NCBI GenBank assembly: GCA_009697455.1
Contig: SHUI01000001.1
Span: 2,679 to 66,678, forward strand
Direction: 5' to 3'
DNA length: 64,000 nucleotides
Origin: Bryobacterales bacterium
Lineage (GTDB): Bacteria; Acidobacteriota; Terriglobia; Bryobacterales; Bryobacteraceae
The notes under the pieces were generated by a model. It was not told where the DNA came from and did not search any database. It worked only from the letters and a program-made list of their open reading frames with translations. Position 1 is the first letter of the stretch; each line of letters opens with the position of its first letter. A program made the translations under genes and the position numbers. Shown here in pieces: positions 1 through 64,000 of the stretch.

Positions 1-1
1 C

Positions 2-112
2 GGGTACGTCCGGATCGGCAGCATGGTCAAGGGCGGAACGATTCTGGCGCTGTTGAGCATTCCTCTTGTCGCTACGCTTGGTTTTTATGTGGCGTCCTGG
101 GTTCTTCGGTAA
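2..112 (+). CDS. 3' end of a membrane protein gene (partial; begins upstream of window)
   Basis: The frame is open from the window edge to TAA at 110-112. It encodes GYVRIGSMVKGGTILALLSIPLVATLGFYVASWVLR*, a hydrophobic C-terminal TM helix. Too short to name a family. Confidence 0.4.
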   Translation, partial: GYVRIGSMVKGGTILALLSIPLVATLGFYVASWVLR

Positions 113-121
113 GGATCACGA

Positions 122-423
122 TATTCCCCTCCTGGGACAGGAGGGGTGGCTGCGCGATCAAGAAATGCCGCGAAGCCTCATTTAACGCGCAGACGGGGTG
201 GTCCGTCTCGAAAATTATTCGTGAATGACCACCCCGTCCGCGTCTTTCTAACGGTTGCTGACGCGTCCACCCCTCCTGTTCCAGGAGTGCTCCAACCGGC
301 TCGCCGGTGCAATTACAGTAAGGAAGTAGGCGCATATCGCTTTTTGGTGAAAATTCGTGCAAGCCGCTGACTTTAAGTCGCTTATTGAGATAATGCTGCG
401 CCTACTTCCTTGAGAGGGGAATA
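122..423. repeat. Family-1 nested-palindrome element, copy A (right terminal hairpin interrupted by ~125 bp)
   Basis: TATTCCCCTCCTGGGACAGGAGGGGTGGCTGCGC...GCGCAGACGGGGTGGTC-loop-GACCACCCCGTCCGCG...CCACCCCTCCTGTTCCAGGAG spans 122-287. The rest of the terminal motif (AGGGGAATA) appears only at 413-423. Confidence 0.8.
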
Positions 424-429
424 ACACAA

Positions 430-484
430 CCTCACCTCACCTCACCTCACCTCACCTCACCTCACCTCACCTCACCTCACCTCA
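430..484. repeat. Pentanucleotide microsatellite (CCTCA)x11
   Basis: Eleven perfect tandem CCTCA units read directly in the sequence. The tract lies 13 nt beyond the stop of the minus-strand OMP gene. Confidence 0.95.
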
Positions 485-497
485 CTGCATAACAGCT

Positions 498-1082
498 CTA
501 ATTGCCTAAATACAGAATCACTCCGGCGGATATCCGAAAATTGTTCTGATTTGCTCCGAGGGCGTTGGCCCGAAGGTATTCCGCCTGGACAACGCGAATC
601 CCGGCGTTGTTCGAAAACTTAAGGTCCAGCCCGCCGCCCGCCGCTGTTGCAAACGAAGTGCCGGAAGCACGCGGCCCGGTCGGGGTCACCTTTACATTCA
701 TGTGCGCCACGCCCAGCAGGACATGGGCGAAAGGAGTCAGGAAAGAGATTCTGGGGAAGGAAAACCGCGGGCCATACATGATCGAGTACATCCGCTCGCG
801 GTTCGTCGTTCCGGATACCACCGGCTTTGCGTAGTGTCCTCGGAAATCCAGCGTGCCGCCGAGCCACCGATTGACATTCTCCGTCACAGAAAAATCAAAG
901 CCGTTGAGCTTCAGGTTCTGGTTCCGAAACGTATAGATGATCGGCGTCGATTTGAAATACTCCCGCACATTCGATTTCTGATACGAATAACCGCCGAAGA
1001 CCTCCCATTTGGGAATGGTCTGCGCGAAACAAGGTGACGCCAAAAAGAGAACCAACAGGAAGAGCCGCAATGTTCTAATCAA
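498..1082 (-). CDS. Outer-membrane beta-barrel protein (OmpA-like TM / OmpW-porin type)
   Basis: 194-aa ORF with signal peptide MIRTLRLFLLVLFLASPCFAQ. It has alternating aromatic/Gly-rich beta-strand pattern (WEVFGGYSYQ, GGTLDFRGHY, AGGGLDLKF). It overlaps the cpaF stop by 8 nt, suggesting an operon. Confidence 0.7.
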   Translation of the reverse strand: MIRTLRLFLLVLFLASPCFAQTIPKWEVFGGYSYQKSNVREYFKSTPIIYTFRNQNLKLNGFDFSVTENVNRWLGGTLDFRGHYAKPVVSGTTNRERMYSIMYGPRFSFPRISFLTPFAHVLLGVAHMNVKVTPTGPRASGTSFATAAGGGLDLKFSNNAGIRVVQAEYLRANALGANQNNFRISAGVILYLGN

Positions 1083-2412
1083 CAGTCACAACCTCTTCGA
1101 AAAGTTTTGGGTCGATCGGCAGACCCAGCACGCGAAGGCGCTCCAGGAACCGCGGCGACGCATCCGTGCCTCGAAATCGTCCGAGCACCCGGCCGTTCTC
1201 TCCGACGCCGGTCTGCTCGAAAACGAAAATATCCTGCACTTCGATATTCAAATCGTTCAAGCCCACCACTTCGGAAATGTGCGTTATCTTCCGTGTGCCG
1301 TCACTGAGCCGCGCCGTCTGCACGAGCAACTGAATAACGGACGCCATCTGCTGGCGGATAAACCGGCTCGGCAAATCGAGCTTTGCCATCATCACCATCG
1401 TTTCCAGCCGGCTGAACGCATCGGCGGGGGAGTTCGCATGCACCGTGGTCATCGATCCTTCCACGCCCGTTCCCATCGCCTGCAACATGTCCAGCGCTTC
1501 GCCGCCGCGCACTTCGCCCAGCAGTATCCGGTCCGGACGCAGGCGCAGCGCTGTATTCAGCAACTGCCGCTGCGTGATCGCGCCCTTGCCTTCGATGTTG
1601 GGCGGACGCGTTTCCATGCGGACGACGTCTTCAATTTGAATCTGCAGCTCGGCCGTGTCCTCGATCGTGATCACGCGCTCGTGTTCCGGGATGAATCGCG
1701 AAAGGCAATTCAGAAAGGTTGTCTTACCCGAGCCGGTGCCGCCGGAGATCACAATGTTGAGCCGCGCCTGCACGCAGGCCATGAGAAAGGTCATCACCGG
1801 CTGCGTCATGGTCTTGTTCTGCAGCAGTTCTTCGTTGGTCAGGACCTTCCGTCCGAAACGGCGAATCGACAGCGACGGCCCGTCCACTGCCAGCGGCGGG
1901 ATGATCGCATTCACGCGTGAGCCGTCCGGCAGGCGCGCATCGACCAGCGGAACGGACTCGTCAATGCGCCGGCCCACACTCGAGACGATCTTTTCGATGA
2001 TGTGTTGAAGATGGCGATCGTTCTGGAAGCGAATGCCCGTCTCGATCAGCTTTCCGTGCCGCTCGATGTAGACGTTCTTGTAAGTGTTCACGAGAATGTC
2101 CGAGATCGTCGGGTCTTTCAGCAGCGGTTCGAGCGGCCCCAGGCCGAAGACCTCGTCGAGAATCTCTTCGGCGAGCCGGTTGCGCTCCGTCATGCTGAGG
2201 GGAAGATGATCCTCGCGAAGGATTTTCTCCAGCGCGTTCTGCACTTCGCGACGCAGTTCCTGCCGGCTTTCCGCCTTGACCGCATCCATGTTCAGGATGT
2301 TGAGAAGCTTCTGGTGGACGCGCACCTTCAGGTCGGCGCGCCGGTCCTGCGTCTGGGCGGTGGAGGGAGATCCGGCGGCTGGCCTGCGAATCGGGATTGG
2401 CTTCCTGCTCAT
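1075..2412 (-). CDS. cpaF: CpaF/TadA-family Tad secretion ATPase (orphan paralogue)
   Basis: 445 aa with Walker A GGTGSGKTT, the ITIEDTAELQ motif and RPDRILLGEVRGGEALDMLQAMGTG. Collinear with the second cpaF at 19585-20868. Confidence 0.9.
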   Translation of the reverse strand: MSRKPIPIRRPAAGSPSTAQTQDRRADLKVRVHQKLLNILNMDAVKAESRQELRREVQNALEKILREDHLPLSMTERNRLAEEILDEVFGLGPLEPLLKDPTISDILVNTYKNVYIERHGKLIETGIRFQNDRHLQHIIEKIVSSVGRRIDESVPLVDARLPDGSRVNAIIPPLAVDGPSLSIRRFGRKVLTNEELLQNKTMTQPVMTFLMACVQARLNIVISGGTGSGKTTFLNCLSRFIPEHERVITIEDTAELQIQIEDVVRMETRPPNIEGKGAITQRQLLNTALRLRPDRILLGEVRGGEALDMLQAMGTGVEGSMTTVHANSPADAFSRLETMVMMAKLDLPSRFIRQQMASVIQLLVQTARLSDGTRKITHISEVVGLNDLNIEVQDIFVFEQTGVGENGRVLGRFRGTDASPRFLERLRVLGLPIDPKLFEEVVTVD

Positions 2413-2440
2413 ATTGCTAATTTCGGAATTGAGGGACGCA

Positions 2441-2508
2441 GGAATTGAGGGACGGAGACCGAATTCTCAAGGTTGAATTAAAGAATTCGGTCTCCGTCCC
2501 TCAATTCC
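2441..2508. repeat. Family-2 inverted repeat: perfect 26-bp stem, 16-nt loop
   Basis: GGAATTGAGGGACGGAGACCGAATTC (2441-2466) pairs with GAATTCGGTCTCCGTCCCTCAATTCC (2483-2508). A partial extra left arm lies at 2425-2440. The hairpin abuts the stop codon of the BNR gene and lies upstream of cpaF. There is no T-run, so it is not a canonical intrinsic terminator. Confidence 0.85.
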
Positions 2509-5500
2509 TATTGGACCGGAATCGTAACACGATTGCTTGAAAACCCTCCGATCGTCAGGCTCACCGGAATGTTGGTGGCCGGCGAAACCAGCGCGGGAAC
2601 GCGCACCGTCACCTGATAACGTCCTGCGACTCCCGGAACAAGACCGCTGAAGAGCACCTCGGCCTGGTAACTGTCGAAGAAAACCCGCGGACTTCGGACC
2701 GTGCGGATGAGCGGTTCCGCCACCGCGCCCGGCTGACCTGCCGCAATCGGAGGATTCACCGCGCCAAGACCCGCCGCATAGAACGTCACCCGCGTTCCCC
2801 GGTCTGCGGGGTTCGCCGCCGACACCACCGAACCGTCATCCTTAATAAAGATTCCTGCGCCGCGTCCGTTCTCGCTCACCGTGAAAATTCCCGGCGCAAA
2901 AGCCGCCACCGAGATCTGGATCTCGTTGCTGCGGCGCGACGCCACTTCGACGCGGAGTCTGTACGTTCCCGGCGCGACATCGAAAGGCAGCATTGCTTTC
3001 ACGAGGAGTGGAGACACGGACAGGAGGGGCAGCACGACCTCGCCTGCCGGCATCGCCAGCACGACCTGCGTGGTATGGAGTCCGGACGGCAGCAATGCAG
3101 GTGCGGCTGCGAGAGCCGTCTCTGCAAGATTCTGACCCGCAATGGCAAGAATGCTTCCCGGTCCGAGCGGCGTGTACGCGTTGAACGTCACTCCATCCAC
3201 GACGGAATTCGCAAGCAGCGCCGGATGCGTCACCGCCGTCGCGGTAAAGGTGGCGGAAAGATCCCTACTCGTCGCAACCACCCGGACCGTACCGGTCGTC
3301 GCAGGCAATCTCAACACGGTGGCGGCCACCCCGACGGTATTGGTGTGAGCGGTCTGGGCGCTCAGCGATCCACCTCCGCTTGCGATTGCAAAATTCACGG
3401 TGATGCCCGGCAGCGGAACCTGGCTGGCGTCGGACAGCAGCACCTGGAACGACGGTAATGCGGAACCCGCCACCCCAGTCACATTACTCGGGCCGACGAT
3501 TCTCATTTGAGCCGGCGATGGCGTCACGTGCGCCTCGACCAGAATGTTCTGCACATAAGGACCCGAGACCAGTTCAAGCCGTCCGAGGTAAACACCGACC
3601 TGCAGCCCCGCAGCGGAAACACGGAACACGGCCTGTGTGGAAGTCCCCGGCTGCAGCGTTCCATTCTGCGCAGGAAGGCTGATCCAGGAATCGAGCGAAT
3701 TCAGCCGCCAGGAATTCGTCGCGGTCGTCGAGGCATTCGTCAATGTAACGCCTGTGGTCACGCTCGCTCCCTGCATGAGAGTCACATCCATCGACAGCCG
3801 GGTCGCAACGACACCCGCTGCGAGTCCAGCCGTCGAGGTCGAGTAAATCCCGCGTCCAAATGTTGCAGCGGCCAATATGTTTCCCGGTTGCCGCAAGGAC
3901 AGGTCGGTCACAGGAGCCCGCGGCAGGTTCGAGCTGATTTCCGTCCACTGCGTTCCCGCATTGAAGCTTGCAAACACGCCGTCGTCGGTTCCCACATAGA
4001 GTGTCTGGGCAGGCTGGTTGAAAGCCACGAACCCTGGAACACCCGGCACTCCTGGAACGCCGGGCACACCCGGCACGCCCGGATTACCGGGTGTGGGCTG
4101 CGCGGGCAGGGAAGCCGGATCAATCACGATGGTGTTTACTGGTGCATCCGGCAGATTTCCGCGAACCGATGCCCACAGGGCTCCGCCGTTCGTGGATCGC
4201 AACAGATCGCCCGGAAGAAGGCCGGCCGAAATACTCGGACCGGCGGGGAACGCTCCGACCGCCGCATACACGGTATTGGTCTGCCGCGGATCCACCGCCA
4301 GCCGGTTCACCAATCCAGTCACGGGACTGAGCTGAGTCCAGGTCGTTCCCGAATTTGCGGAACGCCAGATCCGCGATGCCGGGGAGCAGGAGGTCAGCGC
4401 CACTTCGGGAAGACAGGCTGTCGCTGCGTACAGTGTCGTCCGCTGAGCCGGCGCCATCGCCAATGCGATGACCACGTGAGTGAGATCCGGATCCACCACA
4501 GCCAGGTCCGTCCAGGTGCTGCCGCTATTCGTCGTGTGATACAGCCGCCTTCCAGCCACATACGCGGACAGCGTGTTGACAGGATCCAGAACAAGCGGAG
4601 GAAACGGCGCCCGCAGCTCGCCATCGGCGATGACGAGATCCGCGGAGAATTGCGCACCTCCGTTCGTGGATCCGTAGATTCGAGTGTTGCCCGCTGCAAA
4701 AATGTTCGTCGAGCCCGTCGCTGCGGCTGCCACCCTGCCAACGGCGCCAATCCCGGTCACGCGGGTGCCGTTGACGCTGGACAGCGGCCCAAAGAGGCCT
4801 CCCTCTCCAGCGGCCCAGATCGCGTTCACCGAATCGAGGCTTACTCCAAGAAATTGGCCGAGGGGCAACGGCGAAATTTCGAGAACCGGCGTTCTCGATA
4901 CCAGAGCTACGGGCGTTAATCCTTTTTCGCCGCCCAACAAGAGCATCCCTCCGGTCAAAGCCGCAGCGTGAAACCCGCTCGTTGTGGTAGCAATCGTGTA
5001 CCAGCCGGCTCCCTGGTCGACAGAAGCCAGCAAACGGTTTCCTGCAATGTACAGGCTGCCGGTGTCCGGACTCGCGAGCATGGCTACAGGCGGGCGTGCC
5101 TGTCCGGCTGCGGCGGGCACAGACCACGTGCTGCCGCCATCGGCGCTGCGATAAAAATCCATCGACGATAACGGCGCCTGGGCGGACGACGGACTTGTTC
5201 CCGGGACCCGCGAATTGAGCTGATAGGAAACGATCGTGTTGACGGTGCTGCCCTCAATGAATACGCCAACCCAGTTCGTCACGGCTTCCGGTACGTTGAG
5301 GTTCGGAGGCAATGTGAGGTTGGCCCAGGTCAGGCCGCCATCGGAGGAACGGGTGAGAATATCTTTACGCGTTCCCGCCGCGTCTTCGCCGAGCATTCCG
5401 GCATAGACGATGCCCTGGGCATCAAGCGCAACGGATGTAACCGGTGAATCCAGAACCCTCGTCCACGTGGAGCCGGTGTTGGAAGAGAGAAATAATCCTT

Positions 5501-5951
5501 CCTGCGAGCCCGCGAGGAGTCGCGCGGGATTCGCCGGATCCACCGCGAGCGCACAGACCGGCTGGTCCGTAAACCGCGCGAGGGCCGTCCAGGTTTTTCC
5601 GCCGTCCGCCGATCGCTCAACGCCCTGCCCGGCGCGGGGACTTTGATCGTCTCCCGTCCCGGCATAGAGCACGTCCGGAAAATGCGGATCGAGGATCAGG
5701 GAGCAAACCTGCAGCGAGGGACCTTCATCAAGCAGAGGAACCCATCTCACGCCGCCATCCTGGGTTTTCCAAAGGCCTCCTCCCGGCGCGGCGAGATACA
5801 GGACAGAATCGCTTCGCGGATCCACGGCCAGCGCGAGAATGCGCGCGGGGGCGGCGAGAGGGCCCGCGTAATTCCAGGTCTGAGCGAATGCGGGCTGGGC
5901 AAATGTGAGAGCGATCCAGGCACAGCAAACCGCAAGAGAGAAAAAACGTAT
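2508..5951 (-). CDS. Giant secreted BNR/sialidase-like beta-propeller repeat protein with IPT-like plus Solibacter-type (TIGR03437-like) C-terminal domain
   Basis: Repeated SxDGGxTW motifs (SADGGKTWT, SSDGGLTWA, SADGGSTWS, STNGGAQF, TNSGSTWT, ANSGTTWT). The signal peptide is FFSLAVCCAWIALTFAQPAFAQ. The C-terminus reads PGIFT...FYAAGLGAV...GRYQVTVRVP...IPVQ. The ORF is open up to 6260, but everything 5' of 5951 is repeat element. No canonical start codon lies next to the signal peptide, so the start is unresolved. Confidence 0.8.
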   Translation of the reverse strand: MRFFSLAVCCAWIALTFAQPAFAQTWNYAGPLAAPARILALAVDPRSDSVLYLAAPGGGLWKTQDGGVRWVPLLDEGPSLQVCSLILDPHFPDVLYAGTGDDQSPRAGQGVERSADGGKTWTALARFTDQPVCALAVDPANPARLLAGSQEGLFLSSNTGSTWTRVLDSPVTSVALDAQGIVYAGMLGEDAAGTRKDILTRSSDGGLTWANLTLPPNLNVPEAVTNWVGVFIEGSTVNTIVSYQLNSRVPGTSPSSAQAPLSSMDFYRSADGGSTWSVPAAAGQARPPVAMLASPDTGSLYIAGNRLLASVDQGAGWYTIATTTSGFHAAALTGGMLLLGGEKGLTPVALVSRTPVLEISPLPLGQFLGVSLDSVNAIWAAGEGGLFGPLSSVNGTRVTGIGAVGRVAAAATGSTNIFAAGNTRIYGSTNGGAQFSADLVIADGELRAPFPPLVLDPVNTLSAYVAGRRLYHTTNSGSTWTDLAVVDPDLTHVVIALAMAPAQRTTLYAATACLPEVALTSCSPASRIWRSANSGTTWTQLSPVTGLVNRLAVDPRQTNTVYAAVGAFPAGPSISAGLLPGDLLRSTNGGALWASVRGNLPDAPVNTIVIDPASLPAQPTPGNPGVPGVPGVPGVPGVPGFVAFNQPAQTLYVGTDDGVFASFNAGTQWTEISSNLPRAPVTDLSLRQPGNILAAATFGRGIYSTSTAGLAAGVVATRLSMDVTLMQGASVTTGVTLTNASTTATNSWRLNSLDSWISLPAQNGTLQPGTSTQAVFRVSAAGLQVGVYLGRLELVSGPYVQNILVEAHVTPSPAQMRIVGPSNVTGVAGSALPSFQVLLSDASQVPLPGITVNFAIASGGGSLSAQTAHTNTVGVAATVLRLPATTGTVRVVATSRDLSATFTATAVTHPALLANSVVDGVTFNAYTPLGPGSILAIAGQNLAETALAAAPALLPSGLHTTQVVLAMPAGEVVLPLLSVSPLLVKAMLPFDVAPGTYRLRVEVASRRSNEIQISVAAFAPGIFTVSENGRGAGIFIKDDGSVVSAANPADRGTRVTFYAAGLGAVNPPIAAGQPGAVAEPLIRTVRSPRVFFDSYQAEVLFSGLVPGVAGRYQVTVRVPALVSPATNIPVSLTIGGFSSNRVTIPVQ

Positions 5952-6139
5952 TTCCCTCCTTGGAAAGGAGGGGTGGCGGCGCGACCCGGAAATTATTGCG
6001 AAGCCACTTTTGACCGCGCAGACGGGGTGGTCCGTCTCGAAAGGTTTTTCCAGAATGACCACCCCGTCTGCGCTTTCAGAGGTGGCTTCGCGGCCTTTTC
6101 TTGTTGCGCATCCACCCCTCCTCTTTGAGGAGGGGAATA
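5949..6139. repeat. Family-1 nested-palindrome element, copy B
   Basis: TATTTCCCTCCTTGGAAAGGAGGGGTGGCGGCGC...GCGCAGACGGGGTGGTC...GACCACCCCGTCTGCGC...CCACCCCTCCTCTTTGAGGAGGGGAATA. Symmetric arms. Confidence 0.9.
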
Positions 6140-6171
6140 CTGCGGTTGCTGATTTCAAATCCGCAAACACC

Positions 6172-9100
6172 TTAATGGATTGACGCGAGTGGAGCATTGG
6201 TGACCGTACTGGACGTCCCTCCCACGGTGACCACCACCGGCAGGTCATCCCCTTGCGCACGGCTTCCGGGAACGTAGATGTTGATCTGATAAATACCGAC
6301 GTTATCCGGCGCCAGTCCGGCCCACGTCACGAGATACGGCACACCTCCGATCGAGACTCCGACCGGTTGAATCACCGCGGAAGGCGGACTCGATGATCCT
6401 GCCTGGCCTGCGCCCACTGCCGGCGTGACCGGGCCCAAACCCGTGGCATAGAGAAGCAGCGTCTCATCCCGGCGTGCCGGATAGTCCGGTATGACCAGCG
6501 CTCCATCTTCGGAATGCACGAGTGCGGCGCGCTGCTGGCCGCTCACATCCAGTGCAAACACCCCGGGACCCACTGCAGCGACCTGGATTGCGGAGCCTGC
6601 GCTCGACAGGCCAAGACGCGTGGACCGCACCGTCAGCGTAAAACGGCCCGTTCCCAGGTCGGGTGGCAGCTGCGCCTGGATCTGCGTCGGAGAAGTGCTG
6701 AACAGGGGAATCGCAATCTCGTTCGCGGTCACACAAACTCCAGCCAGTGTTCGCGGCCAGGGAGTGGCCGCCACCGTGGCGGCATCCGCGAGGTTGACGC
6801 CATTGATCGTGATAAGGGAACCGGGAGACAGAGCCCCCGTGCGGCTGGCGCCATTCACAACACCGCTCAACAGAGGCGACCGGCCCACAGGCGACGTCAA
6901 CGACACCACGCTGAGACCCGAAAACGTCAGAACATATGCAGTGTTGTTGTTGACCGCAATCCCGCGGCGCAGAAGCTGCGTCTGGTTGTTCACTCCAAGT
7001 TCAAGCGCGGTTGCGCGAGGCGGCCACTGACGTGTTCCGTTCGCGGTTCCAACCAGCGCGGGGCTGATGTCCAGCACCTGCTCCGGCAGGGAGACCTGAA
7101 GGTCGGACTGCAGCGTGAGAAGGTTGTAACGCCACAGACTTTGCAAGGGCGATTGGGGGGTCCCCGCCTGCACTCGGATCGCGGTATTGCCGGTGGCCGT
7201 CACGCCGAACGCGAGCGTTGCGTTGGCGGTTTGCGCGGGAAGTCCGACGGCGGAAGGCGCGATCGCACCATGCGCGCCCAGCACGGAATTGAAGACCAGG
7301 TTATCGACGACGTAGAAGCTTCCGTCGGACGCTGCGGACACCGTGCCCCGTAACCCCGGCACGGCTCCAACACGCGTGACAGTGAACGTGTCGGCGATCG
7401 GGTCATACATTCTCAGGGTTCCATTTCCTTCAACCGTCACAATCGCGCTGCCATCCGCAGGCGCGATCAGCATGTTGCGGCCCTGGATCACATTCAATGC
7501 ACCGAGTCCGAGGTTCCGCCGCGGGACCGCGCTGTGAGTGATCCGGCTCAACTGCCAGATCTGGCCATTGCCGCGCGCCAGGCCTGCGGCTGCCAGCGGC
7601 GCAGCCGAAAACAAAACCGCATTCGATGAAGCGGCGATGGAAAGAGGAAACAGCGGCGCAGCGTTGAGCGGTATTGGTCCCATCGAGATCTGTTCGACCT
7701 CCTGCATCGCTTCGAGGTCCACGACCGACACGCCTTCCGCGCCATTGTTCGCAACTACAAGCGTATCGGCATCCACCATTGCCATCGAAAACGGACGATT
7801 CCCGACGCGGATCGGCGGAAGGAACGTCTGCGTCGCCAGAGAGAAAACTTCGATCTGATCCTGCGTGTAGTTCGCGATGTACAGCCGCTGGCGCGCGGCG
7901 TCCATCTGCAGATCCACACCGACACCGGTCATCGGGACGATCGCGCCTCGGTCGCTCACGTCGCGGAAGTTGAGGTTCGCGAGGATCGCCGGCTCGATAT
8001 TCACGGCTTCCGGAGATAGAAGCATGACGGCATACTGCAGCGTGCCGCGCGTCGTGACGCTGCGCGGATCGAAGCTGATGGTCAGCGTTGCAGGTGCGAC
8101 CCCGGACCCGCGATCCAAAATCACCGGAGCGTTCAGGTTGGTGCTGTTCACGACAGCCGCAAACGTCATCCGTCCGCCGCCCACGTTACGCACCTGCACC
8201 GTGGCAGTCGCGATGAGCCGGTTGCAGATGTCCACCGATAGCACCACGTTGGTCGTGCTGACATCGAGCACCGGAAGATTGTTCAGTTGCCCAATGGGAA
8301 TCACCTGCAATCCGGTGGCGGAATTCGCGAACAGGTATTGCCCATCCGCCGACGAAATGATCTTCGAAGTAATCGCTTCCGCCAGCCGCAGGCCAAGCTG
8401 CGGCGTCAGGCTTGAAGAACGCATGATCTGCAACACCGCTCTCGTTACCTGGGCACTGGGATTCTGTCCGGCGATGGCGCCGGGAACAACCGCACCACCC
8501 GGGTTCTGGGGATTGTTCGTGTTCAGCGGATTGATCGCGGGCTGCGTGGAAAACGTCGCATATACCGCGTTGCCGTCCACCGAGAATGCGCTCCCTCCGG
8601 TGAGCGTCGCGGCGACAGTGCCGGCGCGCCCGAGGATCGTCAGCGTCTGCGTGTCAAACAGGAACGGACCGGCCATGAACCGTGAACCGTCCGTTGACGC
8701 CGAAAGAATGGCGCGGAGACCCGTGACGTTGCGGCTGCGCAGGACCGTTCCGGAAGCCACCTCGTATACGAAGAGCCGGTTCGTCGAGAGTCCGATGATC
8801 AGATTTCCCGATGCCGTTGTCACCAAACCAGCCAGGAATCCTGCGGGCGTGGGGCTGGCCCCGATGTTCACTCCCACCGGTGGCGTTGCCGGCGGCGAGA
8901 TCGGAACAGGGGAGACCAAGCCGGTTACGGGATCCAGGCGCAGCAGACCCGCGGTGCCGAGAATTACAATCTTGCCGTCGCTTCCGACGGCAATTGCATC
9001 CGGACGAGAACCGATCGAGTAGTCGCTAACGCGCTGCCGGGAAACCAGGTTGATCACGCTGACCGTGAGCGAGCCGACGTTGGCGGCGTACAGCGTGTTC

Positions 9101-9366
9101 CCGTCGGGGCTGAGCGCGAGGCTTGCGGGCTGAAGTCCGGTGAGAATGCTTCCGGTCAGCTGGCCGCCGTCGACGGAGTAAATCTCGACCTGGTTCCGGG
9201 AAGAGTTTGCAAGGTACACCACGTTGCGTGGGGCGTCGTAAATCAAATCCGCGACGGTGCCGACCACGGGAACAAGAGTTCCGATGTTGGCCGCGAAAGC
9301 GGTCGACGCGAAGAGACACAGCAACAACACGAGTACACAGTTTCGCCGGGCGTTGAGGTATTCCAT
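6172..9366 (-). CDS. Giant secreted YVTN-type beta-propeller repeat protein with Solibacter-type C-terminal domain
   Basis: 1064 aa with signal peptide CVLVLLLCLFASTAFA. It has repeated 'LYAANVGSLTVSVINL / LYIANYTQDQIEVFSL'-type YVTN units. The C-terminal ~215 aa are collinear with those of the 2508-5951 protein (GPGVFAL...LYATGLGPV...GIYQINIYVP). Confidence 0.85.
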   Translation of the reverse strand: MEYLNARRNCVLVLLLCLFASTAFAANIGTLVPVVGTVADLIYDAPRNVVYLANSSRNQVEIYSVDGGQLTGSILTGLQPASLALSPDGNTLYAANVGSLTVSVINLVSRQRVSDYSIGSRPDAIAVGSDGKIVILGTAGLLRLDPVTGLVSPVPISPPATPPVGVNIGASPTPAGFLAGLVTTASGNLIIGLSTNRLFVYEVASGTVLRSRNVTGLRAILSASTDGSRFMAGPFLFDTQTLTILGRAGTVAATLTGGSAFSVDGNAVYATFSTQPAINPLNTNNPQNPGGAVVPGAIAGQNPSAQVTRAVLQIMRSSSLTPQLGLRLAEAITSKIISSADGQYLFANSATGLQVIPIGQLNNLPVLDVSTTNVVLSVDICNRLIATATVQVRNVGGGRMTFAAVVNSTNLNAPVILDRGSGVAPATLTISFDPRSVTTRGTLQYAVMLLSPEAVNIEPAILANLNFRDVSDRGAIVPMTGVGVDLQMDAARQRLYIANYTQDQIEVFSLATQTFLPPIRVGNRPFSMAMVDADTLVVANNGAEGVSVVDLEAMQEVEQISMGPIPLNAAPLFPLSIAASSNAVLFSAAPLAAAGLARGNGQIWQLSRITHSAVPRRNLGLGALNVIQGRNMLIAPADGSAIVTVEGNGTLRMYDPIADTFTVTRVGAVPGLRGTVSAASDGSFYVVDNLVFNSVLGAHGAIAPSAVGLPAQTANATLAFGVTATGNTAIRVQAGTPQSPLQSLWRYNLLTLQSDLQVSLPEQVLDISPALVGTANGTRQWPPRATALELGVNNQTQLLRRGIAVNNNTAYVLTFSGLSVVSLTSPVGRSPLLSGVVNGASRTGALSPGSLITINGVNLADAATVAATPWPRTLAGVCVTANEIAIPLFSTSPTQIQAQLPPDLGTGRFTLTVRSTRLGLSSAGSAIQVAAVGPGVFALDVSGQQRAALVHSEDGALVIPDYPARRDETLLLYATGLGPVTPAVGAGQAGSSSPPSAVIQPVGVSIGGVPYLVTWAGLAPDNVGIYQINIYVPGSRAQGDDLPVVVTVGGTSSTVTNAPLASIH

Positions 9367-9500
9367 AGGCGGGGCGGATTGTATGCCAACGCCGTATCTC
9401 CCGCAACGCCGTATTTGACTGCTTTTACTTAATTTTACATTGGGAGGAACCTGATTTTAGGTATAACATCCCGCGACATTTAGATAAGGGGATCAGGGCG

Positions 9501-10814
9501 ATGGAAGTGGCCGGGCCATTTGTGGTTCATAACCGTACTCGGGGGGCAACCCTGGCGGCCAACGTGCGCCTGGCAGACACACCCCGTTCCCGCCGGATCG
9601 GTTTGCTGAAGCATGAATCACTTACGCCTGGCGAAGGCCTGTGGATCTATCCCACTCAGGCGATTCATACATTCGGCATGCGCTTCCCGATCGATGTCGC
9701 ATTCCTGGATCGCAGCCTCCGCGTGAAGCGCGTGTATCACGGCCTCGCGCCGTTTCGGTTGACGTCGCTGGTCTGGGGAGCCCAAAGCGTCCTGGAACTG
9801 GCTTCCGGATCCCTCGCCAGCACCGGCACCGCGGTCGGCGACGAACTCCAATTCTCTCCTTTAGCAAGGTGCACAATAGCAAGGTGCACAATGAAAAGCG
9901 CGACGCTGCTGATGATTCTGATGCTCGCCTCCGGCTGCGTGCGCAGCACCATCACTCACGACTTCGGCCTTCCCGCATCGCAACGGAAAATCCAGCAAGC
10001 CCCGGCGTCTCCCGACGCGTTATTACGCTCCATCTTCCAACAGCAAACGGTAGGCGCCTTCAACCCCGTCACCGGCGACCGGCGCATCCAAACCCTGGAG
10101 ACACGTTTGGCCCTCATGCCGCAGGATGCCGCCGCCCGCCTGGACCTCGCCGGAATCTACGAAAACTACGGCCTGCGCGACGACGCATTCGAGCAATACA
10201 CAGCGGCCCTGAAGGTCCATCCATCCGAACCCGCCGCCCTCGGCGTCGCCCGCTCCGCGCGCGCAACCGGCCGCTCCGTCGAAGCCATTCCGCTGATCGA
10301 GGCGTATATCCAACTCCACCCCTCGGCGAACTCGTGGAATGAACTTGGCCTGTTGTATGGTGCGTCCGGAAATCTCAAGGCAGGAGAAAGCGCGCTTCGG
10401 GAGGCAGTGACGCACGACGCGGAATCCGACCGGATGCATAACAATCTCGGATACAACCTTCTTCTCCAGAACAACGCGGCGGCCGCTGAAATCGAGTTCC
10501 GCCGGGCCCTGGAGTTGAATCCGAAATCAGCCACGACCCGCAATAACCTCGGCGGCGTGCTGGCGCGCCGTGGAGACCTGGCGGGCGCCCTGGAGCAATT
10601 CCAGTCCGCTTCCGATGCCGCGACGGCTCATAACAATCTCGCAGTCGTCCTGCTCGAAGCCGGCCAGTACGAACAAAGCCGCCAGGAGCTGGTAAAGGCC
10701 CTGGCGATCCGGCACTACTTCGCTCCCGCGCTGGCGAATTTCAAGCTGGTGCAGGAACGGATCCGCGTGGTGGTGGCATCGCAGAAGGCGAGCGGCCCCC
10801 TAAGCGCTGAATAG
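9501..10814 (+). CDS. tadD: DUF192 domain fused in frame to a TPR lipoprotein (TadD-like)
   Basis: N-terminal 130 aa carry the DUF192 signature (GLWIYPTQAIHTFGMRFPIDVAFLD). From ATG 9891 there is a lipoprotein signal with lipobox (MKSATLLMILMLASGC), followed by TPR repeats. No stop codon separates the two parts. Confidence 0.75.
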   Translation: MEVAGPFVVHNRTRGATLAANVRLADTPRSRRIGLLKHESLTPGEGLWIYPTQAIHTFGMRFPIDVAFLDRSLRVKRVYHGLAPFRLTSLVWGAQSVLELASGSLASTGTAVGDELQFSPLARCTIARCTMKSATLLMILMLASGCVRSTITHDFGLPASQRKIQQAPASPDALLRSIFQQQTVGAFNPVTGDRRIQTLETRLALMPQDAAARLDLAGIYENYGLRDDAFEQYTAALKVHPSEPAALGVARSARATGRSVEAIPLIEAYIQLHPSANSWNELGLLYGASGNLKAGESALREAVTHDAESDRMHNNLGYNLLLQNNAAAAEIEFRRALELNPKSATTRNNLGGVLARRGDLAGALEQFQSASDAATAHNNLAVVLLEAGQYEQSRQELVKALAIRHYFAPALANFKLVQERIRVVVASQKASGPLSAE

Positions 10815-10858
10815 AAATAAAGATCTTGAGGAAGCCTGAGGAAGCCTGAGGAAGAACG

Positions 10859-11032
10859 ATGAAAAATTTTTGGATTAACTTTTGGAAAGAAACAGAAGGT
10901 CAGGACCTGGTCGAATACGCTCTGATCACGGCTGCGGTCGCGTTGGGAATGATCGCTGCGGTTCGAGGAGTCGTCACCGCACTCAACAGCCTCTACGAAA
11001 GTATTACAGCCGGACTGGCTCTGACCCCGTAG
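10859..11032 (+). CDS. flp: Flp/Fap-family prepilin
   Basis: 57-aa ORF, below the 60-aa cut-off of the supplied ORF track: MKNFWINFWKETEGQDLVEYALITAAVALGMIAAVRGVVTALNSLYESITAGLALTP*. It has the canonical Flp motif G/QDLVEY followed by a hydrophobic helix. GAGGAAG lies 6 nt upstream of the ATG. Confidence 0.85.
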   Translation: MKNFWINFWKETEGQDLVEYALITAAVALGMIAAVRGVVTALNSLYESITAGLALTP

Positions 11033-11042
11033 GCGCCTTCCC

Positions 11043-12482
11043 ATGAGCGGCTATCCGCAAACGATTCGTGCATTGGATTCGACGCCCCGCGTCGAGTTTG
11101 CCTCCTGGCTCCTGCCGGGGTTCTGCACGGTCGTGTTCGCGGTGGCGCTGCTGCATGTTTTGTTTCTCTCGCAGGGCGCCCAGGGCCTGTTCCGCGATAG
11201 CGACACCGGCTGGCACGTCCTGAACGGGGAAACCATTCTGAATGCCGGCGCTCTCCCTCACGCCGACAGTTTCTCGTACACCCACGCCGGCCAGCCGTGG
11301 TTTGCCTGGGAATGGATGTCGGATGTTCTGCTCGGCGGCGCGCATCGGATTGCGGGGTTATCGGGAGTCGCCCTGGTTGCCGCTTTTGCCATTGCGTTGA
11401 CCGCCTGGGCTGTCGCCCGTTTCTCGCTTTCCCTCGGCGGCAACCTGTTTTTAATCGCCGGCGCGAGCGTATTGCTTCTCGGCGTCACCAGCATTCACTG
11501 GCTCGCCCGTCCCCACGTTTTTTCGTGGCTCTTCGCCCTGGTGTTTCTCGCCTGCGCGGAACACAAGCGGTTTTTATACGTACTGCCCCTGGCCGCCTGC
11601 CTCTGGGCCAACATGCACGGCAGCTTCCTGCTCGGTCCCGCCATCCTCTTTATCTATGGTTTTGCCGGCGCCTCCCTCGCGTCGCTGCTTGCTACCTTTA
11701 TTAATCCCTACGGATGGCGCCTTCACGAACACGTCTTCACATATCTGCAAAACGATTACCTAATGGACCACATCGCGGAATTCCGCAGTTTCAGTTTCCA
11801 TTCGGCGGGCGCGCTGTACGTCGAACTGTTTCTGTTCATCGCAGTGCTCGGAACCATTGCTCTCCTGAAGCAGCGACGATTTGGTCCGGCGCTCCTCGCG
11901 TTTGCGATGCTGCACATATCGCTCTACTCCGCGCGCCATATTCCAACCGCAGCCGTGTTGCTGCTCCCGCTGTGTGTTGCCGCACTGACTCGTGAGGCAA
12001 GAGCGTGGCCCGGCCTGCGGCCCCTGCTCGACTATTCGGATCGCCTGCGCCTCATCGATCAAAAAATCTGGGGCGTCGTTCCGATGATTCTCGTGCTGGC
12101 CGGCGCCCTCGCCGCCCGCGATCAAAGCGTCGGATTCGATCCCGCGAAGTTCCCGGTCCGTGCCGCGAACTTCCTTCCCGCCGGCCCTGCCGGCCGGGTG
12201 TTCACGAAGGACCAGTGGGGCGGCTACCTCATTTACCATTCTGCCGGCCGCACGAAGGTTTTCATCGACGGCCGCAGCGATTTCTACGGCCAGAATTTTA
12301 TCGAGACCTACGCCCAGGTTGCCGACGTCAAGCCCGGCTGGCAAGCCGTGCTGAAGCAGTACGACGTCCGCGTCGTGCTGATCCCGCCGGACCACGCGCT
12401 GGCATCCGCGCTTCAACTCAGCCCCGGCTGGAAACGTGTCTACACCGATTCCGTCGCCGTTGTCTTCGAAAGAGTGGGCTGA
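11043..12482 (+). CDS. Polytopic inner-membrane protein, GT-C-glycosyltransferase-like (function unknown)
   Basis: 479 aa with about 10 predicted TM helices. A DxD (RDSDTGWHV) sits in the first extracytoplasmic loop, followed by a soluble C-terminal domain. The stop overlaps the start of cpaA (ATGA). Confidence 0.75.
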   Translation: MSGYPQTIRALDSTPRVEFASWLLPGFCTVVFAVALLHVLFLSQGAQGLFRDSDTGWHVLNGETILNAGALPHADSFSYTHAGQPWFAWEWMSDVLLGGAHRIAGLSGVALVAAFAIALTAWAVARFSLSLGGNLFLIAGASVLLLGVTSIHWLARPHVFSWLFALVFLACAEHKRFLYVLPLAACLWANMHGSFLLGPAILFIYGFAGASLASLLATFINPYGWRLHEHVFTYLQNDYLMDHIAEFRSFSFHSAGALYVELFLFIAVLGTIALLKQRRFGPALLAFAMLHISLYSARHIPTAAVLLLPLCVAALTREARAWPGLRPLLDYSDRLRLIDQKIWGVVPMILVLAGALAARDQSVGFDPAKFPVRAANFLPAGPAGRVFTKDQWGGYLIYHSAGRTKVFIDGRSDFYGQNFIETYAQVADVKPGWQAVLKQYDVRVVLIPPDHALASALQLSPGWKRVYTDSVAVVFERVG

Positions 12483-12970
12483 TGGAGATTGTCTTGATTG
12501 CCATGGTGACCGCCGCCGCGTGGACCGATCTCCGCAATCGACGGATCCCGAACTGGATCCCGGTGTCCGGCGCCGTCCTGGGTTTGGTATTGCACGCCTG
12601 GTCCGGCGGCTTCTACGGAGCGATGACATCGCTCGCCGGCGCCGCGCTTGGACTTGGAATTTTTATCGCGTTATACATCGCCGGAGGAATGGGCGCCGGC
12701 GACGTGAAGTTGTTCAGCGCCGTCGGCGCGCTCGTTGGCCCGCAGGCACTGATCATTGTGTTTATATGGACCGGTCTGCTGGGCGGAGTCGCTGCCCTGG
12801 CCCTTTCCATGTTTCGCGGACGGCTCCGCGAAACGCTGGGGAAAACCCGGGCGCTGGCGCTCGGCATTAACACGGCGCCGGCTGCGGATTCTTTGAGGTT
12901 GCCCTACGGCGCCGTAATCGCCGGCGGAGCGTTGTTGTCGTTGATGGTTTCCTGGTTAAGAACGACGTGA
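12482..12970 (+). CDS. cpaA: Prepilin peptidase, A24 family (CpaA/TadV)
   Basis: MEIVLIAMVTAAAWTDLRNRRIPN...GGMGAGDVKLFSAVG. Both catalytic Asp motifs typical of TadV/CpaA are present, and it is a small all-TM protein. The ATG overlaps the upstream TGA. Confidence 0.85.
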   Translation: MEIVLIAMVTAAAWTDLRNRRIPNWIPVSGAVLGLVLHAWSGGFYGAMTSLAGAALGLGIFIALYIAGGMGAGDVKLFSAVGALVGPQALIIVFIWTGLLGGVAALALSMFRGRLRETLGKTRALALGINTAPAADSLRLPYGAVIAGGALLSLMVSWLRTT

Positions 12971-13005
12971 TGAATACGAATTTTTGGATGTGTTTGAAGT
13001 TGTTG

Positions 13006-13195
13006 TATTCCCCTCCTGGAACAGGAGGGGTGGCTGCGCATCAAGAAAGAACTGCGAAGCAACCTTTGATAGCGCAGACGGGGTGGTCATTCTGGAACAA
13101 TTATTCAAGACGGACCACCCCGTCTGCGCCATCAGCGGTTGCTTCGCAGCTTTTTCTTGATCGCGCATCCACCCCTCCTCTGGGAGGAGGGGCTT
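13006..13195. repeat. Family-1 nested-palindrome element, copy C
   Basis: Full set of outer hairpins and inner arms with symmetric arms. The right end GGGAGGAGGGG lies 7 nt upstream of the cpaB ATG. Confidence 0.9.
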
Positions 13196-13199
13196 AACT

Positions 13200-14012
13200 A
13201 TGCAACGTCATCGAGTACTGATCGCTTTCGGAATCGCCTGGCTGACCGCCCTCGGCCTGAGCTGGTGGGTCTACCGCTCCAGCTCGGCTCCGGAGAAGCG
13301 CGACACCGTCTCGATCGTCGCCGCCGCAAAGGACCTCCCCATCGGAAAGCGCGTCGAAACCGCCGACGTCAAGCTGATCACGCTCGACCGCAAGGATCTT
13401 CCCAAAGGCGCGTTCCTGAAAGCCGCCGACATTGTCGACCGCGCGGTTTCCGTCCAGGTCACCACCAACGAGCCTATCCTCGCCGGCAAAATCGCCGCGA
13501 AGGGAAGTGGCGAAGGCCTCACCTCGCTGATCGAGCCCGGGACCCGCGCGATCTCCGTCCAGGTCAACGAAATCTCCGGCGTCTCCGGCTTCATCCAGCC
13601 GGGAACAAGAGTCGACGTCCTCTTCACCCGCGTCTTTTCCAACGGCGACGCGGCAACGGTTACGATTCTTCAGAACGTGAAAGTCATCGCCTACGGCAAG
13701 CAGCTCGAAGCCGCAGCCCGGGTCGACCCGCGCGATACGTCGAAGCCAACCGTCGCGACGTTACTCGTAACCCAGGACGAAGCCGAAAAACTCGTGCTCG
13801 CCATGCAGCGCGGACGCATCCAGTTGGTGCTGCGCAATGCATTGGATGAAGAAGTCAACGAAGACGTTATTCCCACGCAATCCGTGGATCTCGGAATCGA
13901 GGAGCCGCGCAGACCCGTCGCCGCGGTGCTCCGGCCCGGCATCCGGCCCGAACCCCGGAAAGTGATCCGCATCTACCGCGGCGACAAACTTACGGAGCAA
14001 ATGGTCGAATGA
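13200..14012 (+). CDS. cpaB: Flp pilus assembly protein CpaB (SAF domain)
   Basis: 270 aa with an N-terminal TM anchor and a SAF-like segment (VAAAKDLPIGKRVETADVKLITL). Its position upstream of the secretin gene fits the Tad locus. Confidence 0.9.
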   Translation: MQRHRVLIAFGIAWLTALGLSWWVYRSSSAPEKRDTVSIVAAAKDLPIGKRVETADVKLITLDRKDLPKGAFLKAADIVDRAVSVQVTTNEPILAGKIAAKGSGEGLTSLIEPGTRAISVQVNEISGVSGFIQPGTRVDVLFTRVFSNGDAATVTILQNVKVIAYGKQLEAAARVDPRDTSKPTVATLLVTQDEAEKLVLAMQRGRIQLVLRNALDEEVNEDVIPTQSVDLGIEEPRRPVAAVLRPGIRPEPRKVIRIYRGDKLTEQMVE

Positions 14013-14055
14013 GCGGCTGCGAATGCAAGCCCGACAGGGCGCAGCCATCAAGTAA

Positions 14056-15426
14056 ATGATGAGAATCGCTACAATCCTGATCAGTCTGCTCCTGACCGCG
14101 CAGGGCCCGGCGCAGGGCCCGGCCACTCCGCTGGCCCCGGCGTCCATGACGCTCACCGTCGGCCGCGGCCAGTTGCTGCAGTTCCCGGATGAAGCCTCGC
14201 GCGTTTCCGTTTCCGATCCGTTGATCGCCGATGCCGTCGTCGTGTCACCGCACGATGTGGTCCTGAACGGCAAGTCGCCCGGCAATACAACCATCATGAT
14301 CTGGCACGGCGACAACGTTTCCCCGTATGAAATTTCAGTGGAGCCCGATCTCACCGAAATCCAGAAGCAACTGCGCGCGTCCTTCCCGGCCGAGCAGATC
14401 GACGTTTCGAGCAGCAGGGACGCGATCCTTCTCACCGGCGTCGTTACCGACGCGGAAATCTCGAAGCAGGCTGCCGCAATCGCCGCCGTGCATGCGAAGT
14501 CCGTCGTGAACCTTCTTCAGTCGCCGCCCGCGGACAACCGTCAGGTGATGCTGCAGGTGAAGTTCGCGTCCGTGGATCGCACGAGCCTCAGCCAGTTCGG
14601 ACTCAACCTCTTCAGCACGAACGGCAGGTTGGTGGGCTCCGCCACCACGCAGCAGTTCTCGTTTCCGCGCCTGGGCCAATTGCAGCTCTCGAACGGTCCC
14701 GACGGCCAGCCGCAGCTTGGCAACCAGTCGGTCAGCGTTACGGATCTTCTGAACCTGTTCGCGTTCCGGCCGGACATCAACGTCGGCGCGACGCTGCGCC
14801 TGCTGCAGGCCAACAACCTTCTGGAGATTCTTGCGGAACCGAATCTCGTAACGGTCAGCGGCCACGAGGCGAGTTTCCTCGCGGGCGGGGAATTTCCATT
14901 CCCGGTTATCAGCAGCACCGGCAGCGGCGCGTCGGCCGCGCCCGTGGTCACGATTCAATTCCGTGAATTCGGCGTCCGCCTCTATTTCACGCCAACCGTG
15001 GACCCGACCGGGATGATTCACCTGAAGGTGCGCCCGGAAGTCAGCTCGCTGGATTTTGCGAATGCCCTCACGATCCAGGGATTCCTGATCCCCGCCATCA
15101 GCACCCGTAAGGCGGAAACCGAAGTCGATCTCCGCGAAGGCGAAAGCTTCGCCATCGCCGGCCTGATCGATAACCGCACGACACAGATCGTCAGCAAAAT
15201 TCCGGGCATCGGCGACCTGCCGATCATCGGGCGCCTGTTTCGCACTCGCGGTACCCAAAGGGCCAACACCGAATTGCTGGTGCTGGTCACACCGACCTTC
15301 GTGAAGCCCTTCGCGGCCGGCCAGACGCCGCCACAGATCCAGTTCCCCGAATCGTTCCTCGGATCCGAGCCGCCGCCCGCTCCGGGAAACTCACCGGCAT
15401 TCGTCGGCCCGCGAGGGAACCAGTGA
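14056..15426 (+). CDS. cpaC: Tad secretin CpaC/RcpA
   Basis: 456 aa with a signal peptide. It has an N-terminal pilus-formation domain (LTVGRGQLLQF...VSVSDPLIADAVVVSP) and a secretin C-domain (LAEPNLVTVSGHEASFLAGGEFP...IPGIGDLPIIGRLFR). Confidence 0.9.
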   Translation: MMRIATILISLLLTAQGPAQGPATPLAPASMTLTVGRGQLLQFPDEASRVSVSDPLIADAVVVSPHDVVLNGKSPGNTTIMIWHGDNVSPYEISVEPDLTEIQKQLRASFPAEQIDVSSSRDAILLTGVVTDAEISKQAAAIAAVHAKSVVNLLQSPPADNRQVMLQVKFASVDRTSLSQFGLNLFSTNGRLVGSATTQQFSFPRLGQLQLSNGPDGQPQLGNQSVSVTDLLNLFAFRPDINVGATLRLLQANNLLEILAEPNLVTVSGHEASFLAGGEFPFPVISSTGSGASAAPVVTIQFREFGVRLYFTPTVDPTGMIHLKVRPEVSSLDFANALTIQGFLIPAISTRKAETEVDLREGESFAIAGLIDNRTTQIVSKIPGIGDLPIIGRLFRTRGTQRANTELLVLVTPTFVKPFAAGQTPPQIQFPESFLGSEPPPAPGNSPAFVGPRGNQ

Positions 15427-16715
15427 ATACGCAGTCCATGATTCACCAGCGCGGGGCGGCCACTGTTTATTTCGTGCTGTTCACGCTGGTGGTTTTGGGA
15501 CTTCTTGTGTTGGCGACGGACGTCGGACGCATGTATCTGATCCAGGGAGAACTGCAGACCGCGGCCGACGCCGCAGCGCTGGCTTCGGCGATGCAACTCG
15601 TGGGGACCACCAATGCTCTCATTCACGCGGAGGACCAGGTAACGGCATCCTTTGATTCCACCACTGGCAACGACAACCGATTCAATCTGCGCCAGAACTC
15701 GATCGCCATTTCCGCCGGCCTCGTGGCGACAACCGAGATGAGTTACTTCTCCACCCTCGAAGACGCGCTCGCAAATCTGAACAGCGGCCAGACCGGCGGC
15801 ATCGACTGGAGCAGCGGCGCCTATCCGAAATACGTGCGCGTCCAGATCACGGCACAGGCGCCCGTGATTTTCGTGCCGCTGCTGAACAACCTCGTCAACA
15901 CGCTGCCGACGGTCACCGCTTCGTCCGTCGCCGGAATCAGCTCTCCCATGTGCACGACATGCGGAATTGACGGCCTCGCCGTGGTGGATCCCAGCGCCGG
16001 TATCGATCCCATCAACTTCGGTTTCGTGCCGGGGGATTTCTACACGCTGTACCTGGACACAACGCAGCAGACGCCGAATGTACCGGTCGTGCAGGCCGTG
16101 CTTGCCGATACGGTCGCCGCCGTCCCGTACGCGATTCTGAATCACGTTCCGGGCGGACCTCCGGACCTCGACCTCGATGGCCTGATGTTCGAGATGGGCG
16201 CCGCAGGGATTTCCCGTGCGGAGAACGTCGTCGCTGAAACCGTCGAGGTGGCCTATCCCGATCTTGTGGATAATGTCGCAGCGGCGGTGGGTCAGGACGT
16301 TCTTTGCGGTCTGAACACGCGCTTCGGCGTCGATCCCTCTGAGAATGTGTGCGCCACTTTGAACAACGGCGAATTTGTGGAGCTTGCTCCGTTCTTCGGC
16401 GCCGATCCCGACCTCGGCGCGGAGACGTACGCGGCCGGCGTGGGCCTGCAGGATTTCGCGACGGAATATGACGGCACCGCTCGCCGTGTTCTCACGGTGC
16501 CGGTCATCGACCTCGTCGATTCCCTGAACGTTCTTGGATTTCGCCAATTCCTGCTCGAGATGTCGCCGACGGTGGCCCTGGGCCTCGACCCGTCGCTTGT
16601 CAGCGGCGCCTTCCGCGTCCAGTACATCGGCGGGCTGGTCCCGCTTCGCTGCGGCGGCATCGGCGGGGTTTGCACCACCTCCAACGGCGGTGTCGGAAGG
16701 GTGGTGCTGCATTGA
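15423..16715 (+). CDS. tadG: TadG-like pilus assembly protein (TadE/G-like N-terminal domain)
   Basis: QRGAATVYFVLFTLVVLGLLVLATDVGRMYLIQGELQTAADAAALA matches the TadE/G-like N-terminal helix. The GTG start overlaps the cpaC stop. Confidence 0.8.
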   Translation: MNTQSMIHQRGAATVYFVLFTLVVLGLLVLATDVGRMYLIQGELQTAADAAALASAMQLVGTTNALIHAEDQVTASFDSTTGNDNRFNLRQNSIAISAGLVATTEMSYFSTLEDALANLNSGQTGGIDWSSGAYPKYVRVQITAQAPVIFVPLLNNLVNTLPTVTASSVAGISSPMCTTCGIDGLAVVDPSAGIDPINFGFVPGDFYTLYLDTTQQTPNVPVVQAVLADTVAAVPYAILNHVPGGPPDLDLDGLMFEMGAAGISRAENVVAETVEVAYPDLVDNVAAAVGQDVLCGLNTRFGVDPSENVCATLNNGEFVELAPFFGADPDLGAETYAAGVGLQDFATEYDGTARRVLTVPVIDLVDSLNVLGFRQFLLEMSPTVALGLDPSLVSGAFRVQYIGGLVPLRCGGIGGVCTTSNGGVGRVVLH

Positions 16716-16725
16716 GACGGCTTGG

Positions 16726-17185
16726 GAAGTCTGCGGAGGACTTTGGTAAGAAGTTTGAGGAAAACGTTGGTGAGAAATTTAGGGAAAGGTTTGAAAAAAC
16801 CTTTAGGGGAAGCTTTGGAAAAAGCCTTAAGAAAAACCTGAGGAAGTTTGGAAAGAAGTTTGGAAAAAGGTATTCCCCTCCTCGGACAGGAGGGGTGGCT
16901 GCGCAACCAGAAAAAAGCTGCGAAGCCACCTTTGATAGCGCAGACGGGGTGGTCATAAAGGAAAATTCATTCTGGTCTGAACACCCCGTCTGCGCCCTTC
17001 AAAGGATGCCTTCGGCGCTATCTTCTGATGGCGCATCCACCCCTCCTTTCCAAGGAGGGGAATACCTTTCCTCCAACTTCCTCACCCTTCCCAGTTCCCT
17101 CAACTTCCCCAGTTCCTCCAGCTTCCCCTCCTCCCCCAACCTTCCCAATTCCCTTAACTCCCTCATCTCCCTCAACCATAAATTC
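16726..17185. repeat. Composite ~460-bp imperfect palindrome: purine-rich 12-nt degenerate tandem repeats, copy D, then mirrored pyrimidine-rich repeats
   Basis: The left arm (16726-16870) has about 12 units of RRRNTTTGGRRR (GAAGTTTGAGGA, AAACGTTGGTGA, AGCTTTGGAAAA...). The right arm (17065-17185) has about 10 units that are roughly their reverse complement (TTCCTCCAACTT, CCCCAGTTCCTC...). Confidence 0.7.
16871..17064. repeat. Family-1 nested-palindrome element, copy D
   Basis: TATTCCCCTCCTCGGACAGGAGGGGTGGCTGCGC...GCGCAGACGGGGTGGTC...AACACCCCGTCTGCGC...CCACCCCTCCTTTCCAAGGAGGGGAATA. The right arm is the AAGGATGCCTTCGGC variant. Confidence 0.9.
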
Positions 17186-17689
17186 CGGTCCCAGCGCGGA
17201 CAGGCCGTCGTCGAGATCGCGTTCCAGATTCCGTTGATGATGGCGCTCCTCTTCGGTGGAGTGGGAATCGGGCGCGTCTTCTACACGTACCACTCCCTCC
17301 AGAAGGCCCTCCGCGGCGGCGCCGGCCTCGCGGCCAAATCGATCAACGTCAATTACTGCGACACCTCCGACCTGACCCTGGCCGACGTCCGCAACTTCGT
17401 CGTCTACGGGAACCTGCAGGGGGTGGGCAATCCCGTCGTCCCCGGCCTCACCACGGACATGGTCCAGATCCTCCCCGAGCGCGGCATCCCCGACTCGACC
17501 GGCCTCACCGAGTGCATCTGCACCACCGACGCCGACAGTTGCGACGTCGCCTCCACCGGCCGCGTTCCCGACTTCGTCGTCCTCAACTTCGGCCCGGACG
17601 GCTTCCCGTTACCCGTGCCATTCCCATTCGTCAACCTCGGCACCGTCAACCTGCGCGTCTCCGTGCGCATGCCGGTCACAGGGAGTTGA
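17006..17689 (+). CDS. tadE: TadE-like pseudopilin (start unresolved; possibly element-derived leader or pseudogene)
   Basis: The TadE domain begins at RSQRG/QAVVEIAFQIPLMMALLFGG (~17190). No in-frame ATG, GTG or TTG lies between the repeat element and this motif. The nearest in-frame ATG (17006) is inside copy D. Confidence 0.6.
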   Translation: MPSALSSDGASTPPFQGGEYLSSNFLTLPSSLNFPSSSSFPSSPNLPNSLNSLISLNHKFRSQRGQAVVEIAFQIPLMMALLFGGVGIGRVFYTYHSLQKALRGGAGLAAKSINVNYCDTSDLTLADVRNFVVYGNLQGVGNPVVPGLTTDMVQILPERGIPDSTGLTECICTTDADSCDVASTGRVPDFVVLNFGPDGFPLPVPFPFVNLGTVNLRVSVRMPVTGS

Positions 17690-17690
17690 G

Positions 17691-18206
17691 ATGATGATGA
17701 TGATGAAGAAGAACCGCTCCGGACAGGCAACCGTCGAGATGGCCCTCGCCCTCGTCTTCGTCGTCCTCCCGCTGACGCTCGGCCTGCTCGCCTTCATCGA
17801 GATCGCCTGGACCTATCACGCGCTCACAACCCTCACCCGGCAGGGCGCGCGCTACGCCGCCAACCACTGCTGGCAGGACAGCTCCGGCTCCAACGTCGTC
17901 ACCTGGATGCAGGGCAACTCCCCGTCCTTTCCCGATCGCCAGGAATTGATCAGCGGCGGTATCCAGGTCCAGGTGAACTACTGGCGCCACGATCCCGAAA
18001 CCCACACGAGCGTCGCGTTCGAATGCGGCGGCGGTTGCGATCTCCAATGCGTGCCCGACTCGGTCACCGTCAGCATCACCGGATACTCGTTCAACCATTT
18101 CCTCCCGATGCTCGGCTTCCAGCCGCTCCAGGTCCCGCCGTTCTCCACGACGGTCGAGATGCAGAGCGCGGGAGCCAATCCCGAAACGGCGGTGTCGTTG
18201 CCATGA
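17691..18206 (+). CDS. tadE: TadE-like pseudopilin
   Basis: MMMMMKKNRSG/QATVEMALALVFVVLPLTLGLLAFIEIAW. This is the typical TadE N-terminal processing motif plus a hydrophobic helix. Confidence 0.85.
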   Translation: MMMMMKKNRSGQATVEMALALVFVVLPLTLGLLAFIEIAWTYHALTTLTRQGARYAANHCWQDSSGSNVVTWMQGNSPSFPDRQELISGGIQVQVNYWRHDPETHTSVAFECGGGCDLQCVPDSVTVSITGYSFNHFLPMLGFQPLQVPPFSTTVEMQSAGANPETAVSLP

Positions 18207-19351
18207 TCCAGCTCATCGTCGCCAGCGCCGAACCCCGCTTTCTCGACTTCGTCCGCGAGACGAACGCCGAGGTCATCGGCACGCATGAGGACATGGGTCC
18301 GAATCTCGCACAGCGCATCCTCCACGATGTGAACGCAAGCCCGCAGTCCGCGGTTCTCCTCGATATTTCCCTGGATGTCGAGCAGGGCCTCCGAACACTC
18401 GAACAGATCAAGCAGTCCGGCCCGGATGTCTACGTGATCCTCTCCGATATGAACTGCACCCAGGACTTCCTGCTGCGGTCGATGCGTTCAGGCAGCGCCG
18501 ATTTCCTCCAGCAGCCGCTGAAGCGCGCCGAATTCAGCGAAGCGATGACCCGCGTCGAACAGCACACGCAGCGCGTTCAGCGTCAGGACCGCCAGATCGG
18601 CCGCATGTACAGCTTCGTCGGCGTCAAAGGCGGCGTCGGAACCACCACCGCCGCGTTGAATTTCGCTGCCATCTGCGCGAAGCACGGCAAGTCCACGGTG
18701 CTCGTCGACCTCGACATGGATTCCGGCGACGCGGCCTCCTACCTTGGCCTGCGTCATCAATACTCGCTCGCCGATGTCGTCGACGGTCTCGATCAACTCG
18801 ACCAGGCGATGCTCGAAGGCATCATGGTTCGCGATGCGCTCGGCTTCCAGGTGTTGTGCGCGCCCGAGGAAATCGAGCGATCGCGCCTGATCGGAGAAGA
18901 ACATCTCCGCGAGATCGGCAGCTTCCTCATCGAGCGCTACGACGCCGTCATCGTCGATGGCTCCCGCGCCCTCGACGGCCTGCTGCTGAGTTGTCTTGAA
19001 TTATCGGAGTCGATCTTCGTGGTGCTGACCGAAGAGTTTCCCGCGGTCCGCAACGCGCAACATTACTTGAGCGCGCTCGCCCGCGCCGGTTACGGAATGG
19101 AAGCGGTGAAGCTGGTGGTGAACCGTCATGAGAAGAAAGGTTCGCTCCACGTGAGTCTCGAGCAGCTGAAGCAGACGCTCGGCGCCTCGCCTTTCTGGGT
19201 TCTACCCAACAAGTACGAAGAAGCAATGACCGCGGTGCACGAAGCCCGCCCGGTCGTGATGAAGGGCAACGCCGAACTGGGCCGCTCCTATCGGGATTTT
19301 GCGAAGAAGCTTGGCATGAACGGCCAGCCGCCCTCGCCCGGGAAGAAGTAG
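18203..19351 (+). CDS. cpaE: CpaE/TadZ: receiver-like N-domain plus MinD/ParA-type ATPase
   Basis: The start MIQLIVAS overlaps the tadE stop (ATGA). The deviant Walker A is VGVKGGVGTTTAALNFA. The position before cpaF fits the Tad locus. Confidence 0.85.
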   Translation: MIQLIVASAEPRFLDFVRETNAEVIGTHEDMGPNLAQRILHDVNASPQSAVLLDISLDVEQGLRTLEQIKQSGPDVYVILSDMNCTQDFLLRSMRSGSADFLQQPLKRAEFSEAMTRVEQHTQRVQRQDRQIGRMYSFVGVKGGVGTTTAALNFAAICAKHGKSTVLVDLDMDSGDAASYLGLRHQYSLADVVDGLDQLDQAMLEGIMVRDALGFQVLCAPEEIERSRLIGEEHLREIGSFLIERYDAVIVDGSRALDGLLLSCLELSESIFVVLTEEFPAVRNAQHYLSALARAGYGMEAVKLVVNRHEKKGSLHVSLEQLKQTLGASPFWVLPNKYEEAMTAVHEARPVVMKGNAELGRSYRDFAKKLGMNGQPPSPGKK

Positions 19352-19383
19352 GCGCGGACTTTACTTTGGTGTGGAGTGATTGT

Positions 19384-19583
19384 TGTATTGAGTTCCCCTC
19401 CTGGGACAGGAGGGGTGGCTGCGCAACCAGGAAAAAGCGGCGAAGCCACCTTTGATAGCGCAGACGGGGTGGTCATTCTGAAAAAATATTTCCAGAATGA
19501 CCACCCCGTCTGCTCCAGCTTCGGAGGCTTCGCAGCTTTTGCTTGATCGTCGCATCCACCCCTCCTGTCCCAGGAGGGGAATA
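19384..19583. repeat. Family-1 nested-palindrome element, copy E
   Basis: Symmetric arms and a palindromic central loop (CATTCTGAAAAAATATTTCCAGAATG). The right end AGGAGGGGAATAT runs directly into the cpaF ATG at 19585. Confidence 0.9.
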
Positions 19584-19584
19584 T

Positions 19585-20868
19585 ATGGGGATTATGGCAT
19601 TTGTACCAACAATCCGGGCTGCGGCTTCTCACTCGGACCTCAAGACCAAGGTCCACCGCAGGCTGCTGCAGTCGCTGAACAGCGATACGCTGCGCCTTAT
19701 CAGCAAGGAGCGCCTCCGCGGCGAAATCGGCCAGGCCGTCGAGAAACTCCTCCTCCAGGAAAACATCCCGATGACGCTCCCCGAGCGGGATCGCATTATC
19801 GAAGAAATTCTGGATGAGGTCTTCGGCTTCGGACCCCTCGAGCCCCTGATGAAGGACCCCACCATCACCGACATCCTCGTCAACAACTACAGCAAGGTCT
19901 ACATCGAACGCCGCGGCGTCCTTCGCCGCGCCGACATCCAATTCAAGGACAACAAGCACCTCCTCCACATCATCGAGAAAATGGTCACCGCCGTCGGCCG
20001 CCGCATCGACGAAGCCAATCCCATCGTCGCCGCCCGCCTCGCCGACGGCTCGCGCGTCACCGCCGCGATCCCCCCGGTCACGCTCGACGGGCCCGCGTTA
20101 TCCATACGCAGGTTTGGAGGACGCGTCCTCAGTAATGACGAGCTCCTCGCCAACGACACGCTCACCCCGGCCATGCTCCAACTCCTCGACGGCTGCGTTC
20201 GCGCCCGCCTGAACATGGTGATCTCCGGCGGCAGCGGCAGCGGCAAGACGACATTACTCAACGCCCTCTCCCGCTTCATCCCCGAGACCGAGCGCATCGT
20301 CACGATTGAAGACATCGCCGAGTTGATGCTCCAGCAGCGCCACGTCGTCCGTCTCGAAACCCGCGAAGCCAGCATCGAAGGCCAGGGTGCCGTCACCCCT
20401 CGCGACCTCATGATCAACTCCCTCCGCATGCGTCCCGACCGCATCATCGTCGGCGAGGCGCGCGGCCCTGAAGCGCTCGACATGCTCCAGGCCATGAACA
20501 CCGGTCACGACGGCTCCATGACCACCATGCACGCCAACTCGCCTTCAGATTGTTTTCATCGGATTCAGACCATGGTACTTATGGCCAACGTCGGCCTGAC
20601 CGAGCCGGTGATCCGTCAACAAGCCGCCTCCGCCATTCAGGTTGTCGTCCAGATGTCCCGCCTTCGCGACGGCACCCGCAAGGTCACCAGCATCGCGGAG
20701 GTCATCGGCTTCAATGACAAAGGCGTCGAGATCGGAGAAATTTTCCGTTACGAACGCACCGGCACGGACGCCTCCGGCCGCGTGGAGGGACGATTCGCCG
20801 CCACCGGCTATCGCCCCCAGTTCATGGATCGCCTGAAAGCCCGCGGCATCGAATTTCCCGAACTATGA
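19585..20868 (+). CDS. cpaF: CpaF/TadA Tad secretion ATPase
   Basis: Walker A GGSGSGKTT, plus VTIEDIAEL and RPDRIIVGEARGPEALDMLQAMNTGHDGS. The ORF track extends to 19543, but that part is repeat element. ATG 19585 has the SD AGGAGGGG 5 nt upstream. Confidence 0.9.
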   Translation: MGIMAFVPTIRAAASHSDLKTKVHRRLLQSLNSDTLRLISKERLRGEIGQAVEKLLLQENIPMTLPERDRIIEEILDEVFGFGPLEPLMKDPTITDILVNNYSKVYIERRGVLRRADIQFKDNKHLLHIIEKMVTAVGRRIDEANPIVAARLADGSRVTAAIPPVTLDGPALSIRRFGGRVLSNDELLANDTLTPAMLQLLDGCVRARLNMVISGGSGSGKTTLLNALSRFIPETERIVTIEDIAELMLQQRHVVRLETREASIEGQGAVTPRDLMINSLRMRPDRIIVGEARGPEALDMLQAMNTGHDGSMTTMHANSPSDCFHRIQTMVLMANVGLTEPVIRQQAASAIQVVVQMSRLRDGTRKVTSIAEVIGFNDKGVEIGEIFRYERTGTDASGRVEGRFAATGYRPQFMDRLKARGIEFPEL

Positions 20869-21806
20869 CGACGTTTCTCACCATGTTGATCTTCACCGCC
20901 GCCTTCGCGGCCGCGGCGGAGTTTGCCGTGTGGGGACCCCAGCGCCGCATCCGCTCTGAAATCGGCAACCGCCTCCGCGGCCTCCGCGTCGCAACCGGTC
21001 CACGAGCCGGCTCACTACTTCGCCAGCAGCATCAATTCGGCGTTTCCCGTCTGCAAATAATCAAAGGTCTCCAGGCCATCATCGACCAGGCCCGTCTCAC
21101 GTACCGCGCCGGAAATGTCCTGACATTCAGCGCGCTGCTTCTCGCCGGCAGCTACCTCGCGGCGGACATCCTCCAGCTCTTCCCCTTCTTCATCCTTAAA
21201 CTCTTCTTCGCAGCCGGCTGCTCCCTCCTGCCTTACTTCTACATCCGGACCAGGCGCAACAGCCGCATGCGCCAGATCGAGGAGGTGCTTCCCGACGCGA
21301 TCGACCTCTTTACGCGCGCCATGCGCGCCGGCCACAACATTCATAGCGGCCTGTCGGTCCTCGCCGAAGAAACCCCCGAACCGCTCGGCGGTGAATTCAA
21401 GAAACTCGTTGAGGATCTCGCCCTCGGCTCCCAAGTCTCCGAAGCCCTGCACAGCCTCGGCGACCGCGTCCCGATCCTGGACCTTCGCTTCTTCTCCACC
21501 GGCGTGATCCTGCAGCGCGAAACCGGCGCCAACATCGTCACCGTGATGGAGAACCTGTCGGCGGTGATCCGCGAGCGCCTGCAACTGCGCGCAAAACTCC
21601 GCGCCCACACGGCGCAGCAGCGCTTTTCGGCCGCGCTGCTCTGCGGACTGCCCGTCGTGAGCGGCATCGCGTTCTACTTCCTGCGCTACGAATACATCTC
21701 GGTGCTCTGGCTGACGCCGCTCGGCTCGCGCTTCCTTATTTATGGAATCATTTCCGAAATTCTCGGCATCGTGGTCGTCCGCAAGGTTGCATCGGTGAGG
21801 CTCTGA
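20865..21806 (+). CDS. tadB: TadB (T2SS-F domain inner-membrane platform protein)
   Basis: 313 aa with TM helices flanking a cytoplasmic T2SSF-type domain (LPDAIDLFTRAMRAGHNIHSGL). The ATGA overlaps cpaF. Confidence 0.9.
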   Translation: MTTFLTMLIFTAAFAAAAEFAVWGPQRRIRSEIGNRLRGLRVATGPRAGSLLRQQHQFGVSRLQIIKGLQAIIDQARLTYRAGNVLTFSALLLAGSYLAADILQLFPFFILKLFFAAGCSLLPYFYIRTRRNSRMRQIEEVLPDAIDLFTRAMRAGHNIHSGLSVLAEETPEPLGGEFKKLVEDLALGSQVSEALHSLGDRVPILDLRFFSTGVILQRETGANIVTVMENLSAVIRERLQLRAKLRAHTAQQRFSAALLCGLPVVSGIAFYFLRYEYISVLWLTPLGSRFLIYGIISEILGIVVVRKVASVRL

Positions 21807-21807
21807 T

Positions 21808-22731
21808 ATGCCGCTGAGTTTTCCCATAATGTTTCTCCTCATCACGCTCGCCGGCGCCACGTTGCTGGTCGCCGGGGTGAGCTACTACCTCCGCACGCGG
21901 CAGAACGCCCTGAGCCGCCGCATCGAGGAACTCCAGGAGCAATCCATGACCGGCAGCGGGCTCGTGCTGCTCGGCGGCGACTTCTGGGACACGCTGCTCC
22001 GGGCCACGTACGGCACGATCCTGGGAAAAAGTTGGTTCCGGCAAAAAGAGGTGGAGTTGATGCGTGCCGGATTCCGCGGCCCCCGCGTCGTGAAGATTTA
22101 TGGAGTCGCGTCGCTGGTGTTTACCGTGACCCTGCTCGCCGCCGCCGTGATCGCGCTCCAGGGCCAGGACCTGTCGATGTGGCTGCTCGGGTTGGCCGGA
22201 GCGCTGGTGCTCGGCTACTTCATTCCCGAGCAGGTGCTGACCTCGCTGCGGAGCCGGCACCGGCTGAGCCTGATGGCCGCCCTTCCGGACACCACGGATA
22301 TGCTGAGCATCGTATTGGGCGCCGGCCTGTCGCTGGACCAGGCGATCGCGCGCGTCGGCGAAGAGATCCGCTTTGTGTATCCGGAACTGGCGGATGAGTT
22401 CTACTGGATGACGCTGGAGGTCCAGGCCGGCCAGCAGCGCGCCGTGGCGTTTCAGCATATGGCCCAGCGCACTGGGTTGACGGATATCCGTTCCCTCGCG
22501 AGCATGATTGTTCAAGCCGAACGCTTCGGCACGGGCCTCTCGCAGGCCCTGCGCATTTACGCGGATTCGGTCCGCATGAAGCGCCGCCTCGAAATCGAAG
22601 CGAGCATCAACAAAGCCGCCGTGAAAATGGTTTTCCCGATTGTGCTGTTTATCCTGCCCGCGCTGTTTATTGTGATCCTCGCGCCGGGTATACTGTCTAT
22701 CCTTCGCGACCTCGCAGGGTTAGGACAATGA
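21808..22731 (+). CDS. tadC: TadC (T2SS-F domain inner-membrane platform protein)
   Basis: 307 aa paralogous in architecture to TadB (LPDTTDMLSIVLGAGLSLDQAI). It starts 2 nt after the tadB stop. Confidence 0.9.
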   Translation: MPLSFPIMFLLITLAGATLLVAGVSYYLRTRQNALSRRIEELQEQSMTGSGLVLLGGDFWDTLLRATYGTILGKSWFRQKEVELMRAGFRGPRVVKIYGVASLVFTVTLLAAAVIALQGQDLSMWLLGLAGALVLGYFIPEQVLTSLRSRHRLSLMAALPDTTDMLSIVLGAGLSLDQAIARVGEEIRFVYPELADEFYWMTLEVQAGQQRAVAFQHMAQRTGLTDIRSLASMIVQAERFGTGLSQALRIYADSVRMKRRLEIEASINKAAVKMVFPIVLFILPALFIVILAPGILSILRDLAGLGQ

Positions 22732-22768
22732 GATTTACAGTAAGAAAGATAAAGATAGGAGGACGTTT

Positions 22769-22927
22769 ATGCTTTTCGCTCTATGGCTGCTTCAGGAAGC
22801 CCCCGAAATCCCCGCCGCCGACAACACCAACACCGTTCGCATTATCGCCGGCGTGCTCGCACTGGTGTGCGTGGTCGTAATTGTCATGCGCCGGAAGAAG
22901 AAGGCCTCTAAAGAGGACTGGTCCTAG
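22769..22927 (+). CDS. Small single-pass membrane protein (52 aa), unannotated in ORF track
   Basis: MLFALWLLQEAPEIPAADNTNTVRIIAGVLALVCVVVIVMRRKKKASKEDWS*. A strong SD AGGAGGA lies 5 nt upstream of the ATG. One TM helix is followed by a basic tail. It is the last ORF of the tad operon. Confidence 0.45.
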   Translation: MLFALWLLQEAPEIPAADNTNTVRIIAGVLALVCVVVIVMRRKKKASKEDWS

Positions 22928-23122
22928 CGTCACTCTCTTAACAAATCGCCTGAACGAGAAAATTTCCGCGATCAGGATCAACGCTACCGCAGCGAGTGAC
23001 AAACGCATGTTGCCGACCGTCGACCACCCGCGACTTTTTCACCAATTTCGCTGCCTTCGCAATCAAGCAAGTAGTCGCGGGCTTTTAGCCCGCGTTCGGA
23101 CAGAATCGGTGAGAAATGCCGG

Positions 23123-23476
23123 CTAATGGAGGTCCAGCGATATTTTAAGCGCCTCTTCTATTTCTTCCATGGTGGTTTCCGAAACAGTTCCTCGCTTTTT
23201 TTTGATCCTGCTCTTATCGATCGTGACGATCTGCGCACACAGTGCGGCGCTATCAAGCGCGAGTCCGCCTTCGCCGGCATCAACTTTTACCAGCGTTGGA
23301 TACATCTTTTTCACATTCTTCAGGTCAGTGAATGGAACCACAATCGTGGTTGGCGCATACTGATTTCCGACGTCGTTTTGAACGATCAGACAGGGCCTCG
23401 TGCCCTTTTGTTCCGAACCCACACGAGGATCCAAAATAACGTCCACTACGTCGCGTCGAAGATAAACCGCAGTCAA
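23123..23476 (-). CDS. mazF: MazF/PemK-family type II toxin (mRNA interferase)
   Basis: 117 aa: RRDVVDVILDPRVGSEQKGTRPCLIVQNDVGNQYAPTTIVVPFT. This is the typical PemK/MazF core. Confidence 0.9.
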   Translation of the reverse strand: MTAVYLRRDVVDVILDPRVGSEQKGTRPCLIVQNDVGNQYAPTTIVVPFTDLKNVKKMYPTLVKVDAGEGGLALDSAALCAQIVTIDKSRIKKKRGTVSETTMEEIEEALKISLDLH

Positions 23477-23481
23477 TTGAT

Positions 23482-23757
23482 TTAGTTCTCCCGCTCATCG
23501 TGATTTAGCGCGTCGGTGACCACATCTTCAAACGCGGCAGATGTTTTCATCAGTAGATCCGCGTTGGCCAGGTATCCTTCTCGAAGGGTAGCTTCCAATT
23601 GTTCGCGCTCGAGCCGTTCTACTTTTTCTTCAAGAGCAGCTCTAATCAACTTGCTCCGGTCCGTATGGAGAGAGTCTGCCAATGCTTCGGCCCGCTCAAG
23701 CAAAGTCGCAGGAAACTGAACAATTACCTTTTTGGTTGGGGTGCGGACCAGTCTCAT
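23482..23757 (-). CDS. Ribbon-helix-helix (CopG/MazE-like) antitoxin
   Basis: MRLVRTPTKKVIVQFPATLLERAEALADSLHTDRSKLIRAALEE is an RHH motif. It ends 6 nt upstream of mazF. The start could also be at 23784 or 23820. Confidence 0.7.
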   Translation of the reverse strand: MRLVRTPTKKVIVQFPATLLERAEALADSLHTDRSKLIRAALEEKVERLEREQLEATLREGYLANADLLMKTSAAFEDVVTDALNHDEREN

Positions 23758-23903
23758 CTTTCCTTCCCGTGCTCTTCTCATCATGGATAAAATGTATGGC
23801 TCATGAAGATATATCGTCAAGCTATATAATCTGGACGATTGCTTCTCAAATGTCGGCGATTTGACGATTACAAAACATCCTGCTTAAAAGGCATGTACCC
23901 TAT

Positions 23904-24206
23904 ATGGTACATTCCGATGACCGAAAGCGAATCGGAGAGGATATCAAGACGGTCGAATTCGGTTGGCCGATTGGAATGCCAGTTTGCCGTTCGCTGGGCA
24001 AGGGCCTTTATGAAGTACGTACTTACCTGATGAACAATCGGATTGCACGAGTTCTGTTCTATATCGATCGAAAGAATCGCATGGTTCTGTTGCACGGTTT
24101 CATCAAGAAAATCCGGAAGATTCCTGCTTTGGATTTGGGACTCGCTCAGAGAAACAAGGAAAAGTACGAAAGAGGACTAAATGAAAACACGAAGAAGGAT
24201 CCTTAA
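23904..24206 (+). CDS. higB: RelE/ParE-superfamily toxin, Gp49/HigB-like
   Basis: GLYEVRTYLMNNRIARVLFYIDRKNRMVLLHGFIKKIRKIP matches the Gp49-like (PF05973-type) core as I remember it. It is followed by an overlapping HTH gene. Confidence 0.75.
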   Translation: MVHSDDRKRIGEDIKTVEFGWPIGMPVCRSLGKGLYEVRTYLMNNRIARVLFYIDRKNRMVLLHGFIKKIRKIPALDLGLAQRNKEKYERGLNENTKKDP

Positions 24207-24516
24207 GCGTACGGACCACAGCGGATCGACCTTCGACAGCTTCCTTGAAGAACAGGAAATTCGTGAGGACGTAGAAGCTGTGGCGACAAAGCGAGTGCTC
24301 GCGTGGCAGCTGGAGCAGGAAATGAAGAGACAGCAGAAAACGAAACAGGCGATGGCCCTGGAGCTTCACACGAGCCGGTCACAGCTGGACCGGCTGCTGG
24401 ATCCGCAAAATACCGCCGTTTCTCTTGAAACGATCAGCCGCGCCGCCAGGGTTCTCGGAAAGAGGTTGATTCTCCGAATTGCCAGTCCAGGGACGACGCG
24501 CAGCGTTAAGAATTAA
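24181..24516 (+). CDS. higA: XRE-type HTH antitoxin (HigA-like)
   Basis: 111 aa. The segment KTKQAMALELHTSRSQLDRLLDPQN is an HTH. It overlaps the toxin gene by 26 nt, the toxin-first order typical of higBA. Confidence 0.75.
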   Translation: MKTRRRILKRTDHSGSTFDSFLEEQEIREDVEAVATKRVLAWQLEQEMKRQQKTKQAMALELHTSRSQLDRLLDPQNTAVSLETISRAARVLGKRLILRIASPGTTRSVKN

Positions 24517-24594
24517 TCCGGAAGGGCGAAATCCGCGTTTGGTGAAGCCATTTCTCCGAGGGGCGCAGTCCCGCATGGAGCGAGTGATCGACTC

Positions 24595-24882
24595 TCACGT
24601 CTTACGTGTCGACAACCAGCGTTCCAGTGATTTCCGGCTTTCTCCGCTTCGGCGTCCTGCAAGAAGGCCTTCCACGCCGACGTGTTCGTCAAGATCGGGC
24701 CATTCGATCGCGTAGCCGTTGCCAAGAAGAGTCCAATTCTGCCGTTCTTTGCGCCCGGCGTGTGCGAGACGTGGATACCATGCGAGGGGGACCACAAGAG
24801 TCCGGCCATCCACGAGATCGACAATCAGTTTCTCGTCGCGGATTGCGACTTTGAGCGCAGCCGGATCATTTTTGAGCGTCAA
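24595..24882 (-). CDS. DUF2442 domain protein
   Basis: LIVDLVDGRTLVVPLAWYPRLAHAGRKERQNWTLLGNGYAIEWPDLDEHVGVEGLL is the DUF2442 signature. The start codon is TTG. Confidence 0.85.
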   Translation of the reverse strand: MTLKNDPAALKVAIRDEKLIVDLVDGRTLVVPLAWYPRLAHAGRKERQNWTLLGNGYAIEWPDLDEHVGVEGLLAGRRSGESRKSLERWLSTRKT

Positions 24883-25055
24883 AAATAGTCATGCCAAGCC
24901 TCAATGAGGACTACCTCGTATTGCACCACGAGACGAGCAATGCGGTCCAGTTCATGCTGTCTAAAACCTTTGTTCTTTGCCAGCGACACGGGCTCGAGCC
25001 AGAATTTTGCGATCTGCCGATCGCGGGTCACGTGAATATGGACCGGTTCATCCCG
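24879..25055 (-). pseudogene. DUF4160-family gene remnant (N-terminus lost or frameshifted)
   Basis: The minus-strand frame gives ...DEPVHIHVTRDRQIAKFWLEPVSLAKNKGFRQHELDRIARLVVQYEVVLIEAWHDYF*. Its stop overlaps the DUF2442 TTG start (TTGA). There is no in-frame start, and the expected N-terminal GPxxF segment is in another frame. Confidence 0.5.
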
Positions 25056-25235
25056 AACCCCGGACCGTTTGCGATAACGTCGAAGTCGCTTAGATTGAGT
25101 TCTCGCGAATGTCGCGACTTGCCGAATCTGTATTGGAAATCGACCTTACTGATTCCAGCCGCACGACATCTTGCAGTGCACAGTATTTCTATAAAATGCC
25201 TTTCCAGGGCATTTACATACATATACTATGCACAC

Positions 25236-26033
25236 ATGAAAAAGAACCTGGGAGACTTGGAGGCGCAGTTCTTCGCTTACGTGCAGATGCGCGAGCAACG
25301 AGTCGTGCGATCGGGCGACCTCGTCAAATCCGTGCTGGGTCTCACTCAGGAGCAGGAGCGCAAGCTGCTCAGCCGCCTCTCTCGGGGCGGCCTCACAGCG
25401 AGAGTGCGCCAGGGATTGTATCTCGTTCCGCCGCAACTGCCGTTGGGTGGAGCGTGGACGCCGAGTGAAGCGCTCGCGTTGAATACGTTACTGGCCGACA
25501 AGCAAGGCCGCTATCAGATTTGCGGGCCTAATGCCTTCAATCGTTACGGATTCGACGAACAGGTTCCAGTCCGCGTGTATGCCTACAACAACAAAATATC
25601 CGGGGATCGAACCATCGGAGCAGTCAGGTTGACCTTGATCAAGGTGGCCGACGAGAGGTTGGGCGACACCGAAAACGTCAAGCTGCGTGACGGGCAGATT
25701 GAAGTGTATTCATCGCGGGTACGGACGCTTGTCGACGCTGTTTATGACTGGTCGCGATTTAACGGACTGCCGCGCGCTTACGAGTGGATCCGGCGTGAGC
25801 TGAGAACGAATCGCGTGAGCGCGGCGGAACTCGTGAAGTCCACGCTGAGGTTTGGCGACACGGGAACGATCCGGCGCCTGGGAGCGCTGCTCGAACACGA
25901 ACGTGTGGATCCTGCTTTAGTTCGAAAGTTGGAAAGGAAGTTGAGGCCGACAACGAGCCTGATCCCTTTCGTACCGACCCGGCTGAAGCGAGGGACCGTC
26001 GATCGCCGCTGGGGTGTCGTATTCAATGAGTAA
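25236..26033 (+). CDS. AbiEi-family type IV TA antitoxin / transcriptional regulator
   Basis: MKKNLGDLEAQFFAYVQMREQRVVRSGDLVKSVLGLTQEQERKLLSRLSRGGLTARVRQGLYLV is an AbiEi N-terminal wHTH. It is immediately followed by AbiEii. The ORF part 24891-25235 is antisense to the DUF4160 remnant and was not included. Confidence 0.8.
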   Translation: MKKNLGDLEAQFFAYVQMREQRVVRSGDLVKSVLGLTQEQERKLLSRLSRGGLTARVRQGLYLVPPQLPLGGAWTPSEALALNTLLADKQGRYQICGPNAFNRYGFDEQVPVRVYAYNNKISGDRTIGAVRLTLIKVADERLGDTENVKLRDGQIEVYSSRVRTLVDAVYDWSRFNGLPRAYEWIRRELRTNRVSAAELVKSTLRFGDTGTIRRLGALLEHERVDPALVRKLERKLRPTTSLIPFVPTRLKRGTVDRRWGVVFNE

Positions 26034-26907
26034 GCGTGAGTCAAACGTAATCCGTTTCCATGAAGACCCGGACTTCTTCCGCATGGCTGTCAATTTTACA
26101 GCGACGGTGACTGGCTTCGGTCCACGGCTCATCGAAAAGGACTATTTCTCTACTTTGATGCTGGATCACCTCGCGACGATCGGGAATAGCCTGGTCTTCA
26201 AGGGCGGAACGAGTCTGGCCAAAGTTCACGCCGGATTCTATCGGTTGAGCGAAGATTTGGATTTCATGATTTCGCTGCCAGTTGATGCGCTGCGTCTGGA
26301 TCGGAGTAAACGTGCGAAACCCGTTAAGGACTTAGTGGCAGGTCTTGGACGAATGCTTCCCGTCTTTCGCCTGACTGACCCACTCAAGGGTCTGAATAGT
26401 TCCAGGCAGTACAACGGCGTTGTGGCGTACACGTCTCTGATAACCGGGCAGGAGGACACAATCAGGCTTGAAGTCGCCTTGCGCGAGCCGCTGCTGCAAC
26501 CGGCCCTGGCGGGGCTGGCTAACACGATCTTACTGAACCCGACCACGGAGAAGCCGCTCGTCGCACCGGTTGACACACACTGCATTTCCAAAGACGAAGC
26601 TTTCTCGGAAAAGTTCCGGGCCGCCCTGACCCGCCGCGAAGTTGCCATTCGCGATTTCTTCGACATTGATTATGCCGTGCGCCATTTGGATCTCCGGCCG
26701 CGGGACCAAAACATGATAGAGCTGGTCCGGCAGAAGCTTGCTGTCCCCGGCAATGACGCAGCCGACGTTTCCGGCGAGCGCCTGGGCACTCTTCGCCGGC
26801 AGCTCGAACCGCAGCTTAAACCGGTGCTGCGCGAAAAAGACTTTGCCGAATTCGATCTGCAGCGCGCGTTCAAGATAGTTGTCGAAATGGCCGCGCGAGT
26901 GGCCTGA
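26026..26907 (+). CDS. AbiEii/AbiGii-family nucleotidyltransferase toxin (DUF1814)
   Basis: IEKDYFSTLMLDHL...FKGGTSLAKVHAGFYRLSEDLDF are hallmark NTase motifs. The ATG overlaps the AbiEi stop. An alternative start is at 26014. Confidence 0.85.
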   Translation: MSKRESNVIRFHEDPDFFRMAVNFTATVTGFGPRLIEKDYFSTLMLDHLATIGNSLVFKGGTSLAKVHAGFYRLSEDLDFMISLPVDALRLDRSKRAKPVKDLVAGLGRMLPVFRLTDPLKGLNSSRQYNGVVAYTSLITGQEDTIRLEVALREPLLQPALAGLANTILLNPTTEKPLVAPVDTHCISKDEAFSEKFRAALTRREVAIRDFFDIDYAVRHLDLRPRDQNMIELVRQKLAVPGNDAADVSGERLGTLRRQLEPQLKPVLREKDFAEFDLQRAFKIVVEMAARVA

Positions 26908-26942
26908 TCCATCTATAATATCCGGCACTCGGAGGTCCCCCC

Positions 26943-29647
<2,705 letters not shown>

Positions 29648-29654
<7 letters not shown>

Positions 29655-29684
29655 GGGATGAATTGAGGGACGGAGACCGAATTC
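29648..29684. repeat. Family-2 repeat, left arm only
   Basis: GAATTGAGGGATGAATTGAGGGACGGAGACCGAATTC. It has the same arm, including the partial arm duplication, as 2425-2466. It overlaps the M16 stop codon, and no complementary arm follows. Confidence 0.8.
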
Positions 29685-29689
29685 ACCCC

Positions 29690-30397
29690 TCAGAAGTTCG
29701 GAACCTTGATCCGGCCTTCCCAGAGGCTCTTGTTATTTTCCTCGCAGGAGTACTCCATGATTTCCCAGTCGGGACGCAGGGTGAAGGTGCGCGTGTTCGT
29801 CCATGGCTTCGTGAACGTTTTGGGATCGTCGATCGTGACTTCATACGAAATGTGACCGCGATCGGGGCGCGAGAATCGCTGGATGACGTGCAACTGATCG
29901 CTGTGCGGATGGCCCACGGTATCGAGCCGCGTTTTGCCGTTGAAGTTGACGGTATCGATGACGAGCGTGTCGCCTTCCCAGTGACCCACCGAGTCCCCGA
30001 ACCAGGTGGCGATGCCTTTGCGGTGCTCGCGGCCGTCGATGGGAACCACGGTGAACCAGGAGTTCTGCTCGAACAGGAACGCGAAGTACGTGTCGCTCTG
30101 CATGATCTGCATCGGTTCAGGCGTGTTGACGGAGCGAGTCATGCCGAACGGCAGGCAGGCGCCGGTATAGTCCCCTTCCGCCGCGTCGTACTTCTTCCAC
30201 TCGGCTTCGCCCCATGCGGTGAAGGGAAGAGTGGCCATGCCCTTCTGGTTTGGGCCGTCTTTTGTCATGTCCGGAACGTAGGCCTTGGCCCAGACTCCGC
30301 TGAGGTCCACTTTGCCGGAGGGAGTTCGGGGCGTTGGACCCGCAGGCGGTTGGTACGCCTGAAGGACAAAGAGAACCATCATGGCAATCGTGGTCAT
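29690..30397 (-). CDS. Exported protein of unknown function, 'partner' family (paralogue A)
   Basis: The start MTTIAMMVLFVLQA was chosen (hydrophobic N-terminus). The shared family motifs are VDLSGVW, GACLPFG, GDSVGHWEGDTLVIDT and DDPKTFTKPW. It lies downstream of a DUF6152-like gene. Confidence 0.7.
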   Translation of the reverse strand: MTTIAMMVLFVLQAYQPPAGPTPRTPSGKVDLSGVWAKAYVPDMTKDGPNQKGMATLPFTAWGEAEWKKYDAAEGDYTGACLPFGMTRSVNTPEPMQIMQSDTYFAFLFEQNSWFTVVPIDGREHRKGIATWFGDSVGHWEGDTLVIDTVNFNGKTRLDTVGHPHSDQLHVIQRFSRPDRGHISYEVTIDDPKTFTKPWTNTRTFTLRPDWEIMEYSCEENNKSLWEGRIKVPNF

Positions 30398-30408
30398 GGC
30401 GTCACCTC

Positions 30409-30786
30409 TTATTGACGGGCGGGCGGGGCGTCGCCGGCGGAGGTCCCGGCGAAGACGCTCCGGCCATCCGGAAGTTTTACGGAGCGGGCGTTGCAGGTTT
30501 TCGATCCGTCTTTGGCCAGATAGCCGTCGATCGTAACCTGGTCGCCCGGCTTCAGGGAGTCTTTGGTCCAGCCGTTGCGCGTCAGGGTATTGGGAGCACC
30601 GCCTTCGCACTGCCACCGCTGCACGTTGCCCTGGCCGTCCTTGACGTCGAGGTAAACCCAGATGTGTGGATTCGCCCACTCCATCCTGGTGACGGAGCCT
30701 TTCAGCAGCACGGTCTTACTCTGGTCGAATTCGGCTGCGAAAGAGTGATGTACGAATGCCGCAATCACGAATAACGCCGTAATCAT
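30409..30786 (-). CDS. DUF6152-like small exported protein
   Basis: MITALFVIAAFVHHSFAAEFDQSKTVLLKGSVTRMEWANPHIWVYLDV...PGDQVTIDGYLAKDGS matches my memory of DUF6152 (AHHSFAMFD...WxNPH). The SD AGGAGG lies upstream. Confidence 0.7.
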   Translation of the reverse strand: MITALFVIAAFVHHSFAAEFDQSKTVLLKGSVTRMEWANPHIWVYLDVKDGQGNVQRWQCEGGAPNTLTRNGWTKDSLKPGDQVTIDGYLAKDGSKTCNARSVKLPDGRSVFAGTSAGDAPPARQ

Positions 30787-30809
30787 TGGAGCCTTCCTCC
30801 TGATTCATA

Positions 30810-30840
30810 CTGTAGCGGCGGTCATAGAGCGCCGCTACAG
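30810..30840. promoter_or_regulatory. 11-bp-stem palindrome in the 5' region of the DUF6152 operon
   Basis: CTGTAGCGGCG-GTCATAGAG-CGCCGCTACAG lies 24 nt upstream of the 30786 start. A related sequence is at 44274-44300, upstream of another paralogous operon. Confidence 0.4.
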
Positions 30841-30900
30841 TGGGGTGCTAGTTTGATCGCGTCAGCTTCCCGCAGTCAAGCATCCGCAGCTTCTGGTAGT

Positions 30901-31092
30901 GTATTCCCCTCCTCAAAGAGGAGGGGTGGCTGCGCATCAAGAGAATGCTGCGAAGCTTCCTGTGAAAGCGCAGACGGGGTGGTCCGTCTCGAAAACGATC
31001 CGAAAATGACCACCCCGTCCGCGCCTTTCAATGTATGCCTTCAGCAATATTTCCTGAGGGCGCGTCCACCCCTCCTGTTCCAGGAGGGGAAC
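30901..31092. repeat. Family-1 nested-palindrome element, copy F
   Basis: TATTCCCCTCCTCAAAGAGGAGGGGTGGCTGCGC...GCGCAGACGGGGTGGTC...GACCACCCCGTCCGCGC...CCACCCCTCCTGTTCCAGGAGGGGAACA. Variant right arm. Confidence 0.9.
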
Positions 31093-31181
31093 ACCACTAC
31101 CCAGCTTCTACGGCTTGCTCTGCAGGAGACGGAAGGTGCATAGTCTCCACGTGCGAACCCGTCGCACATAAGGAGGCCAAA

Positions 31182-32210
31182 GTGAAGCGCCTGTTTTTTG
31201 CCGTGGTTATGGCTGCAGCTTTAGGAATCGTCATGTTTGGCGCCCAGAACCAGAACGCCCCACCGGCGCCGGCCGGGGCGACGCAGTTCCCACTGGCCGC
31301 TCCTGCCGGCAAGGACAGCAATGCCAGGCAGGTTCCGCCGTCCGGCGCCGTCAATCAGGGTCCGTTCGACCCTTCCACGTGGAAGTACGGGCCTGCGTTC
31401 AACGCGCCGGCGGGCGCAAAGATTTGGAATCCGGTGAAGCTGAAGATGATGCAGGGGGGCAAGGTGACCGGCGGCACGCTCTTCAGCTCGACCGATCCGG
31501 CCACCTATTGCGCCATGGCCAATGCCGGGTACGACTTCATCTGGACGGAGATGCAGCATGATGCGCGCGATTGGGAGGCGCTTGCGCGCATGTGGCGCAC
31601 TTGTCCTAATGCCAAAGCCGTGCCGGGTGTGCGCATCGCGTACACCGATGAGCGCGAGATCCAGCATGCCGCCGATGCCGGCGCGCTGGTCATTGTCGTG
31701 CCGACCGTGGATACGGCCGCTGAGGCGATCGCCGCGCGCGACTGGGTTTACTTCCCTCCGCTCGGGCGGCGCAGCGCCGGCGGCGGCCAGGCCTTCGACG
31801 CCAATATGTGGGGTGGCGTCCCCGGTGGTTATCGCAGCACGATCAACGACAACATTGTCCTGATTCTGATGATCGAGACGCTTGATGGCCTGAAGAACGC
31901 TGACGAGATCGCGAAGGTCCCCGGCGTGACCGCCATCTTCGCGGCGAGCGGAGACCTGGGCAACTTCTCGGGCTACGCGCAGGGCTCGCCAGACTACGAG
32001 CGGGCGATCAACATTGTGCATGACGCCGCAATCAAGGCGGGTAAGCGGTTGTGCGGTCCTTTCGCGTGGCGCGACCGGCCGGACTTCACGTGCTTCCAGA
32101 ATGGGAGCGAGACGGCAGCGATCGCCCGCGGCGTGGCAGCCGAACTCGGCCCGCTGGCCAATACGCAGGCTAAACCTGAGGTTGGACCGTTCGCTGCCCC
32201 GAAGCCTTGA
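31182..32210 (+). CDS. HpcH/HpaI aldolase/citrate-lyase-family protein with N-terminal signal/anchor
   Basis: GTG start with the SD AGGAGG 5 nt upstream. VKRLFFAVVMAAALGIVMFG is hydrophobic. The core reads GYDFIWTEMQHD...VVPTVDTAAEA...ILMIETLDGLKNADEIAKVPGVTAIFAASGDL. Confidence 0.8.
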   Translation: MKRLFFAVVMAAALGIVMFGAQNQNAPPAPAGATQFPLAAPAGKDSNARQVPPSGAVNQGPFDPSTWKYGPAFNAPAGAKIWNPVKLKMMQGGKVTGGTLFSSTDPATYCAMANAGYDFIWTEMQHDARDWEALARMWRTCPNAKAVPGVRIAYTDEREIQHAADAGALVIVVPTVDTAAEAIAARDWVYFPPLGRRSAGGGQAFDANMWGGVPGGYRSTINDNIVLILMIETLDGLKNADEIAKVPGVTAIFAASGDLGNFSGYAQGSPDYERAINIVHDAAIKAGKRLCGPFAWRDRPDFTCFQNGSETAAIARGVAAELGPLANTQAKPEVGPFAAPKP

Positions 32211-32219
32211 GGGCGAAAA

Positions 32220-32240
32220 CCCTCTCCCAGAGGGCTTTTT
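32220..32240 (+). terminator. Candidate intrinsic terminator of the aldolase gene
   Basis: CCCTCT-CCC-AGAGGG followed by CTTTTT, 10 nt after the stop codon. The stem is short. Confidence 0.45.
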
Positions 32241-32300
32241 GTGCAAAGCCAAACCGGGTAGTGGGCTACTTTCAATTTCAGCAACCAGGCAAACAATAAA

Positions 32301-32405
32301 TCCCTCTCCCCCTGGGAGAGGGTTGGGTGAGGGTCGAAATCCTCCCGCCAATTCGACCCTCACCCGACGCTTCGCGTCGGCCTCTCCCAGAGGGAGAGGC
32401 GTTTT
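32301..32405. repeat. Cluster of four consecutive GC-rich hairpins (REP-like, 'PLPxGERG'-type sequence)
   Basis: The four hairpins are TCCCTCTCCCCCTGGGAGAGGG, GGGTGAGGGTCGAA...TTCGACCCTCACCC, GACGCTTCGCGTC and GGCCTCTCCCAGAGGGAGAGGC. They resemble a repeat type seen in many bacterial genomes. Confidence 0.6.
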
Positions 32406-32457
32406 GGGCCCACCATTCCGCAGCGGTCTTAACATCTGGTAAGGTAGTGGCCGAATT

Positions 32458-34626
32458 ATGAGTAAGTCACTACTTGCATTCCTCTTACTGTTAGTGAGTG
32501 TCAGCGCACAACCCGCGATGGCACAGGGTAACGACGGGCCTACCGAAAAGTATCGTTACCGGGCCACACGTGTGGACACTCCGCCCACGGTGGACGGCGA
32601 CCTCTCCGATCCGGCCTGGGAGAAGGCGGACGTCATCGACCAGCTGATTCAGCAGGAACCCAACGTTGGCGCGCCGTCCACGGAGAAGACGGAGATCCGG
32701 CTGGTCTACGACTCGGAGGCGGTCTACATCAGCGTGTATTGCTACGACTCCGACCCGAAGGGTGTGGTCCGAAACACGCTGCGTTTTCGGGATGACTCGG
32801 TCTGGTCGAAGGACGATGTCGTGCGCATTGCCCTGGACACGTTTCACGATCACCGGCGAGCTTTCATATTCTCCATAAATCCGCTTGGGACCAAGCAGGA
32901 TACGCAGACCGACAACAACGTGTGGAATCCAAGCTGGGATGAAGTGTGGGACGTCCGAACCCGCGTGATGGACAACGGCTGGAGCATCGAGTTGCGTCTG
33001 CCGTTTCGCATTCTGCGGTTTCCTGCCGATGGCGGTGGCACCTGGGGTTTCAATGTCATCCGGCAGATCAAACGGAAGAACGAATCCGCCAGCTGGGCGC
33101 CATTCCCCGCCAGTTTTTCCATGACGCGGGCGGAGTTTTACGGCCACATTGACGGAATCACCGGAATCGAATCGCACCGCAACGTGCAGGTCGTTCCGTA
33201 CGGATTGCTCGGAGCGGCGCGATCGAACGGAACCGCCGGCACAGACTCCTCGCTCGAAGGAGGAGGGGACTTGAAACTGTCCGTTGGCTCGTCTCTCTCC
33301 CTCGACCTGACGTACAACACGAACTTCGCCCAGGTGGAGGCGGACGACCAGCAGATCAACCTCACGCGCTTTTCGCTGTTCTTCCCGGAAAAGCGCGAGT
33401 TCTTTCTGGAGAACGCGGCGCTCTTCAATTTCGGGATCGTCCAGGACACGCAGCTTTTCTTCAGCCGCCGCATCGGGCTGGTCGGCGGGCAACCCGTGCC
33501 GATCGTGGGCGGGGCACGTCTGACGGGGAAGGCCGGAGGTTTCGACCTCGGGCTGCTCACCACGCAGACGGAACGCAGTCCAGGAGCGCCCAGCACGAAT
33601 CTGAGCACGGCGCGCATCCGCCGGAACTTCGGGCAGCGGTCCTATGTTGGTGGGATCGTGACCGATACCTATTCCAAAACGCAGGCCAACCGTGCATTCG
33701 GAATGGACTCCCTTTATTGGCTGGGAAGAAATCTTCGTTCGGATGCGTTCGTGGCCGTTGTCGACGATCGAAAAATTCCGGGCCGGCCGGTCTCCTTCTC
33801 CGGCGCGTTGGCCTACAACCAGGACCTGTGGGAGGCGGGCATCCGCACGCTTTCGGTGGAGGAGGGCTTCGATCCCGCGATGGGATATGTGCGCCGCGAC
33901 GACATTCGGCGGCACACGGCGAACCTGCGAAGAAGCTGGCGATTAAATCGCGAATGGTCGCGCAAGCTGAATTTCTCTTCGAACCTGACTTACCTGACGA
34001 ACCAGGACAATCTGCTGGATACGCGTCAGTGGGTGTTTGAAGCGAACGATGAACTGAACACCGGGGACACGATTCGTTTCCAGGCATCGCGCAACTTCGA
34101 GCGCATTCTCGCGACCGATGATCCGTTCGTGCTCAATCCGCGGAAGTATATCGTCGTTCCGCCCGGAGACTACGGCTTCAACCGGTGGACGGTGGAATAC
34201 CAGAGTTTCGATGGCCGCGCGATCGTGCCGGGAGTCAAGCTCGAGCGGGGAGAGTTCTACGGAGGAAATCGCACCAGCGTGGCCCTTTCGGGAATCTGGC
34301 GGCCGTCGCCACACCTGGTGCTTCAGGGAGACTACGAGTACAACGATATTTCGCTGCCGCAGGGAGCCTTCGCTGCGCATCTGTGGCGGACGCGGTTTAC
34401 GGTGCCGATCACGGCGCGGGCCTCCGTGGATGCGTTCTTCCAGCTGAACGGCCTGAACCAGCAGGGCGATCCGGAGCTGAATACACAGATTCGGTTGCAT
34501 CTCATCTTCGCGCGCGACAGCAACCTCTACATTGTGTTTTCCGACCAGCGGCGCGATCGCGGCGCGGGCGTGACCGCGCTGGATCAAGCGGTCCAGATGA
34601 AGATGACGTACCGGTTGTACTGGTAA
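32458..34626 (+). CDS. DUF5916 / CBM9-like domain protein (probable outer-membrane or secreted)
   Basis: 722 aa with a signal peptide. Motifs are VDGDLSDPAWEKADVIDQLIQQEP, YDSEAVYISVYCYDSDP, DTFHDHRRAFIFSINPLG and WSIELRLPFRILRF. Confidence 0.75.
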   Translation: MSKSLLAFLLLLVSVSAQPAMAQGNDGPTEKYRYRATRVDTPPTVDGDLSDPAWEKADVIDQLIQQEPNVGAPSTEKTEIRLVYDSEAVYISVYCYDSDPKGVVRNTLRFRDDSVWSKDDVVRIALDTFHDHRRAFIFSINPLGTKQDTQTDNNVWNPSWDEVWDVRTRVMDNGWSIELRLPFRILRFPADGGGTWGFNVIRQIKRKNESASWAPFPASFSMTRAEFYGHIDGITGIESHRNVQVVPYGLLGAARSNGTAGTDSSLEGGGDLKLSVGSSLSLDLTYNTNFAQVEADDQQINLTRFSLFFPEKREFFLENAALFNFGIVQDTQLFFSRRIGLVGGQPVPIVGGARLTGKAGGFDLGLLTTQTERSPGAPSTNLSTARIRRNFGQRSYVGGIVTDTYSKTQANRAFGMDSLYWLGRNLRSDAFVAVVDDRKIPGRPVSFSGALAYNQDLWEAGIRTLSVEEGFDPAMGYVRRDDIRRHTANLRRSWRLNREWSRKLNFSSNLTYLTNQDNLLDTRQWVFEANDELNTGDTIRFQASRNFERILATDDPFVLNPRKYIVVPPGDYGFNRWTVEYQSFDGRAIVPGVKLERGEFYGGNRTSVALSGIWRPSPHLVLQGDYEYNDISLPQGAFAAHLWRTRFTVPITARASVDAFFQLNGLNQQGDPELNTQIRLHLIFARDSNLYIVFSDQRRDRGAGVTALDQAVQMKMTYRLYW

Positions 34627-34650
34627 CCGAACGCGGGCTACAGGGCAACG

Positions 34651-34812
34651 TATTCCCCTCCTGGAACAGGAAGGGTGGCTGCGCATCAAGAAGATGGTGC
34701 GGAGCGACCTTTGAAAGCGCAGACGGGGTGGTCCGTCCTGAATGACCACCCTGTCCGCGCCTTTTCTAACGTTTGATGGCGTGGCCACCCCTCCTTTCCA
34801 AGGAGGGGAATA
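34651..34812. repeat. Family-1 nested-palindrome element, copy G (short-loop, TTTCTAACG right-arm variant)
   Basis: TATTCCCCTCCTGGAACAGGAAGGGTGGCTGCGC...GCGCAGACGGGGTGGTCCGTCCTGAATGACCACCCTGTCCGCGC...CCACCCCTCCTTTCCAAGGAGGGGAATA. Confidence 0.9.
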
Positions 34813-34898
34813 CCTTTTGGCAACACGCCTAAAGGGCGCGTTTGCCTTGACCTGAATTCCGACCTGACATACCTTTCACGATCTGGAGGATAAGACGA

Positions 34899-36107
34899 AT
34901 GAGAAGACTGCTTGCCGTTACGTGTCTCGTTTTGCTTTGGAGCTTGAATCTTACGGCCCAGGATCTTGTGATCACCAACGCGCACATCATTGATGGCAAC
35001 GGCGGGGTGATCCCGCGAGGTACCGTCGTCGTGCGGAACGGGCGGATCGCGTCCGTTGCTCCCGGCGCGACAGCCGCGCCGGGCTTGATGGTGATCGACG
35101 CGAAGGGCATGACCGTCATGCCGGGGTTGATCGATGCGCACCGTCACATCATTCAGGGAAACGCGGACCAGTGGATGAAAGACCAGGCCGCGAAAAAGAT
35201 GCAGGACTTTCTCGATGCCGGGTTCACGACGATATTGTCGGCCGGGGATGCTCTGAACCCGATCCTGGAACTTCGGAGAAAGCTCGCGTCGGGTGAAATC
35301 AAAGGGCCGCGGCTCATCGCTGCCGGCCGCGTCGAGACGACCGTGACGCCGGAGGCGGCAAGGGCGAGTGTGCGGATGATGAAGGCTGCCGGTGTGGATG
35401 TCATCAAGAGCAGGCTGGAACTCGCGCCGGACTTCAAGGAACGCACGCCGGCGGACAAAGCGAAGGTAAAGGAAACGATGGCGGCGATCGCGGACGAGGC
35501 CCGGAAGGCAGGGATACCGACGATCGTCCATGCGTCGACCGTGCCGGATATGCTGGCGTGCGTTGAGGCGCGCGTCACGCGGCTCGTCCATACGCCGCAT
35601 GGGAGCTGGCTGTCTCCGGAAGATGCGAAAATTGTGGCGCAGTCCGGAATTCCAGTGACGTCGACCATCAGCTTCGGCGTTCCCGCATTTGGCGTATTTG
35701 GAGATCGTAGCGATAACGCGCCCCGCTTCCGCGATGGAAAGCCCTGGCCCGCGGGCGTCCCCGGCGGGACGGGCCGCGCGGCGGGGGAGAAGGCCGTGAA
35801 TGGGCGGACGCTATTTGATGCAGGTGTCCTCTATGGCTACGGGACGGACACGGGTTTTCTGCCGGCGGACTCGCTCGCCCATGAACTGCGTCCGCTCTAC
35901 CTCGTGTTCTCGGCGAAGGACATCATCACGATCATGACGAAGAACACGGCGGCGTGGCTGGATATGAGCAAGGATATTGGCACTCTTGAGGCGGGGAAGC
36001 AGGCGGATATCGTCATCATCGACGGTGATCCGCTGAATCAGATCTTCGACCTGTTGAAAGTGAAGACGGTAATCCAGAAGGGGAAAGTCGTCGTCGATAA
36101 GAAGTAA
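34899..36107 (+). CDS. Exported amidohydrolase-superfamily metallohydrolase
   Basis: 402 aa with a signal peptide. It has the MPGLIDAHRHI (HxH) metal motif and overall imidazolonepropionase/prolidase-like architecture. Confidence 0.85.
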   Translation: MRRLLAVTCLVLLWSLNLTAQDLVITNAHIIDGNGGVIPRGTVVVRNGRIASVAPGATAAPGLMVIDAKGMTVMPGLIDAHRHIIQGNADQWMKDQAAKKMQDFLDAGFTTILSAGDALNPILELRRKLASGEIKGPRLIAAGRVETTVTPEAARASVRMMKAAGVDVIKSRLELAPDFKERTPADKAKVKETMAAIADEARKAGIPTIVHASTVPDMLACVEARVTRLVHTPHGSWLSPEDAKIVAQSGIPVTSTISFGVPAFGVFGDRSDNAPRFRDGKPWPAGVPGGTGRAAGEKAVNGRTLFDAGVLYGYGTDTGFLPADSLAHELRPLYLVFSAKDIITIMTKNTAAWLDMSKDIGTLEAGKQADIVIIDGDPLNQIFDLLKVKTVIQKGKVVVDKK

Positions 36108-36123
36108 CTTGGAAGAGTGTTGG

Positions 36124-36200
36124 TATTCCCCTCCTGGGACAGGAGGGGTGGCTACGCAGAAAGCGCAGACGGGGTGGTCATTCGAGACGGCCCGCCCCGT
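36124..36200. repeat. Family-1 element, copy H (truncated: left hairpin plus degenerate core)
   Basis: TATTCCCCTCCTGGGACAGGAGGGGTGGCTACGCAG-AAAGCGCAGACGGGGTGGTCATTCGAGACGGCCCGCCCCGT. The internal left-arm segment and the whole right half are missing. Confidence 0.75.
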
Positions 36201-36204
36201 AAAC

Positions 36205-37143
36205 CTACGGCGCGAGCTTGTACTTTTTAGCGCGTGCGAGAATTTCGGCCGAACGTTCCAGTTTTGCCGTGACGTCGTTGGGCAGCCTGTGGGAATTGAA
36301 AGTCTTCGGCATCATCCCCGTTGTCTTGAGCTCGGTGAGAGCCTGCAGATACGCCGCCAGGGCAATGTCCTGCACCATCGACGTATAGAACAACACGTGG
36401 ACTCCGGCTTTGATCGCTTCAGAGACCGGCACATCGGGTCCCATCTGAGCAAATATCGTTTTGGAAATTGCAGCAATCGTCCGCCGGGTCGTTTCGAGCG
36501 GCTGAACGCCGGGGAACAAAATCGCATCCGCCCCCGCCTCGGCGTAAGCCTTACCTCGATCGATCGCCTCCTCCAGCGTCTTCCCCGCGGCGAGAGCATC
36601 TGTACGCCCGACGATGATCATCTCGGAGCGGGCATCCACCGCAGCCTTAATCCGGTCGACCATCTGTGCGGTTGAAATGACATCCGCCTTCTGCCCAATC
36701 CGTTCGACGCGAATCCTGTCCTCGAACAGGATCCCGGCCAGTCCCGCTCTTTCAAAGTCTTTCGTCGCGCGATACACCGATACCGGGTTTCCGCCGCCGT
36801 TGTCGCAATCGCCAATCACGGGGATATCGACGTTCCTGGTAAGGCGCGTGGCAAACTCCAGCAGTTCCACGGTACTCGTCAGTCCCCAGTCAGGGAGTCC
36901 GTGTTCCATGGCCATGAGCGAGCCGCCCGCGTAAATGGAATCGAAGCCGGCAAGCTCCACCAGCCGCGCCGAAGGGCTGTCGAACGCGGCGATGCAGTAG
37001 AAGGGCTCGGGTCGGCGAAGCAGTTGCCGGAGACGCGCGGCCTTTGAGGCCGTTGAATTCGCCGGCGCCTGCGGTACCACCACGCCTGCCGCCGCAATTC
37101 CTGCCGTGCCTAGAAACTCACGGCGACTCGTTTTGTTGGACAT
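36205..37143 (-). CDS. Isocitrate lyase / PEP mutase-family enzyme with twin-arginine signal
   Basis: The start MSNKTSRREFLGTAGIAAAGVV carries SRRxFL. The core reads DIPVIGDCDNGGGNPVSVYRATKDFERAGLAGILFEDR. The longer ORF to 37482 overlaps the next gene and was rejected. Confidence 0.8.
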   Translation of the reverse strand: MSNKTSRREFLGTAGIAAAGVVVPQAPANSTASKAARLRQLLRRPEPFYCIAAFDSPSARLVELAGFDSIYAGGSLMAMEHGLPDWGLTSTVELLEFATRLTRNVDIPVIGDCDNGGGNPVSVYRATKDFERAGLAGILFEDRIRVERIGQKADVISTAQMVDRIKAAVDARSEMIIVGRTDALAAGKTLEEAIDRGKAYAEAGADAILFPGVQPLETTRRTIAAISKTIFAQMGPDVPVSEAIKAGVHVLFYTSMVQDIALAAYLQALTELKTTGMMPKTFNSHRLPNDVTAKLERSAEILARAKKYKLAP

Positions 37144-37162
37144 AACACTCTCCTCTATTCCG

Positions 37163-38191
37163 CTACTTCGCGCGGCCTTTGAAACCCATGGCCAGCACGG
37201 GGATTTTGAATATCGACTTGGCGTTGTTCCGGACACCCTCCGCGGTCTGAAATTCCTTACCGGCGATGATGGCTCCGGCGGACGTGACGTAGAGCGTCTT
37301 CTTGTCGGGTCCGGAGAAGGCGATGCTTGCAACGTCCCGCGGCGTTGGAATGACGCCAAGGTACTTTCCTTCCGGACTGAACACCTGAATCCCTTTGGCC
37401 TGGGATGTGACATAAAGACGTCCGGTCGAATCGACCGCCATGCCGTCGCCGTTGCCGCCGGCTTCGAGCTTCCCGAAGTCACGCAGGTTTTTCACTGAGC
37501 CGTCGGGCTGGACATCGAATGCAACAACCACCGGGCCGTTGGTGACATAGAGGGTCTTCTCGTCGGGGCTGAGCATGATCCCGTTGGTGCGGAGATCCTT
37601 GCCGATGAGGGTGACCTTGCCGTCAGGACTGACGCGGTAGGTCCCGCCCGAGTTGAAATACACGTTGCCGTTTTTGGCGGCAACGAGATCATTGGGCCGG
37701 CCGAACGTCTTGCCTTCAAAGCTGTCCGCCAGGATCTTGCGTGCCGGAGTGAGGAGAGCGACCGCCGTGGGTTCGGTGCATGGTGCGCTGATTCCCCGGC
37801 CGGCATTGCCCGGATCCGTACACGTCCTTAGCACGGCGACGATGCGGCCCTGGGAGTCCATCGAGAGAGAACCTGCTCCATGCGTGTCCTTGATGAGGAT
37901 GGAATAGTGGTCGTCCTTGTCGACCTTGCCGACCTGGCTGGGTTGTTCCTGGGCAAACATCACGCCGCCGTCGGGCGTCCCGACGATACCGTCGGCGTTG
38001 TTGGCGCCGCCCCAGGCCAGCGTCCATTTCGCGCCGGCTGCGATGACGCCCGGAATTTCGGTAACCGTTACCTGTCTTACCCCGGCCGGCGGATCAAAGT
38101 TTTGCTGCTGTCCGGCGCCACGCTGCTGGCTCAGGGCGAGAGTGGACACAACGAGACACGATAGAACCACGAACAGTGTTTTTGATTTCAT
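37163..38191 (-). CDS. Exported SMP-30/gluconolactonase/LRE-like six-bladed beta-propeller protein
   Basis: 342 aa with a signal peptide. It has repeated blade motifs (NGIMLSPDEKTLYVTN, DGMAVDSTGRLYVTS, SIAFSGPDKKTLYVTS). Confidence 0.7.
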   Translation of the reverse strand: MKSKTLFVVLSCLVVSTLALSQQRGAGQQQNFDPPAGVRQVTVTEIPGVIAAGAKWTLAWGGANNADGIVGTPDGGVMFAQEQPSQVGKVDKDDHYSILIKDTHGAGSLSMDSQGRIVAVLRTCTDPGNAGRGISAPCTEPTAVALLTPARKILADSFEGKTFGRPNDLVAAKNGNVYFNSGGTYRVSPDGKVTLIGKDLRTNGIMLSPDEKTLYVTNGPVVVAFDVQPDGSVKNLRDFGKLEAGGNGDGMAVDSTGRLYVTSQAKGIQVFSPEGKYLGVIPTPRDVASIAFSGPDKKTLYVTSAGAIIAGKEFQTAEGVRNNAKSIFKIPVLAMGFKGRAK

Positions 38192-38272
38192 ATGGTCATC
38201 CCCGCAAGAATTTTGTGTGCCCCATGATATTCGCGGAATGGCTGTGGAGGAATGATTTTTATTGCCGCCTGC

Positions 38273-39850
38273 CTAATACGCGAAAACGTAGACGGCGCCG
38301 GAATCTAAAGCCGAGTTGCCGGCCTGGTTGCCGTTGACGCCTTTGGCGGCGCCGTCCTCATACTGAGCGCCGACAACCATTGTTCTGCCGTCCCGGCTCA
38401 GGCTCAGGGAACTTCCGAATTCGTCGAAGGCCTCCGTGTTCGAGCCCTTGACGTACGCCTGCTGCGACCAGGTGGCGCCGGTGCGCGTGAAGAAATAAAC
38501 GACGCCGGCTTCCGGGCCCGAGTCGTCGTCCTGCCTGCCATTGATGCCCTGGGCCGCGCTGTCTTCGATCTGGGCGCCCACGGCGAAGATGTTGCCGTCA
38601 CCGCTCAGGGCCAGGCGCGCTCCGAACCAATCAAATTTTCCCGAATTGGACGCCTTGAAGACGGCCTGCTGCGTCCACGTCGTTCCGTTGCGAACGAAGA
38701 CGAATGCCATGCCGCTCGAGACTCTCTCGGGACCGTCCTTGTCGCATCCCGGCGGATTGACACCGGTGAGGAGACAGTCTTCGTCCAGGGAGGACGACGC
38801 GAGCGTGTTGCCGTCGTCGCTCAGGGCCACGTTGGTTCCGAAGGAGTCCATCAATTCCGTGTTCGAGGCCTTGACGTAGGCCTGCTGAGACCAGCTGCCG
38901 CCGGCCCGTGTAAACACGTAAACGGCGCCGGGTCCATTGAGCCTGTCGTCCGGCGGGCCATTGATTTCCTTGGTGGCGCCGTCTTCCTCGGAGGCGCCCA
39001 CCGCCAGCGTGTTCCCATCGGCGCTGAGAGAAACGGAGTGGCCGAAGATGTCGCCCGCTCCGATATTCGAGGACTTCACGTAAGCCTGCTGAGACCAGGC
39101 ATTCCCGCTGCGCGCGAAGACATACACCGCGCCGGCCGACGCGGCCGAGTTGTCGTTCTGGTTGCCGTTGATTTCTTTCGCGGCACTGTCTTCGGCAATC
39201 GCTCCGGCGGCCAGAGTGTTGCCGTCGTCACTTAGAGAAATGGAGAAGCCGAACTGATCTCCGTCGACGTCCAGTTGATCTCCGACCGGGGCTTCGCCCG
39301 TGTTCGAAGCCTTCACATACGCCTGCTGCGACCAGGTGGTGCCGCTGCGCGTGAATATGTACACGGCGCCTGCCTGAGGGACCGAGTTGTCGTCCTGGTT
39401 ACCGTTGATACCCTTCGCGCCGCTGCTTTCGAAGGGGGCGGAGACGGCCATGGTGTTGCCGTCCGCGCTCAAGCCGACGAAGTATCCGAACATGTCGCTC
39501 TGGCCGGGGTTCGACGCTTTCAGGTAAGCCTGCTGGGCGAAGCCATTGCCGCTGCGCGTGAAGATGTAGACGGCGCCGGACCTGTAGAGCGAGTTGTCGT
39601 TCTGGTTGCCATTGATGCCTTTCGCATTGCTGCTTTCGACGGGTGCGCCCACCGCGATGGTGTTGCCGTCACCGCTGATCGCAACGGCGTGGCCTTCGAG
39701 AGCACCGCCGGAACCGAAGCGGTCACCGGCTTCGGTGTTCGATGCCTTCAGGTAGGAGGTCTGCCGGAGTTGCCGCGATTGCGCATTGCTGGTGATCGCG
39801 CTGGCCGCGAGGAATACGAGTAATACAGCCGGGACGTTTCTGCCTTTCAC
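38273..39850 (-). CDS. Exported FG-GAP/integrin-alpha-like repeat protein (about 8 repeats)
   Basis: It has about 60-aa tandem units of the form D.FG.SV.LS.DGNT.AVGA..E.S.AKGINGNQ.DNS...GAVY.F.R.G..WSQQAY.KASN. It overlaps the upstream DUF6152-like gene by 4 nt. Confidence 0.75.
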   Translation of the reverse strand: MKGRNVPAVLLVFLAASAITSNAQSRQLRQTSYLKASNTEAGDRFGSGGALEGHAVAISGDGNTIAVGAPVESSNAKGINGNQNDNSLYRSGAVYIFTRSGNGFAQQAYLKASNPGQSDMFGYFVGLSADGNTMAVSAPFESSGAKGINGNQDDNSVPQAGAVYIFTRSGTTWSQQAYVKASNTGEAPVGDQLDVDGDQFGFSISLSDDGNTLAAGAIAEDSAAKEINGNQNDNSAASAGAVYVFARSGNAWSQQAYVKSSNIGAGDIFGHSVSLSADGNTLAVGASEEDGATKEINGPPDDRLNGPGAVYVFTRAGGSWSQQAYVKASNTELMDSFGTNVALSDDGNTLASSSLDEDCLLTGVNPPGCDKDGPERVSSGMAFVFVRNGTTWTQQAVFKASNSGKFDWFGARLALSGDGNIFAVGAQIEDSAAQGINGRQDDDSGPEAGVVYFFTRTGATWSQQAYVKGSNTEAFDEFGSSLSLSRDGRTMVVGAQYEDGAAKGVNGNQAGNSALDSGAVYVFAY

Positions 39851-40233
39851 GGCTGCGGCGCCACGAGTTCACCCTTGTCGTCGGTGCGAAAGAGTTCCTT
39901 GCCCGTGCCGGACATGACGATGATGGCGCGTTCGTTCATGCTCAGGTACGGCGAGCCGCTCTTCACTCGCCGGCCGGTGATCGTGATCTTGTCTCCCGGC
40001 TTCAATGTGGTTTTATTCCAGTGGAGTTCCCGCATCAGGGGGCTGGTTCCGTCCAACTCGGCTTGCCACCGGACGTCTTTGCCACTGTCGTTCACATCGA
40101 ACACGATCATCGTGTGGGGATTCGTGAACTGAAGCTCGACTACGGTTCCTTTCAAAACGGTTACTTTGTCATCCCAACGGCCGGCGTCGCCGTGGTGAGC
40201 CAGCAGGAAAAACATCAGCAGTGCGCTCTTCAT
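39847..40233 (-). CDS. Divergent DUF6152-like small exported protein
   Basis: MKSALLMFFLLAHHGDAGRWDDKVTVLKGTVVELQFTNPHTMIVFDV...LKPGDKITITG is collinear with 30409-30786 and 41901-42302. Confidence 0.6.
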   Translation of the reverse strand: MKSALLMFFLLAHHGDAGRWDDKVTVLKGTVVELQFTNPHTMIVFDVNDSGKDVRWQAELDGTSPLMRELHWNKTTLKPGDKITITGRRVKSGSPYLSMNERAIIVMSGTGKELFRTDDKGELVAPQP

Positions 40234-40310
40234 GACGGTAGACTCCTCTCGCTTTGTCGTGCGGTTTCCCGGAATCTCTCACCTCGGTTGTAGGTTGTCA
40301 ATTTGAAATT

Positions 40311-40405
40311 GGGGTAATTCGGGGACAGACGACTAAATCCCCTAATTAGACCAAGTACCTTTGAACCTAATTAAGTGATTTAGTCGTCTGTCCCCGAATT
40401 ACCCC
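40311..40405. repeat. 95-bp palindromic element (perfect 29-bp arms, 37-nt loop)
   Basis: GGGGTAATTCGGGGACAGACGACTAAATC (40311-40339) pairs with GATTTAGTCGTCTGTCCCCGAATTACCCC (40377-40405). The loop contains the direct repeat CCTAATTA twice. Confidence 0.85.
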
Positions 40406-40557
40406 CAACTAGAAATTGATGCGGGCGTTGAGGACGATGATGCGGTTTCCGCTGGCGCTGGTGATTCGCCCGAAATTGAGGGAATTGATGTTGGTTTTTC
40501 GAATTCCAGCGCTTCGTGGAAGCGGAAGCGCTGGAGCAGGTTCACATCGAAACAAGG

Positions 40558-40923
40558 CTATTCAAGGATGTTGTACAGGCGCTCATCGAACGGGCTGCCC
40601 AGTCCGGCCTGAAGCTTTTCTCGAAAACGCCTGGTGTGGTCGAGAGCCAGATGCGCGTCGAATGCCTGCCGGTTTTCCCAGACCTCCACAATCGAGAAGT
40701 GATTTACCCGGGCGACGTCGCGCATCACTTCGAAACGCACGGACCCGGGATCTTTGCGGCTGTCGGTTACGAACTGCTTGAGCTGGGTTGCCGCATCGGC
40801 TGCAAAGGCCGGGAACACGTCGATGTAGGTCACGACGTATAACCGCTTCGGCGCTTCCTGCCGGGCAAAAGCGATCGTCACCAACATGCAAAGGCCCAGC
40901 ACCAGACCTAAAATGTTTTTCAT
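40558..40923 (-). CDS. Exported ABM-domain (antibiotic-biosynthesis-monooxygenase-like) protein
   Basis: It has a signal peptide followed by YVVTYIDVFPAFAADA...HFSIVEVWENRQAFDAHLALDHTRRF, a typical ferredoxin-like ABM fold signature. Confidence 0.75.
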   Translation of the reverse strand: MKNILGLVLGLCMLVTIAFARQEAPKRLYVVTYIDVFPAFAADAATQLKQFVTDSRKDPGSVRFEVMRDVARVNHFSIVEVWENRQAFDAHLALDHTRRFREKLQAGLGSPFDERLYNILE

Positions 40924-40957
40924 AGTTGTCCTCGGGAAGTTCTAGTTGGTTTCATTA

Positions 40958-41134
40958 TATTCCCCTCCTTGAAAAGGAGGGGTGGCTGCGCCATCAAATC
41001 GTTAGAACGGGCGCAGACGGGGTGGTCATTCTGGAAAAATCATTCTTGAATAACCACCCCGTCTGCGCTTTCAAAGGTGGCTTCGCAGCGTTTTCTTGAT
41101 GCGCAGCCACCCCTCTTCTTTGAGGAGGGGAATA
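40958..41134. repeat. Family-1 nested-palindrome element, copy I
   Basis: TATTCCCCTCCTTGAAAAGGAGGGGTGGCTGCGC...GCGCAGACGGGGTGGTCATTCTGG...AACCACCCCGTCTGCGC...CCACCCCTCTTCTTTGAGGAGGGGAATA. The left arm carries an internal deletion. Confidence 0.9.
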
Positions 41135-41153
41135 CATTTCGCTCCGTCCAGGC

Positions 41154-41888
41154 TTATCGCGAGGAGCAGGGAGTGGGAGTCCAGGCCGCGGAGGCGTCGG
41201 GGACCTTCTTGAACTGAGTGGTCACGACATAAGGCTGCGCCAGGTACGTCGGGTCTTCAACCGTCGTGATCACCACGATCCAGGGCGTGCCGCCGGGTTC
41301 GATCATGCGGTGGTAGTACTCGGTCAGGACGGCGTTCTCGCTGTACGGGACGCCGTTCTTGCGGAGGTAGCCCGGCTTCATGCGTGTCGTGACAACTTTC
41401 AAATTGCCGCCGGGAGTGTTGCCCCCACGCAGGCCCGCGCGTTCCCATTGCGCCACGGAGTGCCCTTGCCAACTCGCTTCGGCGGGCGGCGGCGCATTTC
41501 CAAATCGAAACATCCGGGTCTGCGTGCCCGCCTCGGTATCGACCTTGAGTGTGTTGTCGTCTGCCCAGGTGATATGCAACTGTCCGGGAATTCGAATAAT
41601 TCCCGCAGCGCCGTAAGCCTTGCACGGATTACCGGCCGCTTCATCCGCAGCGGGATCCCATGTCCCGGCGACGCGGCGGCCTTCCGGATTCACCGGTATG
41701 CTGTTGACGTCGCCCTTCGGTGGAGTGACCATGCGCCAGCGCCAGTCTTCCGTAACAACCGATACCCAGTACCCGGTGAGATCGACCGGCGCCACCGCCT
41801 TCGGTGTTGGGGGCGGCCCGGCAGGGCCGCGCTGCCCGCGCTGGGCGGGAAGCAGAAGTATTGCGGCCACCAGCAATTTCGAAATCAT
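41154..41888 (-). CDS. Exported protein of unknown function, 'partner' family (paralogue B)
   Basis: 244 aa. The shared motifs are VDLTGYW, GNPCKAYG, WQGHSVAQWE, KPGYLRKNGVPYSENAVLTEYY and VEDPTYLAQPY. It lies directly downstream of a DUF6152-like gene. Confidence 0.75.
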   Translation of the reverse strand: MISKLLVAAILLLPAQRGQRGPAGPPPTPKAVAPVDLTGYWVSVVTEDWRWRMVTPPKGDVNSIPVNPEGRRVAGTWDPAADEAAGNPCKAYGAAGIIRIPGQLHITWADDNTLKVDTEAGTQTRMFRFGNAPPPAEASWQGHSVAQWERAGLRGGNTPGGNLKVVTTRMKPGYLRKNGVPYSENAVLTEYYHRMIEPGGTPWIVVITTVEDPTYLAQPYVVTTQFKKVPDASAAWTPTPCSSR

Positions 41889-41900
41889 TGCGGCCTCCAG

Positions 41901-42302
41901 CTAATTGACAATTTCCCCCGGTTTCGTGCCCCAGCCGAGGCCGTCCTTGACGCGATGCAGCGTGTTCATCTTCGCCCGGTGCTCGCCGGAGGTGCGCGAT
42001 GGATCGCCCGTGATGATGAGCTCGTCGCCGGTCTTGAACGTGTCGCGGTTGATGCCCTGGCTGGAGAGCTGCGCGGCTCCGCCCCACTCGATGGTCCAGC
42101 GCTGCATCTTGCCGCTCTCGTCCGGAACATCGATGTGAACGAAGACGTGAGGGTTACGGAACAGGAACAAGACCAGCTTGCCCTGGAGCTTGATTTCCTT
42201 CTTCGCGTCGTAGGTGGCTGTGACGGAATGGTGGGCGTATGCCGTGACCAGGCCGAGTACGAACACACCCACGAGAACCAGAAGAAGCAGTTTGGTTTTC
42301 AT
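41901..42302 (-). CDS. DUF6152-like small exported protein
   Basis: The signal peptide ends ...VTAYA, followed by HHSVTATYDAKKEIKLQGKLVLFLFRNPHVFVHIDV...FKTGDELIITG. Confidence 0.7.
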   Translation of the reverse strand: MKTKLLLLVLVGVFVLGLVTAYAHHSVTATYDAKKEIKLQGKLVLFLFRNPHVFVHIDVPDESGKMQRWTIEWGGAAQLSSQGINRDTFKTGDELIITGDPSRTSGEHRAKMNTLHRVKDGLGWGTKPGEIVN

Positions 42303-42313
42303 GTGTAGTCTCC

Positions 42314-43357
42314 TTATTTTTTCAGGCTGTTATAGACAGCCTCGACGAACATGTCGCCGGTCCATTCTTTCGTCGCGTAACGCCCATCGTAATCCATGGT
42401 CGCCTTTGCCGCCTTCACCTGTTCGAGCGTGCGGCCCTTCTTCATAAGGTCCTGAACGCGGTCGCGGATGATCGTGAGCATGTCGCGGTAGTAGGCCACG
42501 TCGGCGGAATCGCACAGACGTCCGTGGCCGGGAATAATCATCGTGCCGCCCTGGGACCTGTTTTCCGCCACCGACAGATCGAGAATCTGGTGCAGCGCAT
42601 CGATCACGCCCTGGATGCTGCCGCCTTTCTTAGCGTCGAACATCGGATAGTTCGTGGTCGTAAAGATATCCCCGGTGCTGATCACGTCGGAGTAACGGAA
42701 GAATACGATGCTGTCGCCGTCCGAGATTGCCGATTCCGGGTGGAAAATCTGAATCCCTTCGCCGTTGATGAACTGGCTGAGCTTGTACAGAGGCCTGTTG
42801 TACACCTCGCCGGGCAGAGCCGCGGACGGTGCAGGCTTCCCGTTGGACGAGTCGCTCATCGCGATCAGAACATTCTCATGAGCGAACACGGGCGCTCTTT
42901 CATAAGCAGCGCCTGCCAGGATCTCCTGGACGATATCGCCGCCGGTGATCGCCCGGCCTGCCAGTGCGACCTTCTCGTTGCCGCCCACGTGCTCGGGCCG
43001 CGCGCTGGTATTAATAATGTAGCGGATCGGCTTTGCCGGGTCCGGCGAGGCCGTGATCGTGTTGAAGTAGGGACTCGCATTGCCGGCACAACCGAGGCAA
43101 GGCTTCGCCGGAGCAGGCGCCGCGGTCACGTTTTTGAGAAGCTGCTGGACCGCCGCCACAAGCCGTTCGCTCTTCTGGCCGGCGCCGGTGTCGACCATCA
43201 ACGCGCCGTCTCCGCCTATGGAAACCGTCGTGTTGCCGCCATCACCCGTAATCATGTAGATGTTCCCGCGCACCGGCGTGACGCGGACGTCCTGAGCGGA
43301 AGCGAGGCCGGCGAAGGCGCCCACCAGGATCAAGGCTGCAAGAATTTGTTTAGTCAT
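42314..43357 (-). CDS. Exported MBL-fold protein with degenerate metal-binding motif
   Basis: The overall MBL pattern is present (VRGNIYMITGDGGNTTVSIGGDGALMVDTG...IIPGHG). However, the HxHxDH position reads INTSARPEHVGGNE and the later HT.GD position reads SAISDGD. Confidence 0.7.
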   Translation of the reverse strand: MTKQILAALILVGAFAGLASAQDVRVTPVRGNIYMITGDGGNTTVSIGGDGALMVDTGAGQKSERLVAAVQQLLKNVTAAPAPAKPCLGCAGNASPYFNTITASPDPAKPIRYIINTSARPEHVGGNEKVALAGRAITGGDIVQEILAGAAYERAPVFAHENVLIAMSDSSNGKPAPSAALPGEVYNRPLYKLSQFINGEGIQIFHPESAISDGDSIVFFRYSDVISTGDIFTTTNYPMFDAKKGGSIQGVIDALHQILDLSVAENRSQGGTMIIPGHGRLCDSADVAYYRDMLTIIRDRVQDLMKKGRTLEQVKAAKATMDYDGRYATKEWTGDMFVEAVYNSLKK

Positions 43358-43358
43358 T

Positions 43359-44189
43359 TCAGTTCCCCGAGTACGTCTTCAGCTTGGACTGGTACTTCGG
43401 ATACATCGTTTCGGCGCCGTCATCGAGCGCCTTTGCCGGGATCTTGTACATGTCCGCAAACTCCGTGCGGTACGGGTTGTCCCAGGGCAGGTAGTGCGGA
43501 ATGACGCCGCGGGCTTCCGGCGATTCGTCAATGACGATGCAGGGCGTGATCTGCATGTCCAGTTTCAGGTCGAGACGGTATTGCCCGCTGACAACGAACG
43601 GCTCTTCCAGATAGACCGGATCGTTAATCGACATCACCACGAACAGGTAGTTGTCGTGCCGGATCCATCGTTCGGTGATGGTTGTGCGGTCGCTGGACGG
43701 AATGCCGTTCATCCTTAGATAGCCTTCTTTAATGTGCGTTGTGGTTATCGTGAGCATGTCGCCGTCCCACTTGCCGGTGGAGAAGCCTCCCCAGGTGTGA
43801 GCCGCGTCTTCTGAAGGATGCGGACGCTCATCGAGGTAAATGAACTGGTCGAAATTCCGTTTTCGCTCGACGCGGAATGCCGTGGTTAGCCGGGTAACGG
43901 GATCCACCACCTTGGTGATTCGGGTTTCGCCGGTGCCGCGCCAGGAGAATGTCGCCGGGTGAGGACGGCACTGCCATTCCGGCACCGACCAGATGCCGAC
44001 GTTGAGGGCATCGGCGCGCATGCGGCCCGCGGCGTTGAGCGGGACCCCGAGGCGGTCGCCTACTTCGGGGTTCGTGCTCGAATCCTCGTGTCGCAGCTGC
44101 GCCCACTCTCCGGAGAAATCGACCTGCGCAAAAGCGGGAATGCCTGCCAGCATCGACGCGGCAAGCAGAAGGAACGAAACGGCTTTCAT
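43359..44189 (-). CDS. Exported protein of unknown function, 'partner' family (paralogue C)
   Basis: 276 aa with a signal peptide. The motifs are VDFSGEW, WQCRPHP, GGFSTGKWDGDMLTITTT, KEGYLRMNGIPSSDRTTITERW and INDPVYLEEPF. Confidence 0.75.
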   Translation of the reverse strand: MKAVSFLLLAASMLAGIPAFAQVDFSGEWAQLRHEDSSTNPEVGDRLGVPLNAAGRMRADALNVGIWSVPEWQCRPHPATFSWRGTGETRITKVVDPVTRLTTAFRVERKRNFDQFIYLDERPHPSEDAAHTWGGFSTGKWDGDMLTITTTHIKEGYLRMNGIPSSDRTTITERWIRHDNYLFVVMSINDPVYLEEPFVVSGQYRLDLKLDMQITPCIVIDESPEARGVIPHYLPWDNPYRTEFADMYKIPAKALDDGAETMYPKYQSKLKTYSGN

Positions 44190-44273
44190 TTTGGCCTCCG
44201 TTGTCTATGGGCAGCAGATTCTATCCTAAGGCGGGAGGATGACAAAGCTGTGTTGAGGGCGGGTGCGTTCCCA

Positions 44274-44300
44274 CTGTAGCGGCGGTCTATGACCGCCGAC
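44274..44300. promoter_or_regulatory. Hairpin related to 30810-30840, in the 5' region of the 44189 operon
   Basis: CTGTAGCGGCGGTCTATGACCGCCGAC shares CTGTAGCGGCGGTC.TA..G with the 30810 palindrome. It lies about 85 nt upstream of the 44189 start. Confidence 0.35.
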
Positions 44301-44321
44301 AATCTCGCAATTTCAACATTC

Positions 44322-44753
44322 CTACTTCTTGTCGAAGACTCGGACGTTACCCGGCTGTGTGACGGTCAACGTCTTACCGCCATTGGAGACTTCTTCCTGG
44401 CCGACGGTGATTTCTCCGTTCCTTCTGGTCGTTCTTTCGATCGTGGTTGGATTGAGCCGTTTGTAGGAAATTTCCCGGGGATCGCCTCCCTCGGTCTGGT
44501 GAAACTTCCCATCGAAGTTGTAGTGGTGGACTTCGACGCTCGTTCCGTTTTCGTTAATCGAAGCACGAGTGCTCTTGAATGCGCCATCCTGGGCTACGTT
44601 GACGATCGTCTGGCTTTTCGGCACCGCCCCGCGAGTAATTTTGGATTTGGCGAGACTGAGTTCCCAGATACCGAGAAACGGTTCGTTCTGAGCCATAAGA
44701 ACTGCGCTGAACGCGACGATTGCCACAAGCGCGGCAAAAGGTTTCCACGTCAT
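44322..44753 (-). CDS. Small exported protein of unknown function (lipocalin-like size)
   Basis: The start MTWKPFAALVAIVAFSAVLMAQ is a signal peptide. The mature part is beta-rich. The longer ORF to 44819 would run into the tRNA gene. Confidence 0.6.
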   Translation of the reverse strand: MTWKPFAALVAIVAFSAVLMAQNEPFLGIWELSLAKSKITRGAVPKSQTIVNVAQDGAFKSTRASINENGTSVEVHHYNFDGKFHQTEGGDPREISYKRLNPTTIERTTRRNGEITVGQEEVSNGGKTLTVTQPGNVRVFDKK

Positions 44754-44792
44754 GTCGTCCTCCGTTACCTGCGTTAAGCTTTGAATTGGAAA

Positions 44793-44877
44793 TGCCGGAG
44801 GGGGGACTTGAACCCCCACGATACTAAGTACCGGCAGATTTTGAGTCTGCTGCGTATGCCAATTTCGCCACTCCGGC
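44793..44877 (-). tRNA. tRNA-Leu (anticodon CAA)
   Basis: The reverse complement is GCCGGAGTGGCGAAATTGGCATACGCAGCAGACTCAAAATCTGCCGGTACTTAGTATCGTGGGGGTTCAAGTCCCCCCTCCGGCA. It has a 7-bp acceptor stem, anticodon stem GCAGA/TCTGC with loop CTCAAAA, a long variable arm and T-loop GGGGGTTCAAGTCCCCC. It is nearly collinear with E. coli tRNA-Leu(CAA) as I recall it. Confidence 0.9.
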
Positions 44878-44976
44878 GGGAACGAGCGAGAACTGAATGT
44901 AACCCTTGACGGATGAATCAGTCAACGGCGCTTCGACGTTCAGGTTTTCAGCGTCCGAATTTCCACTCTCGGTGCA

Positions 44977-45126
44977 ATTGGGTAAAGAATTGGGTAAAGA
45001 TTTTTTCGCGAGTGCGCTTTCGAGCTGACGAACGGCCTCGCTCAAATTGTTCGGGGCCAGGTGCGCGTAATACTTTTCGGTTAGCGTCACGCTGTGACGC
45101 CCGAGCAGGTCGCGGATTACAAAGTC
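44977..45126 (-). pseudogene. C-terminal remnant of a tyrosine recombinase (phage-type integrase)
   Basis: DFVIRDLLGRHSVTLTEKYYAHLAPNNLSEAVRQLE matches the conserved LLGH.s...T..YaHl C-terminal box, including the catalytic Tyr region. Nothing resembling the rest of an integrase lies upstream. Confidence 0.55.
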
Positions 45127-45300
45127 TTTGCTTGCCGTATTTGGCGATGAAGGCAGTACGGACCGGTTTCCACGTGTCATCAGCCGGGCGGGCTATGTAA
45201 ACGGTTGCTGGCGCGCCGTCGCCAGTCGGGCAAATAGGCAGGCATGCCGCTGCGCTTCCACAGGCAGGCTGTATAATGGCTTCAGGTTTTCATTACCACC

Positions 45301-45609
45301 ATGGCTAAGCTCATCGATCGACCGTTGATCAAGAACGTCGCCCCAGTGGCGCCAGAGCATCTCGTCGGAGATTTGATTCAGTCCGGGCATCCGTTGTTCG
45401 GGCTCGTCTGGATCAATCCCGAACGCGTCAGCGGTGCGCCTTGTTTCTACGGGACGCGTGTTCCAATCAAAACCTTGTTTGATTCGCTGGCGGCCGGTCA
45501 AACGCTGGAAGAGTTCCTTGACGACTTCGAAGGGGTTTCGCGTGAGCAGGCCGAAGCACTACTGGAATTGGCTGGATCTCACCTGTTTGAAGATCTTCCG
45601 AAACCGTGA
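45301..45609 (+). CDS. DUF433 domain protein (putative antitoxin-like)
   Basis: INPERVSGAPCFYGTRVPIKTLFDSLAAGQTLEEFLDDFEGVSREQAEALLE is the DUF433 signature. It overlaps the next gene by 4 nt. Confidence 0.8.
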   Translation: MAKLIDRPLIKNVAPVAPEHLVGDLIQSGHPLFGLVWINPERVSGAPCFYGTRVPIKTLFDSLAAGQTLEEFLDDFEGVSREQAEALLELAGSHLFEDLPKP

Positions 45610-45968
45610 AGATTTTGTTCGATCATAATCTGCCTCGCAGATTACGCGAACACCTACCTGGACAGGAAATCCGCACAACACGAGAGATGAAGTGGGAACA
45701 ACTTCGGAATGGCGCCTTGATGTCTGTCGCCGTTGAAGCGGGTTTCGAAGTGCTAGTCACGATCGACAAACAAATCGAGCATCAACAGAACCTCGCCGCC
45801 CTTGCACTGCCTGTAGTCGTCGTGGATGCGAAATCGAACGCGCTGCCGGCGCTGCTGCGTTTCACCCGATTCTTACGCGACCTGTTTGCTTCTTCGCTCG
45901 AACGCGCCCTTTACATCGTTGAGGAAGGCGGAAATGTGCTGCAGCTAAGGGAGCCTCGCAGCCGCTGA
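45606..45968 (+). CDS. DUF5615 (PIN-like) protein
   Basis: MKILFDHNLPRRLREHLPG...FEVLVTIDKQIEHQQNL is a DUF5615-type PIN-like N-terminus. The pairing with DUF433 is canonical. Confidence 0.8.
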   Translation: MKILFDHNLPRRLREHLPGQEIRTTREMKWEQLRNGALMSVAVEAGFEVLVTIDKQIEHQQNLAALALPVVVVDAKSNALPALLRFTRFLRDLFASSLERALYIVEEGGNVLQLREPRSR

Positions 45969-46140
45969 TCATTGGGTAAAGGATTGGGTAAAGATCGCTT
46001 CAAAAACCCTCGAAATGCTCAAAAATGCCTGCAAACGGCGTGAGTGCGTCAACGACACTTCGTCTTCGCCGCTTTGGATACCCGAAAATGGTGCAAAATC
46101 CATTTTGGGTAACGTTTTGGATAACACCCACACGCGTCAT

Positions 46141-46974
46141 ATGACAACGGACATTAGTGTTGAACTGGCATTCGATCGGATCGACGGCACACAGCCCAAG
46201 CGGGCCATTGCTTTCTTGCACGGCATCCTCGGGCGCGGGAACAACCTGCGGACGATCGCGAGGCGTTTCGTCGAGGCGCGGCCGGGCTGGACGGCATGGC
46301 TCGTTGACCTGCGCGGTCACGGACGATCGCCGAAGGGGACACCCGCCCCATCACTCGAATCTGCAGCTCGCGATGTCGTGGACTTTGCAGGACGGCTCGC
46401 GCCGCCGCTGGGCGCGATCGTAGGCCACAGTTTCGGCGGAAAGGTCGCGCTGGAGGCCGCGCGGATCGGCGCGATTTCGTTACTCGAGCATGTCATCGTA
46501 ATCGACAGCGTTCCCGGCGTCCGAGATCCGCTCCGCGGGGAGGATAGCGCGCTTGCGGTTATGGACGCGATCGAGTCGCTGCCGCGGACACTCGCGTCCA
46601 GGTCGGATTTCATCGAGGCGCTCGTCGCTGCCGGCAAGACGCGTCCGCTTGCGCAGTGGCTCGCAGGGTCGGTGGAGAGGGAGGGGGACCACGTGCGCTT
46701 CATGCTCGATCTCAACGAGGTCCGGGCGCTGATCCTCGACTACTTCGCACGTGATCTCTGGCCAGTAGTGGAGCACCCCCCCGGCGCTGCGCGAATGCAC
46801 CTGGTGATCGGCGATCATTCCGGCTCGTACTCGCCGGCCGATCGGGAGCGCGCAGCACGGATCGCGGCGTCGAGCGAGCGGGTTACGGTTGACGTACTGG
46901 CTGCCGGGCACTGGGTGCACGTCGATAATCCCGATGGCTTACTCCGCAAGCTGCTCGATCACATCGGCGGGTGA
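46141..46974 (+). CDS. Alpha/beta-fold hydrolase
   Basis: The start is MTTDISVELAFDRIDG. The oxyanion region is AFLHGILGRGNN, the nucleophile elbow is VGHSFGG, and the C-terminal His region is AAGHWVHVDNP. Confidence 0.8.
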   Translation: MTTDISVELAFDRIDGTQPKRAIAFLHGILGRGNNLRTIARRFVEARPGWTAWLVDLRGHGRSPKGTPAPSLESAARDVVDFAGRLAPPLGAIVGHSFGGKVALEAARIGAISLLEHVIVIDSVPGVRDPLRGEDSALAVMDAIESLPRTLASRSDFIEALVAAGKTRPLAQWLAGSVEREGDHVRFMLDLNEVRALILDYFARDLWPVVEHPPGAARMHLVIGDHSGSYSPADRERAARIAASSERVTVDVLAAGHWVHVDNPDGLLRKLLDHIGG

Positions 46975-47083
46975 CGCTGGCCATCGAAGCGCGATGGTGC
47001 GCGCTGATACGTGGAGCTCGTGCATGCGGACTGGAGTAAGATGATTTTTTCGGATGTTCAAATAACATGGGGAGGCCCTGGCG

Positions 47084-48203
47084 GTGATGAACCGGCGCCA
47101 ATTCGTTACCGCAACCGCAGGTGCTGCGATCTTCACCCGCGCGACCAACGTGTTTGCCGCGCAGGGGGAGTTCGACCTGATCATCATAGGCGGGCGCGTC
47201 ATCGATCCCTCATCGCGGCTGGACGCGGTTCGCGACGTGGCGATCTCGGGCCGGCGCATTGCCGCAGTCGAAGCCAACATCACGGCGAGAGCGGCGGAAA
47301 CCATCGATGCGCGCGGCAAGATCGTCACCGCGGGTCTCATTGACATCCACGCCCATTGCGGCTGTGAAGGCCGGGGCCCGGGGATGGTTCTGCAGGACGG
47401 CGTGACGGGCTGGATCGATGCGGGATCGCAAGGCGCCGATCACATCGCCGACGTGGTCGCGGTCGCAAAGACGGCGCCGCAGCAGGGCCGCTGCCTGATC
47501 AATATCGGTCGTGCCGGCATCCTGCCCGAAGGCGACACCATGGATATCAACCGCGCCGATGTCGGCGCGGTACGAGATGCGATTGCGAAGAACCGCGACT
47601 TCGTCGTCAAGGCGCGACTGTCCCGGGATGTGGCCGGGCCCAGGGATGTTGAGGTGCTCAGGCGGGCGCAGGAAGTGGCGACCTCCTTCAACCTGCCGGT
47701 GATGATCCATATGGGCCAGACGGTTTCGCCGCTGCCGCTGCTGTTCAATCAACTGAAGGAGGGCGACGTCGTCACTCACATGTTCGCGCCGCCGCGGCGT
47801 GTGGTTCGACGTCGGCAATGGACAAACCGGTCATATGAGGTGGGACACCGTCGAGGCCATCATGAAGACGGGTTTCTGGCCGGATACATTCTCCACCGAC
47901 TGGAACGTCAATTCCCGCACTACCGGGGTCATCGACTTCCCGAACTGCATGTCGAAGCTCTTGAGCTTCGGCATGACGGTGCCGCAGGCGATCGCCCGGG
48001 CAACGACGAACGCCGCGCGCACCTTCGCGGTGTTCCGCGAGCGCGGCACGCTGAATGTGGGGGCGGTGGCGGATGTTGCGCTGCTCGAGCTACGCGACGG
48101 AGATTTCGAATTCCTCGACAACTACAACAACAAACGGACCGGCAACCAGAGGCTCTTCCCGAGCGGGACCATTCTGAACGGCAAGCAGGTTCAGCGCTCT
48201 TAG
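47084..48203 (+). pseudogene. Tat-signal amidohydrolase (dihydroorotase/deacetylase-like) disrupted by deletion plus frameshift near 47790-47803
   Basis: The N-terminal part (MMNRRQFVTATAG..., GLIDIHAH) is in one frame up to THMFAPP. The C-terminal part (VWFDVGNGQTGHMRWD...STDWN...DVALLEL) continues in another frame (ORF 47799-48203). Confidence 0.6.
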
Positions 48204-48375
48204 AAGCTGGCCCGTCGTGCCGGCAGCTATTCGGCAATGCGGGTCAAACCGGAAACGCTGTCGAAACCGGAGTCGAAGCTCAATCTCCGCTGACATAACT
48301 TGCCCTGCCTTGATTTTGATCGGAATCGTATACCTGTTGGCTTCGCGGGAGGAAACATAAAAAGGACGCGCTTCC

Positions 48376-49122
48376 TCACAGCCATCGCACGGCCGGATGC
48401 CCGATCGCCGTGTTGATCGCCTCGAGCGGATTGCCGTGCGCGAAGTAGGTCGCCACCATCTGCGGATGACCGCTCTTCACGATCTTCACGTTCGCCGCGC
48501 CGAGCGCATCGCGCTGCCTGGCGATCGGCTTCTCGAGCTCCTGCGCAGTCCCGCCCCACATGACAAAGGCGACGGGGCGCGACTTCGCCTCCTCGACGAG
48601 GATGCGCAGCACGCGCGAAGTGAACGGCGCCCACAGATTCTTGTGCGCCGCGCGTTCGGGATCCTTGAACACGGAGAACGTGAGCGCGCGGTTGAGCCAT
48701 AGCACGCCCTGCTTCGCCCACCCGGGCCAGACGCCGGGCGGGGCGGGGAGGACGATTTCACCCTTCTCGATCTTCCGCGCGATCTCGGTCCGCGGCACGG
48801 AGGGGAACTTCGTGAGCACCGCCGCCTGCAGGATGCTCCGGAGGCTGGGGCTGACGCGCCTCGTGCGGATCTGCGTCTTCCAGTCGGCGATGTCGCCCTG
48901 CTCGAACGATCGCCCGGTCGCCTGCTCAACCTTTGTATAAGGATCGTTGCCGAAGATGACGGCGCGGACGTGCGCTGGATCGAGATCGTGTAATGCGCGG
49001 AAGACGTTCGACGGCCAGATCGCGCTGCCTGGCAGCGGCGGAATCGCGTCGAACCGGAGCTCGACCCCGTCGAACCGCGAGCGCCATTCCGCGGGGAGCG
49101 TCGAGCGCCACGACCCGAGCAA
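48376..49122 (-). CDS. Divergent family-1-like uracil-DNA glycosylase superfamily protein
   Basis: It is collinear with the Ung motifs as I recall them. VIFGNDPYT aligns with GQDPYH, SPSLRSI with PPSL, QGVLWLNRALT with QGVLLLN, AFVMWGGTAQ with FLLWG, and SGHPQ with HPSP. A ~35-aa insertion follows the SPSL motif. Confidence 0.6.
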   Translation of the reverse strand: MLGSWRSTLPAEWRSRFDGVELRFDAIPPLPGSAIWPSNVFRALHDLDPAHVRAVIFGNDPYTKVEQATGRSFEQGDIADWKTQIRTRRVSPSLRSILQAAVLTKFPSVPRTEIARKIEKGEIVLPAPPGVWPGWAKQGVLWLNRALTFSVFKDPERAAHKNLWAPFTSRVLRILVEEAKSRPVAFVMWGGTAQELEKPIARQRDALGAANVKIVKSGHPQMVATYFAHGNPLEAINTAIGHPAVRWL

Positions 49123-49239
49123 CGTTTCCAGATCGCTACGCAGTGTGGACAGGGCGCTCTCCTTTCAGGAACAGGCAGGTATTTGCGTCGTACATGTCCG
49201 CCCTGTAATATGCGACCCGCAATAAGAAGAGGTGTTTAT

Positions 49240-50089
49240 ATGAAGCAAGCTTTTGTTTTTCTTCTCCTGGTTCTGCCCGGCGCCAGTATGGCACATGCAC
49301 AAGTGGTGGGAGGCGGGACGGTTATGCCGGCGCCTGTCCCGGTTTATGGTCCTTCGATGTCGATCATCGATCACAATGGCAATCTGCTGATCTTCGACGT
49401 GAACTACAATTATCCAACTCCGCATGCCGGGCACCCCGAGGATACTGACCAGAATTCCGGCATCCAAGACGCGTCTAACCGTCGTCAGGAAAAACGGAGA
49501 CAAGGACCTCCCCAAGGAATTCGAAGGTACCATCCAGGTTCTCGGCGCCGGATATTACGCGGTGTACGTGATTCTGAGCTCAAACACGATAACCAGGGCG
49601 AGCGGTAGTACCGCGGGGGTCACCATCACGGCGAAACGGCAACTGATGGCAATTAATCTCGACTCGACGGCGCGGCCGGCCCCACTCGATGTGCCTATGC
49701 GCGCCGACGTCAGGTTGTCGGCCGCTGCTGACGCTCCGCACCTGGACGCACTTTCATTTGTCGACCCTCCGGGCAATCCAATGATCCTTGCACCAGCGCG
49801 AGAAGCACCCACTTCGCCAGCTATCCAGCGCTTCGCCCAGCTGATTACTTGCAATGGAACGGCATTCAATTCAACCCAGCCAATCCCTCTGCCATTATTT
49901 CGGGTGAATTATTCCCCTCCTCAAAGAGGAGAGGTGGATGCGCATCAAGAAGATGCTGCGAAGCAACCTTTGGAAGCGCAGACGGGGTGGTCCGTCCAGA
50001 ATGACCACCCCGTCCGCGTCTTTCTAACGTTTGATGACGCGGCCACCCCTCCTGTGCCAGGAGGGGAAAATACGCTATCCAACCATTGA
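49240..50089 (+). pseudogene. Exported hypothetical protein, apparently frameshifted (~49425-49440), with its 3' end reading through repeat copy J
   Basis: The signal peptide is MKQAFVFLLLVLPGASMAHAQ in the frame of ORF 49183-49608. Coding-like sequence then continues in the +1 frame (ORF 49424-50089). That frame has no stop until 20 nt past the repeat element. Confidence 0.4.
49910..50072. repeat. Family-1 nested-palindrome element, copy J (short-loop, TTTCTAACG right-arm variant)
   Basis: TATTCCCCTCCTCAAAGAGGAGAGGTGGATGCGC...GCGCAGACGGGGTGGTCCGTCCAGAATGACCACCCCGTCCGCG...CCACCCCTCCTGTGCCAGGAGGGGAAAATA. Confidence 0.9.
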
Positions 50090-50094
50090 TCCAT

Positions 50095-52761
50095 CTACGG
50101 ATGTGTTCCAACGACGAGCAGGACATTGTTCGGATTGGCCTTCGGATCGAAATTGCCCTCAACCGTTAGTCCCGCTGCGCGAAGGGCCTGAAACAGTTCA
50201 TTGGCTTCAGCCGGCGGCGGATTTGTCCCCACAAAAATCAGCAGGCCGGCAACGCTGTCTGAAAATTCGGACTGGCGAATCCTGCCAACCTGCCAACCGC
50301 CGGCACCGATGGACTGACGCAGCGCGGTTGCGTACTGGAGCGCTTCCTGGTCCCCGATGACAACGCTCGCCGACATGCGTCGTGCCGGCCGCGCCGCCAA
50401 CGCGCTGGAAATGGCCGCCGCCTGCGCTTCAGAAAGGGTGCGTGGCCTTCGCCTGTCGACTGCGCGCTTCAGTTCTTCCAGAACGTCCCGCGATCCGGCA
50501 AAAATCTCTTCGGCAGGGCGGCGGTATTGAAGCATGGAATCGTAAATGGATGCTTCCGTGGAGAGGTTCATGCTCAACCCGGCAAGGTACTGAAGCCTCA
50601 AATTGCGATCGCGATTGATTTCGATACCCGCCAGCCAGGGGGCCAGGTCCGAGGCTCGGCCATCCTGCGTGGCGAGTAACTCGATCGCCGATCCGAAACC
50701 GGCTTCCTGCAACGCGCGCATGACGTTGACATGATTCCGGCGGTTCAGCTTCTCCTGGATTTCGCCGGCGTTTATCGCAATAGCGGAATCGCCGCCGAGA
50801 ACGACCAGTTCGTACCCTTTGCCGCCAACATCGTTGCTCCAGAGACTTCCGCCGGGGAATACGTCAAAGAATGTCGCCAACGCGTTCTTAACGCTCTCCA
50901 CGCTGTTCTGATGAAGGGGAACCGACTGGGAAACAATGCCGCCCGGATTCAAGTGCCGCCTCACAACTTCGAAATACTCGCGCGTGAAGAGTCCGGCAGC
51001 GCCCTGAGCCCATGGGTGAATCGGCTCGGACGTGATGACGTCGAATTTCTCTTCGGTAGTAAGAAGGTAATGGCGCGCGTCGTCATAAACGATCTCCACG
51101 CGGGGATCCTCGATGACGTTGCTGTTCTGCCGGGCGAAAAACGAAACCATCCCGAATGTCCGCGGTTCGATTTCGCAGATGACAATTCTTTCCACCGTGG
51201 GATGGTTGGCCAGGCTCCCGGCCGTTAAGGCCGCGCCGAGCCCGGCGATCAGTACGGAGCGCGGCCGCGCGTGGAGCAGCCCCGGCAGATCTCCAAGCAT
51301 TCGCTGCAGGCGCATGTCCTGCCGCGCCGTCGCCGCTTCAATCGTGCCGTTGATGTGAAAGTTGCGAATTCCGGTCGATGTCTCGGATACGGCAATGGAA
51401 GCGTGCATTCCCTCGCTGGCCGCGAGAATCCTGGGAACGAAGTAATCCTGAGTCGCGGAATCCGTGTTCGACAATTTCCACGCCAACGACCGGCCATACG
51501 CGATGACTCCCAGGGGTGCAGGAGCGACTGTAAACAGGAGCGCCGTTCCGGCGAGAACCGCGCACAGGATGGTGACGCGTCTGGAAAACGATGCAAGAGC
51601 GAGCAGCGCGGCCGCGACCGAAAGTCCGATCAGCGCCTGTTGCGCGATCCCTGTTCCGAACCAGGGAATCAACAACATGCTGAAGGCGGCTGCGCCGATG
51701 CTGGCGCCCAGCATATTGGCCGGATAGATGCCGGAACGCCTGCCCGCCGCCAGCGCCAGCGGGAGACTCGCTCCCCAGAAGCATGCAGCCGGCAGGACCA
51801 CCCACGCCGAGCGGAACAGGTCCAGTTGGAAGCCGAACCACGCGCTTCGCGTCAACCTCGGATCGATGGGCCAGTAGGGAAGAGCTTCAGTCAGCATGTA
51901 GGCGGACCACGCCACGCACGCTGCCGCAAGCATCAGGCAAATTGCCAGATCACGGCGTGGATGCGCGCTCCGGCGCGCGAGCGCCGAGCCTGCGCCTGAA
52001 CCAATTCCCAATCCCAGAAGGAATACGAAAAGAACGAGTGGGAAAGTATAAACAGACGTCCCGAGAACAAGTGGCAGCAGGCGCATCCAAACGACGTGCG
52101 TTCCCAGCGCCGCGCAACCCGACAATGCGACCGACATATGGACGGCCTGAACTCCAGGCACAGACGGGACCGCGGGGTTCGGCATCGCATACGGCTGAAC
52201 ATGAGGTGTTTTCCGAGACAGCAGGAAGGCGATCGCGGCGGTACCGAGGTTGACCGTGGCGGCGGCGCCGGTCGCGACGGCCACGTCGTGGAGGCGCAGC
52301 AGATAGAAGCCCGCAAGCAAACATCCGAACGCGCCGCCGGCGAAGGCGCTTGCGTAGAAAAATCCCAGCGGCGAGATGCCACGCGGGCTTGCTTCGATCC
52401 ATCGCGTGATGGCTTCGAAGGTTGCGCCCATCAAGACGGACGGCGTCAGGAGGATGACACCCGAGAGGATTGCGCGTAACAGAATGCCGTGAAAGCCGTC
52501 GACGTAAGGCACGCCAAACAACACCAGGATGGCGCTGAACGCAATTCCAAATTCCAGGATCGCGAAAACCTTCAAAGGATGATGACGCGGCGAGACAACG
52601 CGGGGCAGCATCGCGGCTCCAAGGGACATTCCTCCCGTGAGCACTCCCAGCGATATGCCCAGCGCGATGGGCCCCGATCCGATGGCGAGTTGCAGCAACT
52701 GCGACCACACCATCAGGTGGGTCAGGGCGGCCGCGGCGAACAACACCATCAGCAGGCTCAT
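50095..52761 (-). CDS. Fused MFS-like membrane domain / spermidine-synthase-like protein with extra C-terminal domain
   Basis: 888 aa with about 12 TM helices. These are followed by an SpeE-type SAM fold (VLIAGLGAALTAGSLANHPTVERIVICEIEP...DVITSEPIHPW) and about 130 further residues. The start overlaps the upstream stop (ATGA). Confidence 0.85.
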   Translation of the reverse strand: MSLLMVLFAAAALTHLMVWSQLLQLAIGSGPIALGISLGVLTGGMSLGAAMLPRVVSPRHHPLKVFAILEFGIAFSAILVLFGVPYVDGFHGILLRAILSGVILLTPSVLMGATFEAITRWIEASPRGISPLGFFYASAFAGGAFGCLLAGFYLLRLHDVAVATGAAATVNLGTAAIAFLLSRKTPHVQPYAMPNPAVPSVPGVQAVHMSVALSGCAALGTHVVWMRLLPLVLGTSVYTFPLVLFVFLLGLGIGSGAGSALARRSAHPRRDLAICLMLAAACVAWSAYMLTEALPYWPIDPRLTRSAWFGFQLDLFRSAWVVLPAACFWGASLPLALAAGRRSGIYPANMLGASIGAAAFSMLLIPWFGTGIAQQALIGLSVAAALLALASFSRRVTILCAVLAGTALLFTVAPAPLGVIAYGRSLAWKLSNTDSATQDYFVPRILAASEGMHASIAVSETSTGIRNFHINGTIEAATARQDMRLQRMLGDLPGLLHARPRSVLIAGLGAALTAGSLANHPTVERIVICEIEPRTFGMVSFFARQNSNVIEDPRVEIVYDDARHYLLTTEEKFDVITSEPIHPWAQGAAGLFTREYFEVVRRHLNPGGIVSQSVPLHQNSVESVKNALATFFDVFPGGSLWSNDVGGKGYELVVLGGDSAIAINAGEIQEKLNRRNHVNVMRALQEAGFGSAIELLATQDGRASDLAPWLAGIEINRDRNLRLQYLAGLSMNLSTEASIYDSMLQYRRPAEEIFAGSRDVLEELKRAVDRRRPRTLSEAQAAAISSALAARPARRMSASVVIGDQEALQYATALRQSIGAGGWQVGRIRQSEFSDSVAGLLIFVGTNPPPAEANELFQALRAAGLTVEGNFDPKANPNNVLLVVGTHP

Positions 52762-55136
52762 CGGCCCTGCCGCGCTTCGATGTCCTCACGGAGGACCGCA
52801 ATCAATCGTGGAGAACCTGCAAAGAGATTTTCCGGAAATCGGAGGCCGGACGAGATCATCCGGTCATAGATGACATCGGACAGAAAGAGATTCAAACCCC
52901 TTCCCGCCAGGTATTGCAGGCGCATGTTGGCGTCGCGATTGATCGCGGCGTCCTTGAGCCACGACGCGAGATCGGAACGCTGTCCCGCGTACGTGCCAAG
53001 CAAATCGAGCGCCGAAGCGATATTGACCTCGCGCAACGACTGCGCAGCGCGCGCGTACTGCGGGCTGCGGAGGCGCTCTTCAATTCTGTCGACATTGATC
53101 GGCGCCGGTTCGGCCTGCCCGAGCAGGACCAAGTCATATCCCAGCGTGCCGAGGGTATTCGCGAAAATGGCGCCATCGGGGAATACCTCGAAGAATGTCG
53201 CGACTTCGCTTTTGATCGCTTCCTCGGTGCTCTCGTAGAGTTGCACGAATACGGTCACCACCCCGCCGGGTTTCAGATGCGCCTTTGCCAGTTCGAAAAA
53301 CTCGCGTGTATAGAGGGCGGCGGCGCCTTTGACCCACGGGTCCAACGGATCAGAGGTGATGCCGTCGAACTTTTCGCCGGTCGTCAGCAGGTAGTGACGT
53401 CCGTCGTCGATGTGCACGGTGACCTTCGGGTTTCGAACGACGTCGTAATTCTGTTCACCGAAGTACCTCGCGGCCACTTCCGGAACGAGAGGCTCGATTT
53501 CGGCGATGACGATCCGCTCCGCCTCCGGGTTGATGCTTACAGCCCCCGCGGTGACGCCGGCGCCGCAGCCGATCACCAGAAAGGACCGGGGGGTTTCCGG
53601 CAGCAGCGTCGTCAGGTGCCCGAGCATCCGTTGAAGGCGCATATCCTGGGGATAGCTGGATGCCTGGATTTTGCCGGCATTGTGATAACTCAACATTCCG
53701 TTGGGATCTCGCGTCACCGCCACCGAAGCGGTAAGACCCTCGCCCGCATAAACAACTTCAGCCGTTCCAGTCAGCGACGGAAGAAAACGGCCGAAGGCGA
53801 TGAATTCACCCGAAACCCGGGGGACGCTCCAGGCAAGCAAAAGGGCGCAGAAGACCGCCACGGCCATCACGACAAGATGGCGTCGCCCCCACATCAGGGT
53901 GCCCGCAATGGCGGAAATGACGATCAGCAACTGCTGCACATGCCCGGTGCCCATCCAGGAGACGAAAATGAGGCTCGCGCCGAGAGCTCCGGCAATTGCG
54001 CCGATGGTGTTGGCCGCAAGCACACCGCCGACGAGCCGTCCCGGATCCTCGCCGCGCGAGGCCACGGCGGCCAGCGCCAGTGGAAAGCTGGCTCCCCAGA
54101 GGCAGGCGGCCGGCAGCACGGCCCAGATCGAACGGAACAGGTCCAGTTGAAAGTTGAGCCACGGGTTCCGCGTTATCGATGGATCGACCGGCCAGTAAGG
54201 CAGGGACTCCGTTACCGTCCAGGCGGCCCAGGCGATGGTTACACACAGAAGAAACTGGCAAAGCCCTAAAACCCATCGTGCGCTGTCCAGCCGCCGCGCG
54301 ATGGCGGCGCCGGCACAACTGCCGATGCCCAGGCCCATCAGAAACACGGCCAGTATGAGTGAAAACGTGTAGACCGTGGCTCCAAACAGGAGCGACAGAT
54401 GACGCGTCCAAATGACTTCGGCCGCAAGGGCCGTCATGCCGGAAAGCGCAATCGTTACGTATACGGGCCATGTACGGGCAGGTATCCGTCTCGCGTCGTC
54501 GATGGAAGGGAAGGTTGCGGCGGAACCGGATTGCTTATACGGCGCCGAGCGTGCGATGAGAAAACCCGCGGCCGCCACCGCCACATTGATGACCACGCCG
54601 ACGAAGGTTGCGACGGTGACGTCGTAGAAACGAAGCAGATAGAAACCAGCCAGCATGCTTCCGGCGACAGCGCCGGCGATGTTGCCGCCGTAAAAGAATC
54701 CCATCCAGGAGACGCCGTTCGGCGTTGCTTCGACCCATCGCGCGATTGCCGGCAGAGTGGCTCCCATCAACACAGTTGGAGGCAAAAGGCAGACGGCGGC
54801 GACCACGCTGCGCAGAACGATACCTGGCCATCCCGGTCCGGCCCAGGAGCTATACACTCCCCCGATGAGCGGCATGACGTAGAGAATCGCCAATGCGATA
54901 CCGGCTGTGCCGATCTCCAGGACGGCATACACACGGAGCGGATGGCGGATTGGAGAGATAACTCTCGGGAGCGCCAGGCTGCCCAGACCCATCCCTCCCA
55001 TGAACGTTCCCAGTAAGACTCCCAGGGAGACCGAAGACGATCCGATGACGAGTCCGAGGATCTGGAACCACACGACTTCGTAGATCAGCGCCGCACAACC
55101 ACTGCCGATAAACAACAGAACCAGGGCTCTATGCAC
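52758..55136 (-). CDS. Fused MFS-like membrane domain / spermidine-synthase-like protein
   Basis: It is a paralogue of the downstream gene (FLVIGCGAGVTAGAVSINPEAERIVIAEIEP...DGITSDPLDPW). The GTG start at 55136 was chosen by alignment with the paralogue N-terminus. ORF-track residues upstream (to 55220) are translated repeat element. Confidence 0.85.
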   Translation of the reverse strand: MHRALVLLFIGSGCAALIYEVVWFQILGLVIGSSSVSLGVLLGTFMGGMGLGSLALPRVISPIRHPLRVYAVLEIGTAGIALAILYVMPLIGGVYSSWAGPGWPGIVLRSVVAAVCLLPPTVLMGATLPAIARWVEATPNGVSWMGFFYGGNIAGAVAGSMLAGFYLLRFYDVTVATFVGVVINVAVAAAGFLIARSAPYKQSGSAATFPSIDDARRIPARTWPVYVTIALSGMTALAAEVIWTRHLSLLFGATVYTFSLILAVFLMGLGIGSCAGAAIARRLDSARWVLGLCQFLLCVTIAWAAWTVTESLPYWPVDPSITRNPWLNFQLDLFRSIWAVLPAACLWGASFPLALAAVASRGEDPGRLVGGVLAANTIGAIAGALGASLIFVSWMGTGHVQQLLIVISAIAGTLMWGRRHLVVMAVAVFCALLLAWSVPRVSGEFIAFGRFLPSLTGTAEVVYAGEGLTASVAVTRDPNGMLSYHNAGKIQASSYPQDMRLQRMLGHLTTLLPETPRSFLVIGCGAGVTAGAVSINPEAERIVIAEIEPLVPEVAARYFGEQNYDVVRNPKVTVHIDDGRHYLLTTGEKFDGITSDPLDPWVKGAAALYTREFFELAKAHLKPGGVVTVFVQLYESTEEAIKSEVATFFEVFPDGAIFANTLGTLGYDLVLLGQAEPAPINVDRIEERLRSPQYARAAQSLREVNIASALDLLGTYAGQRSDLASWLKDAAINRDANMRLQYLAGRGLNLFLSDVIYDRMISSGLRFPENLFAGSPRLIAVLREDIEARQGR

Positions 55137-55182
55137 AGGCCCGATTATGATCGCGTCGGACAGGGTCCGGGAAAGGAAAACG

Positions 55183-55761
55183 TATTCCCCTCCTCGCAGA
55201 GGGGGGTGGATGCGCATCAAGAAAATGCTGCGAAGCGGCCTTTGAATGCGCAGACGGGGTGGTCATTCAAGATTCATTTTTACCAAGCTTCTTCCGGATC
55301 TCCTCCAACACGCCGTCGAGGTCCCGGTACACCTTCTTGTTTTCAAATCGAACTACATGGATTCCTCGCTCCTCCAGATACTTCGTCCGCAGGGTGTCGT
55401 ACTCACCAGCCGCCGGACCGAAGTGCGGCGCCCCGTCCAATTCGACAACGACGCGACTTTGCGGACAAAAAAGTCGACAATGTACGGACCTATGCTCGAC
55501 TGCCGGCGAAATTTTTTCCCGTCAAGTTGGCGATTTTTCAGATGTGTCCACAGGACAGCCTCAGCTGCAGTTGAGGAATTGCGGAGTTCCTTCCGGTGTT
55601 CTCCCTTGCTTGTAACGTTGTAGATCCCGCGCTTGTGCTCAGTCACGAAAGACCCTGAGCAAGCTGGTCGCCAGAATGACCACCCCGTCTGCGCTCTCAA
55701 AGGTGGCTTCGCAGCATTTTTCTTGATGCGCAGCCACCCCTCCTCTTCGAGGAGGGGAATA
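55183..55761. mobile_element. Full-length family-1 element carrying a DUF559 endonuclease gene in its central loop
   Basis: The outer hairpins (55183-55212 and 55733-55761) and inner arms (55248-55268 and 55674-55694) are the same as in the short copies. About 400 bp of coding sequence replaces the short loop. Confidence 0.8.
55267..55646 (-). pseudogene. DUF559 (Vsr-like PD-(D/E)xK endonuclease) gene with a 1-nt frameshift at an A6/T6 run
   Basis: It starts at GTG: VTEHKRGIYNVTSKGEHRKELRNSSTAAEAVLWTHLKNRQLDGKKFRRQSSIGPYIVDFF. After re-reading one T at 55467-55472 it continues CPQSRVVVELDGAPHFGPAAGEYDTLRTKYLEERGIHVVRFENKKVYRDLDGVLEEIRKKLGKNES*. The joined 126 aa match the DUF559 pattern (LW..L..R...G.KFRRQ..IG.YIVDF.C....L.IELDG..H). 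Confidence 0.7.
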
Positions 55762-55766
55762 ATGGA

Positions 55767-55796
55767 TTGACTCTCTTAATCGCTGAAGCTTAGTAT
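55767..55796 (+). promoter_or_regulatory. Candidate sigma70-type promoter of the Oar-like receptor gene
   Basis: TTGACT (55767-55772), an 18-nt spacer, then TAGTAT (55791-55796), about 50 nt upstream of ATG 55846. A near-identical layout precedes the paralogue at 61793-61821. Confidence 0.35.
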
Positions 55797-55845
55797 CGTC
55801 AACAATTGGAGTAACTATAAGAAAAATTGGAATGTTGGAGGAGAA

Positions 55846-58800
55846 ATGAAACGCATTTTGACGGTTTTGTTCATCGCATTCATGGGCACGGTGGTGACCG
55901 CCACCGACGGCCTGGCGCAGGCAACCGCACAGATCAGCGGCGCCGCCCGGGATCAGAGCGGCGCGGTATTGCCGGGCGTGGAAGTGACTGTAACGCAAAC
56001 CAGCACCGGCGTGATCCGCACGACGGTGTCGAATGAAACCGGAGCCTATGCGCTGCCGAATCTGGCGCTGGGTCCTTATCGGTTGGAGGCAAGCCTGCCG
56101 GGTTTCCGCGCGTTTGTGCAGACGGGAATTGTTCTGCAGGTGAGCAGTAACCCGGTGATCAACGTGACTCTGGAGGTCGGGCAGGTCACCGAACAGGTCG
56201 AGGTCCAGGCCAACGCCTCCCTGGTCGAGACGCGGAGCGTGAGCGTCGGTCAGGTTATGGAGACTGAACGCATCATGGAACTGCCGCTCAACGGACGCAA
56301 CGTTCAAGAGTTGCTGGTGCTGTCCGGCGGGGCCGTCCAGGTTACCCCGGGAGCCGGCGGCCGGAGTTTTCCAGGCAGGATGGTGATCTCGAGCGCCGGC
56401 GGCCTGGGGTTTGCCACCGACTACAACCTGGACGGGATGCGCCACGTGAGTTCGTATGACGGCTGGCCTCTTCCGCTTCCTTTCCCGGATGCGCTTGCGG
56501 AGTTCACGGTGGAGACCGGCGGGTTATCGGCCCAGAAGGGGCGGGCATCCTCGGTCGGCGCGGTGACGAAGTCCGGAACGAACGCCTATCACGGCGATCT
56601 GTTCGAATTTGTTCGTAACGATCTGTTCAATGCACGGAACTACTTTGCGATCAAAGGGAGCACGCTGAAACGCAATCAGTACGGCGGCACCATCGGCGGA
56701 CCGATTCTTAAGAACAAGCTCTTTTTCTTTGCCGGTTACCAGGGCACGACCCTTCGCCAGGATCCAAACGATGTGACGGCTTTCGTTCCCACCGCCGCGA
56801 TGCTCGCAGGCGACTTTACGACCTTTGCGTCTCCGAGTTGCAACGCGGGACGGCAGATTACATTGAGGGCGCCCTTCGTCAACGACCGGGTTGATCCTGC
56901 GCAGTTCAGTCCGGCGGCGCTGAATCTCACCAGCCGCCTTCCGAAGGCGACCGATGATTGCGCCCAGATCGTCTACGGCACGAAAAGCGTTTCCGACGAG
57001 GGGCAGCTTGTGGCGAAGATGGACTATCAGAAGAGCGACAAGCATTCCCTGTTCGGGCGTATGGTGTACGGCTTCTCCAACACCCCGTCCCCGTTCGATT
57101 TCACGCCGGACAACGTGTTGAACGCGTCGCAGGATTCGCGGGCCAAAGCCTATATGTTCACTTTCGGCAGCACCTATCTGATCAGCCCCACGATGATCAA
57201 CGCGTTTCGTCTGGGGTTCAATGCGACAGACAACACCGAGGGAAACCCGGCATTCTTCGACGGCAGTGACATCGGCGTGAAGAATTTCTACAGCTATCAA
57301 AAAGGAATGATCAACCTCAGTGTGAGCAATGGGTTTGCAGTCTCTGGCAACCCGCGCATCTCAAGAGGTTTCGATTACCAACTCAACGATGACGTGAGCG
57401 TCAGCCGGGGTACGCATCAATTGGGCTTCGGCATGTTCGCCGCACACCACCGATCCAATTCAGTTGCCAATGTCCGGTCCTCGGGCAACTTTACGTTCAA
57501 TGGCCAGACGACCGGGGCGGGACTGGCGGATTTCCTGCTGGGGCGGCTGAGTGACTTCAACCAGGGCGATGCCAATTTCCACAATGCCCGGGTGAATTAC
57601 ATTTCGGCGTACGGGGCGGACGTGTGGCAGGTGAAACCACGGCTGACGTTGAATTATGGCCTGCGCTGGTCTCCCGTACTCCCAATCATGGATTATCGCC
57701 GGCCGATTCCCGCCGCACTCAACTTCGATATCGACCGTTACCGGCGCGGCATCAGGAGTTCGACTTTTGTTAATGCGCCGCCGGGCATGCTGTACATCGG
57801 CGACCAGGGATTTTTGAACAAGAACAATGGGCCGGATGCCGCCAAGCCGCAGGTGGAGGTCTTCAATGCCTATTGGTTCCGTTTTGCGCCGCGGCTCGGT
57901 CTGGCCTGGGATGTAGACGGCAAGGGCCGGACATCCGTCCGCGCGAACTACGCGCTCAGCTTTGTGGAGTACCCGACGTTTTTCCGCCAGGGGACGCAGA
58001 TCGGACAGCAGCCCTGGGGAGCGAATGTCCGCATACTCTCCCCGGCGGGCGGTCTTGACGACCCGTGGCGTGGTGTTGCCGGCGGCAACCCATTCCCCAT
58101 GCGGCTGGATAAGAACGCGCCTTTTGCGCCGCAGGGTGACTATATGGTCACCGAACCGGATCTGCCTCCCACTTACAGCCAGTCGTGGAACCTCAGCGTT
58201 CAGCACGAGGTTGTTCCGGGCACGCTGGTTTCGGCGAGTTATCTGGGCACTCTCGTTATCCACCTGCAGGCTTCCGAGTCGCTCAATCCGGCCGTTTTCG
58301 TCCCTGGCGTCGGCAACGCCAGCGGGAACTGCTTCCTCAACGGCAGCGCCGTGTACTACACAGTTACTCCGGGCGCTGCCTGTTCCACGCTCGCGAATAC
58401 TCAGTCTCGGCGGAAGTTGAGCTTCGAGAACCCGGCATTCAGGACTGAGATCGGCAGGTTCGGGCACCTTGTGTTTGGTGGCACGCAGAACTACCACGGC
58501 ATGCTTCTTTCCATCCAGCGCCGCCCCAGCCGCGGCATCACTGTCAATGGCAATTACACCTTGTCCCATTGCATTGGAGACTTTGCCGGAAGGAGCAATT
58601 CCGGAAACAGCCAGAATGTGCTGGACACTTACCAGGACATCAACGACCGCGATCGTGACCGCTCCAATTGCGATTCGGATCAGCGCCACGCTTTCAATTT
58701 GACCACCGTCGCGGAAACGCCGCGCTTTGCCAATCCCACGTTCCGCCTGCTGGCGACCGGATGGCGACTGTCGGGAATTTACAGAAGGTCCACCGGCGGA

Positions 58801-59262
58801 AATCTCGTTGGATCCACGGCGCAGAGCACACCCCGCACCGTGACCGCCGGTACAGCCACTTCCGGCGGATCCGGCTCTGTCGGTTCCGATATCTGCCTGT
58901 GCGACGTCGTCAGCCAGAGACCGAATCTGGCACTGCTGGATGTGTACAAGGACAGGTCCGGCCGTCCGATGAGCCAATGGTTGAACCCGCTGGCATTCGC
59001 GCAGCCGGCTGTAGGCACTCTCGGCACTCTTGGACGCAACACTCTCAGGCTGCCCACGGCGTGGCAGTTCGATGTTGCTCTCTCGCGAGTATTCAAGTTC
59101 CGCGAGACCCAGAGCATGGAGTTCAGGGCCGAGGCGTACAACCTGACGAACAGCTTCCGGCCGGGAGTGATTAACACCAATCTCAGCTCAGGCCAGTTCG
59201 GTCAACTCCGGACCTCTCTGGAGCCGAGGATCATGCAGTTTGCCTTGAAGTATATTTTCTAG
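55846..59262 (+). CDS. Oar-like TonB-dependent outer-membrane receptor with N-terminal carboxypeptidase-regulatory-like domain
   Basis: 1138 aa with a signal peptide. The CarboxypepD_reg segment is ISGAARDQSGAVLPGVEVTVTQTSTGVIRTTVSNETGAYALPNLALGPYRLEA. A plug-like region (ELPLNGRNVQEL) and a long beta-barrel ending ...FALKYIF follow. Confidence 0.85.
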   Translation: MKRILTVLFIAFMGTVVTATDGLAQATAQISGAARDQSGAVLPGVEVTVTQTSTGVIRTTVSNETGAYALPNLALGPYRLEASLPGFRAFVQTGIVLQVSSNPVINVTLEVGQVTEQVEVQANASLVETRSVSVGQVMETERIMELPLNGRNVQELLVLSGGAVQVTPGAGGRSFPGRMVISSAGGLGFATDYNLDGMRHVSSYDGWPLPLPFPDALAEFTVETGGLSAQKGRASSVGAVTKSGTNAYHGDLFEFVRNDLFNARNYFAIKGSTLKRNQYGGTIGGPILKNKLFFFAGYQGTTLRQDPNDVTAFVPTAAMLAGDFTTFASPSCNAGRQITLRAPFVNDRVDPAQFSPAALNLTSRLPKATDDCAQIVYGTKSVSDEGQLVAKMDYQKSDKHSLFGRMVYGFSNTPSPFDFTPDNVLNASQDSRAKAYMFTFGSTYLISPTMINAFRLGFNATDNTEGNPAFFDGSDIGVKNFYSYQKGMINLSVSNGFAVSGNPRISRGFDYQLNDDVSVSRGTHQLGFGMFAAHHRSNSVANVRSSGNFTFNGQTTGAGLADFLLGRLSDFNQGDANFHNARVNYISAYGADVWQVKPRLTLNYGLRWSPVLPIMDYRRPIPAALNFDIDRYRRGIRSSTFVNAPPGMLYIGDQGFLNKNNGPDAAKPQVEVFNAYWFRFAPRLGLAWDVDGKGRTSVRANYALSFVEYPTFFRQGTQIGQQPWGANVRILSPAGGLDDPWRGVAGGNPFPMRLDKNAPFAPQGDYMVTEPDLPPTYSQSWNLSVQHEVVPGTLVSASYLGTLVIHLQASESLNPAVFVPGVGNASGNCFLNGSAVYYTVTPGAACSTLANTQSRRKLSFENPAFRTEIGRFGHLVFGGTQNYHGMLLSIQRRPSRGITVNGNYTLSHCIGDFAGRSNSGNSQNVLDTYQDINDRDRDRSNCDSDQRHAFNLTTVAETPRFANPTFRLLATGWRLSGIYRRSTGGNLVGSTAQSTPRTVTAGTATSGGSGSVGSDICLCDVVSQRPNLALLDVYKDRSGRPMSQWLNPLAFAQPAVGTLGTLGRNTLRLPTAWQFDVALSRVFKFRETQSMEFRAEAYNLTNSFRPGVINTNLSSGQFGQLRTSLEPRIMQFALKYIF

Positions 59263-59273
59263 TTGAAAAGGAG

Positions 59274-59304
59274 TATTCCCCTCCTGGAAAACAGGAGGGG
59301 AATA
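59274..59304. repeat. Solo terminal hairpin of family-1 element
   Basis: TATTCCCCTCCTGGAAAACAGGAGGGGAATA begins 11 nt after the receptor stop codon. It has both element termini and no core. Confidence 0.8.
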
Positions 59305-59403
59305 CTCATGGGAACGAGGCCAACCGCAGCGGCGATTGCGTCCCGCAGTACCCGGAGTATGTTAAGCTTTGCCGAAAATGAACCACATCCTTTAAGGAGG
59401 ACT

Positions 59404-60720
59404 ATGACAAGGAAGACAACCCTCGTCTTTTTGATGTCCATCGCTGCGGTCACGTTTATCTCTACGGCAGCGGTCGCACAGGACCAGGTCACATTCACGA
59501 AGAATGTTGCTCCGATCCTCCAGGACCACTGTCAGGTCTGTCATCGTCCGGACACGATTGCGCCGATGTCGCTGATGACCTACGAACAGTCGCGGCCGTG
59601 GGCGAAGTCTATCAAAGCGAAGGTGCTCTCCCGGGAGATGCCACCCTGGTTCATCGAGAAGAATGTGGGCGTCCAACATTTCAATAACGACTTGTCGTTG
59701 ACAGACGAGGAAATCGCGACCATCGCAAAGTGGGTCGACAGTGGCGCTCCCCAGGGAAATCCGGCCGACATGCCAAAGCCGCGGCAATTTCCGGATGAGC
59801 ATGCGTGGCAGATTGGCCAGCCCGACGTCATTGTAAATCTTTCGAAGGATTTGATCGTGAAGGCCAAAGGGCCCGATATGTGGCCCGACATCACGATTGA
59901 TCCCGGTCTCACCGAGAACCGCTTTATCCAGGCGATTCAGATTATTCCGACCAAGGGCTATCCGAATATCCACCACATCCGAACATCCATGGTGAAACCC
60001 GGTGACACCAGCAACCATGGCGGGGCCGTCGACGGAAACGTAGAGCTCGAGATGACACAGCAAGGCGTCTTTCTCAATGAGTATGCAATCGGAAAGGGTC
60101 CGGACGTATTCAGCGAGGGCGCCGGCCGGTACATCACGGCAGGAACGAAGATCAACTTCGAGCTCCATCTCCATTCGACTGGCACGGAGACTCCGGTCAA
60201 CGTGGTGCTCGGGCTGAAATTCTATCCCAAGGGGTATTTGCCCAGGCACACGGTTACTTCATTGACTGTGGGGGCAAGCGGCATCGACATTCGGCCTGGC
60301 GAGGCGAACGTGCGGTCGGACGGTTATCTGGCGCTGATTAAGCCGACCCGGCTTCTGTCATTCCAGCCTCACATGCACACCCGGGGAAAGGCCGAGTGCC
60401 TCGAAGCGATTTATCCAACCGGAAAAACAGAAACCCTCAGCTGCGCGAAGTTCAATTTTAACTGGATGACGAACTACGTGTATGCCGACGATGCGGCGCC
60501 GCTGCTGCCGGCCGGGACTATCCTGCATTCGATCATGTGGCACGACAACACCCCTGGGAACAGGTTCAATTCCGATCCCGACGCACAGATTACATCAGGA
60601 TTGAGAACTGTGGATGAAATGGGATCCGCATGGATCAGCTATTACTACATGTCGGACGAAGACTTCAAGGCGGAAACCGCAGCTCGCAAAGCGAAACAGA
60701 CGCTCACGAGTCAGCGGTAA
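59404..60720 (+). CDS. Exported CxxCH-motif protein with PHM/DBH-like (copper monooxygenase-type) C-terminal region
   Basis: The start MTRKTTLVFLMSIAAVTFISTAAVAQ has the SD AAGGAGG upstream. It contains VAPILQDHCQVCHRPDTIAPMSL...REMPPW and later FQPHMHTRGKAECLE, which is HxH...M-like. The family assignment is from memory and tentative. Confidence 0.65.
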   Translation: MTRKTTLVFLMSIAAVTFISTAAVAQDQVTFTKNVAPILQDHCQVCHRPDTIAPMSLMTYEQSRPWAKSIKAKVLSREMPPWFIEKNVGVQHFNNDLSLTDEEIATIAKWVDSGAPQGNPADMPKPRQFPDEHAWQIGQPDVIVNLSKDLIVKAKGPDMWPDITIDPGLTENRFIQAIQIIPTKGYPNIHHIRTSMVKPGDTSNHGGAVDGNVELEMTQQGVFLNEYAIGKGPDVFSEGAGRYITAGTKINFELHLHSTGTETPVNVVLGLKFYPKGYLPRHTVTSLTVGASGIDIRPGEANVRSDGYLALIKPTRLLSFQPHMHTRGKAECLEAIYPTGKTETLSCAKFNFNWMTNYVYADDAAPLLPAGTILHSIMWHDNTPGNRFNSDPDAQITSGLRTVDEMGSAWISYYYMSDEDFKAETAARKAKQTLTSQR

Positions 60721-61586
60721 TGGTGAAAAAAATTCTGGGTTGCGCGACGCTTGTTCTGTTCACCACAGGCCTCCTCAGCCTGCACGCTCAGCAGCCCTCG
60801 TTCACTTTTCCCGGAATCCACTTTCCCCGAGGACAAGATGTGAGTCCCACATTCGACGGCTGGGAGAGGAACCCCGACGGGACTCTCTCAATGTGGTTTG
60901 GCTACCTCAACAGAAACACCCAGGAAGAGGTTGATGTGCCGATCGGTCCTGAAAATACTGTCGATCTCGGGAACAGTGATCAGGGCCAGCCGACACACTT
61001 CTATCCGGGCCGAAGATGGTGGGTCTTTAAAGTGGTTGTCCCTAAGGAGTGGCCGGTCGACAAGCGGATCGTATGGACGCTCACCAACAGGGATAGAACG
61101 AATCAAGCCAAGGCCTGGCTGCTGCCAGAATGGGAAGCCGACAAACTGCTGATTTCCGCGGATGGCGCATCGGATCGTTTCCTGATGGTTCTGGGGCGGC
61201 CGATTGCGGAAGCCATCCACGAAGGCGATATCGCCCCCGTCCTCACGCCCATCCCTCCCCAGACCGTTACTTTGCCTGCCACGGCAAAATTAAGAATCAC
61301 GGCCAATGATGACGGGCTTCCGAAACCGCGCGAGGGAGACCGCACCGCGGACGGCAACGTCAGGGGAGCGGTCGAAGGTGTGCGGATCCGATGGATCCTC
61401 TATCGAGGTCCCGGCAAGGTTAAGTTCGATCCGGAGGTGAGTCCCGCTGTTTATGGAAAACCACTCACGGCGGAGACGAACGTGACTTTCAGCATGCCCG
61501 GGAACTACCGGATCCGTGCGATTGCAAGTGACGCGGCGTTGTTTTCGACTTATGACGTCGACGTGAAAGTGAACCCGGGACGATAG
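60720..61586 (+). CDS. Exported hypothetical protein (C-terminal Ig-like region)
   Basis: The start MVKKILGCATLVLFTTGLLSLHAQ overlaps the upstream stop (TAATG). I recognise no named family. Confidence 0.65.
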   Translation: MVKKILGCATLVLFTTGLLSLHAQQPSFTFPGIHFPRGQDVSPTFDGWERNPDGTLSMWFGYLNRNTQEEVDVPIGPENTVDLGNSDQGQPTHFYPGRRWWVFKVVVPKEWPVDKRIVWTLTNRDRTNQAKAWLLPEWEADKLLISADGASDRFLMVLGRPIAEAIHEGDIAPVLTPIPPQTVTLPATAKLRITANDDGLPKPREGDRTADGNVRGAVEGVRIRWILYRGPGKVKFDPEVSPAVYGKPLTAETNVTFSMPGNYRIRAIASDAALFSTYDVDVKVNPGR

Positions 61587-61602
61587 ATTTTTATCCACAC
61601 TG

Positions 61603-61784
61603 TATTCCCCTCCTGGGACAGGAGGGGTGGCTGCGCATCAAGAAAAAGCTGCGAAGCCACATTTGAAAGCGCAGACGGGGTGGTCATTACCGTACGGACC
61701 ACCCCGTCCGCTCCTATCATAAGGATGCCTTCGGCAATATTCTATTAAGGTCGCGTCCACCCCTCCTGTTCCAGGAGGGGAATA
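61603..61784. repeat. Family-1 nested-palindrome element, copy L
   Basis: TATTCCCCTCCTGGGACAGGAGGGGTGGCTGCGC...GCGCAGACGGGGTGGTCATTACCGTACGGACCACCCCGTCCGC...CCACCCCTCCTGTTCCAGGAGGGGAATA. AAGGATGCCTTCGGC right-arm variant. Confidence 0.9.
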
Positions 61785-61792
61785 CCTTTAGC

Positions 61793-61821
61793 TTTGACAG
61801 CAAAATCGCTGGTGAATATCA
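61793..61821 (+). promoter_or_regulatory. Candidate sigma70-type promoter of the second Oar-like receptor gene
   Basis: TTGACA (61793-61798), a 17-nt spacer, then TATCAT (61816-61821). It shares the internal AATCGCTG with the 55767 promoter candidate. Confidence 0.35.
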
Positions 61822-61875
61822 TCGCCAACGTTTGAAAGCCTGGTGGGAATTTCGGCCGCCGTCGAAGGAGGATTG

Positions 61876-64000
61876 ATGAAACGCACATTGATTGCTTTGT
61901 TCATTGGATTATTGGGATCGACTCTGGCGTGTGCCAGCGTGTGGGCTCAGGCGACAGCACAGATCAGTGGTGCAGTCAAAGATCAGAGCGGCGCGGTGCT
62001 GCCTGGCGTGGAAGTGACGGCAACGCGAACCGACACCGGCATCAGCCGCAATACCGTCACGAATGAAACCGGAGCCTACGTTCTGCCGAATCTGGCCGTT
62101 GGGCCCTATCGACTGGAAGCGGGCTTGCCTGGCTTTCGCACGTTTGTACAAACGGGAATTGTCCTGCAGGTCAACAGCAACGCGGTGATCAACCCGGTGC
62201 TCGAAGTTGGCCAGGTCACCGAGTCGGTCGAGGTTCAGGCCAATGTGGCGCAGGTGGAAACACGGAGCACCGCCGTGGGTCAGGTTATCGAGAACGAGCG
62301 GATTCTGGAACTGCCGCTGAACGGGCGGCAGGTGACCGACCTCATCACACTTTCCGGCGCTGCGGTCGAGACAGGCAAAAGCGGCAATCAAAGTATGCCG
62401 GGAGGTGCGAACATATCGATCGCCGGCGGATTGAGTTTTGGAGTGTCGTATGCCCTTGACGGGGCTATGCACAACGATCCGTATGCCGGCGCCAACCTGG
62501 TGATGCCATTTCCCGATGCGCTGCAGGAGTTCAGGGTGGAGGCTGCGGGGTTGTCCGCAAACAGCGGCATGAAATCGGGAGGCGCCGTTAACGCAGTCAC
62601 CAAGTCCGGCACCAATGAGTTCCATGGCGACCTGTTTGAGTTTGTCCGCAACTACAAGTTCAACGCCCGCGATTATTTTGCGGTGAAGCGCGACTCGCTG
62701 AAACGCAACCAGTACGGCGGGACGATTGGCGGACCCATTGCGAGGAACAAGCTCTTCTTTTTCGGCGGTTTTCAAGGCACCAAAACGCGTTCGGATCCGG
62801 GCACGACGATCCGCTACGTTCCGACAGCGGCCATGCTGGCCGGCGACTTTAGAACGTTCGCCTCACCACTCTGCAACGCCGGGCGGCAGATCGCGTTGAG
62901 GGCGCCGTTCGTCAACAACCAGATCAATCCCGCGCTGTACAGTCCGGCCGCAGTGAAACTCGCGGCCAAACTTTCCAAGGGGCAGGATGAGTGCGGCAAG
63001 GTCACCTACGGGCTCGTGTCGAAAATAAATGAGATGCAGGCTGTGGGCAAAGTCGACTACCAGTGGAGTAACGCTCATTCGATCTTCGGGCGGTACATGG
63101 CAACGACGTACGACCAGCCGCCGCCGTTCACTTATTCCGACAACCTCCTGACCTCCACGGACGCCGGGTTTGACAACCTGGCGCAGTCCTACGCTGCGGG
63201 CAGCACCTATTTATTCAGTTCCAACACGATCAATGCTCTCCGGTTGACGGTGAATCGCACCGCCATCAAGCGGTATCACCCCGACATCGGTTTTTCCGCC
63301 CCCGACATAGGCGTGAACAGTTACAGCTTCCTGAAGGACTTCCTGGTTCTGAGTGTAACCGGCGGGTTCAATGTTGGTGGCGGCTCGGCGCAGTTGTCCA
63401 CTTTCCGGACCACCTCCTATCAGCTTGCCGACGATGTGAGTCTGATTCGTGGAAACCATCAGATGTCGCTGGGCGTGAATCTGTCGCACTGGCGGACCAA
63501 TCAGTACGCTCACATTCGCGATTCGGGGACATACATGTTCGATGGCTCGGCCACCGGTTTGGGACTTGCGGACTACATGACAGGACAGTTGACGAGCATG
63601 AGGCATGGTTCGACCGGAGCATGGGGAACTCGCCAGGACTATATCGCCATATATGCGGCGGACATCTGGAAAGCGACGCCAAGGCTCAGCCTTAGTTACG
63701 GCGTGCGATGGGAACCGTTCCTGCCGTTGAAGCAGAATCTGGGCGTTCCGTATGCCTTCAGTGAAAACAAGTTCCGGCAAGGCATCAAGAGCAAATCCTA
63801 TCCAAACGCGCCGGCAGGTCTCTATTACCCGGGTGACGACGGCTTCCCAACATCGGGCTCGCCCATGGCCAACAGGAAAGCGCTGTTCAACCCCCGCGTC
63901 GGATTGGCCTGGGATATCCAGGGTGACGGGCGCACGTCGCTTCGCGCTTCCGGCGGCATAGCCACCGACTTAACAGTAACGAACCTGTTTGGAGGCGGAA
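61876..64000 (+). CDS. Oar-like TonB-dependent receptor, paralogue (partial; continues past window end)
   Basis: ATG 61876 has the SD AGGAGG upstream. The N-terminus reads MKRTLIALFIGLLGSTLACASVWAQATAQISGAVKDQSGAVLPGVEVTATRTDTGISRNTVTNETGAYVLPNLAVGPYRLEAGLPGF. It is visibly similar at the DNA level to 55846-56300, and the frame stays open to the window edge, which is why the ORF track lacks it. Confidence 0.8.
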   Translation, partial: MKRTLIALFIGLLGSTLACASVWAQATAQISGAVKDQSGAVLPGVEVTATRTDTGISRNTVTNETGAYVLPNLAVGPYRLEAGLPGFRTFVQTGIVLQVNSNAVINPVLEVGQVTESVEVQANVAQVETRSTAVGQVIENERILELPLNGRQVTDLITLSGAAVETGKSGNQSMPGGANISIAGGLSFGVSYALDGAMHNDPYAGANLVMPFPDALQEFRVEAAGLSANSGMKSGGAVNAVTKSGTNEFHGDLFEFVRNYKFNARDYFAVKRDSLKRNQYGGTIGGPIARNKLFFFGGFQGTKTRSDPGTTIRYVPTAAMLAGDFRTFASPLCNAGRQIALRAPFVNNQINPALYSPAAVKLAAKLSKGQDECGKVTYGLVSKINEMQAVGKVDYQWSNAHSIFGRYMATTYDQPPPFTYSDNLLTSTDAGFDNLAQSYAAGSTYLFSSNTINALRLTVNRTAIKRYHPDIGFSAPDIGVNSYSFLKDFLVLSVTGGFNVGGGSAQLSTFRTTSYQLADDVSLIRGNHQMSLGVNLSHWRTNQYAHIRDSGTYMFDGSATGLGLADYMTGQLTSMRHGSTGAWGTRQDYIAIYAADIWKATPRLSLSYGVRWEPFLPLKQNLGVPYAFSENKFRQGIKSKSYPNAPAGLYYPGDDGFPTSGSPMANRKALFNPRVGLAWDIQGDGRTSLRASGGIATDLTVTNLFGGG

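Follow-up and report, generated by a model that had tools for sequence, protein, structure and literature searches.

A frameshifted DUF559 nuclease gene bracketed by inverted triplex-type repeats in a Bryobacterales genome, and its putative gene-less palindromic derivatives

The window analyzed here, a stretch of 64,000 nucleotides from a Bryobacterales contig, contains a nested palindrome at positions 55183 to 55761 that is built around a minus-strand DUF559 gene, as the sequence-only reading had proposed, with arms of 86 to 88 nt and an insert of about 405 nt. Its parts, in the order in which they stand along the gene, are as follows.

55674 to 55761, minus strand: arm upstream of the gene, 88 nt, delimited by inverted-repeat pairs and an exact inner-arm match, with the hairpin and mirror G-run located by script.
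55647 to 55673, minus strand: 27-nt leader separating the arm from the GTG start, about 75% conserved in an alignment with the intact relative L082.
55267 to 55646, minus strand: disrupted gene for a DUF559 nuclease (YcjD-like, Vsr-fold), recognized by Pfam PF04480 in each half of the three-frame translation.
55183 to 55268, minus strand: arm downstream of the gene, 86 nt, comprising the inner arm (55248 to 55268), the variable module, and hairpin 1 (55187 to 55206).

The two arms are composed of three adjoining blocks of inverted repeat, 24, 23, and 47 nt long, that are 91 to 96% complementary, and the inner arms are separated by 405 nt. The coordinates agreed with the earlier description of an exact match between the inner arm GCGCAGACGGGGTGGTCATTC at 55248 to 55268 and its reverse complement at 55674 to 55694, of a GTG start (55644 to 55646) that lies 27 nt from the right arm, and of a TGA stop (55267 to 55269) that overlaps the inner arm. 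Read in the orientation of the gene, the upstream arm begins with hairpin 1 (CCCCTCCT at 55737 to 55744, a loop, and AGGAGGGG at 55750 to 55757), continues through a self-folding variable module, and ends in the inner arm, which carries a "third strand," GGGGTGGT (the complement of 55679 to 55686), a mirror G-run that was placed by script about 50 nt from the hairpin. In the downstream arm, GGGGTGGT is found on the plus strand at 55256 to 55263, and hairpin 1 has lost one base. Hairpin 1 together with T-rich sequence also yields a terminator-like score on the minus strand (55204 to 55187).

Assignment of the insert to DUF559 held up, as its two halves scored 53 and 39.6 bits against PF04480, above the gathering score of 20.6, and covered profile positions 6 to 52 and 59 to 108. 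The restriction-endonuclease-like family MTES_1575 was the only other Pfam match; beyond these two families there was none, and no GIY-YIG domain was found. The reading frame had been described as running uninterrupted from the GTG to the stop, which was not the case. A frame switch occurs within the T6 run at plus-strand positions 55467 to 55472, where one T is missing by alignment to L082, so that the gene is, as read, either a pseudogene or the product of a homopolymer read error and is inactive as sequenced. A programmed frameshift was considered, as DFFCPQ would be recovered by a -1 slip on C-TTT-TTT-G. The T run is not long, and the corresponding run in L082, the sole relative aligned at the nucleotide level, is interrupted (TTTCTTTT) and needs no slip; the frameshift was therefore treated as a mutation or read error. 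After correction of the one base, the product is 126 aa long and keeps all residues that are invariant in the family alignment (D58, E69, D71, H75, R87, R100, and N103). The catalytic D (in IVDF) and the E-x-D-G-x-x-H residues are conserved in that alignment.

When compared with known structures, the window protein matched PDB 3hrl (E = 4e-20), and the family profile likewise gave 3hrl as its best match (E = 2e-33), followed by the homing endonuclease I-Bth0305I (3r3p; E = 0.018). Steczkiewicz et al. have placed Vsr, DUF559, and I-Bth0305I in one group. The model for the Escherichia coli YcjD equivalog (NCBIfam PRK09767) was matched over its full length at 81.6 bits (E = 4e-23), below the cut-off of 218 bits, which makes the window protein, by profile score, a homologue of YcjD and not an equivalog. 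The closest DUF559 protein in the genome collection searched was 61% identical, and the family comprises 25,061 cluster representatives (E <= 0.001) among 1.84 billion proteins. Most DUF559 proteins are annotated as very-short-patch-repair endonucleases. A defense-system reading was set aside, since PADLOC gave no significant match and the only matches, to DpdF and a methyl-directed restriction enzyme, were marginal (E ~1e-3).

With up to 3 mismatches allowed, the inner arm GCGCAGACGGGGTGGTCATTC occurs 22 times in the window, compared to 0.01 occurrences expected, and marks 12 loci including the gene-bearing one. Twelve other copies had been claimed; gene-less relatives are indeed present, but 11 were found, one of which (36122 to 36215) is truncated. 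The rows below are based on the inner-arm search and on alignment of the 11 short copies with 2 filled copies.

120 to 300, minus strand: short gene-less copy with one degenerate end; one arm lacks about 17 to 18 nt of the hairpin-2 module.
5948 to 6140, minus strand: short gene-less copy in the full two-arm form.
13005 to 13195, plus strand: short gene-less copy that folds as a single long hairpin (-80 kcal/mol, z = -15).
16870 to 17065, plus strand: short gene-less copy.
19390 to 19585, plus strand: short gene-less copy ("copy E").
30901 to 31094, minus strand: short gene-less copy in which the palindrome runs 7 nt into the flanks (GGTAGTG / CACTACC).
34650 to 34814, minus strand: short gene-less copy, central loop of 3 nt; about 17 to 18 nt of the hairpin-2 module are missing from one arm.
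36122 to 36215, plus strand: truncated copy with a single arm, hairpin 1 being joined nearly directly to the inner arm.
40958 to 41134, plus strand: short gene-less copy whose loop, TGG-AAAAATCATTCT-TGA, is nearest to the filled-copy junctions.
49909 to 50075, minus strand: short gene-less copy, central loop of 3 nt.
61602 to 61785, plus strand: short gene-less copy.

All copies are located between genes, and the gene is present in 1 of the 12 window elements. The short copies measure 165 to 196 bp, with central loops of 3 to 16 nt, and the sequence previously quoted for copy E was recovered at 19458 to 19515. Identity among nine short copies averaged 78% (range, 69 to 88%); the hairpin-1 stems and the inner arm were near-invariant, and variation fell in the linker module and the loops. 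Covariation within the palindrome was rejected, because compensatory changes were seen at only 2 of 49 pairs, which indicated that the sequence, and not pairing alone, is conserved. The matching arm of a short copy, folded alone under a model of duplex pairing, is predicted to form hairpin 1 and hairpin 2 and to leave the G-run free. Terminal inverted repeats were common to the long and short forms in the alignment of 11 short and 2 filled copies, and no direct repeat indicative of a target-site duplication flanked any of these copies; two copies have palindromic flank extensions in place of direct repeats.

A solo hairpin lies immediately 3' of the stop codon of a TonB-receptor gene (59276). 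No record was found of the exact product of the TonB-receptor gene that neighbors the element. At gathering thresholds, Rfam recognized only a tRNA (44793 to 44877) in the whole window, and the repeats matched no described RNA family. No RAYT, transposase (Y1_Tnp), or GIY-YIG gene was present among the 30 larger open reading frames of the window. A Vsr-type CCWGG site in the hairpin loops was considered and rejected, as the loops vary. The inner arm also occurred once on each of five viral contigs.

The motif that recurs in these copies consists of a polypyrimidine/polypurine hairpin (CCCCTCCT / AGGAGGGG), a linker, and the G-run GGGGTGGT, with the linker of the window family enlarged to form another hairpin, about 48 nt long. 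CCCCTCCT, a 5-nt loop, and AGGAGGGG are found at both ends of nearly every copy, which fits the published pattern of a C-rich stem, a loop of 3 to 6 nt, and a G-rich stem. GGGGTGGT mirrors AGGAGGGG, except that T stands in place of A, and is always on the inner side of the hairpin, as expected of a purine-motif mirror repeat. The spacing that corresponds to the second loop is 48 to 54 nt in most window copies and 22 to 36 nt in a few, rather than 3 nt, and ranges from 3 to 40 nt in related subfamilies. Judged by its architecture, the motif is not new but is that of the BoxC/PIT/TM intrastrand-triplex repeats. The window also contains a second family of this class.

32300 to 32400, no strand assigned: inverted pair of triplex-type motifs of the canonical E. 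coli kind, of the same class but a different family, found by script and compared with Table 1 of PMC4666352.

This motif reads CCCTCTCCC-CCT-GGGAGAGGG-TT-GGGTGAGGG, with a 2-nt second loop, and its partner follows on the opposite strand. For decades, catalogues of BoxC/PIT/TM repeats have been drawn up for E. coli, other Enterobacteria, Cyanobacteria, and further groups, covering hundreds of genomes; the repeats are associated with genome instability, and neither a partner enzyme nor a function has been assigned to them (PMC4666352). Holder et al. (2015) described triplex formation in vitro and no stable triplex in vivo, noted no mobility-related gene near TM motifs, and recognized TM loci in E. 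coli as rearrangement hot spots (PMC4666352).

DUF559 genes are embedded in the same element elsewhere. At an unrelated metagenomic locus, L082, whose neighboring genes differ from those of the window, an intact DUF559 gene (124 aa; 74% identical) lies between the same arms, which are 88 nt long, 94% complementary, and 406 nt apart. Among close relatives in soil metagenomes, about 60 of 77 DUF559 genes were bracketed by such arms. The arms of the window element were 88 to 94% identical to those of loci L088 and L089, compared to 75 to 77% for the insert. They were also closer to those of a filled copy of another organism (90%) than to those of the local short copies (74 to 88%).

The short copies had been proposed to be internally deleted derivatives of a filled element, and they do look like old ones. 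Their loop combines the first 3 nt (TGG) of the filled insert with its last ~13 nt, and an intermediate was found in L093, where complete arms surround three open reading frame fragments; retention of the insert end and this intermediate together suggest origin by internal deletion. In locus L001, which like L093 is from the Acidobacteria gp5 lineage, the start codon has been lost to a 39-nt deletion. A second site, in genomes with flanks 92 to 98% identical, is occupied variously by a full element, by half of one, or by a solo hairpin. No short copies were present in the 10.6 kb of L081 beside the closest intact relative. Near-identical open reading frames were found in different flanks, in metagenome assemblies that are prone to mis-joining at repeats, and the DUF559 gene is also found in tandem arrays and in decayed, fragmentary form. 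The further suggestion that the copy at 55183 to 55761 was the parent of the local family did not stand in the sense of a recent parent: the gene is frameshifted, the arms are nearer those of a foreign filled copy, and the short copies average only 78% identity. Indeed, since the gene is frameshifted and the local short copies are old (69 to 88% identical), there is no sign of current activity in the window.

Some of these observations could also be explained by homing, in which a free-standing, homing-endonuclease-like DUF559 gene would cut the center of an empty host repeat and use the arms as repair homology, the palindromes having spread by other means. Arms of 86 nt would provide enough homology for repair. 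The fold is shared with I-Bth0305I, an EDxHD/Vsr-like homing endonuclease, the open reading frame is less conserved than the arms, the filled copy is closer in its arms to another organism's filled copy than to local short copies, and no target-site duplication was seen, all of which are as expected for a homing gene. We nevertheless regard homing as unlikely. The short copies retain ~13 nt from the end of the filled insert, which marks them as derived from filled copies and not as virgin targets, and the three-fragment intermediate in L093 likewise counts against homing. In Neisseria and Picosynechococcus, moreover, the motifs are direct repeats and offer no palindrome center as a target, and homing leaves the spread of palindromes to a dozen intergenic sites unaccounted for.

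The pairing of gene and motif extends well beyond the Acidobacteria. A triplex-type motif was present within 300 nt of the gene for 100 of 117 DUF559 relatives from many phyla, compared to 18 of 332 control windows, which combined intergenic and other DNA with no restriction to intergenic sequence. At genome loci, the counts were 54 of 67 versus 10 of 249 control windows (p = 7e-38), and at metagenome loci they were 46 of 50 versus 8 of 83 (p = 1e-22), such that 81 to 92% of DUF559 loci and 4 to 10% of these mixed control windows bore the motif. Inverted repeats with a score of at least 14 flanked 61% of 67 relatives from many phyla and 1.2% of 249 shifted control positions. Among the metagenome loci, the G-run faced the gene at 42 loci upstream and 49 loci downstream and faced away from it at 8 and 5, respectively. 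The same layout with other sequences was found in Alphaproteobacteria, Nitrospirota, Bacteroidota, Peribacteria, Deinococcus, Picosynechococcus, Neisseria (where the gene encodes a homologue of the 3hrl protein), and E. coli (ycjD). Orientation was exceptional in Neisseria and Picosynechococcus, with their direct repeats, and in Deinococcus, where the G-run is distal. In E. coli, ycjD adjoins triplex motifs, with TM_ECO no. 9 at 168 nt and a degenerate copy overlapping the gene at its 3' end; ycjD is carried by 3378 of 5426 E. coli genomes, where it replaces an efflux operon, and strain K-12 has this one DUF559 gene and 23 TM motifs. A full-text literature search returned no paper linking DUF559, YcjD, or COG2852 to these repeats, in accord with the earlier statement that no described repeat family was known to be tied to DUF559, and the DUF559 literature examined makes no such tie. 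What is added here, as far as sequence comparison can establish it, is the link between DUF559 and BoxC/PIT/TM-type repeats.

This association makes it improbable that the nuclease is a mere passenger, that is, an unrelated repair or defense nuclease captured or retained by REP- or MITE-like palindromes that are moved by an unlinked RAYT, a transposase, or host recombination. The usual annotation of DUF559 as a very-short-patch-repair endonuclease, the weak matches to defense nuclease domains (DpdF and methyl-directed restriction enzyme), and the presence of the gene in only one of the twelve window elements are in keeping with a passenger. However, the pairing persists across phyla while the motif sequence changes, and its frequency of 81 to 92% versus 4 to 10% renders chance capture unlikely; in addition, the larger open reading frames of the window include no transposase, RAYT, or GIY-YIG gene that could move the repeats, and PADLOC found no significant match. 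Least probable of all is an ordinary host gene, a housekeeping mismatch-repair nickase flanked by terminators or mRNA-stabilizing hairpins, for although hairpin 1 and its T-rich stretch (minus strand, 55204 to 55187) resemble a terminator, every copy is intergenic, and a solo hairpin directly follows the TonB-receptor stop, a terminator requires neither a gene-facing mirror G-run nor an upstream arm, the gene is patchy in E. coli, where it stands in place of an efflux operon, and its tandem arrays and decayed fragments are unlike the behavior of a housekeeping gene.

From what was observed directly, namely how the element is built, the association across phyla, the series of deletions, and the fold of the nuclease, we favor, with some confidence, the explanation that 55183 to 55761 is a full-length, decayed representative of a nuclease-and-repeat module and that the ~190-bp palindromes are its gene-less internal-deletion derivatives. 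The module would consist of a single-domain DUF559 nuclease gene bracketed by two inverted copies of the composite motif, and the intergenic palindromes would arise when an internal deletion drops the gene and keeps both motif arms. By analogy with the RAYT-REP and Ssn-SRM systems, the nuclease may recognize its own flanking motif, probably folded in single-stranded or extruded DNA, and may nick or cut beside it, after which host repair, replication, or recombination could copy, delete, or rearrange the elements. Both cleavage of the motif by DUF559 and the route by which copies reach new intergenic sites are inferred from these analogies. A lone 126-aa nuclease has no evident strand-joining activity, and "autonomous," as the element was described earlier, is a putative label; that such a nuclease could not join strands, and that the copies lack target-site duplications, count against the module as a means by which copies arrive at new sites.

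A broader proposal, to which we give even odds, is that BoxC/PIT/TM repeats have their missing partner enzymes in the YcjD-like DUF559 nucleases and that the two form, alongside RAYT-REP and Ssn-SRM, a third, independently evolved class of nuclease plus structured repeat, in which a Vsr-fold enzyme would recognize a folded hairpin-plus-G-run, possibly a triplex, and generate, spread, or destabilize the repeats. The physical linkage of two orphans, the DUF559 family and the BoxC/PIT/TM repeats, suggests that each may explain the other, and the link is open to direct test in E. coli K-12, with its single ycjD and 23 TM motifs. If the nuclease does recognize the motif, a third fold would be added to the nuclease-and-palindrome systems RAYT-REP and Ssn-SRM, and structure- or sequence-specific DNA-cutting reagents might be obtained, as with Ssn. 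"DUF559" has been reported in the literature to be enriched among predicted invertible segments, which such recognition might partly explain, and it might also underlie some of the assembly breaks and rearrangements in genomes of soil Acidobacteria.

Several known systems resemble the proposed module in part. I-Bth0305I (PDB 3r3p) has a related catalytic fold but belongs to a group I intron of a phage and includes additional DNA-binding regions, whereas the window protein is free-standing, about 125 aa long, and located between repeats rather than in an intron or intein. As in MITE families, a gene-bearing long form is accompanied by many short forms that keep both ends and appear to stem from internal deletion, and these are shorter than 300 bp, intergenic, and foldable into long hairpins. 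Unlike MITE families, the window elements have no DDE or other transposase (DUF559 is the sole open reading frame) and no target-site duplication, and their "terminal inverted repeats" are 86 to 88 nt long, such that the two arms make up nearly the entire short copy. REP/BIME-RAYT systems likewise place the gene for a DNA-cutting enzyme between inverted copies of a dispersed hairpin repeat, with far more repeats than genes (PMC11893778). There, the enzyme is a Y1 (HUH) transposase that cuts and rejoins single-stranded DNA, whereas the gene between the window arms encodes DUF559, a nuclease with a metal-dependent hydrolytic fold that is not known to join strands.

The Ssn-SRM/NTS system is similar in that a small single-domain nuclease gene has short hairpin repeats on both sides, in that the repeats are also scattered without the gene in tens to hundreds of copies, and in that protein and motif covary across phyla. 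The hairpin repeat is on both flanks of ssnA in 42% of homologues, the ssnA product cuts single-stranded DNA beside the repeat, and Chenal et al. (2025) remarked on the IS-like "repeat-gene-repeat" layout (PMC11893778). Ssn has the GIY-YIG fold, in contrast to the Vsr-like PD-(D/E)xK fold of the window protein, and its motif is ATTCCC-N8-GGGAAT with an oriented 5' flank, in contrast to a C/T-only stem with a mirror G-run. Furthermore, the gene-less window copies differ from those of Ssn in being inverted pairs, ~190-bp palindromes with open reading frame remnants, and single-strand-specific cleavage has been demonstrated for Ssn, whereas the activity of DUF559 is putative. With regard to the repeat itself, the stems of the published TM motif are 9 nt and its second loop 3 nt long, as opposed to the ~48-nt, self-folding second loop and 8-nt stems of the window family. 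The succession of C-rich stem, loop, G-rich stem, loop, and second G-rich stem is nevertheless the same in BoxC/PIT/TM repeats and in the window family, both lie between genes, singly or in inverted pairs, and both are linked to local deletions and rearrangements.

The nested palindrome at 55183-55761 of the window has two arms (55183-55268 and 55674-55761) that pair in three contiguous blocks of 24, 23, and 47 nt (91 to 96% complementary), with the inner arms separated by 405 nt. The minus strand of this 405-nt insert codes for a DUF559 protein, and, as the sequence-only reading had stated, the stop codon overlaps one inner arm and the GTG lies 27 nt from the other. That reading was correct in placing a DUF559 gene in the loop but overlooked that the frame is broken, leaving two ORF halves with Pfam PF04480 matches above threshold:

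55353-55700, minus strand, ORF half matching PF04480 profile positions 6-52
55267-55440, minus strand, ORF half matching PF04480 profile positions 59-108

The frame switches inside a T6 run (55467-55472, plus strand), and alignment with an intact relative showed that one T is missing. After correction of this base, the product was 126 amino acids long and retained every residue found to be invariant in a 19-sequence alignment (D58, E69, D71, H75, R87, R100, and N103), which indicates that the frame break is either recent or a homopolymer read error; the window's own copy would be a decayed pseudogene in the former case and merely misread in the latter. The corrected product matched a solved Neisseria "endonuclease-like protein" (3hrl; E = 4e-20), and the next-best solved relative of the family profile was the homing endonuclease I-Bth0305I. 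As judged from its sequence, the window protein belongs to the Vsr/DUF559 branch of PD-(D/E)xK nucleases.

At up to 3 mismatches, the window has 22 matches to the 21-nt inner arm GCGCAGACGGGGTGGTCATTC (0.01 expected), and these define 12 loci, 11 of which are gene-less copies, one of them truncated. The gene-less copies are 165 to 196 bp long, have central loops of 3 to 16 nt, and all lie in narrow gaps separating long ORFs. When the 11 short and 2 filled copies were aligned, every short copy aligned to both arms, no target-site duplication was seen around the copies, and two copies had palindromic flank extensions. The short-copy loop corresponds to the two ends of the filled insert, with TGG from its first 3 nt and AAAAATNATTCTT from its last ~13 nt, where the ORF ends (…GKNES*), and it is nearer to the window's ORF end than to that of L082, a metagenomic filled copy with an intact gene. 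Exactly this loop would result if a filled copy lost the DNA from one of its two TGG triplets to the other. Such a deletion process appears directly in a series of orthologous loci from Acidobacteria gp5, whose flanks are 92 to 98% identical: at one locus (L093), a full gene is accompanied by three ORF fragments (about 70, 40, and 40 nt) enclosed in complete arms; at another (L001), a 39-nt deletion has taken out the start codon; and in two more (L092, 2440-3100; L117, 2800-3400) a second DUF559 gene follows in tandem after a minimal inner palindrome. At a site 2 kb off, the repeat takes three forms in the same gp5 genomes, namely, a full short element, a half element, and a solo hairpin, the last two differing by a deletion between GCGCC repeats. 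Some cluster representatives (e.g., P0121) have two or three fused DUF559 domains. The loop remnants and the gp5 series indicated that the short forms are deletion derivatives and that the loci are unstable. To that extent the earlier proposal of a gene-bearing parent holds, but the copy at 55183-55761 is itself a poor candidate for that parent, since the short copies in the window are old, being 78% identical on average in pairwise comparison (range, 69 to 88%), and its arms are 74 to 88% identical to them versus 90% to the arms of L082, from another organism. This likeness across organisms suggests that copies with a gene either are under stronger constraint or arrived horizontally.

The gene-in-palindrome arrangement is not a one-off. 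The closest public homologues of the window protein are 73 to 79% identical and 124 to 128 amino acids long. The gene for one of them (P0006) was present on five soil-metagenome contigs, with a pilin-like gene on one side and an unknown gene on the other, a neighborhood different from that in the window, and its arms (88 nt, 94% complementary, 406 nt apart) have the same sequence as the window arms. Among 77 metagenome DUF559 relatives (47 to 77% identity) with enough flanking DNA, ~60 were bracketed by an inverted repeat scoring at least 24, nearly all of which start with (T)CCCCTCCT-loop-AGGAGGGG and end, on the gene-proximal side, with GCGC(A/C)G(AC)GGGGTGGT. Whether other DUF559 genes are embedded in the element, a point on which the sequence-only reading had staked its proposal, is thus answered in the affirmative. 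A flanking inverted repeat scoring at least 14 was also found for 61% of 67 distant relatives from one-per-species genomes of many phyla, versus 1.2% of 249 positions shifted within the same loci. A motif-class script was then applied to the gene ± 300 nt and to control windows, with the following results by Fisher test:

Genome loci: motif in 54/67 DUF559 windows versus 10/249 control windows (p = 7e-38)
Metagenome loci: motif in 46/50 DUF559 windows versus 8/83 control windows (p = 1e-22)

In the metagenome set, upstream G-runs pointed toward the gene at 42 loci and away from it at 8, and downstream G-runs at 49 and 5, respectively. Spot checks in cultured organisms located motifs beside the DUF559 gene in Neisseria gonorrhoeae, Picosynechococcus PCC 7002 (pAQ6), Deinococcus proteolyticus, and Azospirillum lipoferum, in varying orientation: direct in N. 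gonorrhoeae and Picosynechococcus, and with the G-run distal in Deinococcus. The gene for the N. gonorrhoeae 3hrl homologue (L172) is flanked by ~100-nt direct repeats, each containing the triplex-type motif CCCTCTCCC-TGT-GGGAGAGAG-CTA-GAGAGAGGG, unlike the inverted arrangement elsewhere. In a Cyclobacteriaceae MAG (L027, 1900-4150), the DUF559 gene is surrounded by a cluster of eight C/G hairpins with the same type of stem, reminiscent of BIME-like arrays. The 17-nt inner-arm core was found once on each of five viral-classified IMG/VR contigs (L167-L171).

Arm sequences vary across phyla, but their layout is constant and consists, in order, of a C/T-only stem, a short loop, the complementary purine stem, a linker, and a G-run mirroring the purine stem, in which A is either retained or swapped for T. 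Forms of the motif include:

Alphaproteobacteria: CCCTCCCC-TTGA-GGGGAGGG-TCA-GGGTGGGG
Peribacteria: CCCTCTCCCC-A-GGGGAGAGGG-TTT-GGGTGAGGGG
Nitrospirota: CCTCCCCT-TTGTA-AGGGGAGG plus G-run

The window family has CCCCTCCT and AGGAGGGG as stems, and in most copies the mirror run GGGGTGGT lies 48 to 54 nt further in. The intervening stretch forms a hairpin of its own (hairpin 2), so that an arm by itself folds into hairpins 1 and 2 while the G-run stays free. In their sequence layout, the arms share the architecture of the BoxC/PIT/TM "intrastrand triplex" repeats. The Escherichia coli version, TM_ECO (CCCTCGCCCC-TTT-GGGGAGAGGG-TTA-GGGTGAGGGG), occurs 23 times in strain MG1655 and 3,610 times in 262 proteobacterial genomes, often as inverted pairs and always intergenically, and has been tied to local rearrangement, with no gene related to mobility reported close to it (Holder et al., PMC4666352). 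Between the window and two other loci (L088 and L089), the arms are 88 to 94% identical and the insert is only 75 to 77% identical. Among nine short copies of the window family, the hairpin-1 stems and the 17-nt inner arm were nearly invariant, the linker module and loops were the variable parts, and compensatory change was seen in only 2 of 49 pairs. Constraint thus lies on the sequence of exactly the three motif parts, a pattern that protein recognition would produce and that would be less expected were hairpin stability all that mattered.

Arms better kept than the insert would fit homing of a DUF559 gene into a pre-existing palindrome, as would the nuclease fold and the lack of target duplication; nevertheless, we consider homing unlikely, since it leaves unexplained the ORF remnants in short copies, the direct-repeat arrangements, and the spread of the palindrome. 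That the gene is a passenger moved by another enzyme is decidedly improbable, as this reading sits poorly with the pairing seen across phyla, none of 30 larger ORFs of the window was found to encode a transposase, RAYT, or GIY-YIG nuclease, and searches with defense-system profiles returned nothing significant. A housekeeping gene with terminator hairpins is the least credible reading, as it accounts for neither the upstream arm nor the oriented mirror G-run nor the presence/absence and tandem or decayed states.

Other features of the window were as follows:

32300-32400, intergenic canonical inverted TM pair of the E. coli type (CCCTCTCCC-CCT-GGGAGAGGG-TT-GGGTGAGGG plus partner)
40311-40405, palindrome unrelated to the repeat family, 39-nt arms 95% complementary, 17-nt loop (GGGGTAATTCGGGGACAGACGACTAAATCCCCTAATTAG …)
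2440-2509, inverted repeat of 28 nt without mismatch (AGGAATTGAGGGACGGAGACCGAATTCT), 14-nt loop, flanked by two long ORFs
59276-59302, solo hairpin TTCCCCTCCT-GGAAAAC-AGGAGGGGAA, directly past the stop codon of a 1138-aa TonB-receptor-like gene
26014-26907, ORF matching AbiEii toxin (type IV toxin-antitoxin nucleotidyltransferase)
13200-22731, Tad/Flp pilus cluster

With the pair at 32300-32400, the source genome has a second family within this motif class, and the palindrome at 40311-40405 may be a member of another repeat family. The hairpin at 59276-59302 has the same stem as the repeat family, without arm or G-run.

In E. coli K-12 (NC_000913.3, 1351204-1351760), TM_ECO no. 9 lies 168 nt downstream of the DUF559 gene ycjD, a degenerate reverse-complement motif overlaps the 3' end of ycjD inside its last codons, and this 3' end is partially duplicated between the two motifs. 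Of 5426 complete E. coli genomes, 3378 have ycjD and about 2050 lack it; in ycjD-less E. coli (L176 and L177), the fabI-sapF site holds the eefRABCD efflux operon. At least two independent eef losses have been inferred, with ycjD in eef's place each time (2026 study, PMC12817139). Strain MG1655, which carries ycjD, has 23 TM motifs, compared to 29 in strain 55989 and only 1 in IHE3034 (Holder et al.). Absence of ycjD would be expected in IHE3034. Strain 55989 belongs to phylogroup B1 and IHE3034 to phylogroup B2. In a spread genome sample, further near-identical copies of TM no. 9 numbered ~3.5 with ycjD versus ~1.3 without it. These correlations are hints, confounded by phylogeny. Among predicted programmed-inversion targets, the annotation "DUF559 domain-containing protein" shows a 14-fold enrichment (PMC9881135), for which flanking inverted repeats would be one possible cause.

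Across phyla, the DUF559 gene thus lies between copies of a conserved structured motif. Derivatives lacking the gene occur, and rearrangement takes place at these loci. We infer, by analogy with known systems, an enzymatic link between the two, in which the nuclease would bind the motif that brackets its gene, probably as a fold formed in single-stranded or extruded DNA, and would nick beside it, and host repair or replication would then copy, delete, or rearrange the element. The literature searched on DUF559, YcjD, COG2852, EDxHD, Ssn, and triplex motifs yielded no link between DUF559 and a repeat family, and none of the 25 papers containing the word DUF559 has it in the title or abstract, in agreement with the earlier statement that no described repeat family was known to be tied to it. 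What appears to be new is that DUF559 is paired with triplex-type repeats, a pairing testable in E. coli K-12. Already known are the repeat class and the type of system, in which a nuclease gene has its own dispersed structured repeat on either side. Among worked examples, the GIY-YIG nuclease Ssn comes closest, as it cuts single-stranded DNA adjoining its repeat and its gene is flanked on both sides by its own hairpin repeat in 42% of homologues (PMC11893778), and RAYT-REP is an older parallel to such a nuclease-plus-repeat module.
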